Source of the DNA: Flavobacteriales bacterium
Lineage (GTDB): Bacteria > Bacteroidota > Bacteroidia > DT-38
Assembly: GCA_013214205.1 (NCBI GenBank)
Contig: JABSPQ010000095.1
Coordinates: forward strand, 5,886 to 69,885
Reading direction: 5' to 3'
Length of the DNA stretch: 64,000 bases
Part shown: in pieces, positions 1 through 64,000 of the stretch
How the letters are laid out: the number at the start of each line of letters is the position of its first letter
Position numbering within the stretch: position 1 is the first letter of the stretch
The notes under the pieces: model-generated
Database searches by the model: none
Told to the model about the DNA's origin: nothing
The model's input: only the letters and a program-made list of their open reading frames with translations
Made by a program: the position numbers and the translations under genes

Positions 1-301
1 TGTTTACCAATCCCTCGGTATCCAATTTTAACTGGTAAGCATCAATGCCCTTATTAACAATTTCTTGAGCCTCTTGATAACCAACTGATTGCATTTGAGC
101 AACGTGATTTATCAGTAATCCATCGTTGGCTTTTAGCTTAATGTTAAAACTAAGTTGCTTTGTGGCTGGCTTAAATAAATCTTGGTTGGTTTGAATCGAA
201 GCACGCTTGTAATTGGCTATGATACCGCCAAAATCGGGAATTATTACGCAATCATTATCGTAAAGTAGATCGCCTACATATTTGCCTAACTCTATATTCA
301 T
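1..301 (-). CDS. HU-CCDC81-like N-terminal domain protein (probably a SPOR-domain cell-division-associated protein); partial, C-terminus outside window
   Basis: Reverse-strand ATG at 299-301. Translation MNIELGKYVGDLLYDNDCVIIPDFGGIIANYKRA... resembles the bacteroidete HU-CCDC81 N-terminal modules. The reading frame runs off the window start. Confidence 0.5.
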   Translation of the reverse strand, partial: MNIELGKYVGDLLYDNDCVIIPDFGGIIANYKRASIQTNQDLFKPATKQLSFNIKLKANDGLLINHVAQMQSVGYQEAQEIVNKGIDAYQLKLDTEGLVN

Positions 302-356
302 TGCTTGCTTTTGGTACTGCTAAGGTAAAGAATTTACACCGAGGAAATTGGCCTAT

Positions 357-1064
357 CTAGCTAAACTTATCAAGATCTTTTTGTGTGTCGATCCCTGCAG
401 ATTCGTAAGTGGTTATGGCAATGTTTATTGTATAATTATTGTCGAGCCATCTAAGTTGCTCCAATCGGTTTTCAATTTCCCGTTTAGATGGTTTTAAGGT
501 CACCAATTCTTTTAAAACAGATGATTTGTACCCATAAATTCCGATGTGTTTATAATAAACTTCTTGGCCGTTTACAGAATTAGAAACTGTTTCGCGGGTA
601 AAATTCAACGCTTCGTTTTGTCCGTTAAAAACAACTTTAGGAACATTCTCATTATCTATCTCCTCGGAATCCTCGGTTAACTTGATTAGTGTTCCAATTT
701 GAGAATTAGCATTTGAAATACATTGGGACAATTCGTCAATTTGCTCTGGGTGAATAAATGGTTCGTCTCCCTGAATATTAATTACGGCATCAAACTCCTC
801 ACCTACTTTAGTATAAGCCTCGTAACACCTATCTGTTCCGCTCGGATGATCCGTTGAAGTCATCACAACGTTGCCACCAAAAGAAATTACGTGGTCAAAA
901 ATCCGATCATCATCAGTAGCAACAACAACTTTACTAAGCGATTTTGATTTTTGAGCTTGCTCAAAAACCCGTTGAATCATCGATTTTCCTTGAATAATTT
1001 TCAAAGGTTTTCCAGGTAATCTGGTTGAACCGAAACGAGATGGAATAATGCCGATGATGTTCAT
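357..1064 (-). CDS. kdsB: 3-deoxy-manno-octulosonate cytidylyltransferase (CMP-KDO synthetase)
   Basis: 235 aa. N-terminus MNIIGIIPSRFGSTRLPGKPL and the IQGDEP motif are typical of the KdsB nucleotidyltransferase fold. Confidence 0.85.
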   Translation of the reverse strand: MNIIGIIPSRFGSTRLPGKPLKIIQGKSMIQRVFEQAQKSKSLSKVVVATDDDRIFDHVISFGGNVVMTSTDHPSGTDRCYEAYTKVGEEFDAVINIQGDEPFIHPEQIDELSQCISNANSQIGTLIKLTEDSEEIDNENVPKVVFNGQNEALNFTRETVSNSVNGQEVYYKHIGIYGYKSSVLKELVTLKPSKREIENRLEQLRWLDNNYTINIAITTYESAGIDTQKDLDKFS

Positions 1065-1137
1065 GTTGATAAAAAAGCGATTTTCAATACAAACAAATTT
1101 ACAACTTAATTACTTTTGTTATTCACAATTTCATCTC

Positions 1138-2247
1138 ATGGCTTCCATCGATTACCACAATCTTCTTTTTCAAATCCGACTAAATTTAATTCCCCGAATT
1201 GGATGTATTAACGCTAAAAAACTGGTATCGTATATAGGAAGTGTTGAAGCTATTTTTGAAGAAAAGAAAAAGGTCCTTCTAAAAATCCCTGGCATAGGAG
1301 AGCATACTGCCCAGTCCATCGTTTCTTCCAAAAACATAGCGAGAGCGGAGCAAGAAATTGAATTTGTTTCGAAAAATAAAATTCAACCTCTCTTTTATTT
1401 AAATGATGACTATCCTGCCAGACTAAAATATTGCGAGGATGGCCCATTGTTAATTTACTGCAAGGGAAATATGAATTTGAACCACACAAAAGTGGTGAGC
1501 ATTGTTGGTACAAGAAACGCAACTGATTATGGTAAAAAAGTTTGTCAGGAATTAATTGAAGGGCTCGGACGACACGATTGCTTGGTTGTTAGCGGGCTGG
1601 CATACGGAATTGACATTTGTGCGCACATGGCAGCTCTAAATAATAAGGTTTCTACTGTTGGCGTTGTAGCTCACGGACTCGACCGAATTTATCCTCGAAT
1701 TCACGAAAACGTTGCCGACAAAATGTTAGAACAAGGTGGATTGATTACCGAGTTTATGAGCGAAACTAATCCCGATAGGGAGAATTTCCCGAAGAGAAAT
1801 CGGATTATTGCCGGTTTGGCCGATGCCGTTATCGTTATAGAATCTGGCCCGAGAGGAGGTTCGTTAATTACTGCAGATATAGCAAATTCATATGATCGAG
1901 AAGTGCTGGCCTATCCTGGGAAAAGCACAGATAAAATGTCAACTGGATGTAACTGGCTGATAAAGAGAAGCCTAGCTGCCTCGATGGAAAACATAGCCGA
2001 TTTAGAACTATTAATGCAATGGGAAAAAGAATCGAAAAAGGTAAAACCAAAGCCCAGGATTAACGTAAAGCTATCTGAAGAAGAGAGAGTTCTTGTTGAT
2101 CTAATCAAAGAAAAAGGCAAATATCACATCGACGAATTAACCATTGATAGCAAAATTGCAATGAACAAAACATCGGCGCTATTAATCAATTTGGAGTTTT
2201 CGGGAGTTGTAAAATCGCTACCAGGGCGCATGTATGTTTTAAATTAA
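1138..2247 (+). CDS. dprA: DNA processing protein DprA (Rossmann-fold DNA-protecting protein)
   Basis: The ORF opens at 1048 but overlaps kdsB. The ATG at 1138 (MASIDY...) is the more plausible start. The DprA core shows LVVSGLAYGIDICAH and GGSLITA motifs. Confidence 0.8.
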   Translation: MASIDYHNLLFQIRLNLIPRIGCINAKKLVSYIGSVEAIFEEKKKVLLKIPGIGEHTAQSIVSSKNIARAEQEIEFVSKNKIQPLFYLNDDYPARLKYCEDGPLLIYCKGNMNLNHTKVVSIVGTRNATDYGKKVCQELIEGLGRHDCLVVSGLAYGIDICAHMAALNNKVSTVGVVAHGLDRIYPRIHENVADKMLEQGGLITEFMSETNPDRENFPKRNRIIAGLADAVIVIESGPRGGSLITADIANSYDREVLAYPGKSTDKMSTGCNWLIKRSLAASMENIADLELLMQWEKESKKVKPKPRINVKLSEEERVLVDLIKEKGKYHIDELTIDSKIAMNKTSALLINLEFSGVVKSLPGRMYVLN

Positions 2248-2351
2248 TTGAACCGCATTTTACAAAATGCTTAACGATTCAATTTCAACAATCTAACAAT
2301 CGCTTTATTTTTGACAATTTAACTTTTGAATTAAAATTTTTCTATTTTTAA

Positions 2352-3773
<1,422 letters not shown>

Positions 3774-3829
3774 ACCTTGTTTTACTACATTTGCCGCAAA
3801 TATTTTACAACAACATATACTATATATAG

Positions 3830-5026
3830 ATGTACGGAAAATTTCAAAGTTTCCTTAAGAAGGAACTTGCGGCAATTGAAGAAGCAGGTTTATACAAAAC
3901 CGAAAGAATAATTACCACTCCACAAGGAGCCGATATAAAAGTTAGTACCGGCGAAGAAGTAATTAACTTTTGCGCAAACAACTATTTAGGCCTATCATCG
4001 CATCCTAAATTAGTGGAAGCAGCTAAAAACACTTTAGATGCTCAAGGCTATGGAATGTCGTCTGTTAGATTTATCTGTGGAACTCAAAGCATACATAAAG
4101 AACTAGAAGAAAAAATAGCCAACTTCTTAGGAACCGAAGACACTATATTATATGCTGCTTGTTTTGATGCCAATGGCGGTGTATTCGAAACATTGTTAGG
4201 AGCCGACGATGCTATTATCTCCGATGAATTAAATCATGCCTCTATTATAGATGGTGTACGATTGTGTAAAGCTCAACGGTTCCGATATAAAAATTCGGAT
4301 ATGGCTGATTTGGAAAAACAACTTCAGGCAGCACAAGGACAAAGACATCGTTTAATTGTTACCGATGGCGTTTTCTCTATGGATGGCTACATTGCCAAAC
4401 TTGGAGAGATTTGCGATTTAGCAGAAAAGCATGACGCTTTGGTGATGGTAGACGATAGCCATTCTACAGGTTTTATGGGTGCTACAGGAAAAGGCACGCA
4501 CGAACATTGCGATGTAATGGGCCGAATCGACATCATTACTTCTACCATGGGCAAGGCTTTAGGTGGTGCTATGGGAGGTTTTACTTCTGGTAGAAAAGAG
4601 ATAATAGATATGTTGAGACAAAGATCTAGACCATATCTTTTTTCTAATTCACTGGCACCTTCCATCGTTGGAGGTACTATAGAAGTACTTAACTTATTAA
4701 GCGAATCGACCGAATTAAGAGACAAACTAGAGAAAAACACTGCTTACTTTAGAGAAAAAATGACCGAAGCAGGTTTCGATATTAGAGAAGGCATACATCC
4801 GATTGTACCAATAATGCTCTACGATGCTAAAGTTGCTCAAAAGTTTGCAAGCGAATTATTAAAAGAAGGAATTTACGTTATTGGATTCTTTTTTCCAGTC
4901 GTTCCCAAAGACTTAGCTCGAATAAGAGTACAGATTTCAGCAGGCCACGAACAGTCGCATTTAGACAAAGCAATTGCTGCTTTCACTAAGGTTGGAACAG
5001 AATTAGAAGTTATCAACAAAAAGTAG
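3830..5026 (+). CDS. kbl: glycine C-acetyltransferase (2-amino-3-ketobutyrate CoA ligase), PLP-dependent
   Basis: 398 aa of the class II aminotransferase family. Shows ANNYLGL, a DDSHSTG-like PLP region and a TMGKALGG lysine loop. Confidence 0.85.
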
Positions 5027-5131
5027 CCCTAATTGTTGGTGCATTCCAAAAATTAGTTCTACCTTCGCCGTCCCTTTAAAAAAAGGGGGTTTTCAAGCCT
5101 CAATTGAGGCTTAACAGATACGTTCAGAAAG

Positions 5132-5587
5132 ATGGGTAACATAAGTTATAAAACAATATCAGCTAATAAGGCAACTACCAATAGAGAATGGTTGCTAATT
5201 GATGCTGAAAACGAAGTGCTTGGAAGATTAGCTTCTAAGGTAGCGAACTTAATTAGAGGTAAGCATAAAACTAATTACACCCCGCATGTTGCATGTGGAG
5301 ATAAGGTTGTAATTATAAATGCAGACAAAATAAAACTTACAGGCAACAAGTGGTCTGACAAGATCTATATGAAGCATACGGGTTATCCAGGTGGTCAAAG
5401 AACCATAACAGCTGAAAAGTTGATGGAAAGAAATCCTATTACTATGGTTGAAAAAGCCGTAAAAGGAATGCTTCCTAAAAACATATTAGGTGCAGAATTA
5501 TATAGACAACTTTATGTTTATGCTGGTCCAGACCACAAACAAGAAGCACGTCAGCCCAGAAAAGTAGAATTAAATTCAATTAGATAG
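5132..5587 (+). CDS. rplM: 50S ribosomal protein L13
   Basis: 151 aa. Contains WLLIDAENEVLGRLAS..IRGKHK, a typical L13 sequence. Confidence 0.9.
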   Translation: MGNISYKTISANKATTNREWLLIDAENEVLGRLASKVANLIRGKHKTNYTPHVACGDKVVIINADKIKLTGNKWSDKIYMKHTGYPGGQRTITAEKLMERNPITMVEKAVKGMLPKNILGAELYRQLYVYAGPDHKQEARQPRKVELNSIR

Positions 5588-5588
5588 C

Positions 5589-5975
5589 ATGGAATCAGTT
5601 AATGCATTAGGCAGAAGAAAAACTTCAGTTGCTAGAGTTTACGTAGCTCCAGGAAAAGGCAAGATTACTGTCAACAAAAAAGATTTAAAAGTTTATTTCC
5701 CAACACAAATTTTACAAAACAAAGTTAGTCTTCCCCTTACGGTGACAGAACTGGCTAAGAAGTATGATGTAAAAGTCAACGTAAAAGGCGGTGGAACAAA
5801 CGGGCAAGCAGAAGCTATTCAATTAGGTATTGCTAGAGCACTTTGTAAAATAGACGAAGAACACAAACCTAGCATGAAAGCTGATAGACTATTGAAGAGA
5901 GATCCGAGAATGGTTGAAAGAAAGAAACCAGGTAGAAGAAAAGCAAGGAAAAAATCTCAATTTAGTAAGCGTTAA
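5589..5975 (+). CDS. rpsI: 30S ribosomal protein S9
   Basis: 128 aa with a GRRK..ARV start and a basic C-terminus ...RRKARKKSQFSKR. It lies 2 nt after rplM. Confidence 0.9.
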   Translation: MESVNALGRRKTSVARVYVAPGKGKITVNKKDLKVYFPTQILQNKVSLPLTVTELAKKYDVKVNVKGGGTNGQAEAIQLGIARALCKIDEEHKPSMKADRLLKRDPRMVERKKPGRRKARKKSQFSKR

Positions 5976-5994
5976 GCACTTTTTTAAAGGAAGT

Positions 5995-6990
5995 ATGGCA
6001 AGAACAAATTATAAAGAACTACTTGAAGCAGGTGTACATTTTGGTCACCTTAAGAGAAAGTGGAATCCAAAAATGTCTCCGTACATTTTCATGGAAAGAA
6101 AAGGTATTCACATTATCGACCTAAACAAAACGGTCGCTAAACTTGAAGAAGCATGTGCTGCATTAAAGCAAATTGCTAAATCAGGGAAAAAAGTACTTTT
6201 CGTTGCAACTAAGAAACAAGCTAAAGACATCATCTCTGAAAAGATCGGTGCTGTTAACATGCCTTTCGTAACAGAAAGATGGCCTGGTGGAATGCTAACT
6301 AACTTTTCTACTATTAGAAAAGCAATTAGAAAAATGGCATCTATCGATAAAATGGTTGATGAAGAAAGCTTCAAAAACATTTCTAAGAAAGAAAGATTGA
6401 TGATCATTCGTCAGAGAGCAAAACTTGAAAAAGATTTCGGTAGCATTACTGGTCTTACAAGATTGCCAGCTGCAATTTTTATTGTTGATATTACTAAAGA
6501 GCACATTGCTTTAGCAGAAGCTAAAAAATTGAACTTGGTAACATTTGCTTTCACCGATACTAATAGTGATCCATCTACTGTTGATTTCGCTATCCCTTCA
6601 AACGACGATTCTACAAAATCAATTACTAAAATTATTGATATTGTTGCTGAAGCGATTAGAGAAGGATTAGCTGAAAGAAGTGTAGAAAAGGAAAGTGGAT
6701 CTACTGAAAGACCTAGAAAAATTGAGGCTAAGAAAGTAGTTCAAAAAACTAAATCGACACCTGATAAAGAAGCTAAATCGGATGATGCTCCTAAATCAGA
6801 AGCAAAAACTGACGCTGCTCCAGCAAAGGAAGCAAAAGCTGAAGACAAGCCTGTTGCTAAGAAGGAAGAAGCTCCTGCAAAGAAAGAAGCTGAAAAGCCA
6901 GCTGCTAAGGCTAAAGACGACGCTCCAAAAGCCGAAGCTGCTCCTAAAGCAGAGAAGAAAGACGATTCAAAGGAAGAAACTAAGGCTTAA
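5995..6990 (+). CDS. rpsB: 30S ribosomal protein S2 with a ~90-aa Lys/Ala/Glu/Pro-rich C-terminal extension
   Basis: ATG at 5995 (MARTNYKELLEAGVHFGH...). The ORF opens further upstream at 5914 but overlaps rpsI. It has the S2 core plus a low-complexity tail. Confidence 0.9.
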   Translation: MARTNYKELLEAGVHFGHLKRKWNPKMSPYIFMERKGIHIIDLNKTVAKLEEACAALKQIAKSGKKVLFVATKKQAKDIISEKIGAVNMPFVTERWPGGMLTNFSTIRKAIRKMASIDKMVDEESFKNISKKERLMIIRQRAKLEKDFGSITGLTRLPAAIFIVDITKEHIALAEAKKLNLVTFAFTDTNSDPSTVDFAIPSNDDSTKSITKIIDIVAEAIREGLAERSVEKESGSTERPRKIEAKKVVQKTKSTPDKEAKSDDAPKSEAKTDAAPAKEAKAEDKPVAKKEEAPAKKEAEKPAAKAKDDAPKAEAAPKAEKKDDSKEETKA

Positions 6991-7022
6991 TCCGAAGCCT
7001 TCACATTTTAAAATATTAGAAC

Positions 7023-7853
7023 ATGGCGATTACAGCAAGTCAAGTTAACAAGTTAAGACAAAAGTCTGGCGCAGGAATGATGGATTGTAAAAAAGCATTA
7101 GTGGAAGCTGATGGCGATTTTGAAAAAGCAATTGATCTATTGAGAAAAACAGGCCAAAAAATGGCTGCGAAAAGAGGAGATAAAGACGCTAAAGAAGGTT
7201 TAGTATTAGCTAAAACTAACGATGACAACACTGCTGGTGTTATTTTAGTTCTTAACTGTGAAACTGATTTTGTTGCTAAAAACGAAAACTTTGTTTCTTT
7301 CGCTGACGAAATTTTAAACACAGCTGTAGCAAACGCATCAAAAACTGCTGAAGAATTATTAGCAAGTAATGTTACCGGAAAAGATCAATCAGTTGCTGAT
7401 AGAATTACTGAAGAGATTGGAAAAAACGGTGAGAAAATTCAGGTTTCTGAATATCAGTTAATAGAATCTCCAAGCGTTACTGCTTATAACCACCCAGGAA
7501 ACAGAATTGCTTCTATCGTTGCACTTAGTAATGGTGGTGATTTTGCAGAAGCTGGTAGAGACGTAGCAATGCAAATTGCAGCAATGTCTCCTATAGCGGT
7601 TAACAAAGAAGGTGTTGATCAAGCAACTATCGACAGAGAAATTGAAGTTGGTAAAGAACAAGCAAGAGAATCTGGTAAGCCAGAAGAAATGCTTGAAAAA
7701 ATTGCAATGGGTAAACTTAACAAGTTCTTTAAGGAAAGCACATTAACAGAGCAAGCGTTTATAAAAGATAATAAGAAGTCCGTTGGACAATATCTCGATG
7801 GTATTAAGTCAGGACTGACAGTCAATTCTTTTAAAAGAATGGCTTTAGATTAA
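7023..7853 (+). CDS. tsf: elongation factor Ts
   Basis: Opens [26 protein letters not shown], the EF-Ts UBA-like N-terminus. It follows rpsB as in the canonical operon. Confidence 0.9.
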
Positions 7854-7860
7854 TAATTAA

Positions 7861-7890
7861 AAGAGAGAATTTATTCTCTCTTTTTTTTTG
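7861..7890 (+). terminator. Rho-independent terminator after tsf
   Basis: Inverted repeat aagagagaat/attctctctt followed by a 9-T run, directly downstream of the tsf stop. Confidence 0.7.
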
Positions 7891-7906
7891 TCATAACTTT
7901 AGCAGC

Positions 7907-8614
7907 ATGAAATATAAAAGGATTCTTCTCAAGCTGAGTGGAGAGGCACTCATGGGCGATCAGCAATTCGGGATCGACAACAACAAGTTAAAATTATACG
8001 CTACAGAAATTAAGAGTGTAGTAGATCAAGGTTTAGAAGTTGCTATTGTAATAGGCGGTGGAAACATTTTCCGTGGTGTGCAAGCCGAAGAAGGTGGCAT
8101 GGAAAGAACCCAAGGTGATTATATGGGTATGTTGGCTACTATGATCAATAGCATGGCCCTACAAAGTTCTTTAGAAGCCTTAGGTGTAAAAACCAGATTA
8201 CTATCAGCCATAAAAATGGAGCAAATTGCTGAGCCTTTTATTAAACGAAGAGCAGTTAGGCATTTAGAAAAAGGACGTGTAGTTATTTTCGGTTGCGGTA
8301 CAGGCAATCCATATTTTACTACAGATACGGCAGCTAGTTTAAGAGCAATTGAGATTGAAGCCGACATTATTTTAAAAGGAACGAAAGTAGACGGAATCTA
8401 TACGGCAGATCCTGTAAAAGACCCTAGTGCTACTAAATACGAGAAAATAAGTTTTCAAGAAGTTTACGAAAAAGGACTAAACGTTATGGATATGACGTCT
8501 TTCACCTTGTGTAAAGAAAATAATCTTCCTATTATTGTTTTTGATATCAATATACCCGGCAACTTAAACAGACTTGTGAGTGGTGAAAAAATTGGTACTA
8601 TAGTTGAAGTTTAA
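7907..8614 (+). CDS. pyrH: UMP kinase
   Basis: Starts [12 protein letters not shown] and carries the [11 protein letters not shown] motif. Confidence 0.9.
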
Positions 8615-8625
8615 ATAATTACATT

Positions 8626-9189
8626 TTGGAGGAAGAATTAGAATTTATATTTGAAGAGGTAAAGGAGCAAATGGATAATTCCATGGCCAGTTTAGAAAAA
8701 GATTTATCGAGAATTCGCGCTGGTAAAGCAACACCTTCAATGTTAGACAGTGTTATAGTTGAATACTATGGCGCAAATACTCCACTACAACAAGTTGCCA
8801 ATGTAAATACGCCTGATGGTAGAACAATTACGGTTCAACCGTGGGAAAAGGAAATGCTTGAACCTATTGAAAAAGGAATTCTACACGCCAATATAGGATT
8901 GAATCCACAGAACAACGGAGAAATCATTATAATTAGCGTTCCAATGCTTACAGAAGAGCGTAGGATAGACCTAGTAAAGCAAAGCAAAGCAGAAGGTGAA
9001 AATGCCAAAGTGAGCATTAGAAACGCTCGACAAGACGCCAATTCTTCAATCAAGAAATTAAAGGCAGATGGTTTATCTGAAGACAGCGTTAAAGATTCAG
9101 AAGATCAAGTTCAAGCGCTAACCGATACGTACACTAAAAAATGTGATTCGTATGTTGCCCTTAAAGAAACTGATATAATGACTGTTTAG
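8626..9189 (+). CDS. frr: ribosome recycling factor
   Basis: 187 aa. The Frr signature ...LSRIRAGKATPSMLD... is present. The ORF begins with a TTG codon. Confidence 0.85.
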   Translation: MEEELEFIFEEVKEQMDNSMASLEKDLSRIRAGKATPSMLDSVIVEYYGANTPLQQVANVNTPDGRTITVQPWEKEMLEPIEKGILHANIGLNPQNNGEIIIISVPMLTEERRIDLVKQSKAEGENAKVSIRNARQDANSSIKKLKADGLSEDSVKDSEDQVQALTDTYTKKCDSYVALKETDIMTV

Positions 9190-9198
9190 TCGTTTATG

Positions 9199-9879
9199 TT
9201 AGGCTAAAAGAGATTCAAACAACAATTTCACGTCTACATTTAACAGATTAAGATCTGCTGCACGCTCAGGATGTGGCATCATTCCAAAAACATTTTTGCC
9301 TTTGTTACAAACGCCAGCAATGTTTTCTAAAGAACCATTTGGATTGGCCTCCGCGCTAACTTTGCCGTCTATATTACAATATTTGAATAAGATTTGGTCG
9401 TTGCTTTTTAACTGAGCTAGTCCTTCTTCGTTGATAAAATATCTTCCTTCACCATGCGCAATAGGAATCTTTAAAGGCTCCTCAGGATCAACATTACCTG
9501 TTAGCAAACATTCTTCGTTTACCACTTGTAGGTGAACATTTTTGCAAATAAACTTCTGGTTGTCGTTGTGGAGTAGAGTACCTGGAAGTAAACCTGCTTC
9601 GCAAAGCACTTGAAAACCGTTACAAACACCCATTAAATATCCACCGTTGTTGGCATGTTCGATTACAGATTTCATAATTGGCGAAAAACGTGCTATCGCA
9701 CCCGATCTTAAATAATCGCCGTAGGAAAACCCACCAGGCAAAACAATAAAATCACACCCTTTCAAATCTTCATCTTTGTGCCAAAGACGTTCAGTTTCCT
9801 GACCCATAATGGTTTCAAGTACATAAATCATGTCTTGATCGCAGTTAGACCCAGGAAATATTACAACTCCAAATTTCAT
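9199..9879 (-). CDS. purQ: phosphoribosylformylglycinamidine synthase subunit PurQ (glutaminase)
   Basis: 226 aa class I glutamine amidotransferase. Contains [14 protein letters not shown] and a GVCNGFQ catalytic Cys region. Confidence 0.85.
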
Positions 9880-9917
9880 ATGACAAATGTATATTTTAAA
9901 CTGTAAAATGACATCAA

Positions 9918-10895
9918 TTATATTTCAGAAATATGATTATATATCAACGTTCCTATTAACAATACAAAAACAAATTCTGCCAACCACCTTTTCTTGGTGA
10001 ATAGGAAGTAATTGGTAAAGTAAATTGACAATGGAATTGCTAAAAACAGAAAGTATTCCACCGAGTAAGACTGTGTAAGTAAAAAGGAAAGAGCCGAAAA
10101 AGCGAAGAAACTAATTAGTACGCTTAATATTCTTTTTGTTTGGATACTACTGTTTGCAATTCCTCTGTAAAGCTTTTTGAAGGACAAAAATGTGAGTAGA
10201 AATAATAAAAATAAAGGCACGTAATAGCGAGAATCGAACATTTGAAAACTCTGCCTGTCTATTATTGGGTTAAAAACTTTGTCGGTCCAATAATTTTCGG
10301 TTCCATCTATCCAAAAATAATATACAAATGCGAAAGTGTGTGGGAGAGCTATTCCAACAATCGTGATTAATTTCTCCCTTAAACCGCTTCTCGATATAAA
10401 AAACAAACAACAAAAAATGAACAAAGAAAAAATGATTGCCGGAAAATAAATTAACGATGCGATACCCACCAGCACGCTCGCATCAAAAACATTTGAAAAG
10501 TATTTCTCTTCATTGTCTATTTTAAACATCTTACCCAATGCCAAAATCAAGATTAAATTGGCGATTAAAACGGGGTTTAAATAGAGCATTGAAGGGAAAC
10601 TGCTCATTAAAACAACATAAAGTAACGAAGGCAGGTAAGAATTTTTACTGTACACATTCCTCGACATCACTATTCTGTTGAGTAACAATGCCTCTATAAA
10701 GATTAAAATAATCGCTAATATTTTCGACAAATAGGAATACCCTAACATATTACGAATCAGTTCGTACAAGGGCATATCAACAGATTCGGTAACTGCCTCA
10801 ATGTCTATGAATGCGAAGCACCAAAAACCGAGCAATACTATTGGTAAAACGAAAATCGCTCTTGGGTGGTCGGACTTAAAAAAATCAATTATCAT
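9918..10895 (-). CDS. polytopic inner-membrane protein of unknown function
   Basis: 325 aa with at least 8 hydrophobic helices and no recognisable catalytic motif. Confidence 0.5.
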   Translation of the reverse strand: MIIDFFKSDHPRAIFVLPIVLLGFWCFAFIDIEAVTESVDMPLYELIRNMLGYSYLSKILAIILIFIEALLLNRIVMSRNVYSKNSYLPSLLYVVLMSSFPSMLYLNPVLIANLILILALGKMFKIDNEEKYFSNVFDASVLVGIASLIYFPAIIFSLFIFCCLFFISRSGLREKLITIVGIALPHTFAFVYYFWIDGTENYWTDKVFNPIIDRQSFQMFDSRYYVPLFLLFLLTFLSFKKLYRGIANSSIQTKRILSVLISFFAFSALSFLLTQSYSVEYFLFLAIPLSIYFTNYFLFTKKRWLAEFVFVLLIGTLIYNHISEI

Positions 10896-10953
10896 AACAG
10901 TTTTGTAGAGATAATATTTATTTTTATACTCAAATTACTATAACAACAATTTT

Positions 10954-11142
10954 ATGAGCTTGTTTACTGAAATAATGAATGCAACAGGAGATGGTATTGA
11001 AGCATCTTTCGCACCAATCGAAATGCTAGGAAATGCACCTAACGTTTTATTCGTTGTAACCACTTTCCTTTTAATTGTAATGTGGGCGTTTATTATGGTT
11101 AAATACAGAAAGGAAGCTGCAGAAAATAACACGATAGAGTAG
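10954..11142 (+). CDS. possible small single-pass membrane protein
   Basis: 62 aa with one strong hydrophobic helix (VLFVVTTFLLIVMWAFIMV) followed by KYRKE. It lies between a membrane-protein gene and purD. A competing antisense ORF makes this uncertain. Confidence 0.3.
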   Translation: MSLFTEIMNATGDGIEASFAPIEMLGNAPNVLFVVTTFLLIVMWAFIMVKYRKEAAENNTIE

Positions 11143-11182
11143 CTGGGTAAAACACTGCTACTATTTTTTCTATTGCCCATTC

Positions 11183-12454
11183 TCAAAGGTCAAATCCTAT
11201 ATCTTTTCTAAAGTACTTTGCTTCAAAGTTTATTGTTGATGCAACTTTGTACGACTTTTCTAATGCCTCACTGTGGTTTTTTCCTAATGAAGTAATCGCT
11301 ATTATTCTTCCCCCATTGGTAACCAAGCTGCCGTTATCGGCTTTTGTTCCAGCATGGAAAACAATACTTTCTCCCCCATTATCGGCACCAGTAATTTCTT
11401 TGCCTTTCTGATAACTACCAGGATAGCCGCCAGCCACCAACATAATAGTTGTTGCCGACTCTTCGATAATCTCTAAAGGTTCGTTATCCAAAGTTCCTTC
11501 TCCAACTTGCTTAAACGTTTCAAGTAAATCAGATTTAATTCGAGGTAAAACCACCTCAGTTTCAGGATCACCTAATCTAACGTTGTACTCTATTACAAAA
11601 GGCTCATTGTCAACAATCATTAGCCCAATAAATAGAAATCCTTTAAAAGGAATTCCCTCTTCAGCTAATCCTTCTACAGAAGGGATAACAATTCGCTCCT
11701 CAATTTTTTCAGATAATTCAGCATCTAAAAAAGGCACTGGAGAAACAGCCCCCATACCGCCAGTATTAAGCCCTGTATCTCCCTCTCCTATTCTTTTGTA
11801 ATCCTTTGCCGAAGGCAATATTTTATACCCTTTACCGTCTGTTAAAACAAAAACAGACAATTCAATACCGTTTAAAAACTCTTCTATAACCACCTTGTCG
11901 CTAGCATCTCCAAATTTTCTGCTTTCCAGCATGTTGCGTAATTCTACTTTGGCTTCTTCCAAATTATCTAGAATTAAAACACCTTTACCTGCTGCAAGGC
12001 CGTCTGCCTTTAGAACATAAGGCGCCGAAAGTGAATCTAAAAAAGAATAACCCTCTTCTATATTTTCTGCAGTAAAACCTTGATAAGCCGCTGTAGGAAT
12101 GTCGTGACGATTCATAAAGTTTTTAGAATACTCCTTGCTTCCTTCTAATTGAGCGCCTTCTTTTTGTGGACCAATTACATGCACATGCTTAATTGAGTCG
12201 TTTTCTAAGAAAAAATCGTGGATTCCATTAACCAAAGGATCCTCTGGTCCTACCACCACCATTTCTATTTGATTTTCTAAAACGAAAGTTTTGATCGAAT
12301 CGAAATCTCCAACTTGTATGTTTATGTTGGTTCCCAAAGCACCTGTTCCGCCGTTACCTGGTGCGATAAACAATTGAGACATTAATGGACTTTGTGAGAG
12401 TTTCCAGGCAAGGGCATGTTCTCTTCCGCCCGATCCTAGTATTAATACGTTCAT
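11183..12454 (-). CDS. purD: phosphoribosylamine--glycine ligase
   Basis: 423 aa. N-terminus MNVLILGSGGREHALAWKL and an ATP-grasp domain. Confidence 0.9.
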   Translation of the reverse strand: MNVLILGSGGREHALAWKLSQSPLMSQLFIAPGNGGTGALGTNINIQVGDFDSIKTFVLENQIEMVVVGPEDPLVNGIHDFFLENDSIKHVHVIGPQKEGAQLEGSKEYSKNFMNRHDIPTAAYQGFTAENIEEGYSFLDSLSAPYVLKADGLAAGKGVLILDNLEEAKVELRNMLESRKFGDASDKVVIEEFLNGIELSVFVLTDGKGYKILPSAKDYKRIGEGDTGLNTGGMGAVSPVPFLDAELSEKIEERIVIPSVEGLAEEGIPFKGFLFIGLMIVDNEPFVIEYNVRLGDPETEVVLPRIKSDLLETFKQVGEGTLDNEPLEIIEESATTIMLVAGGYPGSYQKGKEITGADNGGESIVFHAGTKADNGSLVTNGGRIIAITSLGKNHSEALEKSYKVASTINFEAKYFRKDIGFDL

Positions 12455-12468
12455 AGGTTTATTATTAT

Positions 12469-13212
12469 TTAAGACAACGATTCCATTAACTCGTCCGACA
12501 AATCCATGTTGTGAAACACATTATTTACATCGTCATCTTCTTCAAGTACATCAATTAAATTCAATACTTTTTGAGCACTTTCTGCATCAACTTCTATTAA
12601 TTCACCAGCAATTCTTTCAACTTCAGCCGATTCAACTTCCAGGTTAAGCGTCTCTAACTGCTTTTGCATTTTGCCATAATCTTCCAGCGCAGTTGTTACA
12701 GTAAATACGCCTTCATCCAATTCCACATCCTCAGCACCAGCATCAATTACTTCCATCGTAAAGTCGTCTTCGCTCAACTCGCCTTGCTTTACAGCAAAAA
12801 CGCCTTTTCTTTCGAATAGATAATCAATTGAACCATTAACGCCCATATTGCCACCTTGCTTGCCAAAAGTTGCTCTAACGTTGCTTACTGTTCTGTTGAT
12901 GTTATCGGTTGTACACTCAACAAAAATTGCGATTCCGCCAGCAGCATACCCTTCGTAAGTAGTTTCTTGATAGTTTGCTGAATCTTTTTCGGAAGCTTTA
13001 CTAATGGCTCTGTTAACAATCTCTTTCGGCATGTTAACCCCTTTTCCATTCAGAATAGCAGTTCTCAACCTTGAATTCGCATCCTCATCTGGGCCACCTT
13101 CTTTAATTGCGATGTTGATTTCCTTAACTATTTTCGAGAATACTTTTGATCTTTTAGCGTCTGTTGCAGCTTTCTTTCTCTTTATGGTTGCCCATTTACT
13201 ATGTCCTGACAT
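12469..13212 (-). CDS. yebC: YebC/PmpR family DNA-binding transcriptional regulator
   Basis: N-terminus MSGHSKWATIKRKKAATDAKR is diagnostic of this family. Confidence 0.85.
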   Translation of the reverse strand: MSGHSKWATIKRKKAATDAKRSKVFSKIVKEINIAIKEGGPDEDANSRLRTAILNGKGVNMPKEIVNRAISKASEKDSANYQETTYEGYAAGGIAIFVECTTDNINRTVSNVRATFGKQGGNMGVNGSIDYLFERKGVFAVKQGELSEDDFTMEVIDAGAEDVELDEGVFTVTTALEDYGKMQKQLETLNLEVESAEVERIAGELIEVDAESAQKVLNLIDVLEEDDDVNNVFHNMDLSDELMESLS

Positions 13213-13258
13213 GGTTAGTTGGTATTTTTAATATTCAACTGAAATTAATAAAGAAAAA

Positions 13259-15049
13259 CTAGTCGTCCAATTTAAGAACAGCTAAAAATGCCGATTGCGG
13301 AACCTCCACGTTTCCTACCTGACGCATTCTCTTTTTACCTTTTTTCTGTTTTTCCAAAAGTTTTCTCTTTCTAGAGATATCTCCACCATAACATTTTGCC
13401 GTAACATCCTTACGAAGTGCCTTAACGGTTTCTCTAGATATTACTTTAGATCCCAACGAAGCCTGAATAGCTATATCGAACTGTTGGCGTGGAATAAGCT
13501 CTTTTAATTTGGCACAAACTCTTTGACCCATGTGGTAAGCGTTATCTCTGTGAATCAAGATAGAAAGGGCATCAACTCCTTCACCATTCAACAAAATATC
13601 CATTTTCACCAACTTCGATTCTACGTAATCTATCGGATGATAATCGAAGGATGCATAGCCTCTTGATACCGATTTTAGTTTATCGTAGAAATCAAATACA
13701 ATTTCGCCAAGTGGCAATATAAACGACAATTCAACTCTATCGGCAGATAAGTACACTTGATTCTGGAAAACTCCACGTTTACTTATGCACAAACTCATAA
13801 TTGGGCCAACGTAATCTACTTTCGTAATTAATTTGGCCGATATAAATGGCTCCTCCACCTTGTCTAAAGTTCCCGGTTCGGGTAAATCTGATGGATTATT
13901 TACAATTACCAATTCGCCTTTGGTTGTGTATGCTTTATACGACACGTTAGGAATGGTAGCGATAACATACATGTCGAACTCGCGTTCCAATCTTTCTTGA
14001 ATAATATCCATGTGCAACATTCCCAAGAATCCGCAACGGAATCCAAAGCCTAGTGCAGCAGACGTTTCGTAATCGAATGTTAAGGAGGCGTCGTTTAATT
14101 GGAGTTTCTCCATCGACACTTTCAATTCTTCATAATCGTTGCTATCCACTGGGTAAATACCAGCAAAAACCATTGGTTTTACATCTTCAAATCCATCAAT
14201 TGCAATTTCACAAGGTCTGTCGCGGTGGGTAATCGTATCACCTACTTTTACCTCTTTTGCTTCCTTAATTCCAGATATGATATAGCCAACATCTCCAGCA
14301 CTGATAAAATCTCTTTTTTCTGGTTCTAATTTGAGCACACCAACTTCATCGGCCGAATATTCTTTTTCGGTAGCAACAAATTTTACTTTATCTCCCTTTC
14401 TAATCGTACCGTTTTGAACCTTGAAATAAGCAATAATGCCTCTAAAAGAATTAAATACAGAATCGAAAATCAATGCTTGTAAGGGCTCGTCAGAACTTCC
14501 CTTTGGAGCAGGAACCCTATCAACAACTGCTTTTAAAATATCGACAACGCCCATACCTGTTTTACCACTTGCTGGAATAACGTCTTCGGCTTTGCAACCA
14601 ATTAAATCAATAATTTGATCGGTAACTTCTTCTGGCATGGCGGCATCCATGTCCATTTTATTTAAGATTGGAATAATCTCTAAATCATTGTCAATGGCCA
14701 AATAAAGATTGGATATCGTTTGAGCTTGAATTCCTTGCGTTGCATCAACAATCAATAAAGCACCCTCGCAAGCAGCAATTGAACGGGAAACTTCGTAAGA
14801 AAAATCAACGTGTCCGGGAGTGTCAATTAAATTGAATAAATATTCTACTCCGTCAACCTTGTAATTCATTTGAATCGCGTGACTTTTTATGGTAATTCCT
14901 CTTTCTCTTTCGAGGTCCATATTGTCGAGCACTTGATTCTGGCTATCCTTACCAGTAATGGTACCCGTCTCTTCAAGTAGTCTATCGGCCAAGGTACTTT
15001 TCCCGTGGTCGATGTGAGCAATAATGCAAAAATTTCTGATGTGATCCAT
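13259..15049 (-). CDS. lepA: translation elongation factor 4 (LepA)
   Basis: 596 aa. Starts [22 protein letters not shown] with G-domain motifs and has the LepA-specific C-terminal domain. Confidence 0.9.
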
Positions 15050-15187
15050 ATGCTTGCAAAGCTACTATTTTTGGGCTGATTTCGGTCTAAAAATCAACGC
15101 ATATCATACTACCATAGAATTCTTTATTTTTTGGGCAATCTCACAATAAACTGTAACTTTGATCATCATCAGGAGTAACATATTTGA

Positions 15188-17350
15188 ATGCAACAAGTTT
15201 TTTTAAAGAACCTTCTTAAAATCGGCGTTTTCTTACTTGCCTTTATCTTTGTCGGTACGCCTGCTAAAGCAGATCATATAGTTGAAATGCGTTTGTCTTA
15301 TAAACATATTTCAGGTAGCACATACCAAGTTAATGGCATTTTGGCTATTCCATGTGAAGAACTGAAAGTTCGCTCAGTTCGAGATAGTATACCTGTCATT
15401 GCCTCTTCGTCTTGTTCTGGCTCTGTAATTACCACATGGCTATTTTTAGACAAACTAGATTCAGGGATAGTGGATTTGCCATCATGTATTGATCATGAAG
15501 CTAGCTGTGAGCCCAAATCTCTTATCTTTGATTCTTATTTTTACCATTATAGTGGAGAGGTAACTTTAGCGGAATGTTCTGATTGGATTATCAGTTACAA
15601 CGACAACCAAAAAAGAGTAAATTTTAAAATCGGAGTAACCAGTATTACTAAGAATATTAATTTCCAATCCTCGAGTATAAAGTACTATGCAGAATGTACT
15701 CTAGACAATACTTCAGGAAACTTAATAAACAGTTCTCCTGTATTCGAAACTGGATTTAATAAAATATTTTGTAAAGACAAATATTACGATTGGTTAATAT
15801 CTGCTTTCGATGAAGATGGAGACGAATTAAAATATTCGCTAGAATCGTGCAAAACAGAAGATGGCGTGGATGTTTCTAGCTTTAGTACACCGCAGGGCGG
15901 TTACAATTCTGACTATTCTCCACTAGATCCTTTAGGTATTGGTGCTTCTTTTTCAATAGACGATCAAACAGGTCTCATTTCTTTTACTGCCAGTTGCCCA
16001 GAAGGGGCATATTGGCTTGCCGTAAAAGTAGAAGAATCTAGAAATGGAAAAGTTATTGGTTCGGCAAGAGCCGAATATTGGGTTGTCGTATCTAGTGAAT
16101 GTACCAATGGCGACTCACCAGTATTTGTTGATTTAAACCCAGCCATAAACGGACCCTCACCTAGAGTTACCGCCGAATGTTTCTCAGATCATTTTATTGT
16201 AGAAATTGATCAGCGCATTCAGTATGGTAGTTGGGCAACCGACACTTCAGACGTTCAATTACTTGATAGTGATGGCAATGAAATGGATGACGTGTTAATA
16301 TATCCTATTAATGTTGAGGACAATGCGTTTACCCAACTGAGAGTTGACATGCCATTTGAAATGGATCAAAACGATTGCTATGAACTTTATATCCGTAATG
16401 ACGGACTCTACAGCTTATGCGGGACACAAATGCCAGCTGGTTCGCTTGTTACTTTGTGTGTAACCTCATGCGTTACCATGCCGATAACTATTAACAATGT
16501 TTCAGTTGATGAATGTGGTTTGACTCATACGATTATCTGGGAATTAAAGGACTCTGTAGATTTATTAAACACAGACAACATTGAATCTTTTAAATACTGG
16601 GAAATTTACGCTTGTGAAAATGCTTTAGAGGAAAGTTGCACTGAATATATTGGCAAAACTAATGGCCCTCCTAATAACGTAACTCCTACAACCGATCAAT
16701 ATCTAGCTATTGACAATCATACGACTTCTAACATAGCAATAGATGGGGCCACTAATTACCGAGTAATCGCAAAAATTAATGGGCTTACCACTCAGTTATA
16801 TTCTAACATGGTAAATAGTATTCTCTTAGAAATTACCGACAACACACCAGATTTAGATTATGCCGAATTGGCTTGGAGCCCTTACAATGCTTGGGCCGAT
16901 CCTGTGTACGAAATTGAAATGTCGACAGACGAAGCGAATTGGATTACTGCGGAAACTTCTTCAAACCCATTTTTCTCATTAGAAAAACCAGGAGAAATCG
17001 GAACGGTTTTCATTAGAATTAAAACTACAGATGGTGAATATACTTCCTATTCTAATTGTGTTAGTTACGATGGCTCGGGAAGCGAATTAATTGTACCAGA
17101 TATTTTTACCCCTAACGGAGATGGAGTAAATGATTTATTCGAAATAGGGAATTTAAAATATTGGCCAGGTACGTATGTTACCATTTACAACAGATGGGGT
17201 GAAACCGTTTACAAACAGGAAAACTATCAAAGTACTTGGAGTGCTAAAAGAGTGTCAGATGGTATTTATTTCTATGTTTTTTATCTAAACAATAGAACTA
17301 AGGTATCTGGATATGTTACTATAATGAGATATCCTTTATCTCTGCATTAA
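15188..17350 (+). CDS. secreted cell-surface protein with gliding-motility-associated (T9SS type B / CHU_C) C-terminal domain
   Basis: Signal peptide, then an HIVEMRLSY N-terminal motif. C-terminus ...LIVPDIFTPNGDGVNDLFEI...NRWGETVY...GIYFYVFYL...GYVTIMR matches the type B sorting domain. Confidence 0.75.
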   Translation: MQQVFLKNLLKIGVFLLAFIFVGTPAKADHIVEMRLSYKHISGSTYQVNGILAIPCEELKVRSVRDSIPVIASSSCSGSVITTWLFLDKLDSGIVDLPSCIDHEASCEPKSLIFDSYFYHYSGEVTLAECSDWIISYNDNQKRVNFKIGVTSITKNINFQSSSIKYYAECTLDNTSGNLINSSPVFETGFNKIFCKDKYYDWLISAFDEDGDELKYSLESCKTEDGVDVSSFSTPQGGYNSDYSPLDPLGIGASFSIDDQTGLISFTASCPEGAYWLAVKVEESRNGKVIGSARAEYWVVVSSECTNGDSPVFVDLNPAINGPSPRVTAECFSDHFIVEIDQRIQYGSWATDTSDVQLLDSDGNEMDDVLIYPINVEDNAFTQLRVDMPFEMDQNDCYELYIRNDGLYSLCGTQMPAGSLVTLCVTSCVTMPITINNVSVDECGLTHTIIWELKDSVDLLNTDNIESFKYWEIYACENALEESCTEYIGKTNGPPNNVTPTTDQYLAIDNHTTSNIAIDGATNYRVIAKINGLTTQLYSNMVNSILLEITDNTPDLDYAELAWSPYNAWADPVYEIEMSTDEANWITAETSSNPFFSLEKPGEIGTVFIRIKTTDGEYTSYSNCVSYDGSGSELIVPDIFTPNGDGVNDLFEIGNLKYWPGTYVTIYNRWGETVYKQENYQSTWSAKRVSDGIYFYVFYLNNRTKVSGYVTIMRYPLSLH

Positions 17351-17920
17351 TCGAGCAACGTACTTTCCAATAATATCAAATTCTAAATTTACCGTACTCC
17401 CTACTTCAAACTTATTAAAGTTGGTGTGTTCGTGCGTAAAAGGAATAATTGCAACACTAAAGCCATCGAGCTTAGAATCAACTACTGTTAAACTAACCCC
17501 GTTTACACAAACAGATCCTTTTTCAACGGTTACGTTTCCGATACCTGCATCATAGGTAAAACTGTATTCCCAGCTTCCGTCTTGTTCGTTAACAGCTGTA
17601 CAGGTTGCCGTTTGATCTACATGACCTTGTACAATGTGACCATCCAAGCGTTCATTCAAAATCATAGCTCTTTCCAAGTTAACTATATCGCCAACTTTTA
17701 ATTCGCCCAAATTACTTTTATCTAAAGTTTCTTGAATTGCGGTAACGGTGTATTTTTTATCGTCTTGTTCTACTATAGTAAGGCAAACACCATTGTGCGA
17801 AACGCTCTGATCTATTTGTAATTCGGCAGACATACCAGCTGCAACTGTAATGTGCAAGTTATCGCCATCACGATTTAGCTGAGCAACTGTGCCCAATTCT
17901 TCTATTATTCCGGTAAACAT
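17336..17920 (-). CDS. ribE: riboflavin synthase alpha subunit
   Basis: 194 aa. MFTGIIEELGTV.. and a duplicated lumazine-binding half, with GHV and VNG motifs. Confidence 0.85.
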   Translation of the reverse strand: MFTGIIEELGTVAQLNRDGDNLHITVAAGMSAELQIDQSVSHNGVCLTIVEQDDKKYTVTAIQETLDKSNLGELKVGDIVNLERAMILNERLDGHIVQGHVDQTATCTAVNEQDGSWEYSFTYDAGIGNVTVEKGSVCVNGVSLTVVDSKLDGFSVAIIPFTHEHTNFNKFEVGSTVNLEFDIIGKYVARLMQR

Positions 17921-17929
17921 TTTATTTGG

Positions 17930-20533
17930 CTAAAAATTAACGTTGGTAGATCTGAGCAATTGAACATATCCTTTATAAATCTCATCAACTAGTCCTACAT
18001 CTCTAATCGTTTTTACAGTACAAACATAAAAATAAGTTCCTTCTGTACAATCCTCGCCGTTCTCCATATGTTTACCATCCCATTTAATATCTGGATCGGT
18101 AGTTTCAAAAACCAACGAACCCCATCTGTTATAAATCTTTGTGTCAACGCTTTCTACAGATCGATATGGGAAAGGAACAAACAGGTCGTTCTTTCCGCTA
18201 TTGTCGGGCGTAAATACATTTGGGAAATCATAAATTGGGCAATTGTCAACACAAACCAAATTGCTTTTTACACTTTCGTTTCCAAAAGAATCAACTGCGG
18301 TTACATAGTAACAACCGGCAATACTTAAACTGTGGCTATACGAAAAAATGGTATCCGTGGCAGCACTCCTCGATTCTAAAAACTCTAGCTCCATCGTATC
18401 ATTCTCAGCAAAATAGAAATTGTACCCAACTACATCATCTGCACAACTTTCATTCGGATTGTTCCAACTTAATTCGCTTTCTAAGTTTTCGCAATCGCTC
18501 AATTCTACCTTTAAAGAAGGTGCGCAAGGCGCTTCGGTATCTGCTGGTGTAGCACAAACAATTTCGGAATAATTAATTATCGGGTCTATAATATTTGAGA
18601 TGGAATACTCTCCCACACTTTTAATCTTGTAGCATTGTTCTGTTTCATTAGGTAATCCAATGTCAACAAAAGAAAACGTATTGCTAGTTCCAATAGAATC
18701 GAAGAGCAAAGTTGCTGGATTCTCTCTGAAAATTACAAATTCATTGTTATCCCACGGCGCAGATACCGACCAATTTAGCGTGATTTCGTTATCGGCAGGT
18801 ATTGCCGAAACATAAATAGATGAACCAAGTTGAGTTGAACCAATTTTGAATCTGTCGTTGGTTGCATCGTTGTAAAAATCTATTCGATAAGTAAATATTA
18901 AATTTTCCGTATTTAATTCCGTATCAACAAAAATAGTATCGGTTAAAGAATCTAATGTACTAACCAATTCAAATGAACTACCCGAAGACCTATAAAGCAA
19001 ATACTCAAAAGGCCCACTAAACTGGTCAAGCTCCGTTGGCATAGACCAAGCTACCGTTACCTCGCCATCCGATTTATCGGTAACATCAACCGTTACATTC
19101 GTAATAATAGGCACATCCCTTTTCAATTCGGCACATGTTTCTGTAGAAACAACGCTTTCTACCCCATCGGCATAAAAACCAGTAACAACATAGCAATATA
19201 ATTTACCATGAATCAAACCCGGATCGTCGTCGATATAAAGACCAGTTGATGCACTATAAATCGTTTTAACCAATTCGTATCCAGTGCTGAATGGAATTCC
19301 TGATTCACAAGAATCTGGTACATAATTGGCAGAATCAACTTTTCTGTAAACGTGATATCCTTCAACATCAGAACAAGAACCGGATTCCCAATTTACATGA
19401 ACCTGACTTCCTAAAGCTTCCGACGAAAGGTTCTGTGGAGCTGGGCCAAGTACTGTAATATTTACCGTTTCTAAATCAACCAGATTGGGTCTACCATTGT
19501 CTTCGGCTTTAAAAGTAACCGTGTACGGCTCTTTTCTAATATGATCGCAAGTTGTTTGCCAAGAGAAAAAAGAATACACATCGGGACCAGCATTAGCTGT
19601 AGGAAAAATAGCCGTATCACTAACTTCAAAAGGCCCTCCATAAGCACTAAGGTTAATCCGAAGAAAGGAGCTTACATTTTCGTCGGAAGCAGACACCTCA
19701 TACTGAACCTTGGTTCCAGCAACTACACATTGATCATCAACAGGATCAATTATTGGTGGATCATTATCCGATTCCTCAACAAATATTTGCATGTCGCGTG
19801 TTATCGTTCCTACCAAAATACCGTCCCTCCATTCCTCAATTAACATTGCAACGTTATATTCTCCAATCTCTTGAGGAGAATCCCATGTTAAATCTCCTGT
19901 ATATGGATTAACCGAAATTTTATTATTTCCGCCTGTAGGATGTGCCGAAGGGTAAGTATAGGTAGCAATATCCAATCCCTGAGAGCCTTTACAAGGAATT
20001 AACTTGTACGACAAGCTATCTCCATCGGGATCAAAAGCTCCTGGATTATGGATAAAAATCTCACCTTGAGCCGCATGTTCCAATGGAGGATTCAGCAATT
20101 CGCAGGAAACATTTGCACCTAAAAACGCATGAATTTTCAACATGGTTTCTATATAAAACGGTACTTCTTTAGAATACGTCATATTAATAACACCCTCGTT
20201 TCTATTAGGGTCTATTACAGACATAACATATGTTCCTGGCCCCTTGTAGGTGTGCCTGCCAACATAAGTGGTTTTCCGCACTTCGGCCTCAACCATTACA
20301 GAATCTGTTCTTTGAATGTTTTCCGAAGTTCCATCACCCCAACTAATGGGCATATCGTTCCGAATTACATTAGAGCTACTGCTTGCAACGTATTTGGTAT
20401 AAATAACGATTTTAACCTCATATTCCAACACAGAAATCCCTGTATAAGTAATTTCTCCAGCACGATTATGCGTACCGTAAGATTCTACTATTACAGTAAA
20501 AAATATTGAAAGTATGAGTAGTATTTTTTTCAT
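17930..20533 (-). CDS. large secreted surface protein (fibronectin-III/Ig-like modules) with T9SS type B (CHU_C) C-terminal domain
   Basis: Likely start at MKKILLILSIFF (20533); the ORF extends to 20560. N-terminal THNRAGEITY motif. C-terminus NVFTPDNSGKNDLF...NRWGSLVF...GTYFYVCTV...GYVQLLR. Confidence 0.75.
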   Translation of the reverse strand: MKKILLILSIFFTVIVESYGTHNRAGEITYTGISVLEYEVKIVIYTKYVASSSSNVIRNDMPISWGDGTSENIQRTDSVMVEAEVRKTTYVGRHTYKGPGTYVMSVIDPNRNEGVINMTYSKEVPFYIETMLKIHAFLGANVSCELLNPPLEHAAQGEIFIHNPGAFDPDGDSLSYKLIPCKGSQGLDIATYTYPSAHPTGGNNKISVNPYTGDLTWDSPQEIGEYNVAMLIEEWRDGILVGTITRDMQIFVEESDNDPPIIDPVDDQCVVAGTKVQYEVSASDENVSSFLRINLSAYGGPFEVSDTAIFPTANAGPDVYSFFSWQTTCDHIRKEPYTVTFKAEDNGRPNLVDLETVNITVLGPAPQNLSSEALGSQVHVNWESGSCSDVEGYHVYRKVDSANYVPDSCESGIPFSTGYELVKTIYSASTGLYIDDDPGLIHGKLYCYVVTGFYADGVESVVSTETCAELKRDVPIITNVTVDVTDKSDGEVTVAWSMPTELDQFSGPFEYLLYRSSGSSFELVSTLDSLTDTIFVDTELNTENLIFTYRIDFYNDATNDRFKIGSTQLGSSIYVSAIPADNEITLNWSVSAPWDNNEFVIFRENPATLLFDSIGTSNTFSFVDIGLPNETEQCYKIKSVGEYSISNIIDPIINYSEIVCATPADTEAPCAPSLKVELSDCENLESELSWNNPNESCADDVVGYNFYFAENDTMELEFLESRSAATDTIFSYSHSLSIAGCYYVTAVDSFGNESVKSNLVCVDNCPIYDFPNVFTPDNSGKNDLFVPFPYRSVESVDTKIYNRWGSLVFETTDPDIKWDGKHMENGEDCTEGTYFYVCTVKTIRDVGLVDEIYKGYVQLLRSTNVNF

Positions 20534-20617
20534 TAATTCACTTATCCAGTGATAACCCAAATAATTGATTTTTATTATGGTAAAGCATCCAAATTTTATT
20601 TTCTATTACTAGCAAAA

Positions 20618-21742
20618 TTATACCACTTGATCTATCATTTCAGTTGGTAAATCCCTGTATTCATATTCCTGCGTTCTAAGTTGTGGAACAAATCCAGCTT
20701 CTCTAATCGCATCTTGAATTCCTGTTGCACTAAAACGGTGTGGTGCACCCGCAGCAGAAACCACATTTTCTTCTATCATAATCGATCCAAAATCATTGCC
20801 ACCAGCGTGTAAACACACCTGTGCAGTCTCTTTACCAACAGTTAACCACGACACCTGAATGTTTTCTATATTCGGTAACATAATCCTGCTAATGGCTAGC
20901 ATACGGATATACTCGTCAGAAGTGACATTATTTTTAATTCCTTTTACATTTAATAGCAAAGTACCTTCATCCATAAACGGCCAAGGGATAAATGCCAAAA
21001 ACCCATTCGAATCAGCAGGCTTCTCTTCTTGCACCTCGCGCAACCATACCAAATGCTCAAATCGTTCTTCCAAAGTTTCAATATGGCCAAACATCATAGT
21101 GGCCGAAGTAGTAATATTAAGTTGATGAGCAGCCCTCATAACATCAAGCCATTCGCTTCCCGTACATTTTCCTTTAGAAATCAATCTTCTAACTCTATCA
21201 TTTAAAATTTCGGCACCAGCACCCGGCAAAGAATCGAGTCCTGCGGCTTTTAATTCTGTTAAAACAGCGGTATGAGACATCCCTTCCAGCTTGCAAATGT
21301 GTGCTATTTCGGGAGGTCCTAAAGCGTGTAATTTCAAATCGGGATACATCTCTTTGATGCCCTTAAAAGTATCTACGTAAAATTTCAGTCCAAGTTCTGG
21401 ATGATGTCCACCTTGGAGAAGTAACTGATTGCCACCAAACTCAATTGTTTCGTCAATTTTAGTCTTATACTGCTCCATTGTTGTAATGTATGCCTCACCA
21501 TGCCCCGGAACCCTATAAAAGTTACAGAACTTACAATTTGCAGTACAAACATTGGTAGTATTTACATTTCTATCAATTATCCATGTAACTACATTGTCTT
21601 TCTTCCGCTGATTCTTCATTTCGTTGGCTACAAAGGACAATGCTGACGTTGAAGCCTTCTCAAATAAGAATTGACCTTCGTCGGCTGAGAGAAATTCTGA
21701 ATTTAAAGCTCGTTTAAATAATTCGTTGATCTGTTGATCCAT
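20618..21742 (-). CDS. menaquinone (futalosine pathway) radical SAM enzyme, MqnC/MqnE family
   Basis: 374 aa with a CTANCKFCNF CxxxCxxC cluster and the family fold. I cannot distinguish MqnC from MqnE by eye. Confidence 0.7.
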   Translation of the reverse strand: MDQQINELFKRALNSEFLSADEGQFLFEKASTSALSFVANEMKNQRKKDNVVTWIIDRNVNTTNVCTANCKFCNFYRVPGHGEAYITTMEQYKTKIDETIEFGGNQLLLQGGHHPELGLKFYVDTFKGIKEMYPDLKLHALGPPEIAHICKLEGMSHTAVLTELKAAGLDSLPGAGAEILNDRVRRLISKGKCTGSEWLDVMRAAHQLNITTSATMMFGHIETLEERFEHLVWLREVQEEKPADSNGFLAFIPWPFMDEGTLLLNVKGIKNNVTSDEYIRMLAISRIMLPNIENIQVSWLTVGKETAQVCLHAGGNDFGSIMIEENVVSAAGAPHRFSATGIQDAIREAGFVPQLRTQEYEYRDLPTEMIDQVV

Positions 21743-21767
21743 TCTGTTACTGTATTTTTTAATAATT

Positions 21768-23240
21768 TTGAGGACTATAAATTTACAAATAATTGTGCGG
21801 ACTTCTATAAACTTAACCAGCTCATTTTCAGCGTCAGATTCGCTGATATTGCTACAATCAGACCTTTTAGGATTAGATAAATTTGGCCTTTCGAAAGCCG
21901 AAGTTGATCATGTTAAAAAACAGCTAAAAGACAAAGCCAACCCTTTTGTTACTTTAAACCAGTACAATAGAATGGTTTTCGTTATTCAAATTGGCGACAA
22001 AGCTTCGTCGCCGAAACTGCTAGAAGACACCCGGAAAAACGGAAACATCATCGTTGCTCAACTAAACACACAGAAAATAAAAAGTGCTGTAGTTGTCGAC
22101 AATCTTAAGATTCAAGGCATTTCTACTGCTATTGCAGAAGGAATTGCACTCGGGAATTATCAGTTTTTAAATCACAAAACTGGCAAGCAAAAAGATAACT
22201 CGCTGAGTCAAATCAAAATTAAATCTGACAATTTAACCAAAGCTGAAGCAGGACAATTGCAAAATCAATTGGATTCGGTATTGATTGCTCGCGACTTGGT
22301 AAACGAACCTTTATCGTATTTAACTGCCGATCAAATGGCGAAAGATGTCGCTAAACTTGGCAAAAAATCAGGCTTTAAAGTTCATATATTGGGCAAAAAA
22401 CAGATTAGCACTTTAAAAATGGGTGGAATTCTTGCTGTGAACAAAGGAAGCGTAGATCCTCCCGCGTTTTGCATTCTAGAATGGAAACCTAAAAAAGTAG
22501 TTAATAAAAAGCCTTATGTTTTGGTGGGCAAAGGTGTTGTGTTTGATACTGGTGGTTTAAGTTTAAAGCCTACTCCAAATTCCATGGACATGATGAAATG
22601 TGATATGGGAGGGGCCGCCACAGTTACCGGTGTAATTAATGCAATCGCGCTTTCGAAATTACCGATTCACATTATAGGACTGTTGCCACTTACGGACAAT
22701 CGCCCTGGCGGAAACGCAATTGTGCCTAGCGATGTAATTACCATGCACAACAAAATGACGGTTGAGGTAATGAATACGGATGCAGAAGGCCGATTAATTT
22801 TAGCCGATGCATTGAGTTATGCAAAAAAGTACAAACCAGAACTGGTAATCGATTTGGCTACGCTTACAGGATCTGCACATGCAGCAATTGGTGCCCAGGC
22901 AAGTGTATTAATGGGTACTGCCGATGAAGAAATTAAATTCAGGCTAAAAAATTGTGGTCTTAAAACTCATGAACGATTAGCTGAATTTCCGTTTTGGGAC
23001 GAATATGGTGAGCAATTAAAATCTGATGTAGCAGATTTAAGCAACATGGGCGGACCAACTGCTGGAGCAATTACGGCTGGTAAATTTTTAGAGAATTTTA
23101 TAGATTACCCATGGCTCCACATTGATATTGCTGGCACGGCATTTTTAACGGCTCCAGATAGCTACCGACCTAAAGGCGGAACTGGTTATGGAGTTAGGTT
23201 GTTGTATAATTTCTTCTTAGACATCGCTAATAAAAAATAA
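21768..23240 (+). CDS. pepA: leucyl aminopeptidase (peptidase family M17)
   Basis: The NTDAEGRLILADAL signature and the KGVVFDTGG motif are present. Confidence 0.8.
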   Translation: MRTINLQIIVRTSINLTSSFSASDSLILLQSDLLGLDKFGLSKAEVDHVKKQLKDKANPFVTLNQYNRMVFVIQIGDKASSPKLLEDTRKNGNIIVAQLNTQKIKSAVVVDNLKIQGISTAIAEGIALGNYQFLNHKTGKQKDNSLSQIKIKSDNLTKAEAGQLQNQLDSVLIARDLVNEPLSYLTADQMAKDVAKLGKKSGFKVHILGKKQISTLKMGGILAVNKGSVDPPAFCILEWKPKKVVNKKPYVLVGKGVVFDTGGLSLKPTPNSMDMMKCDMGGAATVTGVINAIALSKLPIHIIGLLPLTDNRPGGNAIVPSDVITMHNKMTVEVMNTDAEGRLILADALSYAKKYKPELVIDLATLTGSAHAAIGAQASVLMGTADEEIKFRLKNCGLKTHERLAEFPFWDEYGEQLKSDVADLSNMGGPTAGAITAGKFLENFIDYPWLHIDIAGTAFLTAPDSYRPKGGTGYGVRLLYNFFLDIANKK

Positions 23241-23241
23241 T

Positions 23242-24240
23242 ATGTCGGCAGTAAGGATAGGCATTTCGGCAGGAGATTTAAATGGAGTTGGTTTAGAAGT
23301 AGCCCTTAAAGCCTTGTTAAACCACAACATACCGAATGAATGCGTTGCAATAATTTACGCTTCGGAACCTGTAGTTCGACAAAATTTAGAGCTAATAGGC
23401 CATAGTACTACCACCGTTCGTGTAATTGGTGACCCTATGGAAGGAATCGCTGGAACCATCAATATTTTAAAAAGTTGGGACGAAGAGGTTACAATTGAAT
23501 TTGGAGCTTCGAGCGTTGAGATGGGGAAATTATCCTATATCTCTTTAAGTAAAGCAACAGATGATTTGGTTGATGGAAAAATTGATGCCTTGGTTACGTG
23601 CCCTATTAATAAGAACAACATCCAATCGGATGCTTTTAACTTTCCTGGACATACCGAATATTTAGGTTCTCGTGGTGGTGTTAAAGATCCGTTGATGCTG
23701 ATGACAAATAAGAATTTAAGCATAGCCGTTGCTACAGGTCACATTCCTGTGAGTAAAATAGCCAGCGCGATAACAGAAGAACTGTTGATTAGAAAAACCA
23801 CTTTACTGTCGGATAGCTTAAAGAAAGATTCTGGAATTAGATCACCACACATCGCTTTACTTGGTTTAAACCCTCATGCTGGCGACAATGGCACTTTGGG
23901 CGACGAAGAAATTACAACCATTATTCCTGCAATAAATAAATTAAAGGAAGCAGGCATAAATGTAAATGGTCCCTTCCCTGCCGATGGTTTGTTTGGATCT
24001 AAGGCTCACGAAAATTACGATGGCATCTTGGCCATGTACCACGATCAAGGCTTAATTCCATTTAAAGCACTAACATTTAACGCAGGTGTTAATTTTACCG
24101 CAGCATTACCTTTTGTCCGCACCTCCCCCGACCACGGAACAGGTTTTGATATCGCTGGAAAGAATATGGCATCAGAAAATTCTTTTCATTGTGCTATTAT
24201 TAAGGCAATGGAGGTTGTGGAGGCGAGGAAAGCCTCGTAG
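23242..24240 (+). CDS. pdxA: 4-hydroxythreonine-4-phosphate dehydrogenase
   Basis: 332 aa. Shows PGHTEYL, LNPHAGDNG and TSPDHGT motifs of PdxA. Confidence 0.85.
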   Translation: MSAVRIGISAGDLNGVGLEVALKALLNHNIPNECVAIIYASEPVVRQNLELIGHSTTTVRVIGDPMEGIAGTINILKSWDEEVTIEFGASSVEMGKLSYISLSKATDDLVDGKIDALVTCPINKNNIQSDAFNFPGHTEYLGSRGGVKDPLMLMTNKNLSIAVATGHIPVSKIASAITEELLIRKTTLLSDSLKKDSGIRSPHIALLGLNPHAGDNGTLGDEEITTIIPAINKLKEAGINVNGPFPADGLFGSKAHENYDGILAMYHDQGLIPFKALTFNAGVNFTAALPFVRTSPDHGTGFDIAGKNMASENSFHCAIIKAMEVVEARKAS

Positions 24241-24687
24241 AATTACCTTCTTTTCCATGACCTAAAGGAACATGGTAGAAGAAGGATTGCATCATTCCGT
24301 AGCTAACGGTTTACTTTCAAAAATTTACTGCGAATTTTAATATAGTATCCCTCCACACCGGAGAAAGGCAAAATAAACAATTGAATGCCCCTCCTTCCTC
24401 AAATCCTTCAGGTTTTGGGAAAGGAAGACGATAATCCTTGAGATACCAACCATTAAAAAAACAGATACCATATCGTTATTCAACAAGCGAAAACATGATA
24501 ACTGTGACGACCTAATACAAATGCTACTTCATTGCCTCATCTTTCAGGTTGTGGCAATGAAGCCAGAACGAGCACCATAACCCCTAAAGATCACCATACA
24601 TTGCCAATCCTACCACATATTCCAGACAATCAATTGTTAAATCAGTTGAAAATGACTACTTTTGAGGCCTTTTTTGAGTAAGAAAGA

Positions 24688-25185
24688 ATGAAAGAATTGG
24701 ATACAGTTATAATTACATTGGCTGGTTTAAAAGAGGACATTTATCAATATAGTTTTAATATTGATGGGGGTTTCTTTGAAAAATATGATTTTTCAGAAAT
24801 CAGCGAATGCAATATAAAAATTGACATTCAATTGGTTTTGAGCTCCAACATGATGGTGTTCGAAGTTGAAATAACAGGTGACGTTAATGTTCCTTGTGAT
24901 AGTTGCGGATCAAGTTTTGACATGGCTATTAAAGGAAATGAAAAATTAATTGTTAAAATTAGCGAGTTCGACAATTTTGATGATGAAGTTTGGATGATAA
25001 CCTCATTTGGTGGTGAAATAGATCTTACACACTTCGTTTACGAATGCGTAATGACTTTTATACCCGCAAAAAGAGTACACTTAGAGGGAGAATGTAATAA
25101 AGAGGCGTTAGAGAATTTAGAAAAATTCAAGGTGATAAAAGAGAGTAACGATCCTAGATGGGATCAATTAAAAGAAATAGTATAA
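24688..25185 (+). CDS. yceD: YceD/DUF177 family protein (large-subunit rRNA accumulation)
   Basis: 165 aa with a CDSCG zinc-ribbon-like motif. It sits in the conserved position upstream of rpmF-plsX-fabH. Confidence 0.65.
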   Translation: MKELDTVIITLAGLKEDIYQYSFNIDGGFFEKYDFSEISECNIKIDIQLVLSSNMMVFEVEITGDVNVPCDSCGSSFDMAIKGNEKLIVKISEFDNFDDEVWMITSFGGEIDLTHFVYECVMTFIPAKRVHLEGECNKEALENLEKFKVIKESNDPRWDQLKEIV

Positions 25186-25200
25186 TAATTAACAGTAACT

Positions 25201-25386
25201 ATGGCACATCCTAAACGAAAAATATCGAAAAGCCGAAGAGATAAAAGAAGAACACACTACAAAGCGAGTGCAACTACTCTATCAGTTTGTTCAAACTGTA
25301 ATTCTCCAGTACAATACCACCGTGTTTGTAATGATTGTGGATATTACAAAGGCAAATTAGCAGTAGAAAAAGCAGTAGCGGTATAA
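25201..25386 (+). CDS. rpmF: 50S ribosomal protein L32
   Basis: 61 aa. Starts MAHPKRKISKSRRDKRR. Confidence 0.85.
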   Translation: MAHPKRKISKSRRDKRRTHYKASATTLSVCSNCNSPVQYHRVCNDCGYYKGKLAVEKAVAV

Positions 25387-25426
25387 TTCACTTTTCCCAA
25401 ACATTTTACATTCCTTCTCTTAACTT

Positions 25427-26371
25427 ATGATGAGAATAGGTATTGATATAATGGGAAGTGATTTTGCTCCAGAGATCCCTGTACAAGGTGTTCTCCTAGC
25501 TCAAAAAGAGCTTGACACTTCCTTAATCGAAATGGTTCTATTTGGTAAAGCCGATTTAATTAAATCGGCCTTGCTCAAAGAGGGCGGAAACCCCGACGAT
25601 TTCGAAATCGTAGATTGCTCCGAGGTAGTTGAGATGAAAGATTCTCCACTTAAAGCACTCCGAGAAAAAAGAAACTCTAGTATTTCTATTGGTTTCGGGA
25701 TGTTAGTTGAGAAAAAAATCGACGGCTTTGCAGGTGCAGGAAATACGGGAGCCATGATGGCTGGCGCTATGCTTAGCGTTAAAAATGTACCCGGCGTAAT
25801 TCGTCCTTGCGTTATTTCATTCAAACCAAAAGAAAACGGCGAATGTAACGTCCTACTCGACGTTGGGTCTAATGCCGACTGCAAGCCTGACGTTATGTAC
25901 CAATTTGGCACACTTGGTTCTCTTTATAGCCACCACATTCTAAAAGTGGACAATCCAAGAATTGGTTTATTAAACCTTGGCAAAGAAAAAGGCAAAGGAA
26001 ACCTACTTACTCAAGCTACCTTCGAATTAATGGAAGGTTCAAAAGATTTTAATTTCATTGGCAATGTTGAAGGAAATAATATTTTCGACGACGACACCGA
26101 TGTTATTGTAACAGACGGCTTTACTGGAAATGTAGTTTTAAAGTCGATGGAACGTATTTACGGTTTATTGAAGAAAAGAGGATTTGTAGATGACTTTATT
26201 CAGAAATTAGATTACCAATCTTTTGGTGGTAGTCCTATTTTAGGTGTAAATTCCCCTGTAGTTGTGGGACATGGTTCATCTACTCCAGAGGCGATTAAGA
26301 ATATGATTAAATTAACACAGAGCATGATTGAAGCCGACCTTTGTGGAAAAACAAGAGAAGCATTTAATTAA
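25427..26371 (+). CDS. plsX: phosphate acyltransferase PlsX
   Basis: 314 aa. Starts MRIGIDIMGSDFAPE..., the PlsX family N-terminus. Confidence 0.9.
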   Translation: MMRIGIDIMGSDFAPEIPVQGVLLAQKELDTSLIEMVLFGKADLIKSALLKEGGNPDDFEIVDCSEVVEMKDSPLKALREKRNSSISIGFGMLVEKKIDGFAGAGNTGAMMAGAMLSVKNVPGVIRPCVISFKPKENGECNVLLDVGSNADCKPDVMYQFGTLGSLYSHHILKVDNPRIGLLNLGKEKGKGNLLTQATFELMEGSKDFNFIGNVEGNNIFDDDTDVIVTDGFTGNVVLKSMERIYGLLKKRGFVDDFIQKLDYQSFGGSPILGVNSPVVVGHGSSTPEAIKNMIKLTQSMIEADLCGKTREAFN

Positions 26372-26374
26372 TAG

Positions 26375-27358
26375 ATGAGAAGAGCAGTAATTACAGGTGT
26401 TGCGGGATATGTACCAGAAAAGGTTATCACTAATAAGGATCTAGAAAAATTTGTTGACACTACAGACGAGTGGATTAGATCGAGAACTGGTATTGAAGAA
26501 AGAAGGGTGCTTGAAGAAGGCGGTACTTCTATTATAGGAGAACATGCTGTACGCATGCTTTGTGAAAAAACCAACACTGATCCCAAAGAAATCGATCTGA
26601 TTATTTGTGCTACAGTTACTCCGGATATGATTTTTCCAGCTACGGCGAACATCATTTGCGATAAAGTTGGTGCTACCAACGCTTGGGGATACGATTTAAA
26701 TGCTGCGTGTTCTGGCTTTTTATATGCTCTAGATACTGGTGCACAATACATAGCAACAGGAAAATACAAAAAAGTAGTTGTTGTAGGAGCAGATAAAATG
26801 TCTTCTATAATCGATTATAAAGACAGAACTACTTGTATCATTTTCGGAGATGGCGGTGGAGCAGTAATGCTTGAACCTTCTGAAGACGACAACGGAATTA
26901 TTGATTCTATTTTAAAGTGTGATGGTGCTGGACGTAATCATTTAGCTATTCCGGCTGGTGGTTCAGAAAGACCTGCTTCTATTGAAACTGTAGAAACTCG
27001 ACAACACTTTGTTCGTCAGGAAGGCCAAATCGTATTTAAAGCGGCTGTTACATCTATGGCTTCTGTAGCCTACGATATAATGGAAAAAAACAATTTATCA
27101 TCTGATGATGTGGCTTGGTTAGTACCTCATCAAGCTAATTTGAGAATAATATCTGCTACTGCCAATAGAATGGGTGTATCGGAAGACAAAGTAATGATTA
27201 ACATCCAGAAGTATGGTAATACTACTGCTGGTACCATTCCATTGTGTTTATGGGAATGGGAAAAGAAAATGAAAAAAGGCGATAATATAATTTTAGCTGC
27301 TTTTGGAGGTGGGTTTACGTGGGGTTCTCTATATTTAAAGTGGGGATACGATAGTTAA
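26375..27358 (+). CDS. fabH: 3-oxoacyl-ACP synthase III
   Basis: 327 aa. Catalytic Cys context AACSGF, plus His/Asn motifs. Confidence 0.9.
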
Positions 27359-27456
27359 GATTTTATTATTATAAAATTTATAACTTCACAGCTTAATAAT
27401 TCATCTATAGCTAATCGAACTATATTGCGAGAGTTTAAAATGAAATAAATCGATTC

Positions 27457-27969
27457 ATGAAATTATCTGAAATTCAAGAACTAATAAAATTTGTTGCAAA
27501 ATCTGGTGTTACCGAGGTTGAGCTAGAACACAAAGACTTTAAAATTGTCATCAAAACTCCTCCTGGGAGAAGAAGAGGACAAAAGGATCTTCCAGAAATG
27601 ATGGTTCAAACTGTTGCTGGAGAAGATGGAGTAATGCCAATTGCGGTTGCTGCTCCTGTAGTTGTTGCAGCCCCGGTTGCCGTTCCTGTTGCAGAAGCAC
27701 CAGCTCAAACAGATGAAGAAGCTGGTTACATTACCATTAAAGCACCTATGATTGGTACTTTCTACAGAGCTTCAGATCCTGAAACCCCACCATTTATTAA
27801 TGTTGGCGATGTGATTTCTGCAGGTAGTAACATCTGTATTATCGAAGCAATGAAATTATTTAACGAAATTGAATCAGAAGTAAGCGGTAAGGTTATTAAA
27901 GTATTGGCAGACGATACGTCTCCAGTAGAATATGACCAACCATTGTTTTTGATCGATCCGAACGCGTAG
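27457..27969 (+). CDS. accB: acetyl-CoA carboxylase biotin carboxyl carrier protein
   Basis: Ala/Pro-rich linker and an EAMKL biotinyl-lysine motif. Confidence 0.9.
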   Translation: MKLSEIQELIKFVAKSGVTEVELEHKDFKIVIKTPPGRRRGQKDLPEMMVQTVAGEDGVMPIAVAAPVVVAAPVAVPVAEAPAQTDEEAGYITIKAPMIGTFYRASDPETPPFINVGDVISAGSNICIIEAMKLFNEIESEVSGKVIKVLADDTSPVEYDQPLFLIDPNA

Positions 27970-27988
27970 TAATTAATTCAGAATAAAA

Positions 27989-29329
27989 GTGTTTAAAAAA
28001 TTACTTATAGCGAATCGCGGAGAAATCGCGTTGAGAGTTATTAGAACTTGTCGCGAGATGGGCATTAAAACCATCGCAGTTTACTCTACAGCAGATACAG
28101 AAAGTTTACATGTAAAGTTTGCCGACGAGGCAGTTTGCATAGGCCCACCGCCTAGCATAGACTCCTATTTAAATATTCCTAGCGTAATTGCAGCGGCCGA
28201 AATTACCAATGCCGATGCCATTCATCCGGGATATGGTTTCTTATCAGAAAATTCTAAGTTCTCTAAAATTTGTGCCGAGCACAATATCAAATTTATCGGT
28301 CCATCTGGTGATATGATTGATAAAATGGGAGACAAAGCTACTGCTAAGACTACCATGAAAAAAGCAGGCGTACCATGTGTACCCGGTTCTGCTGGATTGG
28401 TTGACACTTTGGAGATAGCTATAAAAGAAGCAAAAAAAATTAAATATCCTGTTATTCTTAAAGCTACTGCCGGTGGCGGTGGTAAAGGAATGCGTTTGGC
28501 ATGGTCGGAAGACGAATTAGAAGGTGCTTGGGATGCTGCACGTAAAGAAGCTTTGGCTGCTTTTGCAAATAATGATATGTATTTAGAAAAATACATTGAA
28601 GAACCAAGACACATCGAGATTCAAATTATTGGCGACATGTATGGTAATGTGAGCCATCTGTCGGAAAGAGATTGCTCAATCCAAAGACGTCACCAAAAGT
28701 TGTTAGAAGAAACTCCATCTCCTTTCATGACGAAAGCGTTGAGAGACAAAATGGGTGCAGCAGCGGTTAAAGCAGCTGAATTCATTAAATATGAAGGTGT
28801 TGGAACGGTAGAATTTTTAGTTGACAAACACAAGAATTTCTACTTCATGGAGATGAATACTCGAATTCAAGTAGAGCATCCTATTACAGAAGAAGTAGTA
28901 AACTTTGACTTAATTAAAGAGCAAATTAAAGTTGCTGCAGGAGAAAAAGTTTCAGGTAAACATTATTTCCCTGAAGGCCATTCTATTGAATGTCGAATTA
29001 ACGCTGAAGATCCTTCCGCTGATTTTAGACCTTCGCCAGGAACTATTGTTACGTTAAACAAGCCAGGTGGATTAGGTGTCAGAATTGATTCGCACATATA
29101 CAATGGCTATACAATTCCTCCTCATTACGATTCTATGATTGCTAAACTGATTACCACGGCGCGTACCAGAGAAGAGGCAATTGCAAAAATGGATAGATGC
29201 TTAAGCGAGTTTGTTATTGAAGGAATTAAAACCACAATTCCGTTTCACAAAGCATTGATCAATAATGAAGATTTCAAAGCGGGAAATTACACTACGAAAT
29301 TTATGGAAACGTTTGAGTACAAAGGTTGA
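27989..29329 (+). CDS. accC: acetyl-CoA carboxylase biotin carboxylase subunit
   Basis: 446 aa ATP-grasp protein. Starts [24 protein letters not shown] and includes an [11 protein letters not shown] motif. Confidence 0.9.
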
Positions 29330-31264
29330 TTAACCTAGTTTAACTGACTCATTACGAACTTTAGTACCAACTAATTCTTTAGCAGCTGCATAGATGCCAT
29401 CAGCATCATAACTGCACTCTGCATACAATTCTTGTTGTGTACCATGCTCTACTACTCTATCTGGTATACCCAGTCTTTTAACTTGAGCCATATAGTTGTT
29501 TTCCGACATAAACTCTAGTACCGCACTGCCCATTCCACCAACGATACTACCGTCTTCCACAGTAATTACTTTGGTAAACTTTTCAAAGACTTCGTGCAAC
29601 ATCATTTCATCTATAGGCTTTACAAATCGCATGTCGTAACGTGCAACACTAAGGCCTTCTTCTTCTAATTTTTTACAAGCGTCTTTAGCCAAGTTACCCA
29701 TGTGGCCAATGGTTAAAATTGCAACATCAGATCCGCTCGAAATTCTTCTTCCGGTTCCAATTGTAATTTTTTTCATTGGTGTTTTCCATTCAGTAATTAC
29801 ACCCTCGCCTCTAGGGTAACGAATAGTAAACGGACCTGTATCAGATTCTTGAGCCGTATACATCAAGTTTCTCAATTCCGATTCGTCCATTGGAGCCGAA
29901 ACAATCATGTTTGGCAAGCAACGCATGTAGGCAATATCGTAAGCACCATGATGCGTTGGGCCGTCTGCACCAGCAAATCCTGCTCTATCCAAACAAAACA
30001 CCACATGGAGGTTCTGAAGGCATACATCATGAATTACTTGATCGTATGCACGCTGCATAAACGTAGAATAAATATTACAGAACGGAATTAATCCTTGCGT
30101 TGCTAAACCTGCAGAAAAAGTTACTGCATGTTGCTCGGCAATACCAACATCAAATGCTCTTTTGGGCATTGCCTTCATCATTATGTTCAACGAACAACCA
30201 GATGGCATTGCCGGGGTAATCCCCATAATTTTGTCGTTCTTCTCGGCCAACTCTACAATGGTATGTCCAAATACATCCTGGTATTTAGGTGGCTTCGGAG
30301 ATTTAGGTGTAATCTTGATGATCTCGCCCGTTTCTTTGTTGAACAAACCTGGCGCATGCCATTTGGTTTGATCTCCATCCTCGGCTGGCTTGTACCCTTT
30401 TCCTTTTTTGGTAACGCAATGTAAAATTTTAGGCCCGGGTATATCTTTTAAATCATTAAGTACTTTCGATAAATGAATCGCATCGTGGCCGTAGATTGGT
30501 CCGAAGTATCTAAAGTTTAATGATTCGAATAAATTACTTTGTTTAAGTAAATAAGACTTTATACTACCTTCAATTTTCTGAGCAATCTCCTGAGCATTCG
30601 GTCCGAATTTAGAGATCATTCCGAGTAAATTCCAAACTTCGTCTTTTACCTTATTGTAAGTATGCGAAGTGGTAATGTCCGTTAAATATTCCTTTAAAGC
30701 ACCAACGTTCGGATCGATAGACATGCAATTGTCGTTTAGAACAATCAGCAAATTCGAGTTTTCAACTCCACCATGGTTAAGGCCTTCAAAAGCCATACCG
30801 CCAGTAAGCGCTCCATCGCCAATAACGGCAACATGTTGTTTATTAATCCCTTTGTATTCGTTGGCTACAGCCATTCCTAAGGCAGCAGAAATTGAAGTGG
30901 AAGAATGCCCAACGCCAAAAGCATCATATTCGCTTTCGCTTCTTTTTGGAAACCCACTAATGCCCCCATAAACCCTGTTGGTATCGAAACTTTCTCTTCT
31001 ACCAGTAAGAATTTTATGACCGTAAGCTTGATGACCAACATCCCAAATCAATTGATCTTTAGGCGTATCAAGCACATAATGAAGTGCCACAGTTAGTTCT
31101 ACTACTCCTAAGCTTGCGCCTAAATGTCCGCCCTTTTCAGATACTACATCAGTAATATAGTTACGAAGTTCATCGCAAACTTGAGGTAATTGCTCAATTT
31201 TTAATTTTCTGAGATCAGATGGATATTCGATCTCTCTAAGAAGTTTTCCAGCTTTATAGGCCAT
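29330..31264 (-). CDS. dxs: 1-deoxy-D-xylulose-5-phosphate synthase
   Basis: 644 aa. TPP motif GDGALTGGMAFE and a transketolase-like C-terminus. It is convergent with accC with no spacer. Confidence 0.9.
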   Translation of the reverse strand: MAYKAGKLLREIEYPSDLRKLKIEQLPQVCDELRNYITDVVSEKGGHLGASLGVVELTVALHYVLDTPKDQLIWDVGHQAYGHKILTGRRESFDTNRVYGGISGFPKRSESEYDAFGVGHSSTSISAALGMAVANEYKGINKQHVAVIGDGALTGGMAFEGLNHGGVENSNLLIVLNDNCMSIDPNVGALKEYLTDITTSHTYNKVKDEVWNLLGMISKFGPNAQEIAQKIEGSIKSYLLKQSNLFESLNFRYFGPIYGHDAIHLSKVLNDLKDIPGPKILHCVTKKGKGYKPAEDGDQTKWHAPGLFNKETGEIIKITPKSPKPPKYQDVFGHTIVELAEKNDKIMGITPAMPSGCSLNIMMKAMPKRAFDVGIAEQHAVTFSAGLATQGLIPFCNIYSTFMQRAYDQVIHDVCLQNLHVVFCLDRAGFAGADGPTHHGAYDIAYMRCLPNMIVSAPMDESELRNLMYTAQESDTGPFTIRYPRGEGVITEWKTPMKKITIGTGRRISSGSDVAILTIGHMGNLAKDACKKLEEEGLSVARYDMRFVKPIDEMMLHEVFEKFTKVITVEDGSIVGGMGSAVLEFMSENNYMAQVKRLGIPDRVVEHGTQQELYAECSYDADGIYAAAKELVGTKVRNESVKLG

Positions 31265-31355
31265 ACAAGCGTTTATGCAGTTGTAAAAGTAATGAAAATG
31301 TGTGTTTTCACCGCTGCCTTAACGATTAATAATCATCTATTGTTGTTGCCCCTTA

Positions 31356-34300
31356 TTAAGAAATCTCTTTAGCACCTCCCATTAAAGAAGTTTTCCATCT
31401 TTCTTTGATCAAGAACATGGCTGGAGTAATAACCAGAGTAAGGAAAGTTGCAAAGGTTAATCCAAAGATAACTGTCCACGACATAGGCCCCCAGAATACC
31501 ACATTGTCACCTCCAACAGAAATATCGGCATCATAAGATGAAAACAAACTAAAGAAATCTATGTTAAATCCCGTAGCCAAAGGGATCAACCCCAAAACAG
31601 TGGTAATCGCAGTTAATAAAACTGGTCGCAATCTGGTTTTACCACCTTCAATAATACATTTAATCAATTCGGCATCTGGTAATCGATCATCCTCATTCAA
31701 ACCCAATTCTTCTTTACGCCTAGCAATAATCAACATCGTATAGTCGATTAATACAATTGCGTTATTTACAACAACTCCAGCAAGCGAAATAATTCCAATC
31801 ATCGTCATGATGATGATGAAATCCATTTGAAAAATTATCAAGCCTAACACCACTCCAATAAAGCTTAACACAACCGACGAAAGAATAATAAACGGTGTAC
31901 CGAACGAATTAAATTGCGACACAATAATTAAAAAGATGAGGAATACAGCCAATAATAACGCTCCTCCCAAGAAAGCCATTTCTTTTGCCTGCTCTTCTTG
32001 CTCCCCCGTAAATTTAACCGTTACACCCATCGGCAATTCATAATTGTTCATTTCATCTTTCATGGCCTGCACAATCTCATTTCCATTGTACCCTTCTGTT
32101 ACAGTAGACGAAACAAAGATAACTCTATCCATGTTTTTTCTCTTGATCGCACTGTAAGTAGAGCTCTTTCTCACCTTAGCAACTGACGAAATAGGTACTT
32201 GCTGAATCTTACCATTCGTTTGATCTCGAAAAGTAATCCGTTGATTCATTAGCGATTCAATATCGTATCTGTACTTATCCGCAAATCGCACTTGAATAGG
32301 ATAATCGTCCTCACCATCTTTAAACTGAGAAATCTCTTTTCCATAAAGTGAAGTTCTAATTGTAGAGGCAATTTGAGCAGTTGACAGGTTAAGTCTTCTC
32401 GCTTTTCCTCTATCAATTTCAATAATTAATTCGGGTTTAGCCAACTCAATATCAAGCTTTAATTCATCTATTCCTGGAATATTTTTGGAGTTGATAAATC
32501 TTTTTACTTTCTCAGCTTCCACAACCAATAAATCTATGTCGGCACCAGTAACTTCAATATTAATTGGAGGGCCAGTTGGCGGACCAGCTGCATCTTTATC
32601 TACACTAATTCTAACCCCAGGAATTTGATCTTTAACAACGGTTCTAATGTTTTCCATTACGTCCCTGGTATTCACATCTCTTCTATACTGAAAGTCGACA
32701 AACGAAACACTAATACGTGCCTTATGAGGAGTTTTCCCTACTTGCGGACCAGCATTCGGATCGCTTGTTCCGTCGCCTGCATTAGCAATTACACTTTCAA
32801 TTAAAAAGTTAAATGTTTCTCCGTCTTCCGTTACCTCGTATTGCTTTAACTCGTCAATTACCAGAATTTCAAGTTCTTTTGTTGCTTCATTTGTTTCTTT
32901 AATATCAGTTCCTATAGGCAACTCAATAAATACATTGACATACTTTGGCATATTTGCCGGAAAAAACAAAACCTTAGGCTTAAACACATCTACCAAACTG
33001 AATGAAACGAACAACAACACAATTGTGCTAATAAAGAAAATCGCTGGTTTCTTTCCACTCATTACATAGCTTAAGAGAATACTATACTTTTCTTCTAACC
33101 AAGGCACCACCGTTTTTTGAAATTTGTAGGAATATGGCGTAAAGAAAATCACGTTAAAAAACAGAAGTAAGGCAAAAGTAATTAGAATATTTCCCGACAC
33201 TGGGAAACCTGTAATATCAAAAGCAATTCCTCCAATTAGCATTGTGCCTATTGGTATGAGTAATTCTGACAATTTGGTAGTGGGAACAATAAAGAAGTTT
33301 CTAAATAATATTCTCGCGAGCGCAATCATGTAAGCAATTGAACCAACTACGTTAAGAAGTGGCGCCATTTCCTTTTCCTCACCCGACATTTTCGCCATCT
33401 GGCCACTAACCATAAAGAATACCAACGCTCCTAAAATAAATGCGGCGTTAATAATTGGTTTTGGATCTTTAATAATCTCTACTTCTTTTAGTTTCATCCA
33501 AAGAGAAGTAAATACCGTATTAATAACCAGACCAACAAAAAGTGAGGAACCCAAAACGATCATTAAAGTTATTGGTAGAATCCCCATGAATTCACCCATC
33601 ATTCCAGGCCAGAAAATAAGTGGTAAAAATGCTGCTAACGTTGTGGCTGTAGACGCAATAATTGCCCAAGCAACTTCTCCTGCACCTTCTTTAGCCGCTT
33701 GAAAAGATCCCAAGCCCTCGTCCATTAATCGATATACATTTTCTACGATAACAATTCCATTATCAACCAACATACCCAAAGCCAAAATCATTCCGAACAA
33801 CACCATCATATTGATGCTATAACCCATCATATCTAGCACAACAAAAGAGGTAAACATAGATAATGGAATGGCCATCCCTACAAACAATGCGTTTCTGAAT
33901 CCTAAGAAGAAAAGCAACACTACAACCACAAGTAGAATCCCCATAATAATTGAATTCTCGAGGTTTTTAACCATCGATTTGGTTTGAGCCGATTGATCGT
34001 TGGTTACAGTGATATCCAAATCAGATGGTAGATATGAAACCTTCGATTCCTTTATAATATCCTCAATTTGTGCAGTTGCAGAAAGTAAATTTTTCCCTGC
34101 TTTTTTAATTACATCCAGCATTACAACAGGCTTTTGAAACTCTCTTGCATAACTGGTTCTTTCCTCAAATTTGAAAGCAACATCTGCAACATCTCTCAAG
34201 TAAACAATGTTGAATTTTTCTTGTTTGATGATGATATTTTCAATGTCTTCCATCGATTTAAAATCACCAACCGCTCTAACTGTTCTTCGCGTTCCGCCTA

Positions 34301-35000
34301 CTAAGATATCTCCGCCAGAAATAGTAACATTCTCGTTGGCTATAGCGCTAGAAATATCGTTGAAGCCTAATTTTAACGCTTCAATCTTGTGCATATCAAC
34401 ACTAATTTCAACTTCTTTAGTTTGAAGACCACGGATATTTACTTTAGAAATCTCATCGATTCCTTCAATTTCATCTTCTAAATATTCCGCGTATTCTTTA
34501 AGCTGTTCTGCCGAAAAGTTACCTGATAAGTTGATATTTAAAATAGGAAATTCAGAAAAATCGACCTCTGTAATACTAGGTTCTGCAGGTAAATCGTCTG
34601 GAAAACTTGGATTCGATCTAGCCTTATCTACCGCATCTTTTACTTTTCTTAAAGCCTCATCAACTGTAGTTTCAGATCCAAATTCGACCAACACCATAGA
34701 ATAGCCTTGGATGGATGTAGACGTTAATTTTGTTACTTCCGCAATTGTATTGATTTCTTTCTCCAAAGGACGAGTAACCATTTTCTCAATATCTACTGGC
34801 GAGTTACCTGGATAAGGCGTGCCAACATAAATTTGAGCCATTACAATATCGGGGAACGATGCCTTGGGCATGTTGTTGTAGGAGAAAATTCCTAAAAATA
34901 CGATGATTGCCGTAATAACTAAAACCGTTGTTTTGTTCTTAATGGATAACGTGGAGAGAAAAAACTCCTTTGAGATTCTATTTCTGCCTTGTTCTGCCAT
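31356..35000 (-). CDS. RND family efflux transporter permease (AcrB/HAE1-like), unusually long (1214 aa)
   Basis: Has 12 TM helices and two large periplasmic loops. It is about 150 aa longer than typical AcrB. Confidence 0.85.
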   Translation of the reverse strand: MAEQGRNRISKEFFLSTLSIKNKTTVLVITAIIVFLGIFSYNNMPKASFPDIVMAQIYVGTPYPGNSPVDIEKMVTRPLEKEINTIAEVTKLTSTSIQGYSMVLVEFGSETTVDEALRKVKDAVDKARSNPSFPDDLPAEPSITEVDFSEFPILNINLSGNFSAEQLKEYAEYLEDEIEGIDEISKVNIRGLQTKEVEISVDMHKIEALKLGFNDISSAIANENVTISGGDILVGGTRRTVRAVGDFKSMEDIENIIIKQEKFNIVYLRDVADVAFKFEERTSYAREFQKPVVMLDVIKKAGKNLLSATAQIEDIIKESKVSYLPSDLDITVTNDQSAQTKSMVKNLENSIIMGILLVVVVLLFFLGFRNALFVGMAIPLSMFTSFVVLDMMGYSINMMVLFGMILALGMLVDNGIVIVENVYRLMDEGLGSFQAAKEGAGEVAWAIIASTATTLAAFLPLIFWPGMMGEFMGILPITLMIVLGSSLFVGLVINTVFTSLWMKLKEVEIIKDPKPIINAAFILGALVFFMVSGQMAKMSGEEKEMAPLLNVVGSIAYMIALARILFRNFFIVPTTKLSELLIPIGTMLIGGIAFDITGFPVSGNILITFALLLFFNVIFFTPYSYKFQKTVVPWLEEKYSILLSYVMSGKKPAIFFISTIVLLFVSFSLVDVFKPKVLFFPANMPKYVNVFIELPIGTDIKETNEATKELEILVIDELKQYEVTEDGETFNFLIESVIANAGDGTSDPNAGPQVGKTPHKARISVSFVDFQYRRDVNTRDVMENIRTVVKDQIPGVRISVDKDAAGPPTGPPINIEVTGADIDLLVVEAEKVKRFINSKNIPGIDELKLDIELAKPELIIEIDRGKARRLNLSTAQIASTIRTSLYGKEISQFKDGEDDYPIQVRFADKYRYDIESLMNQRITFRDQTNGKIQQVPISSVAKVRKSSTYSAIKRKNMDRVIFVSSTVTEGYNGNEIVQAMKDEMNNYELPMGVTVKFTGEQEEQAKEMAFLGGALLLAVFLIFLIIVSQFNSFGTPFIILSSVVLSFIGVVLGLIIFQMDFIIIMTMIGIISLAGVVVNNAIVLIDYTMLIIARRKEELGLNEDDRLPDAELIKCIIEGGKTRLRPVLLTAITTVLGLIPLATGFNIDFFSLFSSYDADISVGGDNVVFWGPMSWTVIFGLTFATFLTLVITPAMFLIKERWKTSLMGGAKEIS

Positions 35001-36124
35001 TAGTTCTTGATATCAATTTTTTCGCCGTCTTTCAAACTTCTAGCCCCAGCAACAATTACTTTATCGCCATTTGATAAACCTTCGGTAATCATAGTTTCGC
35101 CTTTGTACGATAAACCGGTTTCAATATCCACTTTTTTAGCATTTCCACCGTTTTCTATAAACACATAGCTATTGCCTACCCTATCTTGCAATATTGCTTT
35201 TTCCGGTAATACAAGCGTACTATCTACACTAAAATCTTTGATTCTGATTACTGCAAGCATATTTGGTTTCATGTTAAATTCTTTTGTAAGCATGTTAACA
35301 TTTATCCTAAAAGTTCTGTTGGCTGGGTTAATATAATTTCCCACTGCAATTAATTCCGCATTGTACTCCTTGTCGTCTATTAAAGAAAAATTAACCTTGG
35401 CCGAATTCCCTTTCTTAACTCTATTGATATACTTCTCAGAAATATCTGCTACTAAGTAAGCATCGTCTGTATTAACCAATCTAATCACAGATTTCATTCC
35501 AGTAGCAACCTCTCCTCTTTTTATCGTTATCTCATCAATTATTCCGTTGCTAGGTGCGCTTACCATGCCTTTTAAAAGCATTTCCAACATCGATTTCATG
35601 GTTTGTTTAGATGACTCTAAATTTGCCTTAGCGGCCAAGTAATCAATCTCCGAACCGATCTTTTGTTTCCAAAGAGTTTCAACTCTACCGAAGGTTGTTT
35701 TAGCCAATTCGTATTGCACATTAGCAGCATTGTATTGTCCTTGAAGTTCGTCGTTGTCGATGCTTAATAACTTTTGCCCCCTAACAACTTCCTGCCCTTC
35801 TTTCACATAGATTTCCTTTACTTTACCAGGCATTTCAACGTTTATCTCAACACTCTGATCGGCATCTACAACACCTTGCACTTCAAAATAATGTTCGAAG
35901 GTTTGAAAATTGACTTCCATGGTAGAAACCAAGGTCTTCTTGATTTTATAGGTGCTATCCCGTTTAGCAATTTCATCATCCAACACAATCATTCTCTTAC
36001 TGATTTCGTTGTACACCGTTTTTAAACTATCCTTTTCCTCTTTAAGTTCTTCAACTTTCGTGGGTTCCGATCCACAGGAAACGATGAATAAAGCAAATGC
36101 GAATACCGCTAAACTATTTTTCAT
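35000..36124 (-). CDS. RND efflux periplasmic adaptor (membrane fusion protein, HlyD family), lipoprotein
   Basis: Lipobox signal peptide ...FIVSCGS, coiled-coil hairpin and beta-barrel regions. A 1-nt overlap with the permease start suggests translational coupling. Confidence 0.8.
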   Translation of the reverse strand: MKNSLAVFAFALFIVSCGSEPTKVEELKEEKDSLKTVYNEISKRMIVLDDEIAKRDSTYKIKKTLVSTMEVNFQTFEHYFEVQGVVDADQSVEINVEMPGKVKEIYVKEGQEVVRGQKLLSIDNDELQGQYNAANVQYELAKTTFGRVETLWKQKIGSEIDYLAAKANLESSKQTMKSMLEMLLKGMVSAPSNGIIDEITIKRGEVATGMKSVIRLVNTDDAYLVADISEKYINRVKKGNSAKVNFSLIDDKEYNAELIAVGNYINPANRTFRINVNMLTKEFNMKPNMLAVIRIKDFSVDSTLVLPEKAILQDRVGNSYVFIENGGNAKKVDIETGLSYKGETMITEGLSNGDKVIVAGARSLKDGEKIDIKN

Positions 36125-36126
36125 TT

Positions 36127-37539
36127 TTAATAACTATTTAAAGCTTTTTGAAGCTTGATTTTTGCCGTTAACAATTCGATAATCGAATTCATATATTGTC
36201 CTTGTGCGTTTAAATACTGAGTATTGGCTTGGGTAACTTGCATACTGGAAGCCAATCCTTCTTTCTGTTTTAAAATTGTTTTGTCGAGTATTTTTTCGGC
36301 AAGATCTCTACTTCGTTTTGCCACCCTACTATTGTTAATTGCAGCGTTGTACTCCGCATTTGCATTCACAAAATTTACCTCTAACCCTTTAACCAATGAT
36401 GCTTTGGTATTGGCAATCTTCTCCAATTCAAATTCGGCTCGTTTTATTCTTTTGGAAGAAACGCCACTGCTCCAAATTGGAATGTTTGCAGAAAATCCAA
36501 ATATTGTAGATGGGTACCAAGTATCGAATTTTATATCAAGTGCGAACGCATTTTGAGAATGACTAAAGAAGGTAGCTACAGAAGGAAGTCTTCTATATTT
36601 TTCCTTCTTCACATCCAATTTCAATAGGCTCTCTTGTGTAGTAATTAGTTGGTAATCTAGGTGGCTTTTAACATCAACTGTTTGGCTCAACAACTCCACA
36701 TTTTCCGCAGATAGTATTAAAACATCTAAGCTATCGGATAAAATAATTTCTGCATCTCCTTTTAAGCCCATTTGATATTTCAACATTTCTAATGCTACTT
36801 TTTTCTGAGTAACTGCTACGTCGTGTGTGCTTGTAATTGAGGAAACGGAAAGTTGTAATTGATCAACTTCCTGCTCATCTATCAATCCATTTTTCAACAT
36901 TAATTTCAATTCGCTTAACGAAGTTTTAATATCGTATAAACTGCTTTTATAAATCTTAACATTTTCATTGGCCATTAATACCATGAAGTAACTAGTCGCC
37001 ACAGCCTCCTTTACGTCAACCTCTGCTTTTTTCACTCCTCTTTCAGAAAGTTGTCGGTATACCTTTGCGGCTTGTAAACCAACAATGTAAGTTCCGTCGA
37101 ACAAAAGTTGACTTGCGGTTACTCCAGCAGTAGCGCTTCTTGGCAATCCAAACTTAAGTGGAGCCAACAAGCCCGCAGGAGCTGAACTATCGAAATTTCT
37201 CGCTTCTGTTACGGTTGTAGGCACATCAAAAAAGTGATTGTATCCTAATTCTCCTGAGATTTGAGGCAGTCCACTTGCAGTAATTTCCTTTATTCTGGCT
37301 TTAGCAATTTCTACATCTAAGTGGCTATTTTTAACAACTGCACTATTCTTTAAAGCGAATTGCTGTGCTTCGGATAACGAATAAACCGTTTGTCCATTAC
37401 TAAATAAACTTGACAGCAAGAAGATGGCGATCATTGTAATCGTTGACAAGTTTACTTTTGAAAAGAGGCTTTTCACATTGTTCTTATCTAAATATTTCAG
37501 CCCTTTGTCGCTCGCGATTCCTCTAATATGATATTTCAT
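36127..37539 (-). CDS. TolC-family outer membrane efflux protein
   Basis: Signal-peptide-like ...MIAIFLLSSLFSNGQ followed by a TolC duplicated helix-barrel repeat. Possible independent starts are ATG 37539 or GTG 37476. There is no stop codon separating it from the upstream TetR domain. Confidence 0.7.
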   Translation of the reverse strand: MKYHIRGIASDKGLKYLDKNNVKSLFSKVNLSTITMIAIFLLSSLFSNGQTVYSLSEAQQFALKNSAVVKNSHLDVEIAKARIKEITASGLPQISGELGYNHFFDVPTTVTEARNFDSSAPAGLLAPLKFGLPRSATAGVTASQLLFDGTYIVGLQAAKVYRQLSERGVKKAEVDVKEAVATSYFMVLMANENVKIYKSSLYDIKTSLSELKLMLKNGLIDEQEVDQLQLSVSSITSTHDVAVTQKKVALEMLKYQMGLKGDAEIILSDSLDVLILSAENVELLSQTVDVKSHLDYQLITTQESLLKLDVKKEKYRRLPSVATFFSHSQNAFALDIKFDTWYPSTIFGFSANIPIWSSGVSSKRIKRAEFELEKIANTKASLVKGLEVNFVNANAEYNAAINNSRVAKRSRDLAEKILDKTILKQKEGLASSMQVTQANTQYLNAQGQYMNSIIELLTAKIKLQKALNSY

Positions 37540-38088
37540 ATTCTCCACATTAACCTCTGGGAAATTAAATTCGGACACAGGAAATATGCCTGAATCAAAG
37601 ATCTGATCTATTCTTCCAACATATATTCTCGAGATAATTGGAATATGCAAATCCGTTCTATAATACCCTTCCTTTACCCCTTTCTCCATGTTTTTAATAA
37701 CACAATCGAGTACATAGGAATTTTTGTAATCCAAAAATATCTTCCAAGTACCAGGGTAATACTTTTCCATGTCGAAATGAAAAGATGGATGAATCTCACT
37801 CAGCTTATTCGTAAAATAAATCTTTATCGCAATCATTTCGTCGATCGCATTAACGCCTTGCTCAAAAATATTATCGACAACATTTTTATCTAATTCAATT
37901 TGATATGCAATAACCGATGATACTAAATCGGGTTTGTCGTTTACAAATTGATACAACGTTTTCTTAGAGATTCCTAAGGCACGAGCAACATCATCCATAG
38001 TTGTGCTCTTAATCCCATTACGGGTAAAAAGAGCATAAACTTCAACGAGGATATTTTCAAATCTGGCATCCATGGCACAAAAGAACAA
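37540..38088 (-). CDS. TetR/AcrR family transcriptional regulator domain (in-frame with downstream TolC, no intervening stop)
   Basis: N-terminal HTH ...GIKSTTMDDVARALGISKKTLYQFVNDK plus a TetR C-terminal ligand domain. The reading frame continues uninterrupted into TolC. Confidence 0.65.
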
Positions 38089-38252
38089 ATTAAAAACTCA
38101 GGAAACAAATTGCATGTCAAAATGTTTCCTCTGTTTTTAACTAAATTTTACATTGCAATTCTACCTACTTGCTCATGCAGACGAGTGACGCTTTACAATA
38201 TTGTTTTCAACCTTTATTTATCGTTTTTTTACATTCTAAATAAATTGATAAC

Positions 38253-39689
38253 ATGTCGTCGAAAATAGCAGACCTACTTAAGAGTGAAGTATCGGATAAG
38301 GAAATAATTGTACGTGGATGGATTAGAACATCGCGTGATAATAAAAATGTAGTTTTCATTAACCTAAATGATGGATCTACTATAAAGAATATTCAAATTG
38401 TAGCAGACCCTGCCGAATTTGACAAAGATTTAATCAGCAAGTTCTGTACTGGTGCTTGTTTGGAAGTACATGGCAAACTGGTTCAATCGGCTGGTAGCGG
38501 ACAAGCAGTCGAAGTACAAGCCTCTAAAATAATTATTTTGGGCGAGGCCGATCCTAATAAATATCCAATTCAACCTAAGCGTCATTCATTAGAGTTTCTT
38601 AGGGAACAAGCTCATTTAAGATTTAGAACGAATACTTTTTCGGCAGTTTTTAGAATTAGACATACCTTAACTTTTGCCATCCATAAATATTTTAACGACA
38701 AAGGATTCTTTAATATTCATACGCCAATCATAACTGGTTCGGATGCAGAAGGCGCTGGAGAAATGTTTAGGGTAACTACTTTAGATTTAAAAAACCCACC
38801 GTTGAACGATGAAAACGAGATTGATTTCAAACAAGATTTCTTTGCTAAAGAAACCAACTTAACTGTTTCGGGTCAGCTAGAAGCAGAGTTGGGCGCAATG
38901 GCGCTTGGACAGGTTTACACGTTTGGGCCTACTTTTAGAGCCGAAAATTCTAACACATCAAGACATGCTAGCGAGTTTTGGATGATTGAACCTGAAGTTG
39001 CTTTTAATGACATTAACGACAATCAGGATTTAGCGGAAGACTTTTTAAAATCGGTTATTAAATATGCGATGGATAATTGCGCCGACGACATCGAGTTTCT
39101 TCAAAACCGTGAGCTGGACGAGGAAAAGAACATGAAAAAAGAAGATCGTCATGAGATGAAGTTAACTGAAAGGTTAGATTTTGTAATCGATCAACCCTTT
39201 GTTCGGATAACTTATACTGAAGCAATTAGAATCTTACACGATTCTAAGCCGTATAAGAAGAAAAAGTTCCAGTTTCCTGTTGAATGGGGAGTTGATTTAG
39301 CTTCGGAACATGAACGCTATTTGGTAGAGAAAAAATTTAAGTGCCCAGTAATCGTTTGCGATTACCCAGCAAAAATAAAAGCATTTTATATGCGATTGAA
39401 TGATGACAATAAGACAGTAGCTGCCATGGACATTTTATTTCCGGGAATTGGAGAAATTGTTGGTGGGTCGCAAAGGGAAGAAAGGCTTGAAAACCTTGAG
39501 AATAAGTTCAAAGAATTTAATATTCCAGAGGACGAATTGTCGTGGTACTTAGACACCAGAAGGTACGGTACGGCTGTGCATAGCGGTTTTGGCCTGGGTT
39601 TTGAGAGGTTGATCATGTTTGTGACCGGAATGAGTAATATTAGAGACGTAATTCCGTTCCCTAGGACACCACAGAATGCACACTTTTAA
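38253..39689 (+). CDS. asnS: asparagine--tRNA ligase
   Basis: 478 aa class IIb aaRS with an N-terminal OB fold. [24 protein letters not shown] and GGSQRE motifs are AsnRS-type. Confidence 0.85.
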
Positions 39690-39700
39690 AATTTTAATTT

Positions 39701-41140
39701 ATGTTAAGACAGAGCCTAAATCAAAAGTTACTTCAAAAATTATCTCCTCAACAAATTCAGTTGATGAAGTTACTGCAGGTGCCTGTTACTTCATTAGAAG
39801 AACGCATAAAGGAAGAAATGGAGGAGAACCCTGCATTGGAAGAAGGCAAGGAAGAGGAAGTGATAGACGCGGATGATGATGCGGAAGACACGGATGATGA
39901 ATTTGATTTGACGGATTATATTTCTGATGACGAAACTCCGTCTTACAAATTATCGGCAAAAAATACCGGACCAGACCAAGAGGATAAATCAATTCCAATT
40001 TCAGTAGGTAAATCTTTTCAGGAAGTTTTAATGACCCAATTGGGAATGAGAAATCTTTCGGACGACGAAGAGTTGTTGGCGCAGCATTTGGTTGGCAATA
40101 TAGATGATGACGGTTACATTCGTCGTGAGTTGGAATCGATTGTTGACGATATCGCTTTTTCTCTAAACGTTACTACAACTTTTGAAGAGCTAGAACGACT
40201 ATTGTTCGTTATTCAGGAGTTTGATCCTGCTGGCGTTGGCGCACGCGATTTACAAGAGTGTTTGTTGATTCAGATTAGAAAGAAAATAAAACTTGAGAAT
40301 ACTGTTGAGATTTTAACGGCATCCAAAATTTTGAAGGACAGCTTTAGCGAGTTTACGAAAAAACATTACGATAAAATATCTGCTAAGCTAGAATTGAGTA
40401 ACGCAGAATTGAAGGTTGCGGTGGATGAGATTTTGAAATTGAATCCACGTCCAGGTAATTCTTTAGGAGAAACGCAAAGAGTGTCTCAACACATTATTCC
40501 TGATTTTCTTTTAAGAAACGATGATGGAAAATTAATCTTAACGCTTAATTCTAGAAATGCACCAGAGCTTCATTTGAGCAGAAATTATTCTGAAATGCTT
40601 GAAGGATATTCCTTAAACAAAGGAAAAAGAAGTAAATCGGAAAAAGAGGCAATCACTTTTGTTAAGCAAAAAATTGATTCGGCAAAATGGTTTATCGATG
40701 CCATTAAGCAAAGACAGCATACTTTACAAAGTACCATGTCGGCGATAATTGAGTACCAAAAAGAATACTTTCAAGATGGAGATCAAACCAAACTTCGCCC
40801 AATGATTTTAAAGGACATTGCAGAAATTGTTCTGTTGGATATTTCAACCATCTCTAGGGTATCTAACAGTAAATACATTCAAACACCTTTCGGTACTTTC
40901 TTATTAAAAACGTTCTTTTCAGAGTCGTTGTCTACAGATAGCGGAGAAGATGTATCTACCAAAGAGGTTAAAAAAATTCTATTAGATTTTATTGATGTTG
41001 AGCCCAAAAACAAACCTTTAACAGACGAGAAACTTACTGTTATTTTAAAGGAAAAGGGCTACAACATTGCCAGACGAACAGTTGCAAAATATAGAGAGCA
41101 ATTAAATATTCCAGTAGCTCGCTTGAGAAAGGAATTATAA
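39701..41140 (+). CDS. rpoN: RNA polymerase sigma-54 factor
   Basis: Gln/Leu-rich region I, an acidic linker, and a C-terminal RpoN box ARRTVAKYREQLNIP. Confidence 0.9.
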   Translation: MLRQSLNQKLLQKLSPQQIQLMKLLQVPVTSLEERIKEEMEENPALEEGKEEEVIDADDDAEDTDDEFDLTDYISDDETPSYKLSAKNTGPDQEDKSIPISVGKSFQEVLMTQLGMRNLSDDEELLAQHLVGNIDDDGYIRRELESIVDDIAFSLNVTTTFEELERLLFVIQEFDPAGVGARDLQECLLIQIRKKIKLENTVEILTASKILKDSFSEFTKKHYDKISAKLELSNAELKVAVDEILKLNPRPGNSLGETQRVSQHIIPDFLLRNDDGKLILTLNSRNAPELHLSRNYSEMLEGYSLNKGKRSKSEKEAITFVKQKIDSAKWFIDAIKQRQHTLQSTMSAIIEYQKEYFQDGDQTKLRPMILKDIAEIVLLDISTISRVSNSKYIQTPFGTFLLKTFFSESLSTDSGEDVSTKEVKKILLDFIDVEPKNKPLTDEKLTVILKEKGYNIARRTVAKYREQLNIPVARLRKEL

Positions 41141-41146
41141 AATAGT

Positions 41147-41758
41147 ATGTCGAAACCGTTTCTGCCAAATGCCATTTCGTACTTGTTGCACCCCATTTTG
41201 ATGCCTTCTATTGGCGTGGTTATCATCATTTATCTAAGTCCCTATTTCGCTATTTTTATTGCCCCTCCCATTGCTAAAATAACTACGCTAACGATGTTGT
41301 TGCTCACTTTAACGTGTCCGATTTCGGCTACTCTTTATTTTATAAGAAAAAAAAACATTACTTCTCTTCATATTGAAGATAGACAACAACGCCAAGTTCC
41401 ACTTACTTATACGCTACTCTTTTACACTTTAACTTGTTCTGTTTTAAAGTTTATTCCGGGAATTCCGTTGGTTATTTATTTCTTTGTTTTGGGTACAACA
41501 CTCGCCATTTTAGCTGCCCTAATTATTAATTATAGGTGGAAAATTAGCACGCATATGATTGGAATTGGTGGTGTGGTAGGAATGATTATTGGCTTGTCGT
41601 ATAATTTAAAGGCGCCATTAGATTTGTATATTTTATCGGCGGTATTTTTAGCTGGTATGATTGCTTATGCCCGTCTTAAGCTCAATGCCCATTCTCCTTT
41701 ACAGGTTTTTATTGGGTTTTTAGTAGGGTTGGTTTCGCAGTTTATTCTTTTTCTTTGA
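41147..41758 (+). CDS. PAP2-like integral membrane protein (possible lipid phosphatase)
   Basis: 203 aa with 6 TM helices. KISTHMIG and ARLKLNAHSPLQV resemble degenerate PAP2 motifs 2 and 3. Confidence 0.45.
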   Translation: MSKPFLPNAISYLLHPILMPSIGVVIIIYLSPYFAIFIAPPIAKITTLTMLLLTLTCPISATLYFIRKKNITSLHIEDRQQRQVPLTYTLLFYTLTCSVLKFIPGIPLVIYFFVLGTTLAILAALIINYRWKISTHMIGIGGVVGMIIGLSYNLKAPLDLYILSAVFLAGMIAYARLKLNAHSPLQVFIGFLVGLVSQFILFL

Positions 41759-41771
41759 CTCTCCCAGCCCT

Positions 41772-41792
41772 CTCTCTTCCAGAGAGGGAGTT
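41772..41792 (+). terminator. possible hairpin terminator after the PAP2-like gene
   Basis: ccctctct/agagaggg 8-bp stem with a 5-nt loop, 14 nt after the stop. Only a weak T tract follows. Confidence 0.4.
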
Positions 41793-41907
41793 TCATTTCG
41801 ATTTTAACAGGCAGGATTATTTACAACGAAATATAAATAGACGTCTTCCTCGTGATTTTGTTCTTACAAAATACACGGGGATCTCTTTTACTGTACGAAA
41901 TACTGTT

Positions 41908-42645
41908 CTATCTACGAAGTTTAGAAAGCAGTCTTAGGATTTCCATGTAAAGCCAGATTAGGGTTACCATAAGGCCGAATGCTGCGTACCATTCCATGAA
42001 TTTAGGTGCTTTTCGCTCAACGCTTTTTTCGATAAAATCGAAGTCCATTAACAGAAACATCGACGCTAAGGCAACAACTACAAGCGAGAATCCTATGCCG
42101 ATTGGAGAACTACTATTGATTACAGAGAAGCCTCCACCGCCAAACATGCTCATCATAAAAGACACAAGGTAAAATGCCATTAGGCCCATAATACCAATCA
42201 TTGCTATGGACTTAAACTTTTCTGTTACTCTAATAATTTTTGCTTTGTACAGAAAAAGAAGCGAGAAGAGAATTGCAAAAGTTAGTCCTACTGCGTTTAA
42301 TACAATTCCAGGATATATCATTTCGAAGCCAGCTGAAATAGCTCCTAAAAATAAACCTTCGAGCAAAGCATAAATAGGCGCTAAGAGTGGCGCTAAATTT
42401 GGTTTAAAGGAAATGATTATTGCTACGATAAAACCGCCTATACCTCCTCCTGCTACCCATCCAAATGGTATTCCTTCGGTTGCAGAAACGAGATCCCATG
42501 TAAAATAAGCACCAGCTAATACCAAAAGGCCCATTATGCCTATTTTATTTATGGTGCCATTCATTGTCATTAGCTCACCTTTGATAGCTACGTCTTTGAA
42601 TCTTTTCTCGGTAAGAATTGGATTGGATGATTGGGTGAAATTCAT
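41908..42645 (-). CDS. Bax inhibitor-1/YccA family membrane protein
   Basis: 245 aa with 7 predicted TM helices. Its size and topology fit the BI-1/YccA family. Confidence 0.5.
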   Translation of the reverse strand: MNFTQSSNPILTEKRFKDVAIKGELMTMNGTINKIGIMGLLVLAGAYFTWDLVSATEGIPFGWVAGGGIGGFIVAIIISFKPNLAPLLAPIYALLEGLFLGAISAGFEMIYPGIVLNAVGLTFAILFSLLFLYKAKIIRVTEKFKSIAMIGIMGLMAFYLVSFMMSMFGGGGFSVINSSSPIGIGFSLVVVALASMFLLMDFDFIEKSVERKAPKFMEWYAAFGLMVTLIWLYMEILRLLSKLRR

Positions 42646-42897
42646 TGCTTTCTATTTTGGTTTGTTTCTTAAAATTATGGAAAATATATTTGGTTGGATT
42701 CAATCAATTATTAAGCCGATTGACTTTGGGTGACATTTAGGCAGAACTTGAAGAGTAAAGTCTTAAATCTTTCCTCCTATACTGCGCTTCGAAGAACCAT
42801 TGCCTTCTTAAAGGCATTTTGCATTTGATTACTATCTTTTTTATTGAGGGACAACTTTATGTGGTGAAAGAAAGCAAGGACTTTCTTTTTATCTTTC

Positions 42898-42946
42898 GCC
42901 CTAGCAGCGGGCAGCCGCATACTTTTTTTTTGATAAAAAAGTATAC
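42898..42946 (+). terminator. terminator-like GC hairpin plus T9 run, followed by a 10-bp AT palindrome; no upstream plus-strand CDS
   Basis: gcccTAGCAGCgggc / gcggGCAGccgc stems, then actttttttttt, then atactttttt/aaaaaagtat. Confidence 0.35.
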
Positions 42947-43271
42947 AAAAAATCAAGGCTTCTGAATAATTCAGATAAAACTACGGCTTCATTTTTTCCA
43001 CGCATACCAAGCCGTTCCTTTTTCTTTTCAAGAAAAACTCAACTTATGGAATGCTTACTAAATCCGCCAAGGGGCGGGCAAGCGCAAAAAAACTAAGCCT
43101 TGTTTTATGGCTGAATTGTTCAAAGGCCAGCCAAGAATAAAATTGGGCATTGATCTTTTTTTGAAGAGTTATAAGTATTATACCGTTATCTAGGCAATGG
43201 GCCTTCGCAGGACGAAGAAGTGAATAATATAATACCTTGGAAGTGGTGAGAGAATATTTGGGGGGGAAGGA

Positions 43272-43440
43272 TTAGCTTTTCTTATCCTCTAGTTTGTTTA
43301 GCACAACGTGTAGTATTCCTCCTAAAATACATGCTCCACCGCCTACTCCTAGCATTGTATTGGATTCCATGCCCATTAAACCCGACATCATTAAAACCAT
43401 TACTCCTAATCCTAATACTCCGATACCTACGAATCTCATG
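43272..43440 (-). CDS. small (56 aa) glycine-zipper hydrophobic peptide
   Basis: ATG at 43440, stop at 43272. Translation MRFVGIGVLGLGVMVLMMSGLMGMESNTMLGVGGGACILGGILHVVLNKLEDKKS. It is shorter than the ORF-track cutoff. Confidence 0.35.
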
Positions 43441-43512
43441 TGCTATAATTTAAAGTCCAAAGTAATTAAAAAATATCGCTTAAAGCAATTGTATAGGGCG
43501 ATATTGTATTGT

Positions 43513-46500
43513 TTAGTTACCTGTATAATATACCTTTTTGGTGTTCTGCTTGTTGTTTATGGTTAACCTAACCAAGTAAATTCCTCTTTGAGCACCTTTC
43601 ATTTCTATTCGGTTTGAACCCGAATTAAGACTCATTTCATTTATTTTTCGACCTCTTATATCGTACACCTCAGCCCTACCCCTGTGGTTACTTTTGATGT
43701 TGATGGAGCCTTTTATAACACGAATTGAAAAAGATTCTGAATCTTTGTTTAAAATTCCTGTTACATTATTCACCGTTGCCGAAGCAATGTAATTTGTCCC
43801 ATTATCATCAGTAGCAGTAACAGTATATGTTCCACCGCATAAATTATCTATAACTTCTGATGTAGAACCATTTGACCAAGTATAGCTTATCGGTTCAACT
43901 GCACACCCTAGTTCTGGTTGTATTGAGCCTGCACACAAATCGGAATCATTGACATTAACTACTTCAAGTGTAATAGAATCTTCAACATTTACAGATATGG
44001 TAGTGCTTGCTGAGCAACCATTCGCATCTGTAATGTACACATCGTAATCGGTTGAAACTACTGGACCTACCACATGCGGACCGGCGCTCGGAGTTATAAT
44101 CTCATCACCAGACCACACAAATGTATAAGGGATAGTTCCACCATCTGGCGATGCAGAAATTACTGTTGTCTGTCCAATACATAATTGAGATGAACTAACT
44201 AATGAGTTTATTGTTAACTCACTAGGACTTTGTATAAAATATGTTTTTGTTACCGAACAGCCAGCTTCGTCGTAAAAGGTAGCGTCTATTTGACTACCAC
44301 TTCCTGAGACACTTCCGCATAAACTTGTTGCAGTTAAACTTCCATTGTTTCCACTAGCCCCTTCCCAAGTATGTAGATTGGGATAGTCACCATTTCCATC
44401 TGTAGTACCTCCAGAAAGTTCTACTTCTATAGAACCATCGCAAATTCCATAACAGCTTGGGTTTACCTTACTAATTAAAGTAACTTCCAATGGTGCTACC
44501 TCTAATACACATTCTTCTTGTGTTGCAGTACATCCGGCAGCATCTGTTACAGTTACATAATAACATCCAGTAGCCAAATCATCAGCAAAACTTGTAGTAA
44601 TATTATCATGAGACCATAAGTAGGCATAATCTGGAACACCTCCTGTAACCGAACTGGTTATTGAGCCATCGTCCATATCACAATGTGTTTGAGTAGACAT
44701 TAACTCCAAAATTAGTTCGTCGGCTTCGTAAATTTCATAGGTACCTGTTACCGTACATATATTGGCATCTGTTACAGTTAAATCATAGATTCCAGGACTT
44801 AAGCCGTTGATACTAAAATCAGAATGTGAGCTTGACCAAGTATAAATAGGAATGCCAGTTCCTCCAGTGTGCGGAACTACAATTGATCCGTCGTCGCTAC
44901 CATTACACGAAACACTAATAACTGTTGCTGAAATCGATAATGGCTCTGCTGGCTCAGTAATCTCATCATACAATACAGTATTACAGCCATTAGCGTCTGT
45001 AATAGTAACAGCGTAATTGTTAGCACATAAGTCTGATTTTGTGGTTAATACAATAGATGAAACGCCAAATGTTTCCTGAGATGCATTCCATCTTATATCA
45101 TAAGGTTCTACCCCGCCAACAATTTGTGTACTTGCTGTCCCATCACAATCTCCATAACATAAAATATCTGTTGTGGTTAACAAGGCATTTATTGGCTGCG
45201 CTGCTAAAATGGTTATACTACTATTTGCACAAGTCCTACATTCATTGGCATCGGTAACGCAAAAAACGTAAGAACCGGGTACAACTCCTACAACACTTCT
45301 TAAATCGTAAACGGTATCTGGAGAAGTCCATTTATAGATATATGGCATTGTTCCACCAGTTGGTATTTCGGCATATAAAGTTCCATCGGCAGCGCCATAA
45401 CATGTTATATCAGTACCAGAAGTTCCATTTAATTGAGGTCCCAATATATCGGAGATATTATAACATTCATTTATCTCGCAATTGTTGGCATCTACAATAG
45501 TAACGCAATACATTCCTGCAGAAACGTTGCTAAGTGTGTAGCCAGTTTGTCCATCATTCCAAAGTACACTGTAAATAGGGCCATTACCTCCAGCCGGAGT
45601 AATGGTAATGCTTCCATTGCTGTTACCACACGTGCTAGAAACAAAAGTAGTATCTGCAACAATTAATTCACTTGGCTCTGTGATAGTTTGACATGCCGTT
45701 ACCATGCATAAATTGGCGTCGGTAACGGTAACACAGTATTCCCCTCCACACAATTCAACCGCTGTTGCTGTAGACTGAAAAACGGTGTTCATGTCCCATT
45801 GGTAATATAAACTACCTGTACCTCCAACTGCAATTGCTGTAACCGAACCATCGCAAACTCCTCCCCAATTATTCGAATTGCAGCTAGGATCAACACCGCT
45901 AGTTAAAACATTTAAAAATGTTGGGTTGTAAATTAAGGTATTTATACTAGCCGTACATCCATTGTCGTCGGTAACTGTTACTGTTAGTGGAACAATATTA
46001 CTTCCAATTACATTATCAATACAACTTTCGCTGCCACCATTATTCCATGCATAAGTATAAAAACCAGCAACAGCTGTACCCCCTTGTGCAAAGACACAGG
46101 CCTCCCCCGATGCTTCATTAAAACACAATGGCTGACGTGCATAATTAATTAGTGCTGTTACGGGAGCAGGTTCTGTAATTACACCATTAAACTCTCTGAT
46201 ACAACCTTGGTCGGTTGTAACTGTTACGGTATAACTACCAGCACAAAGGAAAGAAGCCGTTACACCAACTTGGTTCATCGGATCATTCCATTGATATGAA
46301 GCTGGAGACCCTTCTTCTCCTCCCATAAATTCGAAAGTTGCGGTACCATTACAAAGACCATTACACGTCATATCGGTTGTAGTAACACTGCCCGTTAAAG
46401 GTGTTGGGTTATCAAGCGTAACTTCGCAAGAACCTGTGAGCAAACTATTGTCAGTAACAATTACTAAGTATGTACCAGCACATAAGCTTGTTTCTGTATC

Positions 46501-46716
46501 CGTTCCGCCCTCTCCAATTCCGTTAGCAGTTTTCCCTGTGCTCCAAACAATAGAGTAATCTGCATCGTTGCCAGAAATAGATACAGTTGCTACTCCATCG
46601 CAACCATCGGTGCACGACACGTCAGAATCTGTTGTTATGCTACAAGTTGGCGCTTGAGCAAAGATTGAATTAATTGATAAAACAAATATGGCGAGCGTAA
46701 ATAGGCTTAGTTTCAT
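43513..46716 (-). CDS. SprB-repeat cell-surface adhesin-like protein with T9SS (Por) C-terminal sorting domain
   Basis: 1067 aa. Signal peptide MKLSLFTLAIFVLSINSIFAQ. About 12 repeats of C.G..DG...V...GG..PY.Y.W...G. C-terminal ...GIYLVRLTINNKQNTKKVYYTGN tail. Confidence 0.75.
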   Translation of the reverse strand: MKLSLFTLAIFVLSINSIFAQAPTCSITTDSDVSCTDGCDGVATVSISGNDADYSIVWSTGKTANGIGEGGTDTETSLCAGTYLVIVTDNSLLTGSCEVTLDNPTPLTGSVTTTDMTCNGLCNGTATFEFMGGEEGSPASYQWNDPMNQVGVTASFLCAGSYTVTVTTDQGCIREFNGVITEPAPVTALINYARQPLCFNEASGEACVFAQGGTAVAGFYTYAWNNGGSESCIDNVIGSNIVPLTVTVTDDNGCTASINTLIYNPTFLNVLTSGVDPSCNSNNWGGVCDGSVTAIAVGGTGSLYYQWDMNTVFQSTATAVELCGGEYCVTVTDANLCMVTACQTITEPSELIVADTTFVSSTCGNSNGSITITPAGGNGPIYSVLWNDGQTGYTLSNVSAGMYCVTIVDANNCEINECYNISDILGPQLNGTSGTDITCYGAADGTLYAEIPTGGTMPYIYKWTSPDTVYDLRSVVGVVPGSYVFCVTDANECRTCANSSITILAAQPINALLTTTDILCYGDCDGTASTQIVGGVEPYDIRWNASQETFGVSSIVLTTKSDLCANNYAVTITDANGCNTVLYDEITEPAEPLSISATVISVSCNGSDDGSIVVPHTGGTGIPIYTWSSSHSDFSINGLSPGIYDLTVTDANICTVTGTYEIYEADELILELMSTQTHCDMDDGSITSSVTGGVPDYAYLWSHDNITTSFADDLATGCYYVTVTDAAGCTATQEECVLEVAPLEVTLISKVNPSCYGICDGSIEVELSGGTTDGNGDYPNLHTWEGASGNNGSLTATSLCGSVSGSGSQIDATFYDEAGCSVTKTYFIQSPSELTINSLVSSSQLCIGQTTVISASPDGGTIPYTFVWSGDEIITPSAGPHVVGPVVSTDYDVYITDANGCSASTTISVNVEDSITLEVVNVNDSDLCAGSIQPELGCAVEPISYTWSNGSTSEVIDNLCGGTYTVTATDDNGTNYIASATVNNVTGILNKDSESFSIRVIKGSINIKSNHRGRAEVYDIRGRKINEMSLNSGSNRIEMKGAQRGIYLVRLTINNKQNTKKVYYTGN

Positions 46717-46911
46717 GTGTTACTTTTTGGGTTCAACTTTAATAAGACGGGTAAATGTGTAATTGGTTGCCTTGTTGTGAATGCGAATTATCGAAGATAC
46801 TAAATCTTTGATAACTGAAAACTACTATCTATCTAGCAGTTAGCTAGGCTGATTTACAACTCTGCTAAATCCTGAATATTGAACCATTGGTAGAACGGTG
46901 TTTATCAGAAA

Positions 46912-47361
46912 TTGCTAAAAGGAACTGTTTGGGAAAATTATCAGTTGGTAATTACGCAGTGGCCAATAAGTCCTTCAGTTGCATTTCCTGCTCCATTTTT
47001 ATATCCTAGAAGGTTTCCTCCTTTTACCGATGTTACAGGACAACCTCAAGGGGTTCAGGAGGCATATCATAGAGCAGAGAAAGCAGCCAAGGCATCTTAC
47101 CCATTACAAGCTGGTTTACCCATTCCTCAATCGGGATGTTTGAATGTGACTATGGAAACATATTTCCAAAACCCCAAAGGAACGACTTTAGAAAACACAA
47201 GTTGTATTGGTTGCCACTTTGGTGCATCGGATACGGATTATAGTTGGGCATTGAAACTTAGAACATGGCCGCAGCCTTATAATCAAGGGAGGGTTAATCC
47301 TGAGGATAGTAAAAGAGCTGCTAAGCCTGGGCATGAGGTTCCGGTGACAAAGAAGAAGTAA
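46912..47361 (+). CDS. orphan ORF with a CxxCH motif, possibly a gene remnant
   Basis: 149 aa with no signal peptide. SCIGCHFG is a heme-binding-type motif. It is locally more GC-rich than its surroundings. Confidence 0.3.
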   Translation: MLKGTVWENYQLVITQWPISPSVAFPAPFLYPRRFPPFTDVTGQPQGVQEAYHRAEKAAKASYPLQAGLPIPQSGCLNVTMETYFQNPKGTTLENTSCIGCHFGASDTDYSWALKLRTWPQPYNQGRVNPEDSKRAAKPGHEVPVTKKK

Positions 47362-47398
47362 GGGGTAGAAGAAGTTGTAAGCGGGATTTGTAGGCTAC

Positions 47399-48376
47399 TT
47401 ATAACTCGAAAATATCGTTGATTTTCCCAAGTTTAAATCCATGATCTAAAACGTTTTTGGCTGCTTTGCTGTTTGGATCAGAAACAGGATTGGTATGGTT
47501 GAAGTGAATGAAAATAATTTTATTTTTTTCTTGTTCGCTTAAGTCTTTGAATTTCTCCATACTCTCAATAATAAAAGGGTGGGGGATTTGGCTAATGTCT
47601 CTATTGTTTAGTTCTTCTCCGCTATAAAATGTTGCATCTAAAAAGGCGTAATCAACTTTGCTTATTTCTTCAATAATATCTTTGTCCCACTTTTCCCATT
47701 TGTCGATGTCGGGAATAAAGAGCGCACTTTTGTTGGGGCCTTCTATCCTGTATCCAATCGTTTCAGAATATTCATCTCTATGTGGAACTTTGATGGGAGT
47801 GATTTTTACTTCATCTGAAACTTGGATGGCTACCCCATTTTCTAATTCATTTAATACGATGTTTTTTCTCGATACAAGTAGATCCCACGGGCCATTGTTT
47901 TGCAAGAAGTGTTTCATGCGGGGCATAACATAAACAGGTACGTTTTGTGCGTCGGTAGCTTCTTTGCCTAAATACATTAAACCCGCATAATGTCCAATGT
48001 GAGCATGGGTTAAACAGATTCCATCGGCCATTTCGTTTTCGCTCGAAATCCCAAATTCTTTAAGGTATTTCATTTGTCTAGGCATGTCTGGTGTAGCATC
48101 AAATAAATATTTTTTTCCAGTTGATTTGTCGTAAAGGCCTAAAGAAATTACTTGTTTGTCTTTATCAGGATTTTCAAATAAGTCGACACAGCATTGTTTT
48201 TTACACGCAATGTGAGGTTGACCAGCATCTTGGATTGTACCAAGAATGACCAAAGAAGTAACATAGGTTCTTTTAACCTCCAAATGTGTTTCTTCTACTT
48301 CCTGAATCTCCGAAACCTTTTGCTCGTTACATGAACAGATATATATGATGAGTGCTAAGAGATAATGTATTTCCAT
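47399..48376 (-). CDS. MBL-fold metallo-hydrolase lipoprotein (PqqB-like)
   Basis: Lipobox MEIHYLLALIIYICSCNEQ. CLTHAHIGHYAG is an HxHxxH-type metal motif. Confidence 0.7.
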   Translation of the reverse strand: MEIHYLLALIIYICSCNEQKVSEIQEVEETHLEVKRTYVTSLVILGTIQDAGQPHIACKKQCCVDLFENPDKDKQVISLGLYDKSTGKKYLFDATPDMPRQMKYLKEFGISSENEMADGICLTHAHIGHYAGLMYLGKEATDAQNVPVYVMPRMKHFLQNNGPWDLLVSRKNIVLNELENGVAIQVSDEVKITPIKVPHRDEYSETIGYRIEGPNKSALFIPDIDKWEKWDKDIIEEISKVDYAFLDATFYSGEELNNRDISQIPHPFIIESMEKFKDLSEQEKNKIIFIHFNHTNPVSDPNSKAAKNVLDHGFKLGKINDIFEL

Positions 48377-48518
48377 TTTTTCTAACTGATTTAAGCTTCT
48401 TAATATATTAGTTGTTAATGGTGAATTTATCTGTGTTGGTTAAGGTAAACTTAACAAAAATTAGAATAATCAATTAAGAAGGTTGTAGCGAGAAATACTA
48501 TAAGCGCGTTGCTTTTAA

Positions 48519-50861
48519 CTAGTTGCCAGATAGAATTACCTTTTGGGAGATGGAGCCAGTTTCTGTTCTTATTTTTAGATAATACAAACCGGGTGTTTCT
48601 GCCATTTCTAAGCTGAAGTGTTTGCCAGAAAGGTTAGTGTAGCTATTAATTAGCCTTCCTGTTACATCAAACAACTGAATGTTTACATGTTGCTGAGGAG
48701 TGCTTAAATCTATATTTAAATCGCCTTGCGTAGGGTTGGGGTAAAGCTTTACGGTGGAAGACAAATTCTGATTTTCGAGACCTGTTGCAATTAGAGATAT
48801 TTCAATTCCGCTTATTGGCGACATAGGCTCGGTCAATTCAATTGTATGTGCATCATCAAAATTATTTTCTCCATAATAGTACGTTGGATCAAAATTATCT
48901 GCATCGCTACCAAGCGCTGAGGCTAATAATTTGTAATCATCCAAACAAAGACAGGTTGCGAAGAAATCACCATTGTTGATTAGAATGGTTTGAATGATTT
49001 CTTCAGTGGATGCATCTATAACATAAAGATTACCAGTAGTAAGGGGAGTAGCATCACTTTTTACAATGCCAGTAATAGAATGAGTGCATTTTGCATCTAT
49101 GTCGATTATTTCGACAGTATGTGCGCTACAAGGATCACAATCTGTGCGAATGGTGTATGATCCAATTCCGTATTCTCTATCAGATATACCAAGCAGATTG
49201 TTTGTTTCGCCTATCAATGCCACATCGTTTAAATACCATTGCGGTGAGCAACTTAATGCGTTTGAATCTGCATTGATTAAAACTAGATTGTCATCGCACA
49301 AACCACCTAGAGAAACAGTGGTAATAGGTGTTCCAACCCATGTATTACAATCGTCAAAACAAGTGTTGTCGTTAAGGTCTGTTAGTCCATTATAATCGTC
49401 GTCGATGGCATTGTTGCAAATTTCGTTTAGGGATAGATTAAGAATAAAAACGTCGTGGTCGCCGGCAGATTCTAATATTAAGGGATCTGCACTTGGATCA
49501 AAATCAACTATATTTTTAAATCCTCCTGTCATGTATATATTGGTATTGACCACCATTCCATAGGTATATTCATTTTCTGTTCCTCCAAAAGATTCTGCCC
49601 ATACCAAGTCTCCGTTGGCATCTAATAATTGAATAAAAACGTCATTGCCGCCATTAGAGTTAAGGTACATTGTATCTGGGCCTGGATCGAAATCAGTTGT
49701 GTTTGCAAAATTTCCTGTTACTAGAATCTGGTTGTTGGGAGTAAAAGTGACATTTATTGTTGAGGCCGCAAAAGTTGTACCGCCATTCATAGAAGTTACC
49801 CAAATTAAATTTCCATTCGAATCTAGTTTCTGAATAAAATGTGCTGTTGGTGTAGTTGTAGTAGATTCTAAGATTGCAATTCCTGGATCAAGATCTATAG
49901 TCCCTGTAAAATCTCCGCATACAATTACGTTTCCAGATTGATCAGAAGCGATAGAGGTTCCTTTATTTTCTGTAGTTCCTCCAATGCTATTAACGTATTG
50001 AACATTTCCTGCGGTATCTATTTTGAGTACGAAAGCATCTGTAGATCCAATAGACGTTAAGTCAAATGCTGGATTTAGAGGGGCAAAGCTTGCCGTGTTT
50101 TCAAAGTTTCCTGTTGCATAAATATTGCCGAAATCATCGTAAGTAATGTCGTTTCCAAAATCATTGCCTGTTCCTCCAAAGGAAGTTGCCCAAACAAAAT
50201 TTCCATCGGTGTCTAACTTTTGAATAAAACCATCTGAATTGCCCGCAGATGTTATACTAAAAACTGCTCCCGAAGGATCAAAATCGACAGTATTTTGAAA
50301 TTGTCCTGTTGTATAAATATTTCCTGTTTCGTCTATGGTTAAAGAATATGCTACATTATCTCCTGAGCCAAGTAATGAATGTGCCCAAATGAAATTTCCA
50401 TCAGAATCAAGTTTCTCTATAAAAATATCTCGATTTCCTTGAGAGGTGAAACTGACTTGAGGAGTTGTATTAAATTCTACTGTACCTCGAAAACTACCTG
50501 TTACAATGATGTCTCCATTATGGTCTAACACCAAGTCTCGCATTATGTCTGCTTCAGTGCCTCCAATAGATTTAATCCAGATGAAGTTTCCATCGCTATC
50601 TAATTTAACAATAAACATATCGGAACTTCCTAATGAGGTTTGGTTTGAAACACCTATTTCTGGATCGAAGTCTACTGTTTCTAAATATTTCCCACAGATG
50701 TATAAATTGCCAGAAGGATCTTGTTGCATGGTATAAGCACCGTCTTGCAAGTGATTTCCAATAGACTTGGCCCATTCTAATTCTACACTTTGTGCCAATG
50801 TTGATAGGGTGGTTGAAAGGCTGAATAGAATGGTTATTATGGTAATTAGCAGTGCTCGCAT
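48519..50861 (-). CDS. SBBP beta-propeller-repeat secreted protein with T9SS C-terminal sorting domain
   Basis: 780 aa. Signal peptide, at least 8 repeats of D.DGN..W..S.GG...D....D..GNIY.TG.F..T.DFDP. C-terminal LYPNPTQGDLNIDL...GLYYLKIRTETGSISQKVILSGN. Confidence 0.7.
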   Translation of the reverse strand: MRALLITIITILFSLSTTLSTLAQSVELEWAKSIGNHLQDGAYTMQQDPSGNLYICGKYLETVDFDPEIGVSNQTSLGSSDMFIVKLDSDGNFIWIKSIGGTEADIMRDLVLDHNGDIIVTGSFRGTVEFNTTPQVSFTSQGNRDIFIEKLDSDGNFIWAHSLLGSGDNVAYSLTIDETGNIYTTGQFQNTVDFDPSGAVFSITSAGNSDGFIQKLDTDGNFVWATSFGGTGNDFGNDITYDDFGNIYATGNFENTASFAPLNPAFDLTSIGSTDAFVLKIDTAGNVQYVNSIGGTTENKGTSIASDQSGNVIVCGDFTGTIDLDPGIAILESTTTTPTAHFIQKLDSNGNLIWVTSMNGGTTFAASTINVTFTPNNQILVTGNFANTTDFDPGPDTMYLNSNGGNDVFIQLLDANGDLVWAESFGGTENEYTYGMVVNTNIYMTGGFKNIVDFDPSADPLILESAGDHDVFILNLSLNEICNNAIDDDYNGLTDLNDNTCFDDCNTWVGTPITTVSLGGLCDDNLVLINADSNALSCSPQWYLNDVALIGETNNLLGISDREYGIGSYTIRTDCDPCSAHTVEIIDIDAKCTHSITGIVKSDATPLTTGNLYVIDASTEEIIQTILINNGDFFATCLCLDDYKLLASALGSDADNFDPTYYYGENNFDDAHTIELTEPMSPISGIEISLIATGLENQNLSSTVKLYPNPTQGDLNIDLSTPQQHVNIQLFDVTGRLINSYTNLSGKHFSLEMAETPGLYYLKIRTETGSISQKVILSGN

Positions 50862-52195
50862 TATCTTAAATTATAGGTGATTCCAATTCCAAATTTTAAA
50901 TAATTACTGGATTGAAGTGGATAGTGGGTTTGATTTTCAAGTTGATTTAACATTGTTGAGTATCCCAATTCTGTACTAATTTCTAATTGTGAATTGATTA
51001 AATAATTAATAAAAATCTTGTTTGAGGTGAACCACAACAGCTCGGTAGATTTTTCTTTTGTAGCAACAGCTCCTCTGCTATCGATGTATTGGCCGGTGTG
51101 AAAAACAAATGCAGGAGTAATCTGAAAAGAAAATTTTATAGCAATAATTTTATTTTGGACGATTGGAAACACAAGAGAGATAGGGAGTAATAAAATCTGT
51201 TTAGGTGCATTGATTTGGTTGTTGACTAGATTAGAATCTCTTACTTCAACATCTATACTATCACCAATGTAAACGCGAATGGTGTCGGGAGCAATTCCTC
51301 CAATATAAGAGCTGTGCACTTCAAACTCCTTGGTGGTGTATGTAGTATCTAAATAATATTGGCTCGAAATAGTGGAGTTGTATTTCATCGTTTGGATGCC
51401 TAACCCCACACCAAACTTAGGCATGTGATAGGTGATATTTAGGTTGGATAAGTAAGAGGGATCAACCGTCTGTTCAAAATCAACATCCATAATTGATGAA
51501 GATGCTGACGACAAAGTTGGCATTAAATAAGACGCGCTTAAGTTGAAAGAGAAGTATCTGTCTTTGTTTTTATCGATTGTAATTGTGGTGTCTTGCTGAA
51601 TTAAATCCTGATTCGCAATAGACGAAGGAGCAATTATTTTTGGTTCAGGTGCTATTTTGTTCTTTTTTAAGTTTGCTGTATCAAGCGGTAAGTGTGGTTC
51701 TTCATTGTCTACAATATGTTCTTCTATTGTCGAAGAAGAATCTTTAGTAATACTTGGTGGTCTAGGCTTTTCTGTAGGAGATATTTTCGTTAACAATGGC
51801 TGTAAGGAGGGTGGAGGAGGGATTTCTCTTTCTGCAATAGGAATGTAATCTTCCTTAAAAATAGATTGATAAGACTTTGGTTTATATATGGCAATAGTAT
51901 TTCCTACATATCGGAAGTTGATGTTGTAATTCGATAGCAGTTCTTTGAGAACCTCACGAATCGTAGCATTATGAACATTGATGGATGTTTTTTCTGAAGA
52001 AGGAATTAAACTGCTTTTTATGGAAAGCGATGTTTTTGCAATCTTAGCCATTTCCACTAAAACTTCTTGAACCGATTTGTTCTCTACTCTAAGATCTATT
52101 GTTTTATCAAGAATACTTTCTTGAGCGACTAAACCTGTGATGCTACAAACAAATATTAGGACTGATATAAAAAACGTTAAAAGACCTCTGTTCAT
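50861..52195 (-). CDS. STN (secretin/TonB short N-terminal) domain protein fused to a small C-terminal beta-barrel; outer membrane component of the ECF/FecR module
   Basis: 444 aa. Signal peptide, then STN-like VENKSVQEVLVEMAKIAKTSL...IREVLKELLSNYNINFRYVGNTIAIY. A Pro-rich linker precedes an amphipathic beta-strand C-terminal half. Its TAATG stop overlaps the start of the SBBP gene. Confidence 0.55.
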   Translation of the reverse strand: MNRGLLTFFISVLIFVCSITGLVAQESILDKTIDLRVENKSVQEVLVEMAKIAKTSLSIKSSLIPSSEKTSINVHNATIREVLKELLSNYNINFRYVGNTIAIYKPKSYQSIFKEDYIPIAEREIPPPPSLQPLLTKISPTEKPRPPSITKDSSSTIEEHIVDNEEPHLPLDTANLKKNKIAPEPKIIAPSSIANQDLIQQDTTITIDKNKDRYFSFNLSASYLMPTLSSASSSIMDVDFEQTVDPSYLSNLNITYHMPKFGVGLGIQTMKYNSTISSQYYLDTTYTTKEFEVHSSYIGGIAPDTIRVYIGDSIDVEVRDSNLVNNQINAPKQILLLPISLVFPIVQNKIIAIKFSFQITPAFVFHTGQYIDSRGAVATKEKSTELLWFTSNKIFINYLINSQLEISTELGYSTMLNQLENQTHYPLQSSNYLKFGIGITYNLR

Positions 52196-52209
52196 TTTCT
52201 ACTCTTCCT

Positions 52210-53310
52210 CTAACAACCTTCTCCTGAAATGATCAGTTTGTTTTTTTCTTCTTTAACCTTAAGTCCTAAAGTGATTTCGAAGAGCTCGAAAATTTCTTCT
52301 ATTGATAAGTTATCGTAGCGAGCAGTTATTTGGCAATTACCCAGTTGAGGATCTTCAAACACCAAATTAATCTGGTAATGCAAGTTCAATTGATTAATTA
52401 TTTTTTTCAAAGGCTTATCAACGAAGGTTAAAATTCCGTTGTGCCACGACAGATAGTTTTGATTGTCGTTGGCTGCTTGTACTGCTGTATAATTACCAGT
52501 TTGAAGTGTGCCCTTTTCATCAGCTGTCAATAAAACTTTGTTGGTATCGTCTTTATGGTAAAATTCAACGCTTCCTTCTTTAACAGTTACCACAATAGAA
52601 TCGGGGTTGTTTGCATTTACATTAAATGAAGTACCCTTAACTGCTATTCTGGCATTGCCAACATGAATGATAAATGGTTTTACGTCTGGTTGAACTAGGA
52701 AAAAACCTTCTCCTTCAAATTCTACAATTCTTTCATCAGATGAAAACGAAGGGGGGTAAGTTAGCTTAGATTTGTTATTCAAGATCACGTTTGAACTGTC
52801 GTGCAGTAATACTGAATTTTTTTCTGTTGTGTTGGTATTGATTACAATGTCGTTGGATTGTTCAATAGGATCGGCATGTGCTACTACAACCTTTTGATCT
52901 GAATTATCTTGGAATAAGAAATAAGCTAATCCTAAACCGGCCAATAAAACGGCAGCAATTCTTAAGATGAGTTTATCCGATTTCTTTTCTGCTGCAATCG
53001 GTATAATCTTTTTGTCCTTCGACTTGTCTACGGAAGTTTTAACATAGGTGGAAGGCTTAGCGAAGGGAGGATTGCTTTTGGCTTCATTTCTGATTTTTAG
53101 AAAATCTTTTTTGTATCTATCAGCATCCGATTCTTGATCCCATTCCTTTTTTAGCGCATTAAATTGGAAAATTTTCTTTGCCGAGTCGTAATCATTTTTA
53201 ATGGCAGGGTCGGAAATCATTAATTGATCTAACTCCGCTTTTTGCTCCCTAGTGGCTTCACCTGAAAGGCATGCATATATTAATTCGATATGTTGGTTTG
53301 GGTTACTCAT
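52210..53310 (-). CDS. FecR family anti-sigma factor / transmembrane sensor (FecR + DUF4974)
   Basis: 366 aa with a single TM helix (ILRIAAVLLAGLGLAYFLF). FecR-like periplasmic domain and a C-terminal DUF4974-like ...LKKIINQLNLHYQINLVFED... Confidence 0.7.
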   Translation of the reverse strand: MSNPNQHIELIYACLSGEATREQKAELDQLMISDPAIKNDYDSAKKIFQFNALKKEWDQESDADRYKKDFLKIRNEAKSNPPFAKPSTYVKTSVDKSKDKKIIPIAAEKKSDKLILRIAAVLLAGLGLAYFLFQDNSDQKVVVAHADPIEQSNDIVINTNTTEKNSVLLHDSSNVILNNKSKLTYPPSFSSDERIVEFEGEGFFLVQPDVKPFIIHVGNARIAVKGTSFNVNANNPDSIVVTVKEGSVEFYHKDDTNKVLLTADEKGTLQTGNYTAVQAANDNQNYLSWHNGILTFVDKPLKKIINQLNLHYQINLVFEDPQLGNCQITARYDNLSIEEIFELFEITLGLKVKEEKNKLIISGEGC

Positions 53311-53319
53311 GATTCACAT

Positions 53320-53925
53320 CTAATAAAATGACACACAGATTGGGGTGAGAGATTCAATGAAATCCAATAAAACAATAGATAAAATGATAATTGGCAGAAA
53401 CTCTGTGAGATGAATTTGCATTTTCTGTACCATGGTCATTATGTCATATTTTACTTTTCCAACATTAAGATTAAGTTTGCTCGCAACCTCTTTAGCAGTG
53501 AATCCTTCAAATCTGTTCAGTCTAAAAATTTGTTGACGAAGGTCATCTTCTTCCTGAAGGACTTCTTCCATCTTTAGAATTATTTCCATCTCAGTGGTAA
53601 AATCTGGGGTGAAACAATCTGTTTGGCTGGTCGCTACAAGATCGATTTTATTTGATCGGTGTTTCTCGTCTCTAATATAGTTTAAGCTGTTGCGGTGTAC
53701 TGCGCGTAGAAGATAGCCGAGCACATTGGATTCAATCTCAACCTCGTTTCGCTTTTCCCAAAGTTTAATGATGGTGTGGTGTGCTACTTCTTGTGCACTC
53801 TCTTGATCCTTAATTATTTTTCGGGCTTGCTTGTAAAGTATGGAGAAGTAATTGTCGTAAATGTATATGTACGCCTCTTCGTCATTCTTACGTAGCAATT
53901 CTAGAATATTTACCTTGTTAATCAA
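53320..53925 (-). CDS. ECF (sigma-70 family, group 4) RNA polymerase sigma factor
   Basis: Region 2 ...YIYIYDNYFSILYKQARKII.D...AQEVAHHTIIKLWEKR and a region 4 HTH ...FTAKEVASKLNLNVGKVKYDIMTMVQKM. Confidence 0.7.
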   Translation of the reverse strand: MINKVNILELLRKNDEEAYIYIYDNYFSILYKQARKIIKDQESAQEVAHHTIIKLWEKRNEVEIESNVLGYLLRAVHRNSLNYIRDEKHRSNKIDLVATSQTDCFTPDFTTEMEIILKMEEVLQEEDDLRQQIFRLNRFEGFTAKEVASKLNLNVGKVKYDIMTMVQKMQIHLTEFLPIIILSIVLLDFIESLTPICVSFY

Positions 53926-54198
53926 CTTTTCACCAAAAAATTACGGGCAAATGTACTTGTTATTAAGGTTGTAGGGCCTATTAACTCTGATAATTAGAAT
54001 ATGTTAAGCGAATGGTTTTTATATTGAGAAATGTAAGCTGATCAATATGCAGTGTATCAGTTAATTGTAAGTCGTGTCAGTGTTTTGTTGATAAAAAAGT
54101 GACTTTTTATCGAACTCGGTTGAAGTGCTTTGTGTCATGTATATCAGGTGGGAAAATTAACTTCCATCGATTGAGAAAATTAACACAAACTAGCAGTT

Positions 54199-57100
54199 AT
54201 GAATACAATTATTTCTTCAAATTTTAAGGCTTTCAAATTATTAATCGTGGTGTTGACAGTAATGTTTACGCAAATAATGAGTGTATCTGCTCAGTGCGAC
54301 CCAACTGTTACCAACAATGCAGTACTACTATATGTCAATGATCAACCGCTTACTAGTTCTTTAACGGACGGCTCTTGGTTAGAAAGCTACTACGATTATC
54401 AATTTAATTTCTATCAGGGTGGTGTGCAAGTGGCGTCTCATGAAATGGAGAGAGATGCCGAAGGGAATTTAATTTTATTAAAATATATTGACTTAGAAGG
54501 GATTTTTGTAGATGAAACCTACAATGTGAAAATTGCGATAAAAAATGCTGAAGGTGATAATTGGTCATGCGACGGAGACCTTCGTACGCTTCATCTCATT
54601 AACGATGCACAGGTTTTATATTGCGGCGAACATACGTTGCCAACAAACGTTACCGATAAAACTTGGTTTGCTGATTACGATGGATATCGATTTAACTTTT
54701 ATCAAAATAGCGAACTCGTTGCTTTTCACGAAATGAAAACAGACGAAGAAGGAAAGTTTATTATTGTTCAATATGGCGATATTGATGGATTAAATTTTGG
54801 GCAAACTTATGATGTGGCCATTGCAATTAAGCAAGATGGTGATGAAGCATGGTCGGTCGACGGTGTAAGTTGTTCCGTTACCTTTCCAACATGTTCAGCT
54901 AATAACCCTGCTGTAAATGTATCTACAATCATAGAAGATGCTTCTTGTGAAGAAGCGAGTAATGGAAAAATTGTAGCAACTGTTTCTGGTGGTACATCTC
55001 CTTTTGTGTATGAATGGAGCGATGAGTTAAAACAAACAAATTCAACTGCTGTTGAATTATCAGCCGGAACTTATACGGTAACGGTAACTGATAAGGTAGG
55101 TTGTTCATCGACCCAAACTTCAACTGTAACGCAAAAAGGTGGTGATTATCTCGTTAATGGCGTTGGAACAAGCACTACTTGTCATGGAGGAAATGACGGA
55201 AGTGCCGAAGTTGTAGTAGTGCAATCGGGCGAATCACAAACGCTTACCTGTGTTTGGGGAGAAGAAGCTGGTGTTCAGACAAGTTGCACTGCTACAGGTT
55301 TATCGGCAGGTTCTTATCCTGTAACCGTGGTAAATCAAAATGGTTGCAGTCCTAAATATCAAATTTCGGCTAGTGTGAAAAATGGTAGTGATTACCTTAT
55401 TACAGGTGTCGGAACAAGCACTACCTGTGATGGAGGAAATGATGGAAGCACCGAAGTTGTAGTAGTTCAATCCGAAGAAGAACAAACGCTTACATGTGCG
55501 TGGGGACCAGAAGTTGGAGCTACGGAAAATTGTACTGCTACAGGTTTATCGGCAGGTTCTTATCCTGTAACCGTAGTAAATCAAAATGGTTGCAGTCCTA
55601 AATATCAAATTTCCGCTAGTGTGAAAAATGGTAGTCATTATCTGGTTCAAGGTATTGGAACAAGCACTACTTGTTATGAAGGAAATGACGGAATTGCTGA
55701 AGTTGTAGTAGTACAATCTGAAGAAGAACAAACGCTTACGTGTGCGTGGGGACCAGAAGCTGGTGTTCAAACCAGTTGTACCGCTATTGGTTTATCGGCA
55801 GGTACATATCCTGTAACCGTAACAAATCAAAATGGCTGCAGCCCAACATATCAAATTACGGTTGAGGTGAAAAATGGTGTAAATCCTACAGGTAACTTGG
55901 CTCTGAGTATAATAACAGAAGTTACGAACGGGGTTTGTTCGGAAGAAGGCAATGGGCAAATAGCTACCGAGGTAAATGGTGGTACTACACCTTTTAGCTA
56001 CGCTTGGAGTGATGTCGCAGATCAAACCAGTGCAGTTGCAACAGGATTAGAATCCGGAACATATACGGTTACGGTAACGGATTTAATAGGGTGTTCTACT
56101 TCGAAAAGTGCTTCTGTTTTACAAGAAGGCAGCTCTTTAACAGATGTAGAATTTACTATAAGGAATGTGCAATGTAATGGTACCCTGGGAGCTGCTTTTA
56201 TAGATAAGGTTGTAGGCGGAAATACTTGGCCAACAGGATATTCTTATGCATGGTCTACTGGACAATCTGGTACGCATGCAGATGGCCTTAATATAGTGGA
56301 TGATTTACCTGCAGGAGAATATACAGTAACGGTTACAGATGCTTTGGGTTGTTCAATGGAAGAGACGTTTAGTATTGAAGCAGAGGATTGCGGCTGCGCT
56401 CATATAACTTGGATTAACGCTACTCAAGATGGAAAATGGGAGACAGCATCCAACTGGTCTACTGGAACCGTACCAAGTCCAAAAGATGCAGCCATTTTTA
56501 AAGATGCAACTGAGCAATATCCGTATTCAAATACAGATGCGGTTTTAAGCACCAATACATCTGTAGGACAAATAATAATAGAAGACAGTTACTCAGCTAC
56601 GGTTGATTTAAGTAATACTAATGAAGTGAAGCTTTCAAAACTAGAATTCGAATGTGCAACGGGCGACTTAACCATTAATGGCGGCTCGTTCAAAGCTCCA
56701 AATGATTTGTTCATGGATGGTAATCTATTAGTAGGTTATGCTAGTTACCTTCATGAAAACGGAACACTAAATTTTGTTGGAAATCTTCAGCAAACAATTA
56801 CTTCAATCGATGAAATAATTCTTCATGATTTCATAATCAACAATGAAGAAGGTGCCCTTTTATTAGGCCCAGATTTTATTATAGAAAATAGCCTTGACTT
56901 CCAATCAGGAATTATTTCTAATAGCAACAACCAAATCGTAATATTCGAAGACAATGCTGTTGCCTTAAATGCCTCTAATAACAGTTATGTGGAAGGTAAA
57001 GTCATGAAAACAGGAACCACTGATTTTGAATTTCCTGTAGGAAAAGCTGGAGAATATAGAATGATTGGGATTTCTGCACCTACAGAAAATTCGCACTTTG

Positions 57101-60100
57101 TGGCAGAGTACTTTAAAGGGCCAACACCAGATGTACAAGCAGATAATTTGCTGATGATAAATTACCTTGAATATTGGGAGTTATCGAGACCATTTGGTTT
57201 AGGATCCACTAATATTACTCTTTCATGGAATGAAAATAGTAGACATTTCAATCCGCTAGCAAGCATGGTGGTGGCGCAAGACATAAACAACGAATGGACA
57301 GATAAAGGGAATGGGTACGTTCATTCAAATGACTATGGCTACACTGGTGTAATTACCAGTAATAACGTAATAAGCTTTACCCACAACAAATTTACCATCG
57401 GATATAATGCAATTAAATTAGGATGTGGAACTAGTTCTTTGGCAGCTAATCAAAATATTGATAATTATCCTATTCCGCCAATTGATCCTTTCAACATATC
57501 TCCAGATAATATTGAACCTGATAATACGGCTCCAGTGGCCCCGATTTTATTTATAAAACCAGCAATAAATACAGTCCCTTTAGATCAGATTCTTTTTGAT
57601 GCTCCTTCAATAGCGGCCGCTCAATCAGCTGGTGCTACAGCGGAGCCCACTTATATTATCCCTGTGGCATTTCACTTAATTTATGATGACGATGGTGTAA
57701 GCAGCCCACTTGTAACCAAGGAAAGAATTGATGCTGCAATGAACGTATTGAATGAGGCATTTATAGGACAAGCGTCTATTGCGAATGTCACAGATCATGA
57801 TATGAGAATATCATTCTGTTTGGCGGAGTACGATCCTAATGGGGGTATTATTGATTACGATGGTTGTACAAATAATTATTCAATTCCGGTTTCAGAGGCT
57901 TTATTCTCATTAAGTGGAACAGATATGGTCACAATTGTCAATGCCACCAAACAATGGAGTAACAAAGAATATATGAATATTTATGTAGTAGATGATATTG
58001 TTAGTGATGACGGGCTGTCTATAGCAGGATTTGCAAAGTTACCCAGTGGATTATCTACAATAAATGGATTTGATGGTCTTGTAATGCGAAATAACATGGT
58101 TGGAGACAATGGCTTCTCAGCGATTCCTGCCCCCCCTCATCCATTAAATAATAATTATGACTTAGGACTAACGTTGGTACATGAAGCAGGACACTGGCTG
58201 GGATTGTATCACGTATTTGATCTTTATAACCTCAACCCAGCTAACCAGTGCGAAGATATTTCTTTTAATCAAGAAATATCAGATGCTACATGTAGTCATA
58301 CCGGTGATAGAGTTTGTGATACTCCTCCTATGTTTGGCACAAGCCCAGGAACACCCGTATTATGTAATTGGCTATCTGGAAACGAAAATACATGTATTGA
58401 AAGTGTAACATATGATGGTGTTCTTGAAGATAGAGATGATCCTACGGATAATTATATGTCTTATACCTCTGATCGATACGGAGATGGAGAAGCATGTAAA
58501 TATACATTTAGCGAGGGGCAAGGATTTAGAATGCGTCAACAAATAGGAGCTTATAGAAAGGACCTCGTAGGTACTTCAAACCTTATGTCAAAAATTACAT
58601 GTCCGTTTGATGCAATTATCGATGCTGAATTTACTGCGGACATAACTCAAATATGTATTGGAGAAAGTGTGAACTTTGAAGCAACTCAGCATCAAACTAG
58701 CACTGCAACATATACATGGGATTTTGGTGATGGAAATATTATTTCAGGTACAGGAATTGGTTTTGTAACAGTTAGTCATAATTATACCTTAACGAGTATA
58801 ACAGAAGCCTATACTGTTAGCTTAACAATTTCTGAAGCAGACCTCACTGCCTGGCCTAATTCTTCAACAGAAATAAAGAGTGAATTAACTTATGTGTCTT
58901 TATGTCCAACTATAGCAAGTTCAGAAGGACAATGGTATTTTAATAATGCTTGTGCATTGGATTTTTCTTCCGGGAAACCAGTTGCAAACAATAGTGCATA
59001 CGATACTGACTTAAATCAACCAACGATATACTCGCCATCATACTACCCTTCACTTTCTCAAAGTGATGCCAACGGTCAATTGGTGTTTTATGCTTCAGGA
59101 ATGACTGTATGGAATTCTCAGCACCATGAGGTCGAAACATTTAGTGGTTCGGGTCGAGTTTTATTATCTGTCTTAAAACCAAAGTCGAACCCACTTGATT
59201 TAGATGAATATTATATATTCTATCAAATTGATGGGATCCAAGCTGGTGCTGGGATTTATTATTCTATTTACGATCCCAATACTGATTTTTTATCCACGGG
59301 AACTCAAATAACTGGTCCGGGTGCTCAAAATAACTCACTGCAAACTAATGTAAGCACTTCTATGGAGGTAATACCTCAATGTAATGGAACTGATTATTGG
59401 TTGATATTTTTTGATGAGGCAGAAACTAATTTCTATGTAGGTGGTTTAACAGCAAACGGTGTTCAAACATTCACTTCTAATCCTTCAGGAATCCCCTCAT
59501 TTGGTCAAGATATATTAATAAGGATTAATGCCTCACCATCCGGAGATAAACTAATTATTTCATCCATGTGGTCGCAAACTTTTGGTGCATATTTATATAA
59601 TTTCGACATAGCAACAGGAGAGATTTCTAACGGTTTACAGATTGAAACAATAGGTGTTGAGGCTGCTAGTTTTAGTCCTAATTCTGAAGTGATATATCTT
59701 ATTGTTAAGAATTCTCAACCTACATTACATGTTGGGCTTAAGGCATATGATTTAACTAATCTCGCCAATATTGAAAGTAAACTATTAACCCCTTTTATAC
59801 CATGGGGTGGACCCAATAATCATCCGTGGTATTCGGATCTGCAAATAGGGCCTGATGGGAAAATCTATATCGCTGAATTAGGCGTCGGTAATGTTTTATC
59901 GACTCCCCTTCCTCCCAAAGGCAGGTTTTTATCTGTCATTAATTTCCCAGATGCTTATTCCAATTCTGGCTTTAATAAACGAAGTGTTCCTTTAAAAAGC
60001 CCATCATCAGCTATTAAATGGTCTTATAGACGGTTACCTCGAATAAACCAGGCTAAACCTATTCCAACCCCTGCACCAACTAGCTATGATGTTGTTACGG

Positions 60101-63100
60101 GATCCTCATGTAGGGAAGTTGAATTTTATGCTCCTGAATGTATCAATGTTACTTCATGGGATTTTGGTGATATGTCTAGTCCATCCACCGACACCGATCC
60201 AATACATGTTTTTGCTAATAGTGGTACTTATAATGTAACACTAAATTTTATTAAAAATGGTGCAATTTATTCTATTACTCAAACATATACTTTTGATCCA
60301 GTAATTGCGCCAACAATAACAGGCCCTGGTGCTGCATTGGGTTTGGTTTGCTCTTATGAGCTTGAAGTTCCTGGGCAGTTTTATAGTATCACAGGTAATT
60401 ATTCTGCTTGTAATTGGTCGGGAACTGGAGATGCAAATTCAATAATGGCTAACAATAGCCCAATTGTTGGAGCAAATTGGAATGCTTCACCGAGCTCTGG
60501 TGAGATTTCTGTGAGTTGTGTTGATGAAAATGCTTGTACAGTAAATAGTACCACCGGACCAATTATAATTTCATCTATCGATGGGTCAATTACGAGTTCT
60601 ATTGATCCTAGTTGCACGACTCTTGGTTCTGCTACTGTAACTATTATTGGGGGTGTTTCACCATATGAGGTGGAATGGTCTGGTGGGAATAGTAACAATG
60701 TAGTAGGTTATACATCTAATACTCATTCTGCTTCAGGATTGGCATATAGTCTTACGGGACAATCTGTTGTTGTTGCGGACGATAATAATTGCTTATTTCA
60801 AGACATTATTTACTTCAATAATGTAGGAGCTGTTTCTATTGATCAGGTCTATCTTATAGATCCTTCGTCAATAGGAGGAAGTAATGGGAGTATCGCTTTT
60901 CAATTGGGTTTAGGTAGTGGTGATAATTTTGATATTCAATGGTCTGATGCTTCATTTAACGAAACAGGAGTATTGGAGGGTCCAGTTAATTTAACGGGAT
61001 TGGTTGATGGAATGTACGATGTAACAATCACGAACAATGTTACATCATGTTCTATAGTGCAATCATTTAACTTGTTAGAACCAATAGACTGTTTTGCCTC
61101 TGCGAATATTATAACTCTATCAACAGCTTTGGTAGATCCATCTTGTATGCTTTCTGGTGATGGGACCATTGAAATAACAGCTACAGGAGGAACTTTACCT
61201 TATGATTACAATTGGTCTAATGGGGAAACAACAGAAGATTTAGTTGACCTTTCAGGAGGAGATTACACCATTCAAGTAACAGATGGCAATGGTTGTATTA
61301 CAAGTGCATTGTTCACCTTGACGGAGCCAGCAGAACTTGCTGTGTCAGGAACACCTGTTAATCTCACATGCTTTAGTTTGAGTAATGGAAGCATTGATTT
61401 AACTATTTCAGGAGGAGCTTTACCTTATGATTACGATTGGTCTAATGGAGAAACAACAGAAGACTTAGTTAATCTTTCAGGAGGGGATTACACCATTGAA
61501 GCAACAGATGACAATGGTTGTATCACTACCTCATTATTTACTTTAATAGAACCGTTAGAACTAACTTTGTTGGGTACTATAAATGATCCCTCATGCTTCG
61601 GTTTGAGTGATGGAAGCATTGATCTAACTATTTCAGGAGGAACTTTACCTTATGATTACAATTGGTTTAACGGAGAAACCTCAGAAGACTTAGTTAATCT
61701 TACAGGGGGAGATTATACCATTCAAGTAACAGATGGTAATGGTTGTATTACATCTTCATTGTATACCTTGACAGATCCAACTGAATTAGTTTTATCAGGT
61801 ATTCCTGTAAACCCTTCCTGTAACCTATTTTGCGGCGGCGCAATAGGGGATGGATCAATAGATTTAACCGTTATTGGCGGAACTGCGCCATATAATTATT
61901 TATGGTCTAATGCAGCTACATCTGAGGACTTAACCTCGCTTTCAGCTGGCCCATACGAAGTTACCGTTACCGATGATAACAATTGCGAAAGCACTACCTC
62001 AGCCACTCTTTTCAGTGGAAATCTAAATGTTGAACTTCAAGATTTATCTGTAGGCGCAACATGTGCAAACGCTAGCGGTGAGATACAAACTTCGGTTACA
62101 AGTGTTTTCTACTCTAATAATTGTGAACTCACTGAATCGGTTTGTTCTGGATTAGGTACAAATGAAATGTTCATAGATATACCTGTTAGCGGTTTAACTG
62201 GTGCAACTATTACTAATAATACGGTGGCAGCACTTTGTATTGATGGTTTCCAAGCAACAGAAGGCCATATGAGTATACAATTATATCCACCAGGAGCGGA
62301 TTTAACTGAGATGAAGTTGGTCACTGTTCTAGGAATTATGGGATCACCGTGGGGGCAATCAGAATACAATGACGTCTGTTTTAAAAATGGAAATTACACC
62401 GAAATTAGAGATGATATAAGTCCTTTTAATGGAACTTATTACGCCCCATTGGATCATAGCGATTTTGCCGGAATGGGGATGTCTGTTGATGGAACTTGGA
62501 AGGTGAGATTTGGATGGATATGTAATGATGAAGGAACTGGTACTTTCTTACCATGGACACTTGGGGAAAACGCAATTAGTCTACATATAAATGAAGTATC
62601 ACCAAACATCACCTACAACTGGGAAAGCACCACAACTAGTGTTCCATCGGGTGCCAATCCTTCTAATTTGTTAGCAGGTACATATACAGTTACTGTTGAT
62701 GACGGTGGCGCTTGTCCTCCTGTAGAAACCGTCGAAATTCTTAATGACTTAGGAATATGGGACGTGTACACCGAGGGTGAGTACTGCGATGGATTTGGAG
62801 GCTCCGTAGAATTTTATCATACAAATAGTAATCTTCTTACCTATGAATATAATATGGATGGAATTTTACAATCATCTACGGAAGATTGGCATTATCCATT
62901 AACACCAGGTATATATGGAATATCGGTTACTGATATAGATGGCTGTGAAAGGGTTTATAACGAAGTTATAACTGGTTCATCTATTGATTGTGCGACACAG
63001 CAATGCCATGCCAATTTGGGAATCACATCAATTAGTGAAAGTCCTGGTTCTACTTGTGCTTTGCTTGATGCTGATCAGGCGTTTACCCCATGTCCTGGAA

Positions 63101-64000
63101 ACGAAATTGTTTATACTGTACCTATTATAAATCTTGGTTCATCCACATGGGAAGTAAATAGTACTGTGTTCACTCTTACCCTCGATCATGGTAGAAAACT
63201 CAAATATATTCCAGCCGATACAGATAATGGAGTTACGTTTAGCTTTCTTTCTGAGAATACTTACGCTGCCGGAGTTTCGGTATATGAATACCGCTTTACA
63301 CAGCCAATACTTCCTGGAAGTGGAGTGTTCTACGCTCGACTATATGTTGATGTACCAGATGTTCAAGAACCTGTTGAAGGCTGGTATACCGAAGTAAGTT
63401 TAAGTTCAGAATGCGATGGGTCAATGGTTGAACTTAAAAGAATTGTAGATCACCAAACAGCAGCATGTTCTTGCGATCCTAACGACAAAAATGTTACACC
63501 AACTGGATGTGGTATTCAAGGTTTAATTAATGAGCAAACCCTTGATTATAGGATTCGATTCCAAAATCTTGGAGGAGGAAATGCGCATGACATTTATGTG
63601 ACTGATATATTAGATGAGAACTTAGATTTAGGTACGTTTAAGTTGGGTTCTTCTTCTCATAACATTACTAATCATCATATTGATGCCAATAGTAGAAAAC
63701 TTACTGTTTACTTTACAGGAATAGAGTTGCCTGCATATAAATTCGATGAAGAAGGCAGCAAAGGATTCTTTGAATTCTCTATTGATGTACTTGAAGACCG
63801 TGAACCTGGAACAACCGTTACCAATAGTGCTTCAATTTTCTTTGATGCCAACGAACCCGTAATCACCAACACCACCATCAACACATTGGTTGATGGAGAA
63901 GTTATTCCATCGATAACAGCTAGTGCTGATGTTACCATCAATGAAGGAGAAAGCACGGAGCTTACTGCTACGGCTTCTGGTAGTTTACCTCCTTATGAAT
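54199..64000 (+). CDS. giant secreted mosaic surface protein (>3267 aa, C-terminus beyond window): SprB repeats + embedded M43 metallopeptidase + PKD x2 + P-domain-like + DUF11-like
   Basis: I translated frame 1 by hand from ATG 54199 to the window end and met no stop. Signal peptide MNTIISSNFKAFKLLIVVLTVMFTQIMSVSAQ. HEAGHWLGLYH at 58180-58212, NYMSY Met-turn, WDFGDG and WDFGDM PKD cores, and repeated C.G..DG...V.GG..PY.Y.WS motifs. It is absent from the ORF track because it has no stop codon in the window. Confidence 0.8.
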   Translation, partial: MNTIISSNFKAFKLLIVVLTVMFTQIMSVSAQCDPTVTNNAVLLYVNDQPLTSSLTDGSWLESYYDYQFNFYQGGVQVASHEMERDAEGNLILLKYIDLEGIFVDETYNVKIAIKNAEGDNWSCDGDLRTLHLINDAQVLYCGEHTLPTNVTDKTWFADYDGYRFNFYQNSELVAFHEMKTDEEGKFIIVQYGDIDGLNFGQTYDVAIAIKQDGDEAWSVDGVSCSVTFPTCSANNPAVNVSTIIEDASCEEASNGKIVATVSGGTSPFVYEWSDELKQTNSTAVELSAGTYTVTVTDKVGCSSTQTSTVTQKGGDYLVNGVGTSTTCHGGNDGSAEVVVVQSGESQTLTCVWGEEAGVQTSCTATGLSAGSYPVTVVNQNGCSPKYQISASVKNGSDYLITGVGTSTTCDGGNDGSTEVVVVQSEEEQTLTCAWGPEVGATENCTATGLSAGSYPVTVVNQNGCSPKYQISASVKNGSHYLVQGIGTSTTCYEGNDGIAEVVVVQSEEEQTLTCAWGPEAGVQTSCTAIGLSAGTYPVTVTNQNGCSPTYQITVEVKNGVNPTGNLALSIITEVTNGVCSEEGNGQIATEVNGGTTPFSYAWSDVADQTSAVATGLESGTYTVTVTDLIGCSTSKSASVLQEGSSLTDVEFTIRNVQCNGTLGAAFIDKVVGGNTWPTGYSYAWSTGQSGTHADGLNIVDDLPAGEYTVTVTDALGCSMEETFSIEAEDCGCAHITWINATQDGKWETASNWSTGTVPSPKDAAIFKDATEQYPYSNTDAVLSTNTSVGQIIIEDSYSATVDLSNTNEVKLSKLEFECATGDLTINGGSFKAPNDLFMDGNLLVGYASYLHENGTLNFVGNLQQTITSIDEIILHDFIINNEEGALLLGPDFIIENSLDFQSGIISNSNNQIVIFEDNAVALNASNNSYVEGKVMKTGTTDFEFPVGKAGEYRMIGISAPTENSHFVAEYFKGPTPDVQADNLLMINYLEYWELSRPFGLGSTNITLSWNENSRHFNPLASMVVAQDINNEWTDKGNGYVHSNDYGYTGVITSNNVISFTHNKFTIGYNAIKLGCGTSSLAANQNIDNYPIPPIDPFNISPDNIEPDNTAPVAPILFIKPAINTVPLDQILFDAPSIAAAQSAGATAEPTYIIPVAFHLIYDDDGVSSPLVTKERIDAAMNVLNEAFIGQASIANVTDHDMRISFCLAEYDPNGGIIDYDGCTNNYSIPVSEALFSLSGTDMVTIVNATKQWSNKEYMNIYVVDDIVSDDGLSIAGFAKLPSGLSTINGFDGLVMRNNMVGDNGFSAIPAPPHPLNNNYDLGLTLVHEAGHWLGLYHVFDLYNLNPANQCEDISFNQEISDATCSHTGDRVCDTPPMFGTSPGTPVLCNWLSGNENTCIESVTYDGVLEDRDDPTDNYMSYTSDRYGDGEACKYTFSEGQGFRMRQQIGAYRKDLVGTSNLMSKITCPFDAIIDAEFTADITQICIGESVNFEATQHQTSTATYTWDFGDGNIISGTGIGFVTVSHNYTLTSITEAYTVSLTISEADLTAWPNSSTEIKSELTYVSLCPTIASSEGQWYFNNACALDFSSGKPVANNSAYDTDLNQPTIYSPSYYPSLSQSDANGQLVFYASGMTVWNSQHHEVETFSGSGRVLLSVLKPKSNPLDLDEYYIFYQIDGIQAGAGIYYSIYDPNTDFLSTGTQITGPGAQNNSLQTNVSTSMEVIPQCNGTDYWLIFFDEAETNFYVGGLTANGVQTFTSNPSGIPSFGQDILIRINASPSGDKLIISSMWSQTFGAYLYNFDIATGEISNGLQIETIGVEAASFSPNSEVIYLIVKNSQPTLHVGLKAYDLTNLANIESKLLTPFIPWGGPNNHPWYSDLQIGPDGKIYIAELGVGNVLSTPLPPKGRFLSVINFPDAYSNSGFNKRSVPLKSPSSAIKWSYRRLPRINQAKPIPTPAPTSYDVVTGSSCREVEFYAPECINVTSWDFGDMSSPSTDTDPIHVFANSGTYNVTLNFIKNGAIYSITQTYTFDPVIAPTITGPGAALGLVCSYELEVPGQFYSITGNYSACNWSGTGDANSIMANNSPIVGANWNASPSSGEISVSCVDENACTVNSTTGPIIISSIDGSITSSIDPSCTTLGSATVTIIGGVSPYEVEWSGGNSNNVVGYTSNTHSASGLAYSLTGQSVVVADDNNCLFQDIIYFNNVGAVSIDQVYLIDPSSIGGSNGSIAFQLGLGSGDNFDIQWSDASFNETGVLEGPVNLTGLVDGMYDVTITNNVTSCSIVQSFNLLEPIDCFASANIITLSTALVDPSCMLSGDGTIEITATGGTLPYDYNWSNGETTEDLVDLSGGDYTIQVTDGNGCITSALFTLTEPAELAVSGTPVNLTCFSLSNGSIDLTISGGALPYDYDWSNGETTEDLVNLSGGDYTIEATDDNGCITTSLFTLIEPLELTLLGTINDPSCFGLSDGSIDLTISGGTLPYDYNWFNGETSEDLVNLTGGDYTIQVTDGNGCITSSLYTLTDPTELVLSGIPVNPSCNLFCGGAIGDGSIDLTVIGGTAPYNYLWSNAATSEDLTSLSAGPYEVTVTDDNNCESTTSATLFSGNLNVELQDLSVGATCANASGEIQTSVTSVFYSNNCELTESVCSGLGTNEMFIDIPVSGLTGATITNNTVAALCIDGFQATEGHMSIQLYPPGADLTEMKLVTVLGIMGSPWGQSEYNDVCFKNGNYTEIRDDISPFNGTYYAPLDHSDFAGMGMSVDGTWKVRFGWICNDEGTGTFLPWTLGENAISLHINEVSPNITYNWESTTTSVPSGANPSNLLAGTYTVTVDDGGACPPVETVEILNDLGIWDVYTEGEYCDGFGGSVEFYHTNSNLLTYEYNMDGILQSSTEDWHYPLTPGIYGISVTDIDGCERVYNEVITGSSIDCATQQCHANLGITSISESPGSTCALLDADQAFTPCPGNEIVYTVPIINLGSSTWEVNSTVFTLTLDHGRKLKYIPADTDNGVTFSFLSENTYAAGVSVYEYRFTQPILPGSGVFYARLYVDVPDVQEPVEGWYTEVSLSSECDGSMVELKRIVDHQTAACSCDPNDKNVTPTGCGIQGLINEQTLDYRIRFQNLGGGNAHDIYVTDILDENLDLGTFKLGSSSHNITNHHIDANSRKLTVYFTGIELPAYKFDEEGSKGFFEFSIDVLEDREPGTTVTNSASIFFDANEPVITNTTINTLVDGEVIPSITASADVTINEGESTELTATASGSLPPYE
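55138..55875 (+). repeat. 3 x 246-nt near-identical in-frame tandem repeats (82-aa modules) inside the giant ORF
   Basis: Units begin at 55138, 55384 and 55630. Unit peptide GxDYL.xG.GTSTTC.GGNDG..EVVVVQS.E.QTLTC.WG.E.G...CTA.GLSAG.YPVTV.NQNGCSP.YQI...VKNG. Confidence 0.85.
57640..58570 (+). other. M43 (pappalysin/cytophagalysin/ulilysin-type) zinc metallopeptidase catalytic domain embedded in the giant ORF
   Basis: HEXXHXXGXXH as HEAGHWLGLYH at 58180-58212. A Met-turn NYMSY lies about 90 codons downstream, with several Cys around the site (CEDIS..CSHTGDRVCDTPP). Confidence 0.7.
61195..61870 (+). repeat. 3 x 225-nt near-identical in-frame tandem SprB-type repeats (75-aa modules) inside the giant ORF
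   Basis: Units begin at 61195, 61420 and 61645. Unit peptide LPYDY.WSNGETTEDLV.LSGGDYTIQVTDGNGCITS.LFTL.EP.EL..SGT..N..CF.LS.GSIDLTISGG. Confidence 0.85.
62160..62580 (+). other. proprotein-convertase P-domain-like module within the giant ORF
   Basis: ...YYAPLDHSDFAGMGMSVDGTWKVRFGWICNDEGTGTFLPWTL resembles the P-domain signature G.W.L.V.D...D.G.L..W.L. Confidence 0.45.

Follow-up and report, generated by a model that had tools for sequence, protein, structure and literature searches.

The locus described here raises the question of how an ECF sigma factor and its FecR-type anti-sigma factor might be connected to the cell surface when the next gene encodes a small outer-membrane barrel and the one after that a secreted protein. 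To our knowledge, a SusC-like TonB-dependent transducer is the only well-understood input route to FecR-type ECF sigma factors, with sensing tied to nutrient import. ECF sigma factors of Bacteroidota number about 20 per genome on average (PMC7826278). The stretch of DNA analysed (the window; 64,000 nucleotides of contig JABSPQ010000095.1 from a Flavobacteriales bacterium) contains four tightly packed minus-strand genes (48519-53925) for an ECF sigma factor, a FecR anti-sigma factor, a small STN-bearing barrel protein of the outer membrane, and a type IX secretion system (T9SS) cargo; all features given below lie on this strand. The packing claimed by an earlier, sequence-only reading, with spacers of 9 nt and 14 nt and a TAATG overlap, was confirmed, the start of the cargo gene overlapping the stop codon of the barrel gene. 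The profile search that it proposed matched Sigma70_r2, Sigma70_r4_2, FecR, FecR_C, STN, SBBP and Por_Secre_tail.

The sigma factor (201 aa, TTG start, 53320-53925) consists of sigma-2 and sigma-4 regions and a hydrophobic C-terminal tail that is kept in the homologues of loci L007, L008 and L011. It scored above cutoff for Sigma70_r2, Sigma70_r4_2 and TIGR02937 (53.5 bits versus a cutoff of 42.9), and reached 83.9 bits with the Bacteroides-type family TIGR02985, under its 126-bit cutoff. As in FecIRA-type systems, this ECF (FecI-like) sigma factor is encoded together with the rest of the system. Located 30 nt upstream of its start codon, TACATTTG (53948-53955) is a candidate –7 box of the Bacteroidota sigma-A type, its putative promoter function being suggested by the match to the consensus TAnnTTTG only. 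In most rumen-type loci, too, a TAnnTTTG box precedes the sigma gene by about 51 nt, and a search for ECF-type promoters at the cassette loci identified none. The position of the divergent giant gene next to the cassette is not conserved elsewhere, so that nothing marks the giant gene as a target.

The anti-sigma gene (366 aa, 52210-53310) specifies an N-terminal cytoplasmic part, a hydrophobic transmembrane segment as read from the sequence (approximately aa 114-133, nt 52912-52971), a FecR domain (aa 156-249, nt 52564-52845; profile match 4e-15) and an STN-like FecR_C domain (aa 294-361, nt 52228-52431; 1e-12). This single-pass layout, with periplasmic FecR and C-terminal STN-like domains, is that of FecIRA-type anti-sigma factors, and the periplasmic part is homologous to the Parabacteroides anti-sigma structures 4m0h and 4m0n (E of about 1e-23). 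Pairing with STN domains is the established function of FecR_C.

The third gene encodes a 444-aa protein whose signal peptide (aa 1-25, 52121-52195; read from the sequence) ends in VAQ, forms a helix at residues 3-21 of the AF2 model, and has a final AQ that is conserved across the family. It is followed by an STN (secretin/TonB N-terminal) signalling domain (aa 32-108, 51872-52102), which thus occupies the N-terminus of the outer-membrane component as it does in FecIRA-type systems, by a disordered Pro-rich linker (aa 109-205, 51581-51871; approximately 15% Pro), and by a C-terminal 8-stranded OmpA/OprF-like outer-membrane beta-barrel (aa 206-444, 50864-51580). The linker was delimited from the AF2 model (pLDDT <50 at residues 120-208) and from composition, and the model of the relative P0060 also has an 8-strand barrel, joined to a disordered linker that is comparably long and likewise modelled at low confidence. 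The barrel is complete, with eight strands and a C-terminal beta-signal; Phe is the last residue in 48 of 60 family members, and OMP_b-brl_2 matched 6 of 14 members (best 8e-7). Its most conserved segment may just line the barrel lumen. Among the same 14 members, neither Plug nor TonB_dep_Rec matched at E<=1; PorP_SprF likewise gave no match at this threshold, nor was there one in NCBIfam. The modelled fold lacks a 22-strand barrel. The STN domain is not followed by Secretin_N repeats or a C-terminal Secretin domain, and its region alone gave weak matches to the N-termini of T3SS secretins and PilQ. No conserved TonB-box-like strand follows it in the window protein, from which the three to six 'DT[ILVM]' motifs that resemble TonB boxes in the linkers of Bacteroidales relatives (predicted to be disordered) are also absent. 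An 8-strand barrel of this kind, without plug or channel and with no TonB box found, has no established route by which an extracellular signal would reach the STN domain.

ECF-FecR pairs of Bacteroidota usually precede SusC-like transducers with an STN extension, a point in favour of reading the third gene as a degenerate or truncated TonB-dependent transducer, or its position as chance adjacency. This reading was refuted by the complete 8-strand fold without Plug or TonB_dep_Rec, and a length of about 440 aa kept in some 50 cluster representatives, with the gene order kept in at least 10 deep lineages, further reduces its likelihood to a negligible one. Fold prediction and comparative genomics thereby support the earlier claim that the STN domain sits on a small barrel and not on a SusC-type transducer of about 1000 aa.

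The fourth gene encodes a 780-aa protein that is predicted to be a type-A cargo exported by Sec and T9SS, as it combines an N-terminal Sec signal peptide with a C-terminal sorting domain (CTD). The N-terminal part (49452-50861) comprises the signal peptide (aa 1-23), read from the sequence MRALLITIITILFSLSTTLSTLAQ, and an SBBP beta-propeller up to approximately aa 470 (Pfam SBBP; NCBIfam SBBP propeller, 8e-32 over aa 23-450). A module common to other cassettes (aa 479-705, 48747-49427) contains the acidic Cys/Asp motif EICNNAIDDDYNGLTDLNDNTC, an Ig-like segment and a CarboxypepD_reg-like domain; in BLASTP it matched the L008 cargo at 6e-19 and the L007 cargo at 6e-18, and the cargos of relatives revealed acid_disulf_rpt and CarboxypepD_reg/SdrD_B matches. 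The CTD (aa 706-780, 48522-48746; Por_Secre_tail 1.5e-13) scored 46.7 bits with TIGR04183 (cutoff 23) and is therefore of type A, and no type-B family was among the NCBIfam matches of this or the related cargos. A C-terminal module of about 300 aa is common to the window, L007 and L008 cargos, whereas N-terminal modules vary among cassettes. Attachment of type-A cargos is normally to anionic LPS and does not require a protein anchor. Apart from this cargo, the 64-kb window encodes two more surface proteins of the T9SS type.

The STN-barrel family yielded 152 HMMER matches, and about 50 of the 151 retrieved representatives consist of STN, linker and homologous barrel. The cassette was found in >60 uncultured Bacteroidota genomes across two orders, being kept in both Flavobacteriales-type and Bacteroidales/Lentimicrobiaceae/rumen lineages, and at least 10 lineages with <35% barrel identity retain the arrangement. 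The proposed synteny check thus showed the sigma-FecR-barrel-cargo order to recur in related genomes. In L007, L008, L011, L066 and L068, sigma, FecR and barrel genes are followed by a gene whose large product is of the secreted type, and its CTD was confirmed in L007, L008, L011 and L068; L007 and L008 are two cassettes of one Flavobacteriales-type MAG, and the independent L066 cassette has an SBBP protein in the cargo position, on a contig that ends before its C-terminus. Across 53 GTDB loci, the sigma gene was present in 45 and FecR adjacent in 44, and FecR with FecR_C lies directly upstream of the barrel gene in all Flavobacteriales-type loci. A CTD cargo directly follows the barrel gene in 49 of the 50 assessable GTDB loci, with a gap of <=4 nt in 38 of these 49 and two tandem cargos in 36. 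Loci L026-L028 keep the barrel-cargo adjacency with no sigma or FecR gene upstream, and insertions separate FecR from the barrel gene in L056, L058 and L059. Barrel-cargo linkage is thus tighter than that between sigma/FecR and barrel, so that the main role of the barrel could lie with the cargo. The tie between signalling unit and cargo gene, claimed from the one locus, is well supported by a gene order repeated in >60 genomes and at least 10 deeply diverged lineages, and we consider it probable that the sigma/FecR/STN-barrel unit is functionally coupled to its T9SS cargo.

How far this coupling extends can be proposed with decreasing confidence. That the four genes form a single cassette acting as a transporter-less, trans-envelope cell-surface-signalling (CSS) device is evenly balanced in our judgement, and the full chain outlined below, with the cargo as surface partner or sensor, falls slightly short of that. 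More tentative still is a specific reading in which the extracellular sensor would be a T9SS surface protein whose head (propeller, beta-helix or repeat) is exchangeable, and a plug-less 8-strand barrel paired with it would hold the tethered STN domain that caps FecR. Basal transcription of the unit would start from a housekeeping-type promoter. The tethered STN domain would dock on FecR_C by beta-sheet pairing, a contact that we infer from PupB on PupR and FoxA on FoxR, and would shield the FecR C-terminus from periplasmic proteases, so that the sigma factor stays sequestered. In FoxA, the STN domain engages FoxR in the absence of signal and guards it against proteolysis (PMC11637429). The cargo would be exported by T9SS and placed on the cell surface beside the co-translated barrel, with its variable N-terminal module (here the SBBP propeller) conferring ligand or surface specificity. 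The STN cap would be lifted by something that happens to the barrel-cargo pair, candidates being engagement of a ligand or substrate, the pair's loss or shedding, and failed cargo delivery; FecR would then be degraded by regulated proteolysis and the freed sigma factor would probably amplify its own operon and further targets. An anti-sigma factor joined to an 8-strand barrel via a disordered region is known from Dma1 (PMC10927553), and a T9SS cargo able to act as signalling ligand from PorA (PMC12152298). The presumed STN-FecR and barrel-cargo interactions are suggested by homology and gene order, and synteny together with translational coupling favours, rather than proves, a physical partnership between cargo and barrel.

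The unit might instead sense the state of the envelope, as a two-piece version of Dma1 in which the grip of the STN-barrel protein on FecR reports outer-membrane integrity, vesiculation or inter-membrane distance, and the T9SS protein is the main product of sigma-driven expression with no sensing role. The barrel indeed belongs to the Pfam family of the Dma1 barrel (OMP_b-brl_2) and has the same disordered tether (PMC10927553), the widely varying N-terminal cargo modules are as expected of interchangeable outputs, and an 8-strand barrel has no obvious way to relay ligand binding. However, a mere output need not be coupled so closely to the barrel stop codon (gap of <=4 nt in 38 of 53 species) or stay adjacent to the barrel gene where sigma and FecR are absent (L026-L028). 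Moreover, the cargos usually keep a CarboxypepD_reg-like domain that would be membrane-proximal once the CTD is removed, hinting at a conserved contact, and we regard pure envelope sensing as rather unlikely.

The presence of a type-A CTD protein in 49 of 50 assessable GTDB loci would also suit a monitor of T9SS traffic, in which cargo still unexported in the periplasm, or the CTD of that cargo, would bind to STN domain, linker or FecR, and the unit would thereby sense whether type IX secretion works and adjust expression. Through co-translation, cargo and barrel protein would reach the periplasm jointly, and in Porphyromonas gingivalis the PorA CTD activates PorXY-SigP from the periplasm, via PorY (PMC12152298). 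Such a monitor appears improbable, however, given that large variable N-terminal modules would be superfluous in a pure secretion reporter (PorA being small), that contact of a CTD with STN or FecR is without evidence, and that no T9SS component genes adjoin the cassette in the 64-kb window. Even less probable is a barrel that handles cargo without signalling, as an outer-membrane anchor or export helper like PorP/SprF, with its STN domain docking on T9SS or other periplasmic machinery instead of FecR and the adjacent sigma/FecR genes providing transcriptional control only. It would account for barrel-cargo linkage being the tightest in the cassette (49/50), and STN domains have roles in secretin and periplasmic contacts as well (PMC11637429), in line with the weak PilQ and T3SS secretin matches. 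Against it stand the missing PorP_SprF similarity, a CTD of type A and not B, and a FecR with STN-like FecR_C immediately upstream in 44 of 53 loci, among them all Flavobacteriales-type loci. The established FecR_C/STN pairing argues in the same direction.

The cassette looks like a new way for Bacteroidota to connect gene expression with the cell surface, with sigma/FecR/STN logic rebuilt around a non-transporting barrel and a type IX-exported protein, and no description of this architecture was found in the searchable literature. If the cargo is the sensor head, its variable propeller, beta-helix and repeat modules would constitute a library of surface receptors read by dedicated sigma factors, allowing CSS without TonB-dependent transporter or ligand import and coupling the type IX pathway directly to ECF sigma control. 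Should the state of envelope or secretion be what the unit reports, the recently described Dma anti-sigma factors would have a counterpart in it that is made of two proteins, and T9SS cargo would have a second link, after PorA, to gene regulation. Either way, it offers a testable handle on STN control of FecR without TonB-driven transport, an open point in CSS models (PMC11637429).

Of the known systems, FecIRA-type CSS and the Bacteroides SusC-like transducers share with the cassette the ECF sigma factor, a FecR protein with FecR and FecR_C, the gene order, and an STN domain at the mature N-terminus of the outer-membrane protein encoded directly after FecR. They differ in that the partner here, 444 aa long, combines an 8-strand barrel with a disordered tether of about 95 aa and lacks plug, 22-strand barrel and recognisable TonB box and hence ligand import, and in that a T9SS cargo gene replaces SusD and enzymes. 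The PUMA3 system VreA-VreI-VreR of Pseudomonas aeruginosa (PMC2729926) is likewise a non-canonical CSS system with a small non-transporter STN 'receptor', and its regulon also comprises secreted proteins and secretion-system components, not iron uptake. However, VreA is soluble and periplasmic, with a TolA/TonB-like C-terminal domain in place of the transmembrane beta-barrel; the proteobacterial gene order is receptor-sigma-regulator, with a TPS system and components of secretion systems as output instead of T9SS cargo. In the PorA-PorXY-SigP pathway of P. gingivalis (PMC12152298, PMC7712824), a T9SS CTD protein also feeds a signalling path whose end point is an ECF sigma factor, but PorA signals via the two-component PorY/PorX without FecR, STN or barrel, and its gene shares no cassette with that of the sigma factor. 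PorP/SprF-like barrels, to which the sequence-only reading had likened this one, resemble it in that a small outer-membrane barrel gene adjoins its cognate T9SS cargo gene (type-B CTD; PMC9143113); the analogy proved to be without homology, as the barrel here is OmpA-like and 8-stranded with no PorP_SprF match at E<=1, its cargo CTD is of type A, and PorP-like proteins have neither STN domain nor sigma/anti-sigma partners. Dma1 (PMC10927553), finally, is also restricted to Bacteroidota and likewise ties an anti-sigma pathway to a C-terminal 8-strand OMP_b-brl_2 barrel via a long disordered periplasmic segment. Whereas Dma1 unites anti-sigma domain, transmembrane helix, disordered region and barrel in one polypeptide, without FecR or STN and paired with an ECF21 sigma factor, the barrel protein of the cassette starts with a cleavable signal peptide and STN domain and leaves the anti-sigma function to a separate FecR, so that two proteins make up the bridge and presumably meet through FecR_C and STN, with a T9SS cargo attached to the unit.

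ORF reading placed the four minus-strand genes of the cassette at the very coordinates that the sequence-only reading had assigned to them, and Pfam and NCBIfam confirmed every one of its domain calls (Sigma70_r2/r4, FecR, STN, SBBP and the sorting domain). Specifically, the ECF sigma factor gene (53320-53925, minus strand) carries Sigma70_r2 and r4_2, the anti-sigma gene (52210-53310, minus strand) FecR and FecR_C, the gene for the 444-aa protein (50861-52195, minus strand) STN, and the cargo gene (48519-50861, minus strand) SBBP and a type-A T9SS sorting domain, the latter scoring 46.7 bits with TIGR04183 against a cutoff of 23. The spacers measured 9 nt and 14 nt as claimed, a TAATG is common to the last two genes, and no terminator-like hairpins were found on the coding strand within the four-gene unit.

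The NCBI entry for the 444-aa protein of this uncultured Flavobacteriales bacterium reads only 'MAG: STN domain-containing protein'; Pfam detects the STN domain alone in it, and no Pfam or NCBIfam model spans its full length. AF2 modelling with 13 relatives revealed a signal-peptide helix at the N-terminus, an STN fold (residues 32-104, pLDDT 72-88), a disordered, Pro-rich linker (residues 120-208, pLDDT <50, 15% Pro) and a confident all-beta domain (residues 210-444, pLDDT 80-95). The Pfam family OMP_b-brl_2 was reached by 6 of 14 relatives, and together with the STN match and the all-beta C-terminal domain this bears out the earlier proposal of an STN domain on a much smaller barrel. Moreover, the last residue is Phe, as is usual for an OMP beta-signal, in 48 of 60 family members, and neither a plug, a 22-strand barrel, PorP_SprF similarity nor a secretin domain was found with Pfam and NCBIfam in the 444-aa protein or in family members. 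The lack of a plug and 22-strand barrel, the OMP_b-brl_2 matches and the terminal Phe thus indicate that the STN domain is tethered below a small, non-transporting barrel.

The linkers themselves differ between subgroups. Bacteroidales-type members (loci L011-L065; e.g. relative protein P0060, aa 114-192) carry 3-6 'DT[ILVM]' motifs in the linker, compared with about one in the rest of the protein; these resemble TonB boxes of the form DTxxV and lie in a region that AF2 predicts to be disordered. The window protein has no such linker motifs and has its Pro-rich linker instead. Folding of the DT[IV] repeats onto the conserved hairpin was not supported, since the P0060 linker stays at pLDDT <50 in AF2. 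A conserved segment, 'DT..YY..GDT..YIxDSxYxP', may line the barrel lumen instead of serving as a binding site.

Word-indexed homologue searches returned one match with the single protein and three with alignment A1, and an exhaustive HMMER search yielded 152 matches at E<=1e-3. According to a barrel-region HMM, the signal peptide, STN domain, linker and a homologous barrel are common to about 50 of the 151 cluster representatives retrieved, which is practically all of the 400-500 aa length class, at only 14-29% identity to the window protein. An exact-sequence contig search with P0001 and P0003 gave no match, and a genome scan with the Flavobacteriales-type pattern A2 found no relative. Scanning with the Bacteroidales-type pattern A3 revealed 53 GTDB loci in species-representative genomes, all MAGs, from Lentimicrobiaceae, rumen Bacteroidales, Candidatus Limimorpha and others.

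Annotation of these 53 loci with custom HMMs, subsequently corrected by Pfam, placed a sigma gene upstream in 45 and a FecR gene in 47, the latter no more than 250 nt away in 44. A protein with a type-A C-terminal sorting domain (CTD) was encoded directly downstream of the barrel gene in 49 of the 50 loci assessable for it (three being cut by contig ends), the sole exception being L023, with an ABC-F gene in its place. The barrel-to-cargo gap was at most 4 nt or an overlap in 38 loci, and 36 loci carried two tandem cargos of about 1000 aa. When barrel proteins with genomic context were grouped into 13 lineages (single-linkage clustering, 35% identity), a CTD cargo followed the barrel gene in at least 10 of them, so the conservation count does not merely reflect close relatives. 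The sigma-FecR-barrel-cargo order recurs in Flavobacteriales-type as well as Bacteroidales-type loci, as a synteny check of the proposed unit called for. Among the Flavobacteriales-type loci, one MAG harbours two cassettes (L007 and L008), each with sigma, FecR, barrel and a Por_Secre_tail protein, and with a 4-nt barrel/cargo overlap in L008. Four further loci of this type, from a single metagenome (L066-L069), all have sigma-FecR-barrel; the gene that follows encodes an SBBP protein in L066 and, in L068, a CTD protein with SprB repeats. The parts list of the cassette, its folds and its conserved order with translational coupling are thus established.

Within the cassette, barrel and cargo are linked most tightly. 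L026-L028 keep this pair without a nearby sigma or FecR gene, and L056, L058 and L059 have insertions between FecR and barrel. In these few rumen genomes the insert (L056:1614-6569, L058:3-6059, L059:4189-5964) encodes a giant BspA-type LRR protein or a 591-aa protein without a Pfam match. In the locus of the closest relative (L001, Flavobacteriales-type), FecR and barrel are followed by a signal-peptide and LRR-like gene that is split by an IS3-type transposase pair (L001:2290-3980), and the fourth gene of the cassette is inactivated.

The N-terminal modules of the cargo vary, ranging from an SBBP propeller (window, L066) or FG-GAP propeller to a NosD-like beta-helix, SprB repeats or LRR, and the C-terminal end is more uniform, usually with a CarboxypepD_reg/SdrD_B-like domain before the type-A CTD. 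Among Bacteroidales-type loci, the L011 cargo combines a beta-helix, CarboxypepD_reg and CTD, and the L004 cargo an FG-GAP propeller and CTD. The L007 cargo, over its full 394 aa, and the L008 cargo show homology to residues 479-780 of the window cargo (E ~1e-18), in a region that includes the acidic Cys/Asp motif EICNNAIDDDYNGLTDLNDNTC, indicating that the SBBP propeller is an extra N-terminal head on a stalk that these cargos have in common. In rumen-type cassettes (L025-L062) the second gene after the barrel is mostly another type-A cargo of about 980 aa, with CarboxypepD_reg at its N-terminus and a CTD at its C-terminus, overlapping or abutting the first cargo, a beta-helix protein.

In the window, a candidate sigma-A-type -7 box, TACATTTG, precedes the sigma gene by 30 nt, and most rumen loci have an equivalent some 51 nt ahead of theirs; judged by its sequence, the box would fit basal expression of the whole unit. 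A bipartite ECF-type promoter was sought upstream of the sigma genes, and only phylogenetically inherited blocks and this -7 box emerged; sigma-70 and terminator scans, which are uninformative for Bacteroidota promoters, gave counts that did not exceed those of shuffled sequence. About 17 rumen Bacteroidales species (L025-L062) have one and the same 32-mer, TTTCGGACTGCAAAAATACAACTTTTTTCAAT, 160-310 nt upstream of sigma, at variable distance; it could be a regulatory site or a terminator, or mark where a conserved RNA or tRNA ends. The last ~30 codons of the window sigma gene (53320-53409) encode a hydrophobic tail, HLTEFLPIIILSIVLLDFIESLTPICVSFY, and strongly hydrophobic tails of 12-25 aa after region 4 also end the sigma factors at L007:6354-6923, L008:377-955 and L011:754-1332. 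Soluble sigma factors do not usually have such a tail, which might serve as an anchor to the membrane or to FecR. The FecR C-terminal domain is homologous to solved Bacteroidota anti-sigma factors, and the FecR proteins of the Flavobacteriales-type subgroup (window 52210-52227, L007, L008) end in G-E/Q-G-C (...ISGEGC in the window). This conserved terminal Cys could play a role with proteases that process the C-terminus or in forming a disulfide; no Cys seems to be present in the mature STN-barrel protein.

Divergently from the sigma gene, an ORF of >3266 aa (54199-64000, plus strand) runs past the window end and encodes a signal peptide, many SprB repeats, a Peptidase_M43 domain (HEAGHWLGLYH), PKD and DUF7619; the product is probably a T9SS surface protein of giant size. 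This ORF was rejected as a member of the unit, as it is not a conserved neighbour of the cassette in L007, L008 or the GTDB loci. A 1067-aa protein (43513-46716, minus strand) has seven SprB repeats and a type-A Por_Secre_tail, so that two type-A T9SS cargo genes and the giant SprB-repeat gene share a stretch of about 20 kb in this part of the window. Between this SprB cargo gene and an MBL-fold gene, a TTG-start ORF of 149 aa (46912-47361, plus strand) ends in a CxxCH-like 'CIGCHF' and may be a haem-binding protein fragment or spurious.

In Pseudomonas aeruginosa, the STN domain of FoxA binds FoxR without signal and guards it from Prc-dependent proteolysis (PMC11637429). By analogy, we infer a mechanism in which the tethered STN domain would cap the FecR C-terminal domain and keep sigma sequestered, while the barrel and its co-translated, T9SS-exported cargo would form the outer-membrane end of the device. 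Uncoupling of STN from FecR, possibly through engagement of the cargo head, because the barrel-cargo pair is lost or because delivery fails, would then expose FecR to proteolysis and release sigma. The core of the sequence-only reading is supported and considerably extended, and TonB-independent surface sensing via a T9SS-delivered receptor head is put forward tentatively, as a possibility that falls somewhat short of even. The main weakness of the proposed mechanism is that 8-strand barrels have no established means of passing on what happens outside the cell.

Three rivals to the proposed mechanism are live. The cassette might be an envelope-state sensor, as a two-piece analogue of the anti-sigma factor Dma1, with the cargo as output only; it might monitor T9SS traffic by reading periplasmic cargo or its CTD, for which PorY, reading the PorA CTD, sets a precedent (PMC12152298); or the barrel might handle cargo while the STN domain docks elsewhere. 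A degenerate transducer or chance adjacency is excluded. With no plug and no 22-strand barrel, the 444-aa protein was rejected as a truncated TonB-dependent receptor, and, with no secretin domain, as a secretin. The suggested PorP/SprF-like anchoring barrel likewise fell as a homologue, given the absent PorP_SprF similarity and a cargo CTD of another type.

The four genes in the window are one example of a conserved and widespread cassette of which we found no description in the searchable literature, nor any paper there joining STN or cell-surface signalling with T9SS. The cassette resembles FecIRA/SusC-type signalling at its sigma-FecR-STN end, but is not a member of that class, as the defining TonB-dependent transporter was tested for and is absent. 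By sequence and CTD type it is also unlike PorP/SprF. It resembles VreAIR in that the STN protein is small and not a transporter and in that the outputs are related to secretion, although VreA has no barrel (PMC2729926). Like Dma1, a single polypeptide, the cassette couples an anti-sigma pathway to an OMP_b-brl_2 barrel via a disordered tether, but it does so with two separate proteins and with FecR and STN domains, which are missing from Dma (PMC10927553).

Follow-up and report, generated by a model that had tools for sequence, protein, structure and literature searches.

What can an STN (signalling) domain do when it is carried by a protein that has none of the other parts of a TonB-dependent transducer? 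Cell-surface signalling is, to our knowledge, regarded as the province of TonB-dependent transducers (TBDTs), VreA being the sole exception that has been studied. The question is raised by an open reading frame of 444 codons in the window, by which we mean the whole 64,000-nt stretch of contig JABSPQ010000095.1 (Flavobacteriales bacterium) that was analysed. The answer has to account for the company that the gene keeps, for the fold of its product and for the relatives of both.

The operon of the STN-barrel gene

The gene is the third of four that are tightly packed in the order ECF sigma factor, FecR anti-sigma factor, STN-barrel protein and T9SS cargo:

53320..53925, minus strand: ECF sigma factor, 201 aa, operon gene 1
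52210..53310, minus strand: FecR-type anti-sigma factor, 366 aa
50861..52195, minus strand: STN-linker-small-barrel protein, 444 aa, ATG start, operon gene 3
48519..50861, minus strand: T9SS type-A cargo, 780 aa, with SBBP beta-propeller repeats and a C-terminal sorting domain

The module is compact. The sigma and FecR genes are separated by 9 nt, the FecR and STN-barrel genes by 14 nt, and the STN-barrel and cargo genes by -1 nt, the stop of the former and the start of the latter sharing 1 nt in the junction TAATG. The sigma factor matches Sigma70_r2 (E 1.6e-7) and Sigma70_r4_2 (E 1.1e-6) in Pfam, TIGR02937 (sigma70-ECF; 53.5 bits against a cut-off of 42.9 bits) in NCBIfam, and the Bacteroidota-type model TIGR02985 (E 1.4e-23). 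The FecR protein (PF04773, E 4.4e-15; PF16344, E 1.1e-12) is laid out as a cytoplasmic N-terminal part, a single hydrophobic segment at about residues 113-133 (judged by eye), a periplasmic FecR domain at 156-249 and a FecR_C domain at 294-361. The cargo is recognized by Por_Secre_tail (E 1.5e-13) and SBBP (E 1.9e-8) in Pfam and by TIGR04183 (46.7 bits against a cut-off of 23 bits; E 2.2e-12). A preliminary description of this DNA had noted the 1-nt overlap with a T9SS cargo gene, which these matches bear out, and had supposed a connection with anti-sigma signalling. The case for such a connection is better than was then known because the ECF sigma and FecR genes adjoin upstream, and the synteny is kept in every relative found. 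The sigma/anti-sigma pair appears to control the downstream T9SS cargo. On the other side of the operon, from 54184 onwards, lies a divergent giant adhesin gene.

A scan for sigma-70 promoters and terminators returned fewer sites than shuffled sequence, Bacteroidota promoters lying outside the models of the scan. No separate STN-less TonB-dependent receptor was found near the operon among the window ORFs tested; such a ‘split transducer’ arrangement occurs in other loci (L031, L041 and L057).

Anatomy of the STN-barrel protein

The protein divides into the following parts:

52124..52195, minus strand: signal peptide, residues 1-24, a hydrophobic N-terminus
51881..52108, minus strand: STN (signalling) domain, residues ~30-105, PF07660
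51557..51880, minus strand: Pro-rich linker, residues 106-213, 108 aa, pLDDT 24-38
50864..51556, minus strand: predicted small outer-membrane beta-barrel, residues 214-444 (231 aa), ~10 strands in the AlphaFold model
51236..51346, minus strand: insertion between barrel strands 4 and 5, residues ~284-320, with the motif Y[IV]xDS...D

The preliminary description had read the protein as a signal peptide and STN domain, a Pro/Ser/Thr-rich linker of about 100 aa and a C-terminal half made of beta strands, with neither TonB box, plug nor 22-strand barrel, and this reading holds. The hydrophobic N-terminus ends in A24 and Q25, which are invariant between the window protein and its 459-aa homologue P0002; judged from the sequence, the protein is probably cleaved before Q25. 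The STN model PF07660 covers residues 66-105 (E 1.2e-10; 41.4 bits against the Pfam cut-off of 28.4 bits), and residues 37-103 give a weak FecR_C-like match that marks the extent of the entire STN fold. Proline makes up 15% of the linker, and proline, serine and threonine together 31%.

The transducer parts that would be expected to follow are absent. Plug, TonB_dep_Rec and CarboxypepD_reg have no match in the 444-aa protein even at E<=1 (Pfam), and neither PF07715 nor PF00593 matches its C-terminal half at E<=10. A regular expression for the TonB box ([DE]xVVVxG[YF] or a proteobacterial-type motif) finds none in all six family sequences; the same expression, as a positive control, finds [DE]EVVVxG[YF] in 10 of 12 full-size SusC-type FecR neighbours. 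Pfam detects no TonB_C in the 444-aa protein, and sequence searches of the PDB, one using the full-length protein and another its STN region, gave nothing significant. The protein resembles TBDTs (FecA, FpvA, FoxA and the STN-bearing SusC-like proteins of Bacteroidota PULs) in its N-terminal STN domain, its slot after an ECF sigma factor and FecR, and its predicted place in the outer membrane. It differs from them in having no TonB box, plug, CarboxypepD_reg or 22-strand barrel, and in the ~108 residues that separate STN and barrel, where TBDTs have a short TonB-box linker.

In place of a transducer barrel, residues 214-444 are predicted to form a small outer-membrane barrel of the OmpA/OmpW class, a prediction based on AlphaFold models from two to three sequences together with homologues. 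The barrel-only model, built from a three-sequence MSA, has a mean pLDDT of 72.5 and a pTM of 0.66, the strand blocks lying mostly at 89-95. Compared with the PDB by Foldseek, it finds the OmpA transmembrane domain, OmpW, OprG and NspA (TMq 0.47-0.55, TMt 0.57-0.70, probability 1.00), with no TBDT among the matches, and it reaches a TMq of only 0.19-0.25 against the FadL-family structures FadL, TbuX and TodX. The window protein reaches no Pfam or NCBIfam barrel model, PF13568 (OMP_b-brl_2) giving no match at E<=10, but this model, with its gathering score of 27 bits, scores 29.7 in P0002, 35.8 in L030 and, just below the threshold, 25.8 in P0003. OMP_b-brl_2 and OmpA/OmpW-class barrels share the predicted fold of residues 214-444 but stand alone, whereas the protein described here adds an STN domain on a long tether and a conserved 37-residue insertion. 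The insertion is of low pLDDT (model residues 80-116), yet Y309, D312, S313 and D320 within it are invariant in four lineages. Outer-membrane proteins in which a small OmpA-like barrel bears an STN domain by way of a long tether are rare. With ~10 strands and 231 residues, the barrel cannot be a TonB-energised transporter.

An STN domain in the position after FecR is typical of a SusC-type transducer, and the gene might accordingly be taken for the decayed or truncated remnant of a SusC protein or other TonB-dependent transducer that has retained the STN domain only. This alternative, which the preliminary description had itself raised, is effectively refuted. The ORF is intact, and P0002, of the same size and architecture and found on three independent contigs, aligns with it from end to end (BLASTP E 1e-40, 26% identity); the 444-aa ORF is therefore no chance ORF. 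The C-terminal half shows no similarity to SusC-type proteins from related loci (lowest E ~0.3) and closes into a small barrel in the model. Nor are there frameshifted leftovers of a plug or barrel downstream, since the next gene begins 1 nt before the stop.

Relatives, gene order and cargo

Word-indexed protein searches with the STN-barrel protein, a two-sequence profile and a five-sequence profile recovered nothing but the query protein, P0002 and P0003, the match to P0003 in the last search being circular because the near-identical L016 was in the query. An exhaustive HMMER search with residues 251-444 recovered one relative only, and DNA-pattern scans of genome contigs and metagenome contigs with the STN-barrel protein recovered nothing. 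Going by way of FecR instead did bring results. The preliminary description had proposed looking for other STN and small-barrel proteins adjoining T9SS cargo, and four further divergent metagenomic lineages (P0002, L006/7, L016/P0003 and L030) proved to have this architecture at the corresponding position. A FecR gene lies directly upstream in every relative (P0002, P0003 in L084, L006/7, L016 and L030), and the FecR protein of the window is 49% identical to the one that precedes P0002. Pfam annotation bears out the presence of both sigma factor and FecR upstream in L084, and phmmer does so in L006, L030 and L084. L006, P0003 and L030 match the window protein weakly (phmmer E between 2e-5 and 0.03, the databases containing 35-64 sequences), and these three loci may share its architecture by convergence.

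Other STN proteins that lack a plug occupy the same slot in related loci. The STN domain is present in 25 of 35 downstream proteins of the sampled FecR clade, in which plug-less STN partners outnumber canonical SusC-type transducers. Of 49 complete genes that lie downstream in related FecR loci, 22 encode proteins that combine a plug-less STN domain with CarboxypepD_reg. These proteins are like the STN-barrel protein in having neither plug nor TBDT barrel and in following sigma factor and FecR, but they possess CarboxypepD_reg, and their C-terminus looks soluble and is not related to the barrel. That their C-termini might be the same barrel was considered and rejected, the hhalign probability being <7%.

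STN domains occur in secretins too. The domain could in principle serve a secretin-like or peptidoglycan-associated role, its adjacency to FecR being incidental, and the best NCBIfam match of the protein is indeed the N-terminus of a T3SS secretin, although a very weak one (E 0.005, 15.6 bits). We regard this as highly improbable: the adjacency to FecR recurs in all five lineages, Pfam finds no secretin domains in the 444-aa protein, and STN domains are common downstream of FecR in the sampled clade.

Cargo lies directly downstream of the STN-barrel gene in all three complete loci and belongs to three unrelated families, against 1 of 10 for the other plug-less STN loci (Fisher one-sided p 0.014). 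In four loci the gap from the STN-barrel gene to the next gene is -1, 27, 26 and 23 nt. The cargo of the window and of L006 has a type-A CTD; that of L030 alone is type B, and no gene of PorP/SprF size follows it. T9SS cargo is dense in the window, where it makes up ~10% of long ORFs, and the cargo association comprises three loci. No PorP/SprF gene was found in the window, even beside its two type-B cargo genes.

An outer-membrane beta-barrel encoded next to T9SS cargo calls to mind the shuttle and anchor proteins PorP/SprF, and the preliminary description had drawn this comparison, which does not stand. PorP-like proteins are 14-stranded barrels of the FadL family (PMC9143113), and their genes lie immediately downstream of type-B CTD cargo, type-A cargo being handled by PorV (PMC12618676). 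PorP-like proteins have no STN domain and match TIGR03519 / PF11751; the protein described here is the opposite on both counts, with no match to either model when the whole protein is taken at E<=1, or the barrel, P0002, P0003, L006 and L030 at E<=10. Identity with PorP/SprF is rejected on the ~10-strand, 231-residue barrel, the position of the gene upstream of type-A cargo and the lack of an HMM match.

A functional parallel with PorP/SprF, close to the speculative cargo anchoring of the preliminary description, would be a barrel that binds or shuttles the co-encoded cargo at the cell surface, as PorP/SprF does with type-B cargo, and uses the tethered STN domain to report the presence, export or ligand binding of that cargo to FecR. 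Consistent with this are the close linkage to cargo in the four loci, the cargo of differing families downstream of all three complete ones, the type-B cargo of L030 without a shuttle-sized gene after it, and the precedent that PorP-like barrels bind their cargo (PMC9143113). Nevertheless, we think it unlikely. No member matches a PorP/SprF model at E<=10, the predicted fold differs from the 14-strand FadL type (PMC9143113), the cargo of the window and of L006 belongs to the class recognized by PorV (PMC12618676), and shuttle genes lie downstream of their cargo, whereas the barrel gene lies upstream. Furthermore, the barrel motif is conserved across differing cargo families, and this speaks against specific recognition of the passenger domains.

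A proposed signalling module without TonB

The reading that we favour, and think on balance probable by analogy with studied systems, is that the STN-barrel protein is the outer-membrane partner in a non-canonical, TonB-independent sigma/FecR cell-surface-signalling module. In known systems, the signalling domain of the transducer binds the anti-sigma factor's C-terminal domain when no signal is present and guards it against proteolysis (PMC11637429). The predicted OmpA/OmpW-class barrel would anchor the protein in the outer membrane, and the flexible Pro-rich tether would reach into the periplasm with the STN domain at its end. There the STN domain would dock on the FecR_C domain of the co-encoded FecR, as FecA does with FecR and FoxA with FoxR, a pair for which a beta-augmentation interface has been modelled, and would shield FecR from proteolysis, so that the sigma factor is kept sequestered. 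An event at the barrel, with the invariant Y[IV]xDS...D insertion as the leading candidate for its sensor, would free the STN domain. Degradation of FecR would follow, and transcription of the operon by the sigma factor would have the translationally coupled T9SS cargo as its output. What the analysis establishes is the domain anatomy, the lack of the TBDT parts, the conserved order of sigma factor, FecR, STN-barrel and cargo genes, and the barrel fold of the models; by analogy we infer the binding of STN to FecR and its protective role, as well as the nature of the signal, the regulon of the sigma factor and any physical link to the cargo. It counts against the reading that we know of no mechanism by which a small barrel would transmit a signal without TonB coupling.

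The nearest precedent is VreA (PA0674) of the P. aeruginosa PUMA3 / VreAIR system, which demonstrates that the STN partner of a sigma/anti-sigma pair in charge of secreted proteins can do without a TBDT barrel (PMC2729926). VreA, too, is a small STN protein encoded with an ECF sigma factor and a FecR-type regulator, and its system controls secreted proteins rather than iron uptake (PMC2729926). The two proteins differ in that VreA is mostly soluble in the periplasm, with a TolA/TonB_C-like C-terminal domain, whereas the C-terminal domain here is a predicted integral outer-membrane barrel; they also come from different phyla, and vreA precedes the sigma gene, whereas the STN-barrel gene comes after FecR. 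The best reading is that the STN-barrel protein is conceptually like VreA but, by prediction, anchored in the outer membrane.

The barrel might alternatively be a mere anchor, the tethered STN domain reporting outer-membrane assembly or the spacing between the membranes. Failed insertion of the barrel, or distortion of the envelope, would then free FecR for degradation in the style of a stress response. The absence of ligand-gated machinery (no plug, no TonB box) suits such an arrangement. So does the linker, which in P0002 is acidic and 117 aa long; its sequence is not conserved between these two close homologues but its length is similar, which fits a spacer. The invariant motif in the barrel insertion suggests a specific function beyond anchoring, however, and the output is one specialised secreted protein, not envelope-repair genes. 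A sensor of envelope integrity is, to our minds, distinctly unlikely.

A bolder and rather doubtful proposal is that the small barrel senses the co-encoded T9SS cargo, or the surface ligand of that cargo, by means of the conserved Y[IV]xDS insertion and relays this TonB-free through the tethered STN domain to FecR. Each such cargo would then have a private feedback circuit, and type IX secretion would be tied to transcription by a trans-envelope signalling route not previously described in Bacteroidota. Full-text searches of the literature turned up no paper in which FecR-type signalling is connected with T9SS cargo.

The STN-barrel protein would represent a second way of presenting an STN domain to FecR without a TBDT, namely on a small outer-membrane barrel that has no plug and no coupling to TonB. 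If the model is right, it raises the question of how a signal arises without TonB, and it would offer a handle on the regulation of individual T9SS cargo genes in Bacteroidota.

An STN protein with a predicted small barrel and its operon

The reading frame of the STN protein lies at 50861..52195 on the minus strand, starts with ATG and encodes 444 aa, as in the preliminary description, and the layout proposed there has been borne out:

N-terminus: signal peptide
Residues 66-105: STN domain (Pfam PF07660, E 1.2e-10, 41.4 bits against a cut-off of 28.4)
Residues 106-213: linker, 15% Pro, of very low model confidence

Even at E<=1, Pfam gives no match to Plug, TonB_dep_Rec or CarboxypepD_reg in the protein, in line with the claim that plug and receptor barrel are absent, and an NCBIfam scan gave no meaningful match. 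Of the four features that define a TonB-dependent transducer (TBDT), the protein lacks three.

The C-terminal half reached no barrel HMM, and its structure was approached with AlphaFold. The full-length model, from a two-sequence alignment, is poor overall (pLDDT 49.6), with the strands in residues 214-443 scoring 70-85. The model of the barrel only (residues 205-444, three-sequence alignment) has a mean pLDDT of 72.5 and a pTM of 0.66, its strand blocks mostly reach 89-95, and about ten strands are seen (8-10, these being shallow-alignment models), with a single low-confidence insertion of 37 residues separating strands 4 and 5. Its top Foldseek matches in the PDB are all small outer-membrane barrels, namely the OmpA transmembrane domain (TMq 0.50, TMt 0.67), OmpW (0.53, 0.67), OprG, NspA and a Legionella Dot/Icm-associated porin. 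No TonB-dependent receptor is among the matches, and FadL-family structures align poorly (TMq 0.19-0.25). The half is thus predicted to be a small barrel, as had been suspected. Two related proteins pass the Pfam cut-off for OMP_b-brl_2: the closest homologue, P0002 (29.7 against 27 bits), and that of metagenomic locus L030 (35.8 bits, E 1e-8).

The gene is accompanied on the same strand by sigma and anti-sigma genes, a context that the preliminary description did not use:

53320..53925 (-): ECF sigma factor, upstream of the FecR gene
52210..53310 (-): FecR-type anti-sigma factor (domains FecR and FecR_C), directly upstream of the STN-barrel gene
Downstream of the STN-barrel gene: 780-aa protein with SBBP repeats and a type-A T9SS sorting domain (Por_Secre_tail E 1.5e-13; TIGR04183 46.7 against 23 bits)

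The last of these is T9SS cargo, as proposed, and the one-base overlap was found again: the stop codon of the STN-barrel gene and the start of the cargo gene meet in TAATG. The intergenic gaps are 9, 14 and -1 nt, so the four genes, from sigma factor to cargo, are closely packed into a single unit, followed after 142 nt by an MBL-fold hydrolase gene. Divergent from the sigma gene, across 258 bp, runs a giant stop-free frame (54184..63999, plus strand, >3,272 aa, extending past the window end) with SprB repeats, a Peptidase_M43 domain, PKD domains and DUF7619; given this orientation, it could share the regulation of the operon.

Relatives and association with T9SS cargo

Proteins of similar sequence are very rare. 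A word-indexed search of 5.8 billion proteins returned only the protein itself, which NCBI lists under a Flavobacteriales MAG as 'STN domain-containing protein'. When residues 251-444 were compared exhaustively, by HMMER, with 1.84 billion cluster representatives, one relative came up, P0002 (459 aa). The two proteins align over their whole lengths (E 1e-40, 26% identity); P0002 has the same architecture and is encoded directly 3' of a FecR gene whose product is 49% identical to the window FecR. As direct searches gave no more, further relatives were sought by inspecting the gene after FecR in 80 metagenomic loci, which yielded STN plus small barrel in three more lineages: L006/L007 (457 aa) and L016/P0003 (425 aa), both having C-terminal motifs in common with the window protein, and L030 (395 aa). 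Similarity by phmmer is weak (E 2e-5 to 0.03, in databases of 35-64 sequences), and they are therefore treated as the same architecture and as probable distant homologues. Upstream sigma and FecR genes were confirmed in L006, L030 and L084 (the P0003 locus), and a motif in the barrel insertion, Y[IV]xDS...D, is invariant in four lineages.

Other STN-plus-small-barrel genes beside T9SS cargo, for which a search had been advised, do exist. In all three small-barrel loci with a complete downstream gene, this gene encodes cargo: an SBBP propeller with a type-A C-terminal sorting domain (CTD) in the window, a beta-helix protein in L006 (TIGR04183, 29.2 against 23 bits) and a 221-aa protein with a type-B CHU_C domain in L030 (41.2 against 27 bits). 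The corresponding gene of L084, for a beta-helix protein, is cut off at the contig edge, and in the P0002 loci it encodes an LRR protein with a signal peptide, incomplete in L002, where the contig ends. In L001 (MAG GCA_022560775.1, 2290-3980) this gene stops at 87 codons beside an IS3-like element that carries two transposase ORFs; as the LRR gene runs on in L002 and L003, only that assembly has the insertion. The barrel gene and its downstream gene are separated by -1, 27, 26, 23 and 120 nt. At other plug-less STN loci a CTD occurs in only 1 of 10 immediate downstream genes (Fisher one-sided p = 0.014 against 3/3), an association that is suggestive but not proven, the numbers being small and T9SS cargo making up about 10% of long ORFs in the window.

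A resemblance to PorP/SprF had been noted earlier, and membership of that family was rejected. Neither TIGR03519 nor PF11751 matches any small-barrel member, even at E<=10. PorP-like proteins belong to the FadL family, form 14-stranded barrels and bind type-B cargo (PMC9143113), whereas about ten strands are modelled here; PorP-like genes come directly after the cargo gene and all type-A cargo goes via PorV (PMC12618676), whereas this gene lies upstream and its cargo is type A.

Elsewhere in the window, further cargo lies close to the operon, a 1,067-aa SprB-repeat protein with a type-A sorting domain (43513..46716, minus strand). Two convergent genes (15188..17347, plus; 17933..20602, minus) both encode type-B (CHU_C) cargo with no PorP/SprF-like gene beside them, their neighbours being lumazine-binding (riboflavin synthase-like) and radical-SAM CofH/MqnC-like proteins; their products would be 'orphan' type-B substrates. 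An RND efflux operon (31359..38097, minus; AcrB-like, HlyD-like, OEP/TolC-like) includes a stop-free frame, 36130..38097, matching both TetR_N and OEP and therefore probably two genes, or possibly a fusion. A 149-aa TTG-start ORF (46912..47361, plus) in a slightly GC-richer intergenic stretch has a CxxCH motif (CIGCH) and no Pfam match; it may be a cytochrome-c-like gene fragment or not a gene.

Other putative partners of FecR

Among 49 complete genes downstream of FecR, 12 encode at least 1,000 aa (the only class taken as SusC-type, on length), 7 encode 700-999, 22 encode 480-699 and 3 encode 380-479 aa. In 35 sampled products below 1,000 aa, STN was found in 25, CarboxypepD_reg in 24, Plug in 6 and a TonB-dependent barrel in 3, so plug-less STN partners are common in this FecR clade. 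The usual one combines CarboxypepD_reg with a C-terminus that looks soluble and was rejected as an equivalent of the barrel (hhalign probability <7%); the small-barrel version is the rare sub-type.

The 480-699-aa class, directly after sigma and FecR (L008, L010, L017, L019-L021, L026, L029, L031, L033, L035, L036, L040, L041, L046, L051, L054, L057, L062, L068, L076), outnumbers the SusC-type transducers in this FecR clade. Individually scanned members are mostly STN plus CarboxypepD_reg, lacking plug and TBDT barrel, with weak LolA_like or DUF5686 hints in the C-termini, and the class appears uncharacterised. In L031 (9202-11580), L041 (8900-11251) and L057 (9999-12341) the plug-less STN gene is followed by one for a ~785-aa TonB-dependent receptor with CarboxypepD_reg and Plug domains and no STN, which suggests a 'split transducer', signalling domain and transporter being separate polypeptides. 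Other unusual FecR neighbours are a 178-aa DUF3575 small barrel lacking STN, 8 nt after FecR (L014 1943-2479; L015 6971-7507), a 290-aa TonB_C-domain protein (L081 6773-7645) and a FecR_C/STN-like, aspartyl protease and PDZ protein followed by a second STN plus CarboxypepD_reg protein (L013 6768-8384).

A possible signalling mechanism

The system would work like cell-surface signalling. In FoxA/FoxR, contact of the signalling domain with the anti-sigma factor is present without signal and shields the latter from proteolysis (PMC11637429), and in P. aeruginosa VreA, an STN protein without a TBDT barrel, serves such a pair and controls secreted proteins (PMC2729926); the window protein's C-terminal domain is not VreA-like. 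By analogy, the barrel would anchor a tether of ~108 residues, at the end of which the STN domain may keep FecR protected; loss of this contact would free the sigma factor to transcribe the operon, cargo gene included. As plug and TonB box are both absent, passage of a ligand energised by TonB cannot be what triggers it, and the Y[IV]xDS...D motif, which is invariant in four lineages, is the best candidate for the sensing element.

In full-text literature searches, neither a link between FecR-type signalling and T9SS nor an STN-plus-small-barrel protein came up; the ECF reclassification paper calls the Bacteroidota FecI-like group ECF240 carbohydrate-scavenging and experimentally unaddressed. 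Represented only by a handful of metagenomic sequences, the small-barrel type departs clearly, and in a testable way, from the transducer paradigm and may be linked to secretion.

Follow-up and report, generated by a model that had tools for sequence, protein, structure and literature searches.

A giant open reading frame runs off the end of the window

The window analyzed here, a stretch of 64,000 nucleotides, ends inside a giant open reading frame (ORF). By direct translation, frame 1 holds 3,267 codons without a stop from 54199 to 63999. The ATG at 54199 is the first start after an in-frame stop at 54181-54183, and no ORF of at least 100 aa was found in the other frames overlapping 53926-64000. 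The ORF continues for 295 codons past the window end and then terminates. A preliminary description of this DNA had proposed a continuous giant ORF from this ATG to the window end, and retranslation, which met no in-frame stop, agrees with it; the HEAGH motif and the repeats that flank it lie in one and the same frame. The ORF had also been called unannotated, which does not hold, as it is already the GenBank CDS NQY08917.1 (P0186), recorded as "T9SS type A sorting domain-containing protein". This protein has 3,562 aa, and its residues 1-3,267 are 100% identical to the window translation. We reached it as a cluster member of the 98%-identical fragment P0040, and its C-terminus is thus known as protein: the completed ORF ends in a T9SS type A domain.

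The upstream neighbours of the giant encode an ECF sigma factor, a FecR protein, an STN-domain protein and an SBBP cargo protein. An Rfam scan of the window returned no RNA families. Within the window, the ORF comprises the following features:

54199..54291, plus strand: start codon and Sec-type signal peptide, aa 1-31 (...MSVSAQ/C), by inspection
54292..54903, plus strand: two tandem N-terminal domains of ~110 aa, aa 32-235, seen as an internal duplication
54943..56382, plus strand: SprB-type repeat block A, aa 249-728, 6 units, by a custom unit HMM
56383..57408, plus strand: beta-rich domain, aa 729-1070, conserved 5' of the M43 module in relatives
57409..57657, plus strand: prosegment-like linker, aa 1071-1153, with a Pro-rich insert of ~37 aa
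57658..58593, plus strand: M43 (lower pappalysin) catalytic domain, aa 1154-1465, by Pfam, PDB and Foldseek
58621..58866, plus strand: PKD domain 1, aa ~1475-1556, WDFGD at 58717, by Pfam PKD_4
58930..59994, plus strand: seven-bladed beta-propeller, aa ~1578-1932
60091..60624, plus strand: PKD domain 2 (WDFGD at 60157) with a PKD-like/Ig extension, aa ~1965-2142
60625..62067, plus strand: SprB-type repeat block B, aa 2143-2623, by the custom unit HMM
62068..62568, plus strand: domain of ~165 aa, aa 2624-2790, claimed earlier as P-domain-like
62569..63474, plus strand: two degenerate SprB-type units, aa 2791-2931, and a further stretch, aa 2932-3092
63475..63885, plus strand: DUF7619 beta-sandwich, aa 3093-3229, by Pfam PF24595
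63886..64000, plus strand: start of an Ig-like domain that continues beyond the window

The N-terminal region carries a signal peptide, tandem domains and a beta-rich domain

By inspection, MNTIISSNFKAFKLLIVVLTVMFTQIMSVSAQ/C at the N-terminus is built like a Sec signal peptide, with all three regions (n, h and c): a basic n-region, the hydrophobic core LLIVVLTVMF and a VSAQ/C cleavage site, in line with the classic signal peptide described before. The two tandem domains that follow show their duplication in the translation (DGSWLESYYDYQFNFYQ / DKTWFADYDGYRFNFYQ), and no Pfam match reached its cut-off over aa 32-235.

The beta-rich domain likewise matched no Pfam family, and its AF2 model is all-beta at moderate confidence. 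Word-indexed homologue searches with this domain and with the C-terminal region gave very few matches, a poor sampling; the homologues of the beta-rich domain found, P0183-P0185, are T9SS cargo proteins of type A and of small size, and a weak G8 match occurs in one of them.

The giant contains an M43 catalytic domain with intact motifs

The catalytic domain matched Peptidase_M43 (PF05572) with a modest score of 33.5 bits for the whole protein and 34.3 bits for the segment against a cut-off of 23; like those to DUF7619 and PKD_4, this match lies well outside what chance would give. The zinc motif HEAGHWLGLYH (HEXXHXXGXXH) occupies aa 1328-1338 (nt 58180-58212) and the Met-turn NYMSY aa 1418-1422 (nt 58450-58464), aligned with N[YF]MDY of relatives. 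Met1420 is followed at Met+2 by Tyr1422, a position known as the "tyrosine switch" (PMC11674741).

In a PDB phmmer search with the catalytic domain, the best matches were ulilysin of Methanosarcina acetivorans (1.4e-12) and mirolysin of Tannerella forsythia (2e-11), both of MEROPS family M43B. The same two enzymes were the best fold matches in Foldseek, with a target-normalized TM of 0.70 for ulilysin (2cki, E 6.3e-13) and a TM of 0.69 for mirolysin, from a model of moderate confidence. The M43 metzincin with both motifs that the preliminary description had proposed is thus borne out, since the motifs are where it had placed them and Pfam, PDB and fold agree. The NCBIfam model TIGR03952 scored 57.5, far below its cut-off of 208, and the giant is therefore not a member of that specific lipoprotein subfamily. 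An insert of ~20 aa follows the zinc motif, and the AF2 pLDDT is 35-50 over aa ~1343-1416.

Judged on its sequence, the M43 domain is genuine, looks complete and is apparently intact. It might instead be a non-catalytic relic in a protein that is purely an adhesin or an S-layer-like scaffold, with the propeller-PKD part in the role that it has in archaeal S-layer proteins. We regard this as improbable, because the three zinc histidines, the catalytic glutamate, the glycine, the Met-turn methionine and the tyrosine at Met+2 are all kept, as are six cysteines that lie in family-conserved columns of the alignment. Further, HExxHxxxxxH is retained in every module-bearing relative inspected at the zinc site, which argues for selection on catalysis.

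The M43-PKD-propeller-PKD module is conserved and widespread

Downstream of the catalytic domain, two WDFGD-containing PKD modules had been noted on either side of a region of ~400 aa. Both were recovered as Pfam PKD_4 stretches, the better one covering aa 1482-1548 (E 1.5e-10) and the second corresponding to PKD domain 2. The region between them was found as described, but it is not unassigned, being the seven-bladed beta-propeller. By BLAST against homologues, the conserved module ends at ~aa 2114, closed by the PKD-like/Ig extension; PKD_6 is found at the equivalent place in relatives.

A search with the module gave 5,315 hits in all and 152 cluster representatives at E<=1e-30. In 138 of 148 representatives, mostly proteins of ~1,000-2,000 aa, the start of the catalytic domain falls within residues 1-200, and the module is embedded in ~10 of the 148. 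M43-PKD-seven-bladed propeller-PKD is therefore a conserved module that characterizes a common family of T9SS cargo. We found no description of this module in the literature, and nothing that pairs Peptidase_M43 with T9SS or an SprB repeat with a protease. The giant is an unusually large member of this widespread, unstudied family and not a new kind of system; the analysis defines the module and shows that it can be built into very large repeat proteins.

The stand-alone members, such as the uncharacterized P0006 of Flavobacterium psychrophilum (1,129 aa), share 26-30% identity with the module of the giant (aa ~1150-2114) over 64-98% of a 1,001-aa query and carry type A C-terminal domains (CTDs) at their C-terminus. 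The type A cut-off was reached by Pfam in 10 of 12 stand-alone relatives, P0049 falling just below it and the partial sequence P0013 giving no type A CTD match. About 70 residues precede the module in them, whereas the giant has 1,150 residues before it and 1,450 after it. P0041, P0045, P0046 and P0079 are intermediate, with the module embedded and, in some, SprB repeats 3' of it; a type A CTD closes the embedded relatives too.

An embedded module with Pfam SprB repeats downstream is also found in P0041, P0045 and P0046, the relatives closest to the giant; SprB blocks on both sides of the module were seen only in the giant. The architecture had been called unusual, and this applies to the two-sided repeats but not to the module, which is common and is embedded in other proteins as well. 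A metagenome scan with a degenerate pattern for HEAGHWLGLYHVFD gave a sole match, the contig L004, which was rejected as a source of an orthologue because it encodes an unrelated M43 protein with 28% identity.

Assembly integrity of the giant ORF

As the source is a metagenome-assembled genome (MAG) and the gene contains tandem repeats, the giant ORF could be a chimera that arose when several T9SS genes with repeats were wrongly joined in assembly. Also in favor of this is L002, an independent ENA contig from a sister metagenome, which departs from the window just after the signal peptide: the signal-peptide stretch is 100% identical, and in L002 it is joined to a different mature sequence. 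This implies that the N-terminal architecture may vary between strains, or that one of the two assemblies is wrong there.

We nevertheless consider a chimera very unlikely. With only 82-84% identity, the DNA repeats are divergent enough for an assembler to tell them apart, and the GC content of the ORF (38.5%) is like that of the window (37.6%). P0040, a fragment of 253 aa from an independent ENA entry, shares 98% identity with the giant across M43, PKD and propeller. P0046, from Ca. Amoebophilus, is collinear with the giant over aa 823-2542, a span that starts in the beta-rich domain, takes in M43, PKD, propeller and PKD and reaches into SprB repeats, and P0079 is collinear over giant aa 861-2161, again starting in the beta-rich domain and running to the module end; both argue against a chimera, although the independently supported junctions span only aa ~823 to ~2542. 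A contig search with the C-terminal 300 aa returned only L001, a 51%-identical DUF7619 fragment, and no contig on record was found to encode P0186.

SprB-type repeats form two blocks on either side of the module

Pfam SprB (PF13573) matched the whole window protein with 167.7 bits and 6 stretches above threshold. Together with the unit HMM matches over 54943-56382 and 60625-62067, this agrees with the two SprB-type blocks recognized earlier. In block A, whose segment gave 3 Pfam SprB stretches, three of the six units belong to a variant type of 82 aa, and their DNA forms a tandem repeat of 246 bp (TRF: 55133-55878, period 246, 3.0 copies, 84% matches). Block B includes four units of ~75 aa that are highly similar to one another (TRF: 61184-61752, period 225, 82% matches), and its segment gave 4 Pfam SprB stretches and 128.8 bits.

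The degenerate units at 62569-62991 are weak unit-HMM matches, and the segment 62569..63474 matched no Pfam family. Altogether the custom HMM counts 10-14 SprB-type units in the giant, about one third of the chain. Among module-bearing proteins it calls "SprB" units in 20 of 148, a count inflated by related Ig-like domains, as Pfam checks indicate. PF13573 itself exceeded its cut-off in 3 of the 14 top-match representatives scanned with Pfam and was not found in 6 further module-bearing proteins so scanned.

The giant ends in a type A sorting domain

Behind block B, the domain at aa 2624-2790 had been described as a P-domain-like module, a claim that found no support: P-domain PF01483 was absent at E<=1, aa 2620-2830 matched no Pfam family, and phmmer found no PDB chain at E<=10. 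The DUF11-like sandwich proposed farther downstream is related to DUF11 but is matched precisely by another family. DUF11 scored 16.7 bits against a cut-off of 24.6 and TIGR01451 18.5 against 24, whereas DUF7619 (PF24595), a distant relative of DUF11, scored 119.6-123.6 bits against 27 (1.3e-34).

Beyond the window, P0186 continues with the Ig-like domain, three Cys/His repeats of ~46 aa and a type A T9SS CTD at aa 3486-3560 (TIGR04183 38.8 against 23; PF18962 30.4 against 27). The type B CTD model TIGR04131 had no match on P0186 at E<=0.1, and CHU_C (PF13585) stayed below its cut-off, at 19.4 against 27. Of the two CTD types suggested as a check, type A is thus present and type B was not detected, so that secretion by T9SS, as first proposed, is expected. 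A second, internal type A match (TIGR04183, aa 2321-2368, 17.4 bits) was rejected as a CTD relic because it lies in the C-terminal strands of an SprB unit.

T9SS CTDs also occur in four further proteins of the window (two type A, two type B), an indirect sign that the genome encodes T9SS machinery. The type B ones, matched by CHU_C with 47 and 41.6 bits, imply that the organism has the type B pathway. Seven SprB repeats and a type A CTD occur together in a neighbouring 1,067-aa protein of the window, which marks the SprB repeats here as a generic Ig-like building block. P0038 and P0039 likewise combine SprB repeats with a type A CTD, so the repeat is not diagnostic of SprB function; it is the CTD type, rather than the SprB repeats alone, that tells whether a protein is a gliding adhesin.

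Type A CTDs are the business of PorV and type B CTDs that of PorP/SprF-like shuttles; F. johnsoniae needs cognate PorP/SprF shuttles for its type B cargo, SprB included (PMC12618676, PMC9143113). SprB of Flavobacterium johnsoniae resembles the giant in its PF13573 Cys-containing Ig-like repeats, very large size and T9SS export, but its CTD is of type B and it requires SprF, whereas the giant has a catalytic module. The preliminary description was right to call the giant SprB-like as far as repeats, size and T9SS are concerned, but not in function, given its type A CTD. That the giant is a SprB-type gliding adhesin, a filament moved on the gliding track and only incidentally carrying a protease, is most improbable: its abundant SprB repeats in two blocks, its size and the presence of the type B pathway would fit, but the giant carries a type A CTD and lacks the type B CTD that defines SprB, no sprF/porP-like gene was found among the upstream neighbours in the window, SprB-type units make up only about a third of the chain, and repeats and type A CTD are also combined in the 1,067-aa neighbour, P0038 and P0039.

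The giant resembles known M43 proteases in its catalytic domain

Mirolysin and ulilysin share with the giant HExxHxxGxxH, the Met-turn and the tyrosine at Met+2. They are enzymes of ~30-40 kDa with a prosegment directly after the signal peptide, and this prosegment bears a cysteine switch, for which the giant has a cysteine in the aligned column. Unlike them, the giant begins its catalytic domain at residue 1154 of 3,562, behind a Pro-rich linker that is predicted to be disordered, and has the insert after the zinc motif. Mirolysin is reported as a secretory protease, and T9SS is discussed in the mirolysin literature; mirolysin and cytophagalysin have T9SS CTDs (borne or predicted) and cysteine-switch prosegments (PMC8259862, PMC11674741).

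Cytophagalysin CPL1 of Cytophaga sp. L43-1 is, like the giant, a multidomain M43 enzyme of Bacteroidota; it is a 137-kDa gelatinolytic protein whose activity is abolished by an E-to-A change (PMC11674741). Its order is signal peptide, prosegment, catalytic domain, Ig-like string and a CTD-like predicted T9SS signal. It differs from the giant in its eight Ig-like domains and N-terminal catalytic domain, and lacks a beta-propeller, an N-terminal extension and SprB repeats (PMC11674741).

The human upper pappalysins PAPP-A and PAPP-A2 resemble the giant in having an M43 domain inside a chain of >1,500 aa. They gave weak PDB matches at chain positions ~480-600 and weak fold matches, and they differ from the giant in that they are eukaryotic secreted proteins with other accessory domains, and their homology to the giant is confined to the catalytic domain. 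If the propeller and PKD domains of the giant act as we propose below, they would be counterparts of the substrate-binding exosites of PAPP-A.

Proposed export and function of the giant

We consider it quite probable that the giant, of whose 3,562 residues the window ORF encodes the first 3,267, is a multidomain lower-pappalysin-type (M43B) zinc metalloprotease from a member of the Flavobacteriales. From its domain content, the giant is most likely a Sec/T9SS-exported protease, attached to the cell or released, in which the repeats would serve as stalk or binding modules. Sec would take it across the inner membrane and T9SS, presumably via the PorV shuttle for type A CTDs, across the outer one, and it would then be either kept on the cell surface or released. 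If it is attached by its C-terminus, the ~1,400 residues from the module to the CTD, with repeat block B, DUF7619, the Ig-like domain and the Cys/His repeats, would serve as a stalk. Substrate-binding or lectin-like exosites for the protease would be provided by the propeller and PKD domains, and the N-terminal 1,070 residues (the two tandem domains, block A and the beta-rich domain) would add binding or spacing. T9SS-exported multidomain M43 proteases are known or proposed virulence and matrix-degrading factors, among them mirolysin, in periodontitis, and the cytophagalysin-like enzymes of flavobacteria that infect fish.

A candidate cysteine switch lies within the chain

The linker in front of the catalytic domain contains Cys1076 (nt 57424-57426), which sits in the cysteine-switch column: LGC(1076)GTSS aligns with the conserved prosegment cysteine of stand-alone and embedded relatives, and the column is conserved in the embedded ones. 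The motif here is CGTS, compared with C-x-[ST]-[DE], with serine in place of the usual acidic residue at Cys+3. We made an AF2 model of aa 729-1480 to place Cys1076 relative to the zinc site, but the confidence over the linker, which is Pro-rich and predicted to be disordered, was too low for this (pLDDT <40).

We speculate that the cysteine switch, the cysteine by which stand-alone relatives are held latent, is kept internally as Cys1076, the prosegment having moved 1,076 residues into the chain. If so, activation may require a cut between the linker and the catalytic domain, at ~aa 1150, and such a cut would detach the N-terminal third of the protein. The giant would then be a surface-tethered zymogen that is severed on activation, a tentative reading that we hold to be rather unlikely. 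Its products would be a piece with the SprB repeats and the beta-rich N-terminal part, released or non-covalently retained, and a C-terminally anchored protease with propeller and stalk.

If the internal prosegment is functional, the embedded forms would lend themselves to the study of zymogen activation in mid-chain, and could show whether a surface protein sheds its adhesive part when its protease is switched on. If it is not functional, the giant would be an ordinary, though very large, mosaic T9SS cargo protein.

Separately, and with the same low likelihood, the different mature sequence in L002 suggests that promoter and signal peptide may stay fixed at this locus while the mature-protein cassette behind them is exchanged. 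Elsewhere, the neighbouring FecR gene was found only on ENA contigs of 2-3 kb.

The giant ORF encodes a 3,562-aa mosaic protein

Translation of frame 1 gave 3,267 stop-free codons at 54199-63999, confirming the continuous ORF that the preliminary description had traced to the window end. The first start after the in-frame stop at 54181-54183 is ATG 54199, and no ORF of at least 100 aa in the other frames overlaps the region past 53925. The GC content of the ORF is 38.5%, versus 37.6% for the window.

When cluster representatives were searched exhaustively using the central module as query, a 253-aa fragment (P0040) with 98% identity to the giant was recovered. Its cluster mate, P0186 (GenBank NQY08917.1; 3,562 aa, on a 71,199-bp contig), matches the window translation over residues 1-3,267 with 0 mismatches; therefore, the giant ORF stops 295 codons past the window. 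The gene had been called unannotated, which is incorrect, as it is already deposited in GenBank as an annotated CDS under a generic name.

By inspection, the protein begins with a signal peptide. Pfam analysis of the whole giant translation detected SprB (167.7 bits, 6 stretches), PKD_4 in two stretches, and DUF7619. We also built a repeat-unit HMM from the giant's own repeats; this HMM over-calls SprB, and Pfam was used for verification. Both proposed SprB-type repeat blocks and both PKD-like modules, whose WDFGD motifs lie at nt 58717 and 60157, were thus recovered. These landmarks, like the zinc site and Met-turn, have the positions first given for them, so that every part of what had been observed holds.

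Features of the giant protein flanking the central module (+ strand)
aa 32-235: two tandem domains of ~110 aa, matching no Pfam family
aa 249-728 (54943-56382): SprB-type block A (own repeat HMM)
aa 729-1070: beta-rich domain, common to the small type A cargo proteins P0183-P0185
aa 2143-2623 (60625-62067): SprB-type block B (own repeat HMM)
aa 2791-2931: two degenerate SprB-type units (own repeat HMM)
aa 3093-3229: DUF7619 (Pfam, 1.3e-34)
P0186 tail, beyond the window: Ig-like domain
P0186 aa 3324-3465: three tandem Cys/His-rich repeats of ~46 aa, just ahead of the T9SS C-terminal sorting domain (CTD)
P0186 aa 3486-3560: type A T9SS sorting domain (TIGR04183, PF18962)

A P-domain-like module had been suggested at aa 2624-2790, but this region matched nothing in Pfam at E ≤ 1 or in PDB at E ≤ 10, leaving the assignment unsupported at the sequence level. 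The supposed DUF11-like beta-sandwich is matched by DUF7619, while the DUF11 link itself is sub-threshold. P0038 is one example of other proteins that unite SprB repeats with DUF7619 and a type A CTD, and P0049 combines the M43 module with DUF7619 and a type A CTD slightly under the Pfam cut-off (23.7 bits vs 27). One of P0183-P0185 has a weak G8 match.

The M43-PKD-propeller-PKD module is recurrent

Residues ~1150-2114 (M43, PKD, seven-bladed beta-propeller, PKD and PKD-like) aligned as a single block, at 26-30% identity, to proteins of 1,000-1,700 aa in which the block begins ~70 residues from the N-terminus. A type A CTD ends most of the complete, scanned stand-alone relatives, and one relative comes from Flavobacterium psychrophilum. 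At E ≤ 1e-3, the exhaustive module search yielded 5,315 proteins, of which 152 reached E ≤ 1e-30. Of the 148 module-bearing proteins examined, 138 have a catalytic domain that begins within 200 residues of the N-terminus, and in 10 it begins further along the chain. At the propeller position, which is the ~400-residue region previously left unassigned, one relative has a near-threshold match to Lactonase (PF10282); by analogy, this region may have a binding (exosite or lectin-like) role. The best-scoring relatives are those in which the module is embedded within the chain.

Relatives with an embedded module
P0041 (2,524 aa): SBBP and Ice_binding ahead of the module, SprB behind
P0045: SBBP, module, four SprB
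P0046 (Ca. Amoebophilus asiaticus MBN4065969.1; 1,937 aa, probably partial): module, four SprB
P0043, P0047, P0079, P0165, P0172: embedded module, each with a type A CTD at the end

P0046 is collinear with giant aa 823-2542 (31% identity, E 1e-161), and P0079 with aa 861-2161. Therefore, the order of beta-rich domain, M43, PKD, propeller, PKD and SprB is a recurrent architecture rather than an assembly accident. Further, the fragment P0040 is independent and the DNA repeats share just 82-84% identity, both of which also make an assembly chimera unlikely.

A protease inside a repeat protein had been regarded as unusual. This holds in part: the embedded module recurs, but among the proteins examined, only in the giant is the module flanked on either side by Pfam-grade SprB repeats, with over 1,000 residues ahead of the catalytic domain. 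After the module search, 14 top-hit representatives were scanned and Pfam verified SprB in 3 of them; the six module-bearing proteins scanned earlier had none.

P0046, the best collinear relative (31% identity, 1,700 aa), comes from a symbiont that lives obligately inside amoeba cells. Arg takes the place of the HExxHxxGxxH Gly in both this protein and P0045 (HEVGHYFRLYH and HEVGHYLRLFH).

The giant carries a type A sorting domain

The P0186 sorting domain scored 38.8 bits with TIGR04183 (cut-off 23) and 30.4 with PF18962 (cut-off 27), so that completing the ORF past the window revealed a type A CTD. For type B, CHU_C reached 19.4 bits against a cut-off of 27, and TIGR04131 was unreported at E ≤ 0.1. 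The type A/B distinction is meaningful in this genome because TIGR04131 is positive on two other window proteins.

Three other window proteins with T9SS sorting domains
15188-17350 (+): 720-aa protein, type B CTD (TIGR04131, 47 bits)
17930-20560 (-): 876-aa protein, type B CTD (TIGR04131, 41.6 bits)
43513-46716 (-): 1,067-aa protein, 7 Pfam SprB repeats and type A CTD

The last of these shows that, in this genome, a protein with SprB repeats need not follow the SprB-type (type B) secretion route. A SprB-type gliding adhesin is contradicted by the giant's type A CTD, the type B domain being what defines SprB.

The Cys/His-rich repeats ahead of the CTD (consensus K.LMCHxGGMGxPHxHCVKxKDVDxNLxKxDWxLGxC) gave no hit in Pfam or NCBIfam at E ≤ 0.1 and might bind metal.

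The embedded domain belongs to the lower pappalysins

Peptidase_M43 (Pfam) scored 33.5 bits on the giant translation (cut-off 23). The predicted zinc site HEAGHWLGLYH is complete (aa 1328-1338, nt 58180-58212), with the NYMSY Met-turn downstream at aa 1418-1422. In a PDB sequence search with aa 1130-1475, the best solved relatives were ulilysin (1.4e-12) and mirolysin (2e-11), and human pappalysins matched weakly. An AF2 model of aa 729-1480 had moderate overall confidence (pLDDT 58.6) and was poor at a ~20-residue insert behind the zinc motif; the top folds for its catalytic part were again ulilysin (E 6.3e-13, TM 0.70) and mirolysin (TM 0.69). Six cysteines occupy family-conserved columns, and Tyr1422 takes the Met+2 position, where a "tyrosine switch" has been described for lower pappalysins (PMC11674741). 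This is a genuine M43B (lower pappalysin) catalytic domain, as proposed at the M43 level. The three zinc-binding histidines, catalytic Glu1329, Gly1335 and Met1420 of the Met-turn are all kept, contradicting a dead-protease scaffold; the domain is probably active.

Among characterised systems, mirolysin, ulilysin and cytophagalysin CPL1 come closest; in CPL1, a signal peptide, a prosegment and the catalytic domain precede eight Ig-like domains, one of them CTD-like (PMC11674741). Sequence and fold place the giant in M43B, and its sequence marks it as type A T9SS cargo. On sequence grounds, we place it in a widespread, unstudied family of M43 proteases exported by the T9SS, where it stands out as a mosaic of exceptional size; our literature searches found no description of the M43-PKD-propeller-PKD module or of SprB-repeat proteases.

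A putative internal prosegment

In stand-alone relatives, a C-x-[ST]-[DE] motif with a conserved Cys lies right behind the signal peptide, and an IPVV strand opens the catalytic domain ~45 residues further on. This arrangement agrees with descriptions of the cysteine-switch prosegment in ulilysin, mirolysin and CPL1 (PMC11674741, PMC8259862). In P0041, P0043, P0047, P0079, P0165 and P0172, the Cys and the following segment are kept but are now chain-internal. Giant Cys1076 (LGCGTSS) falls in the same column. Because the acidic residue of the motif is missing, a ~37-residue Pro-rich insert is present, and aa 1070-1147 are predicted to be disordered (AF2, pLDDT <40), latency through an internal cysteine switch is only possible, as is activation by a cut severing the N-terminal ~1,150 residues. 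The internal prosegment and its implications for activation are the sole potentially surprising element.

Export of the giant would proceed through Sec, followed by the T9SS. The PorV shuttle recognises type A CTDs, and such cargo is attached to the cell surface or released, whereas type B cargo such as SprB requires PorP/SprF-like partners (PMC12618676, PMC9143113). If the giant stays attached, its repeat-rich C-terminal ~1,400 residues would form a stalk, with the propeller and PKD domains as exosites and the N-terminal third contributing binding or spacing.

Genomic neighbourhood

The window is chromosomal, with the housekeeping genes lepA, dxs, asnS, rpoN, gdhA, accC and purD; Rfam gave no match within it. 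Upstream, the giant ORF is adjoined by a divergent operon (50861-53925 and 48519-50861, both -), which may regulate it.

Members of the divergent operon (-)
ECF sigma factor
FecR anti-sigma factor
444-aa STN-domain protein, too short for a SusC-type TonB-dependent transducer
780-aa SBBP beta-propeller-repeat protein with type A T9SS CTD

Window 51862-54293, covering FecR, the ECF sigma factor, the intergenic region and the first ~32 giant codons (signal peptide), is 100% identical in a metagenome contig (L002; ENA ERZ23490591 scaffold_1603, sample SAMN09710602). After the signal peptide, the mature sequence of L002 departs from that of the giant (L002 nt 1-420 versus window 54294-54713), comprising a SprB-type unit only 49% identical to giant aa 635-731 and then a thrombospondin-type-3-like Asp-rich repeat. 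Either sister populations put different surface-protein cassettes behind one promoter and signal peptide, or one short contig is chimeric.

The N-terminal parts of the two type B proteins matched no NCBIfam family, and a riboflavin synthase gene (17336-17920) sits between them. A 149-aa TTG-start ORF (46912-47361, +) separates the SprB-repeat gene from a metallo-beta-lactamase-fold gene. It contains a haem-binding-like CxxCH motif (SCIGCHFG), resembles the C-terminal piece of a longer protein and may be the remnant of a pseudogene.
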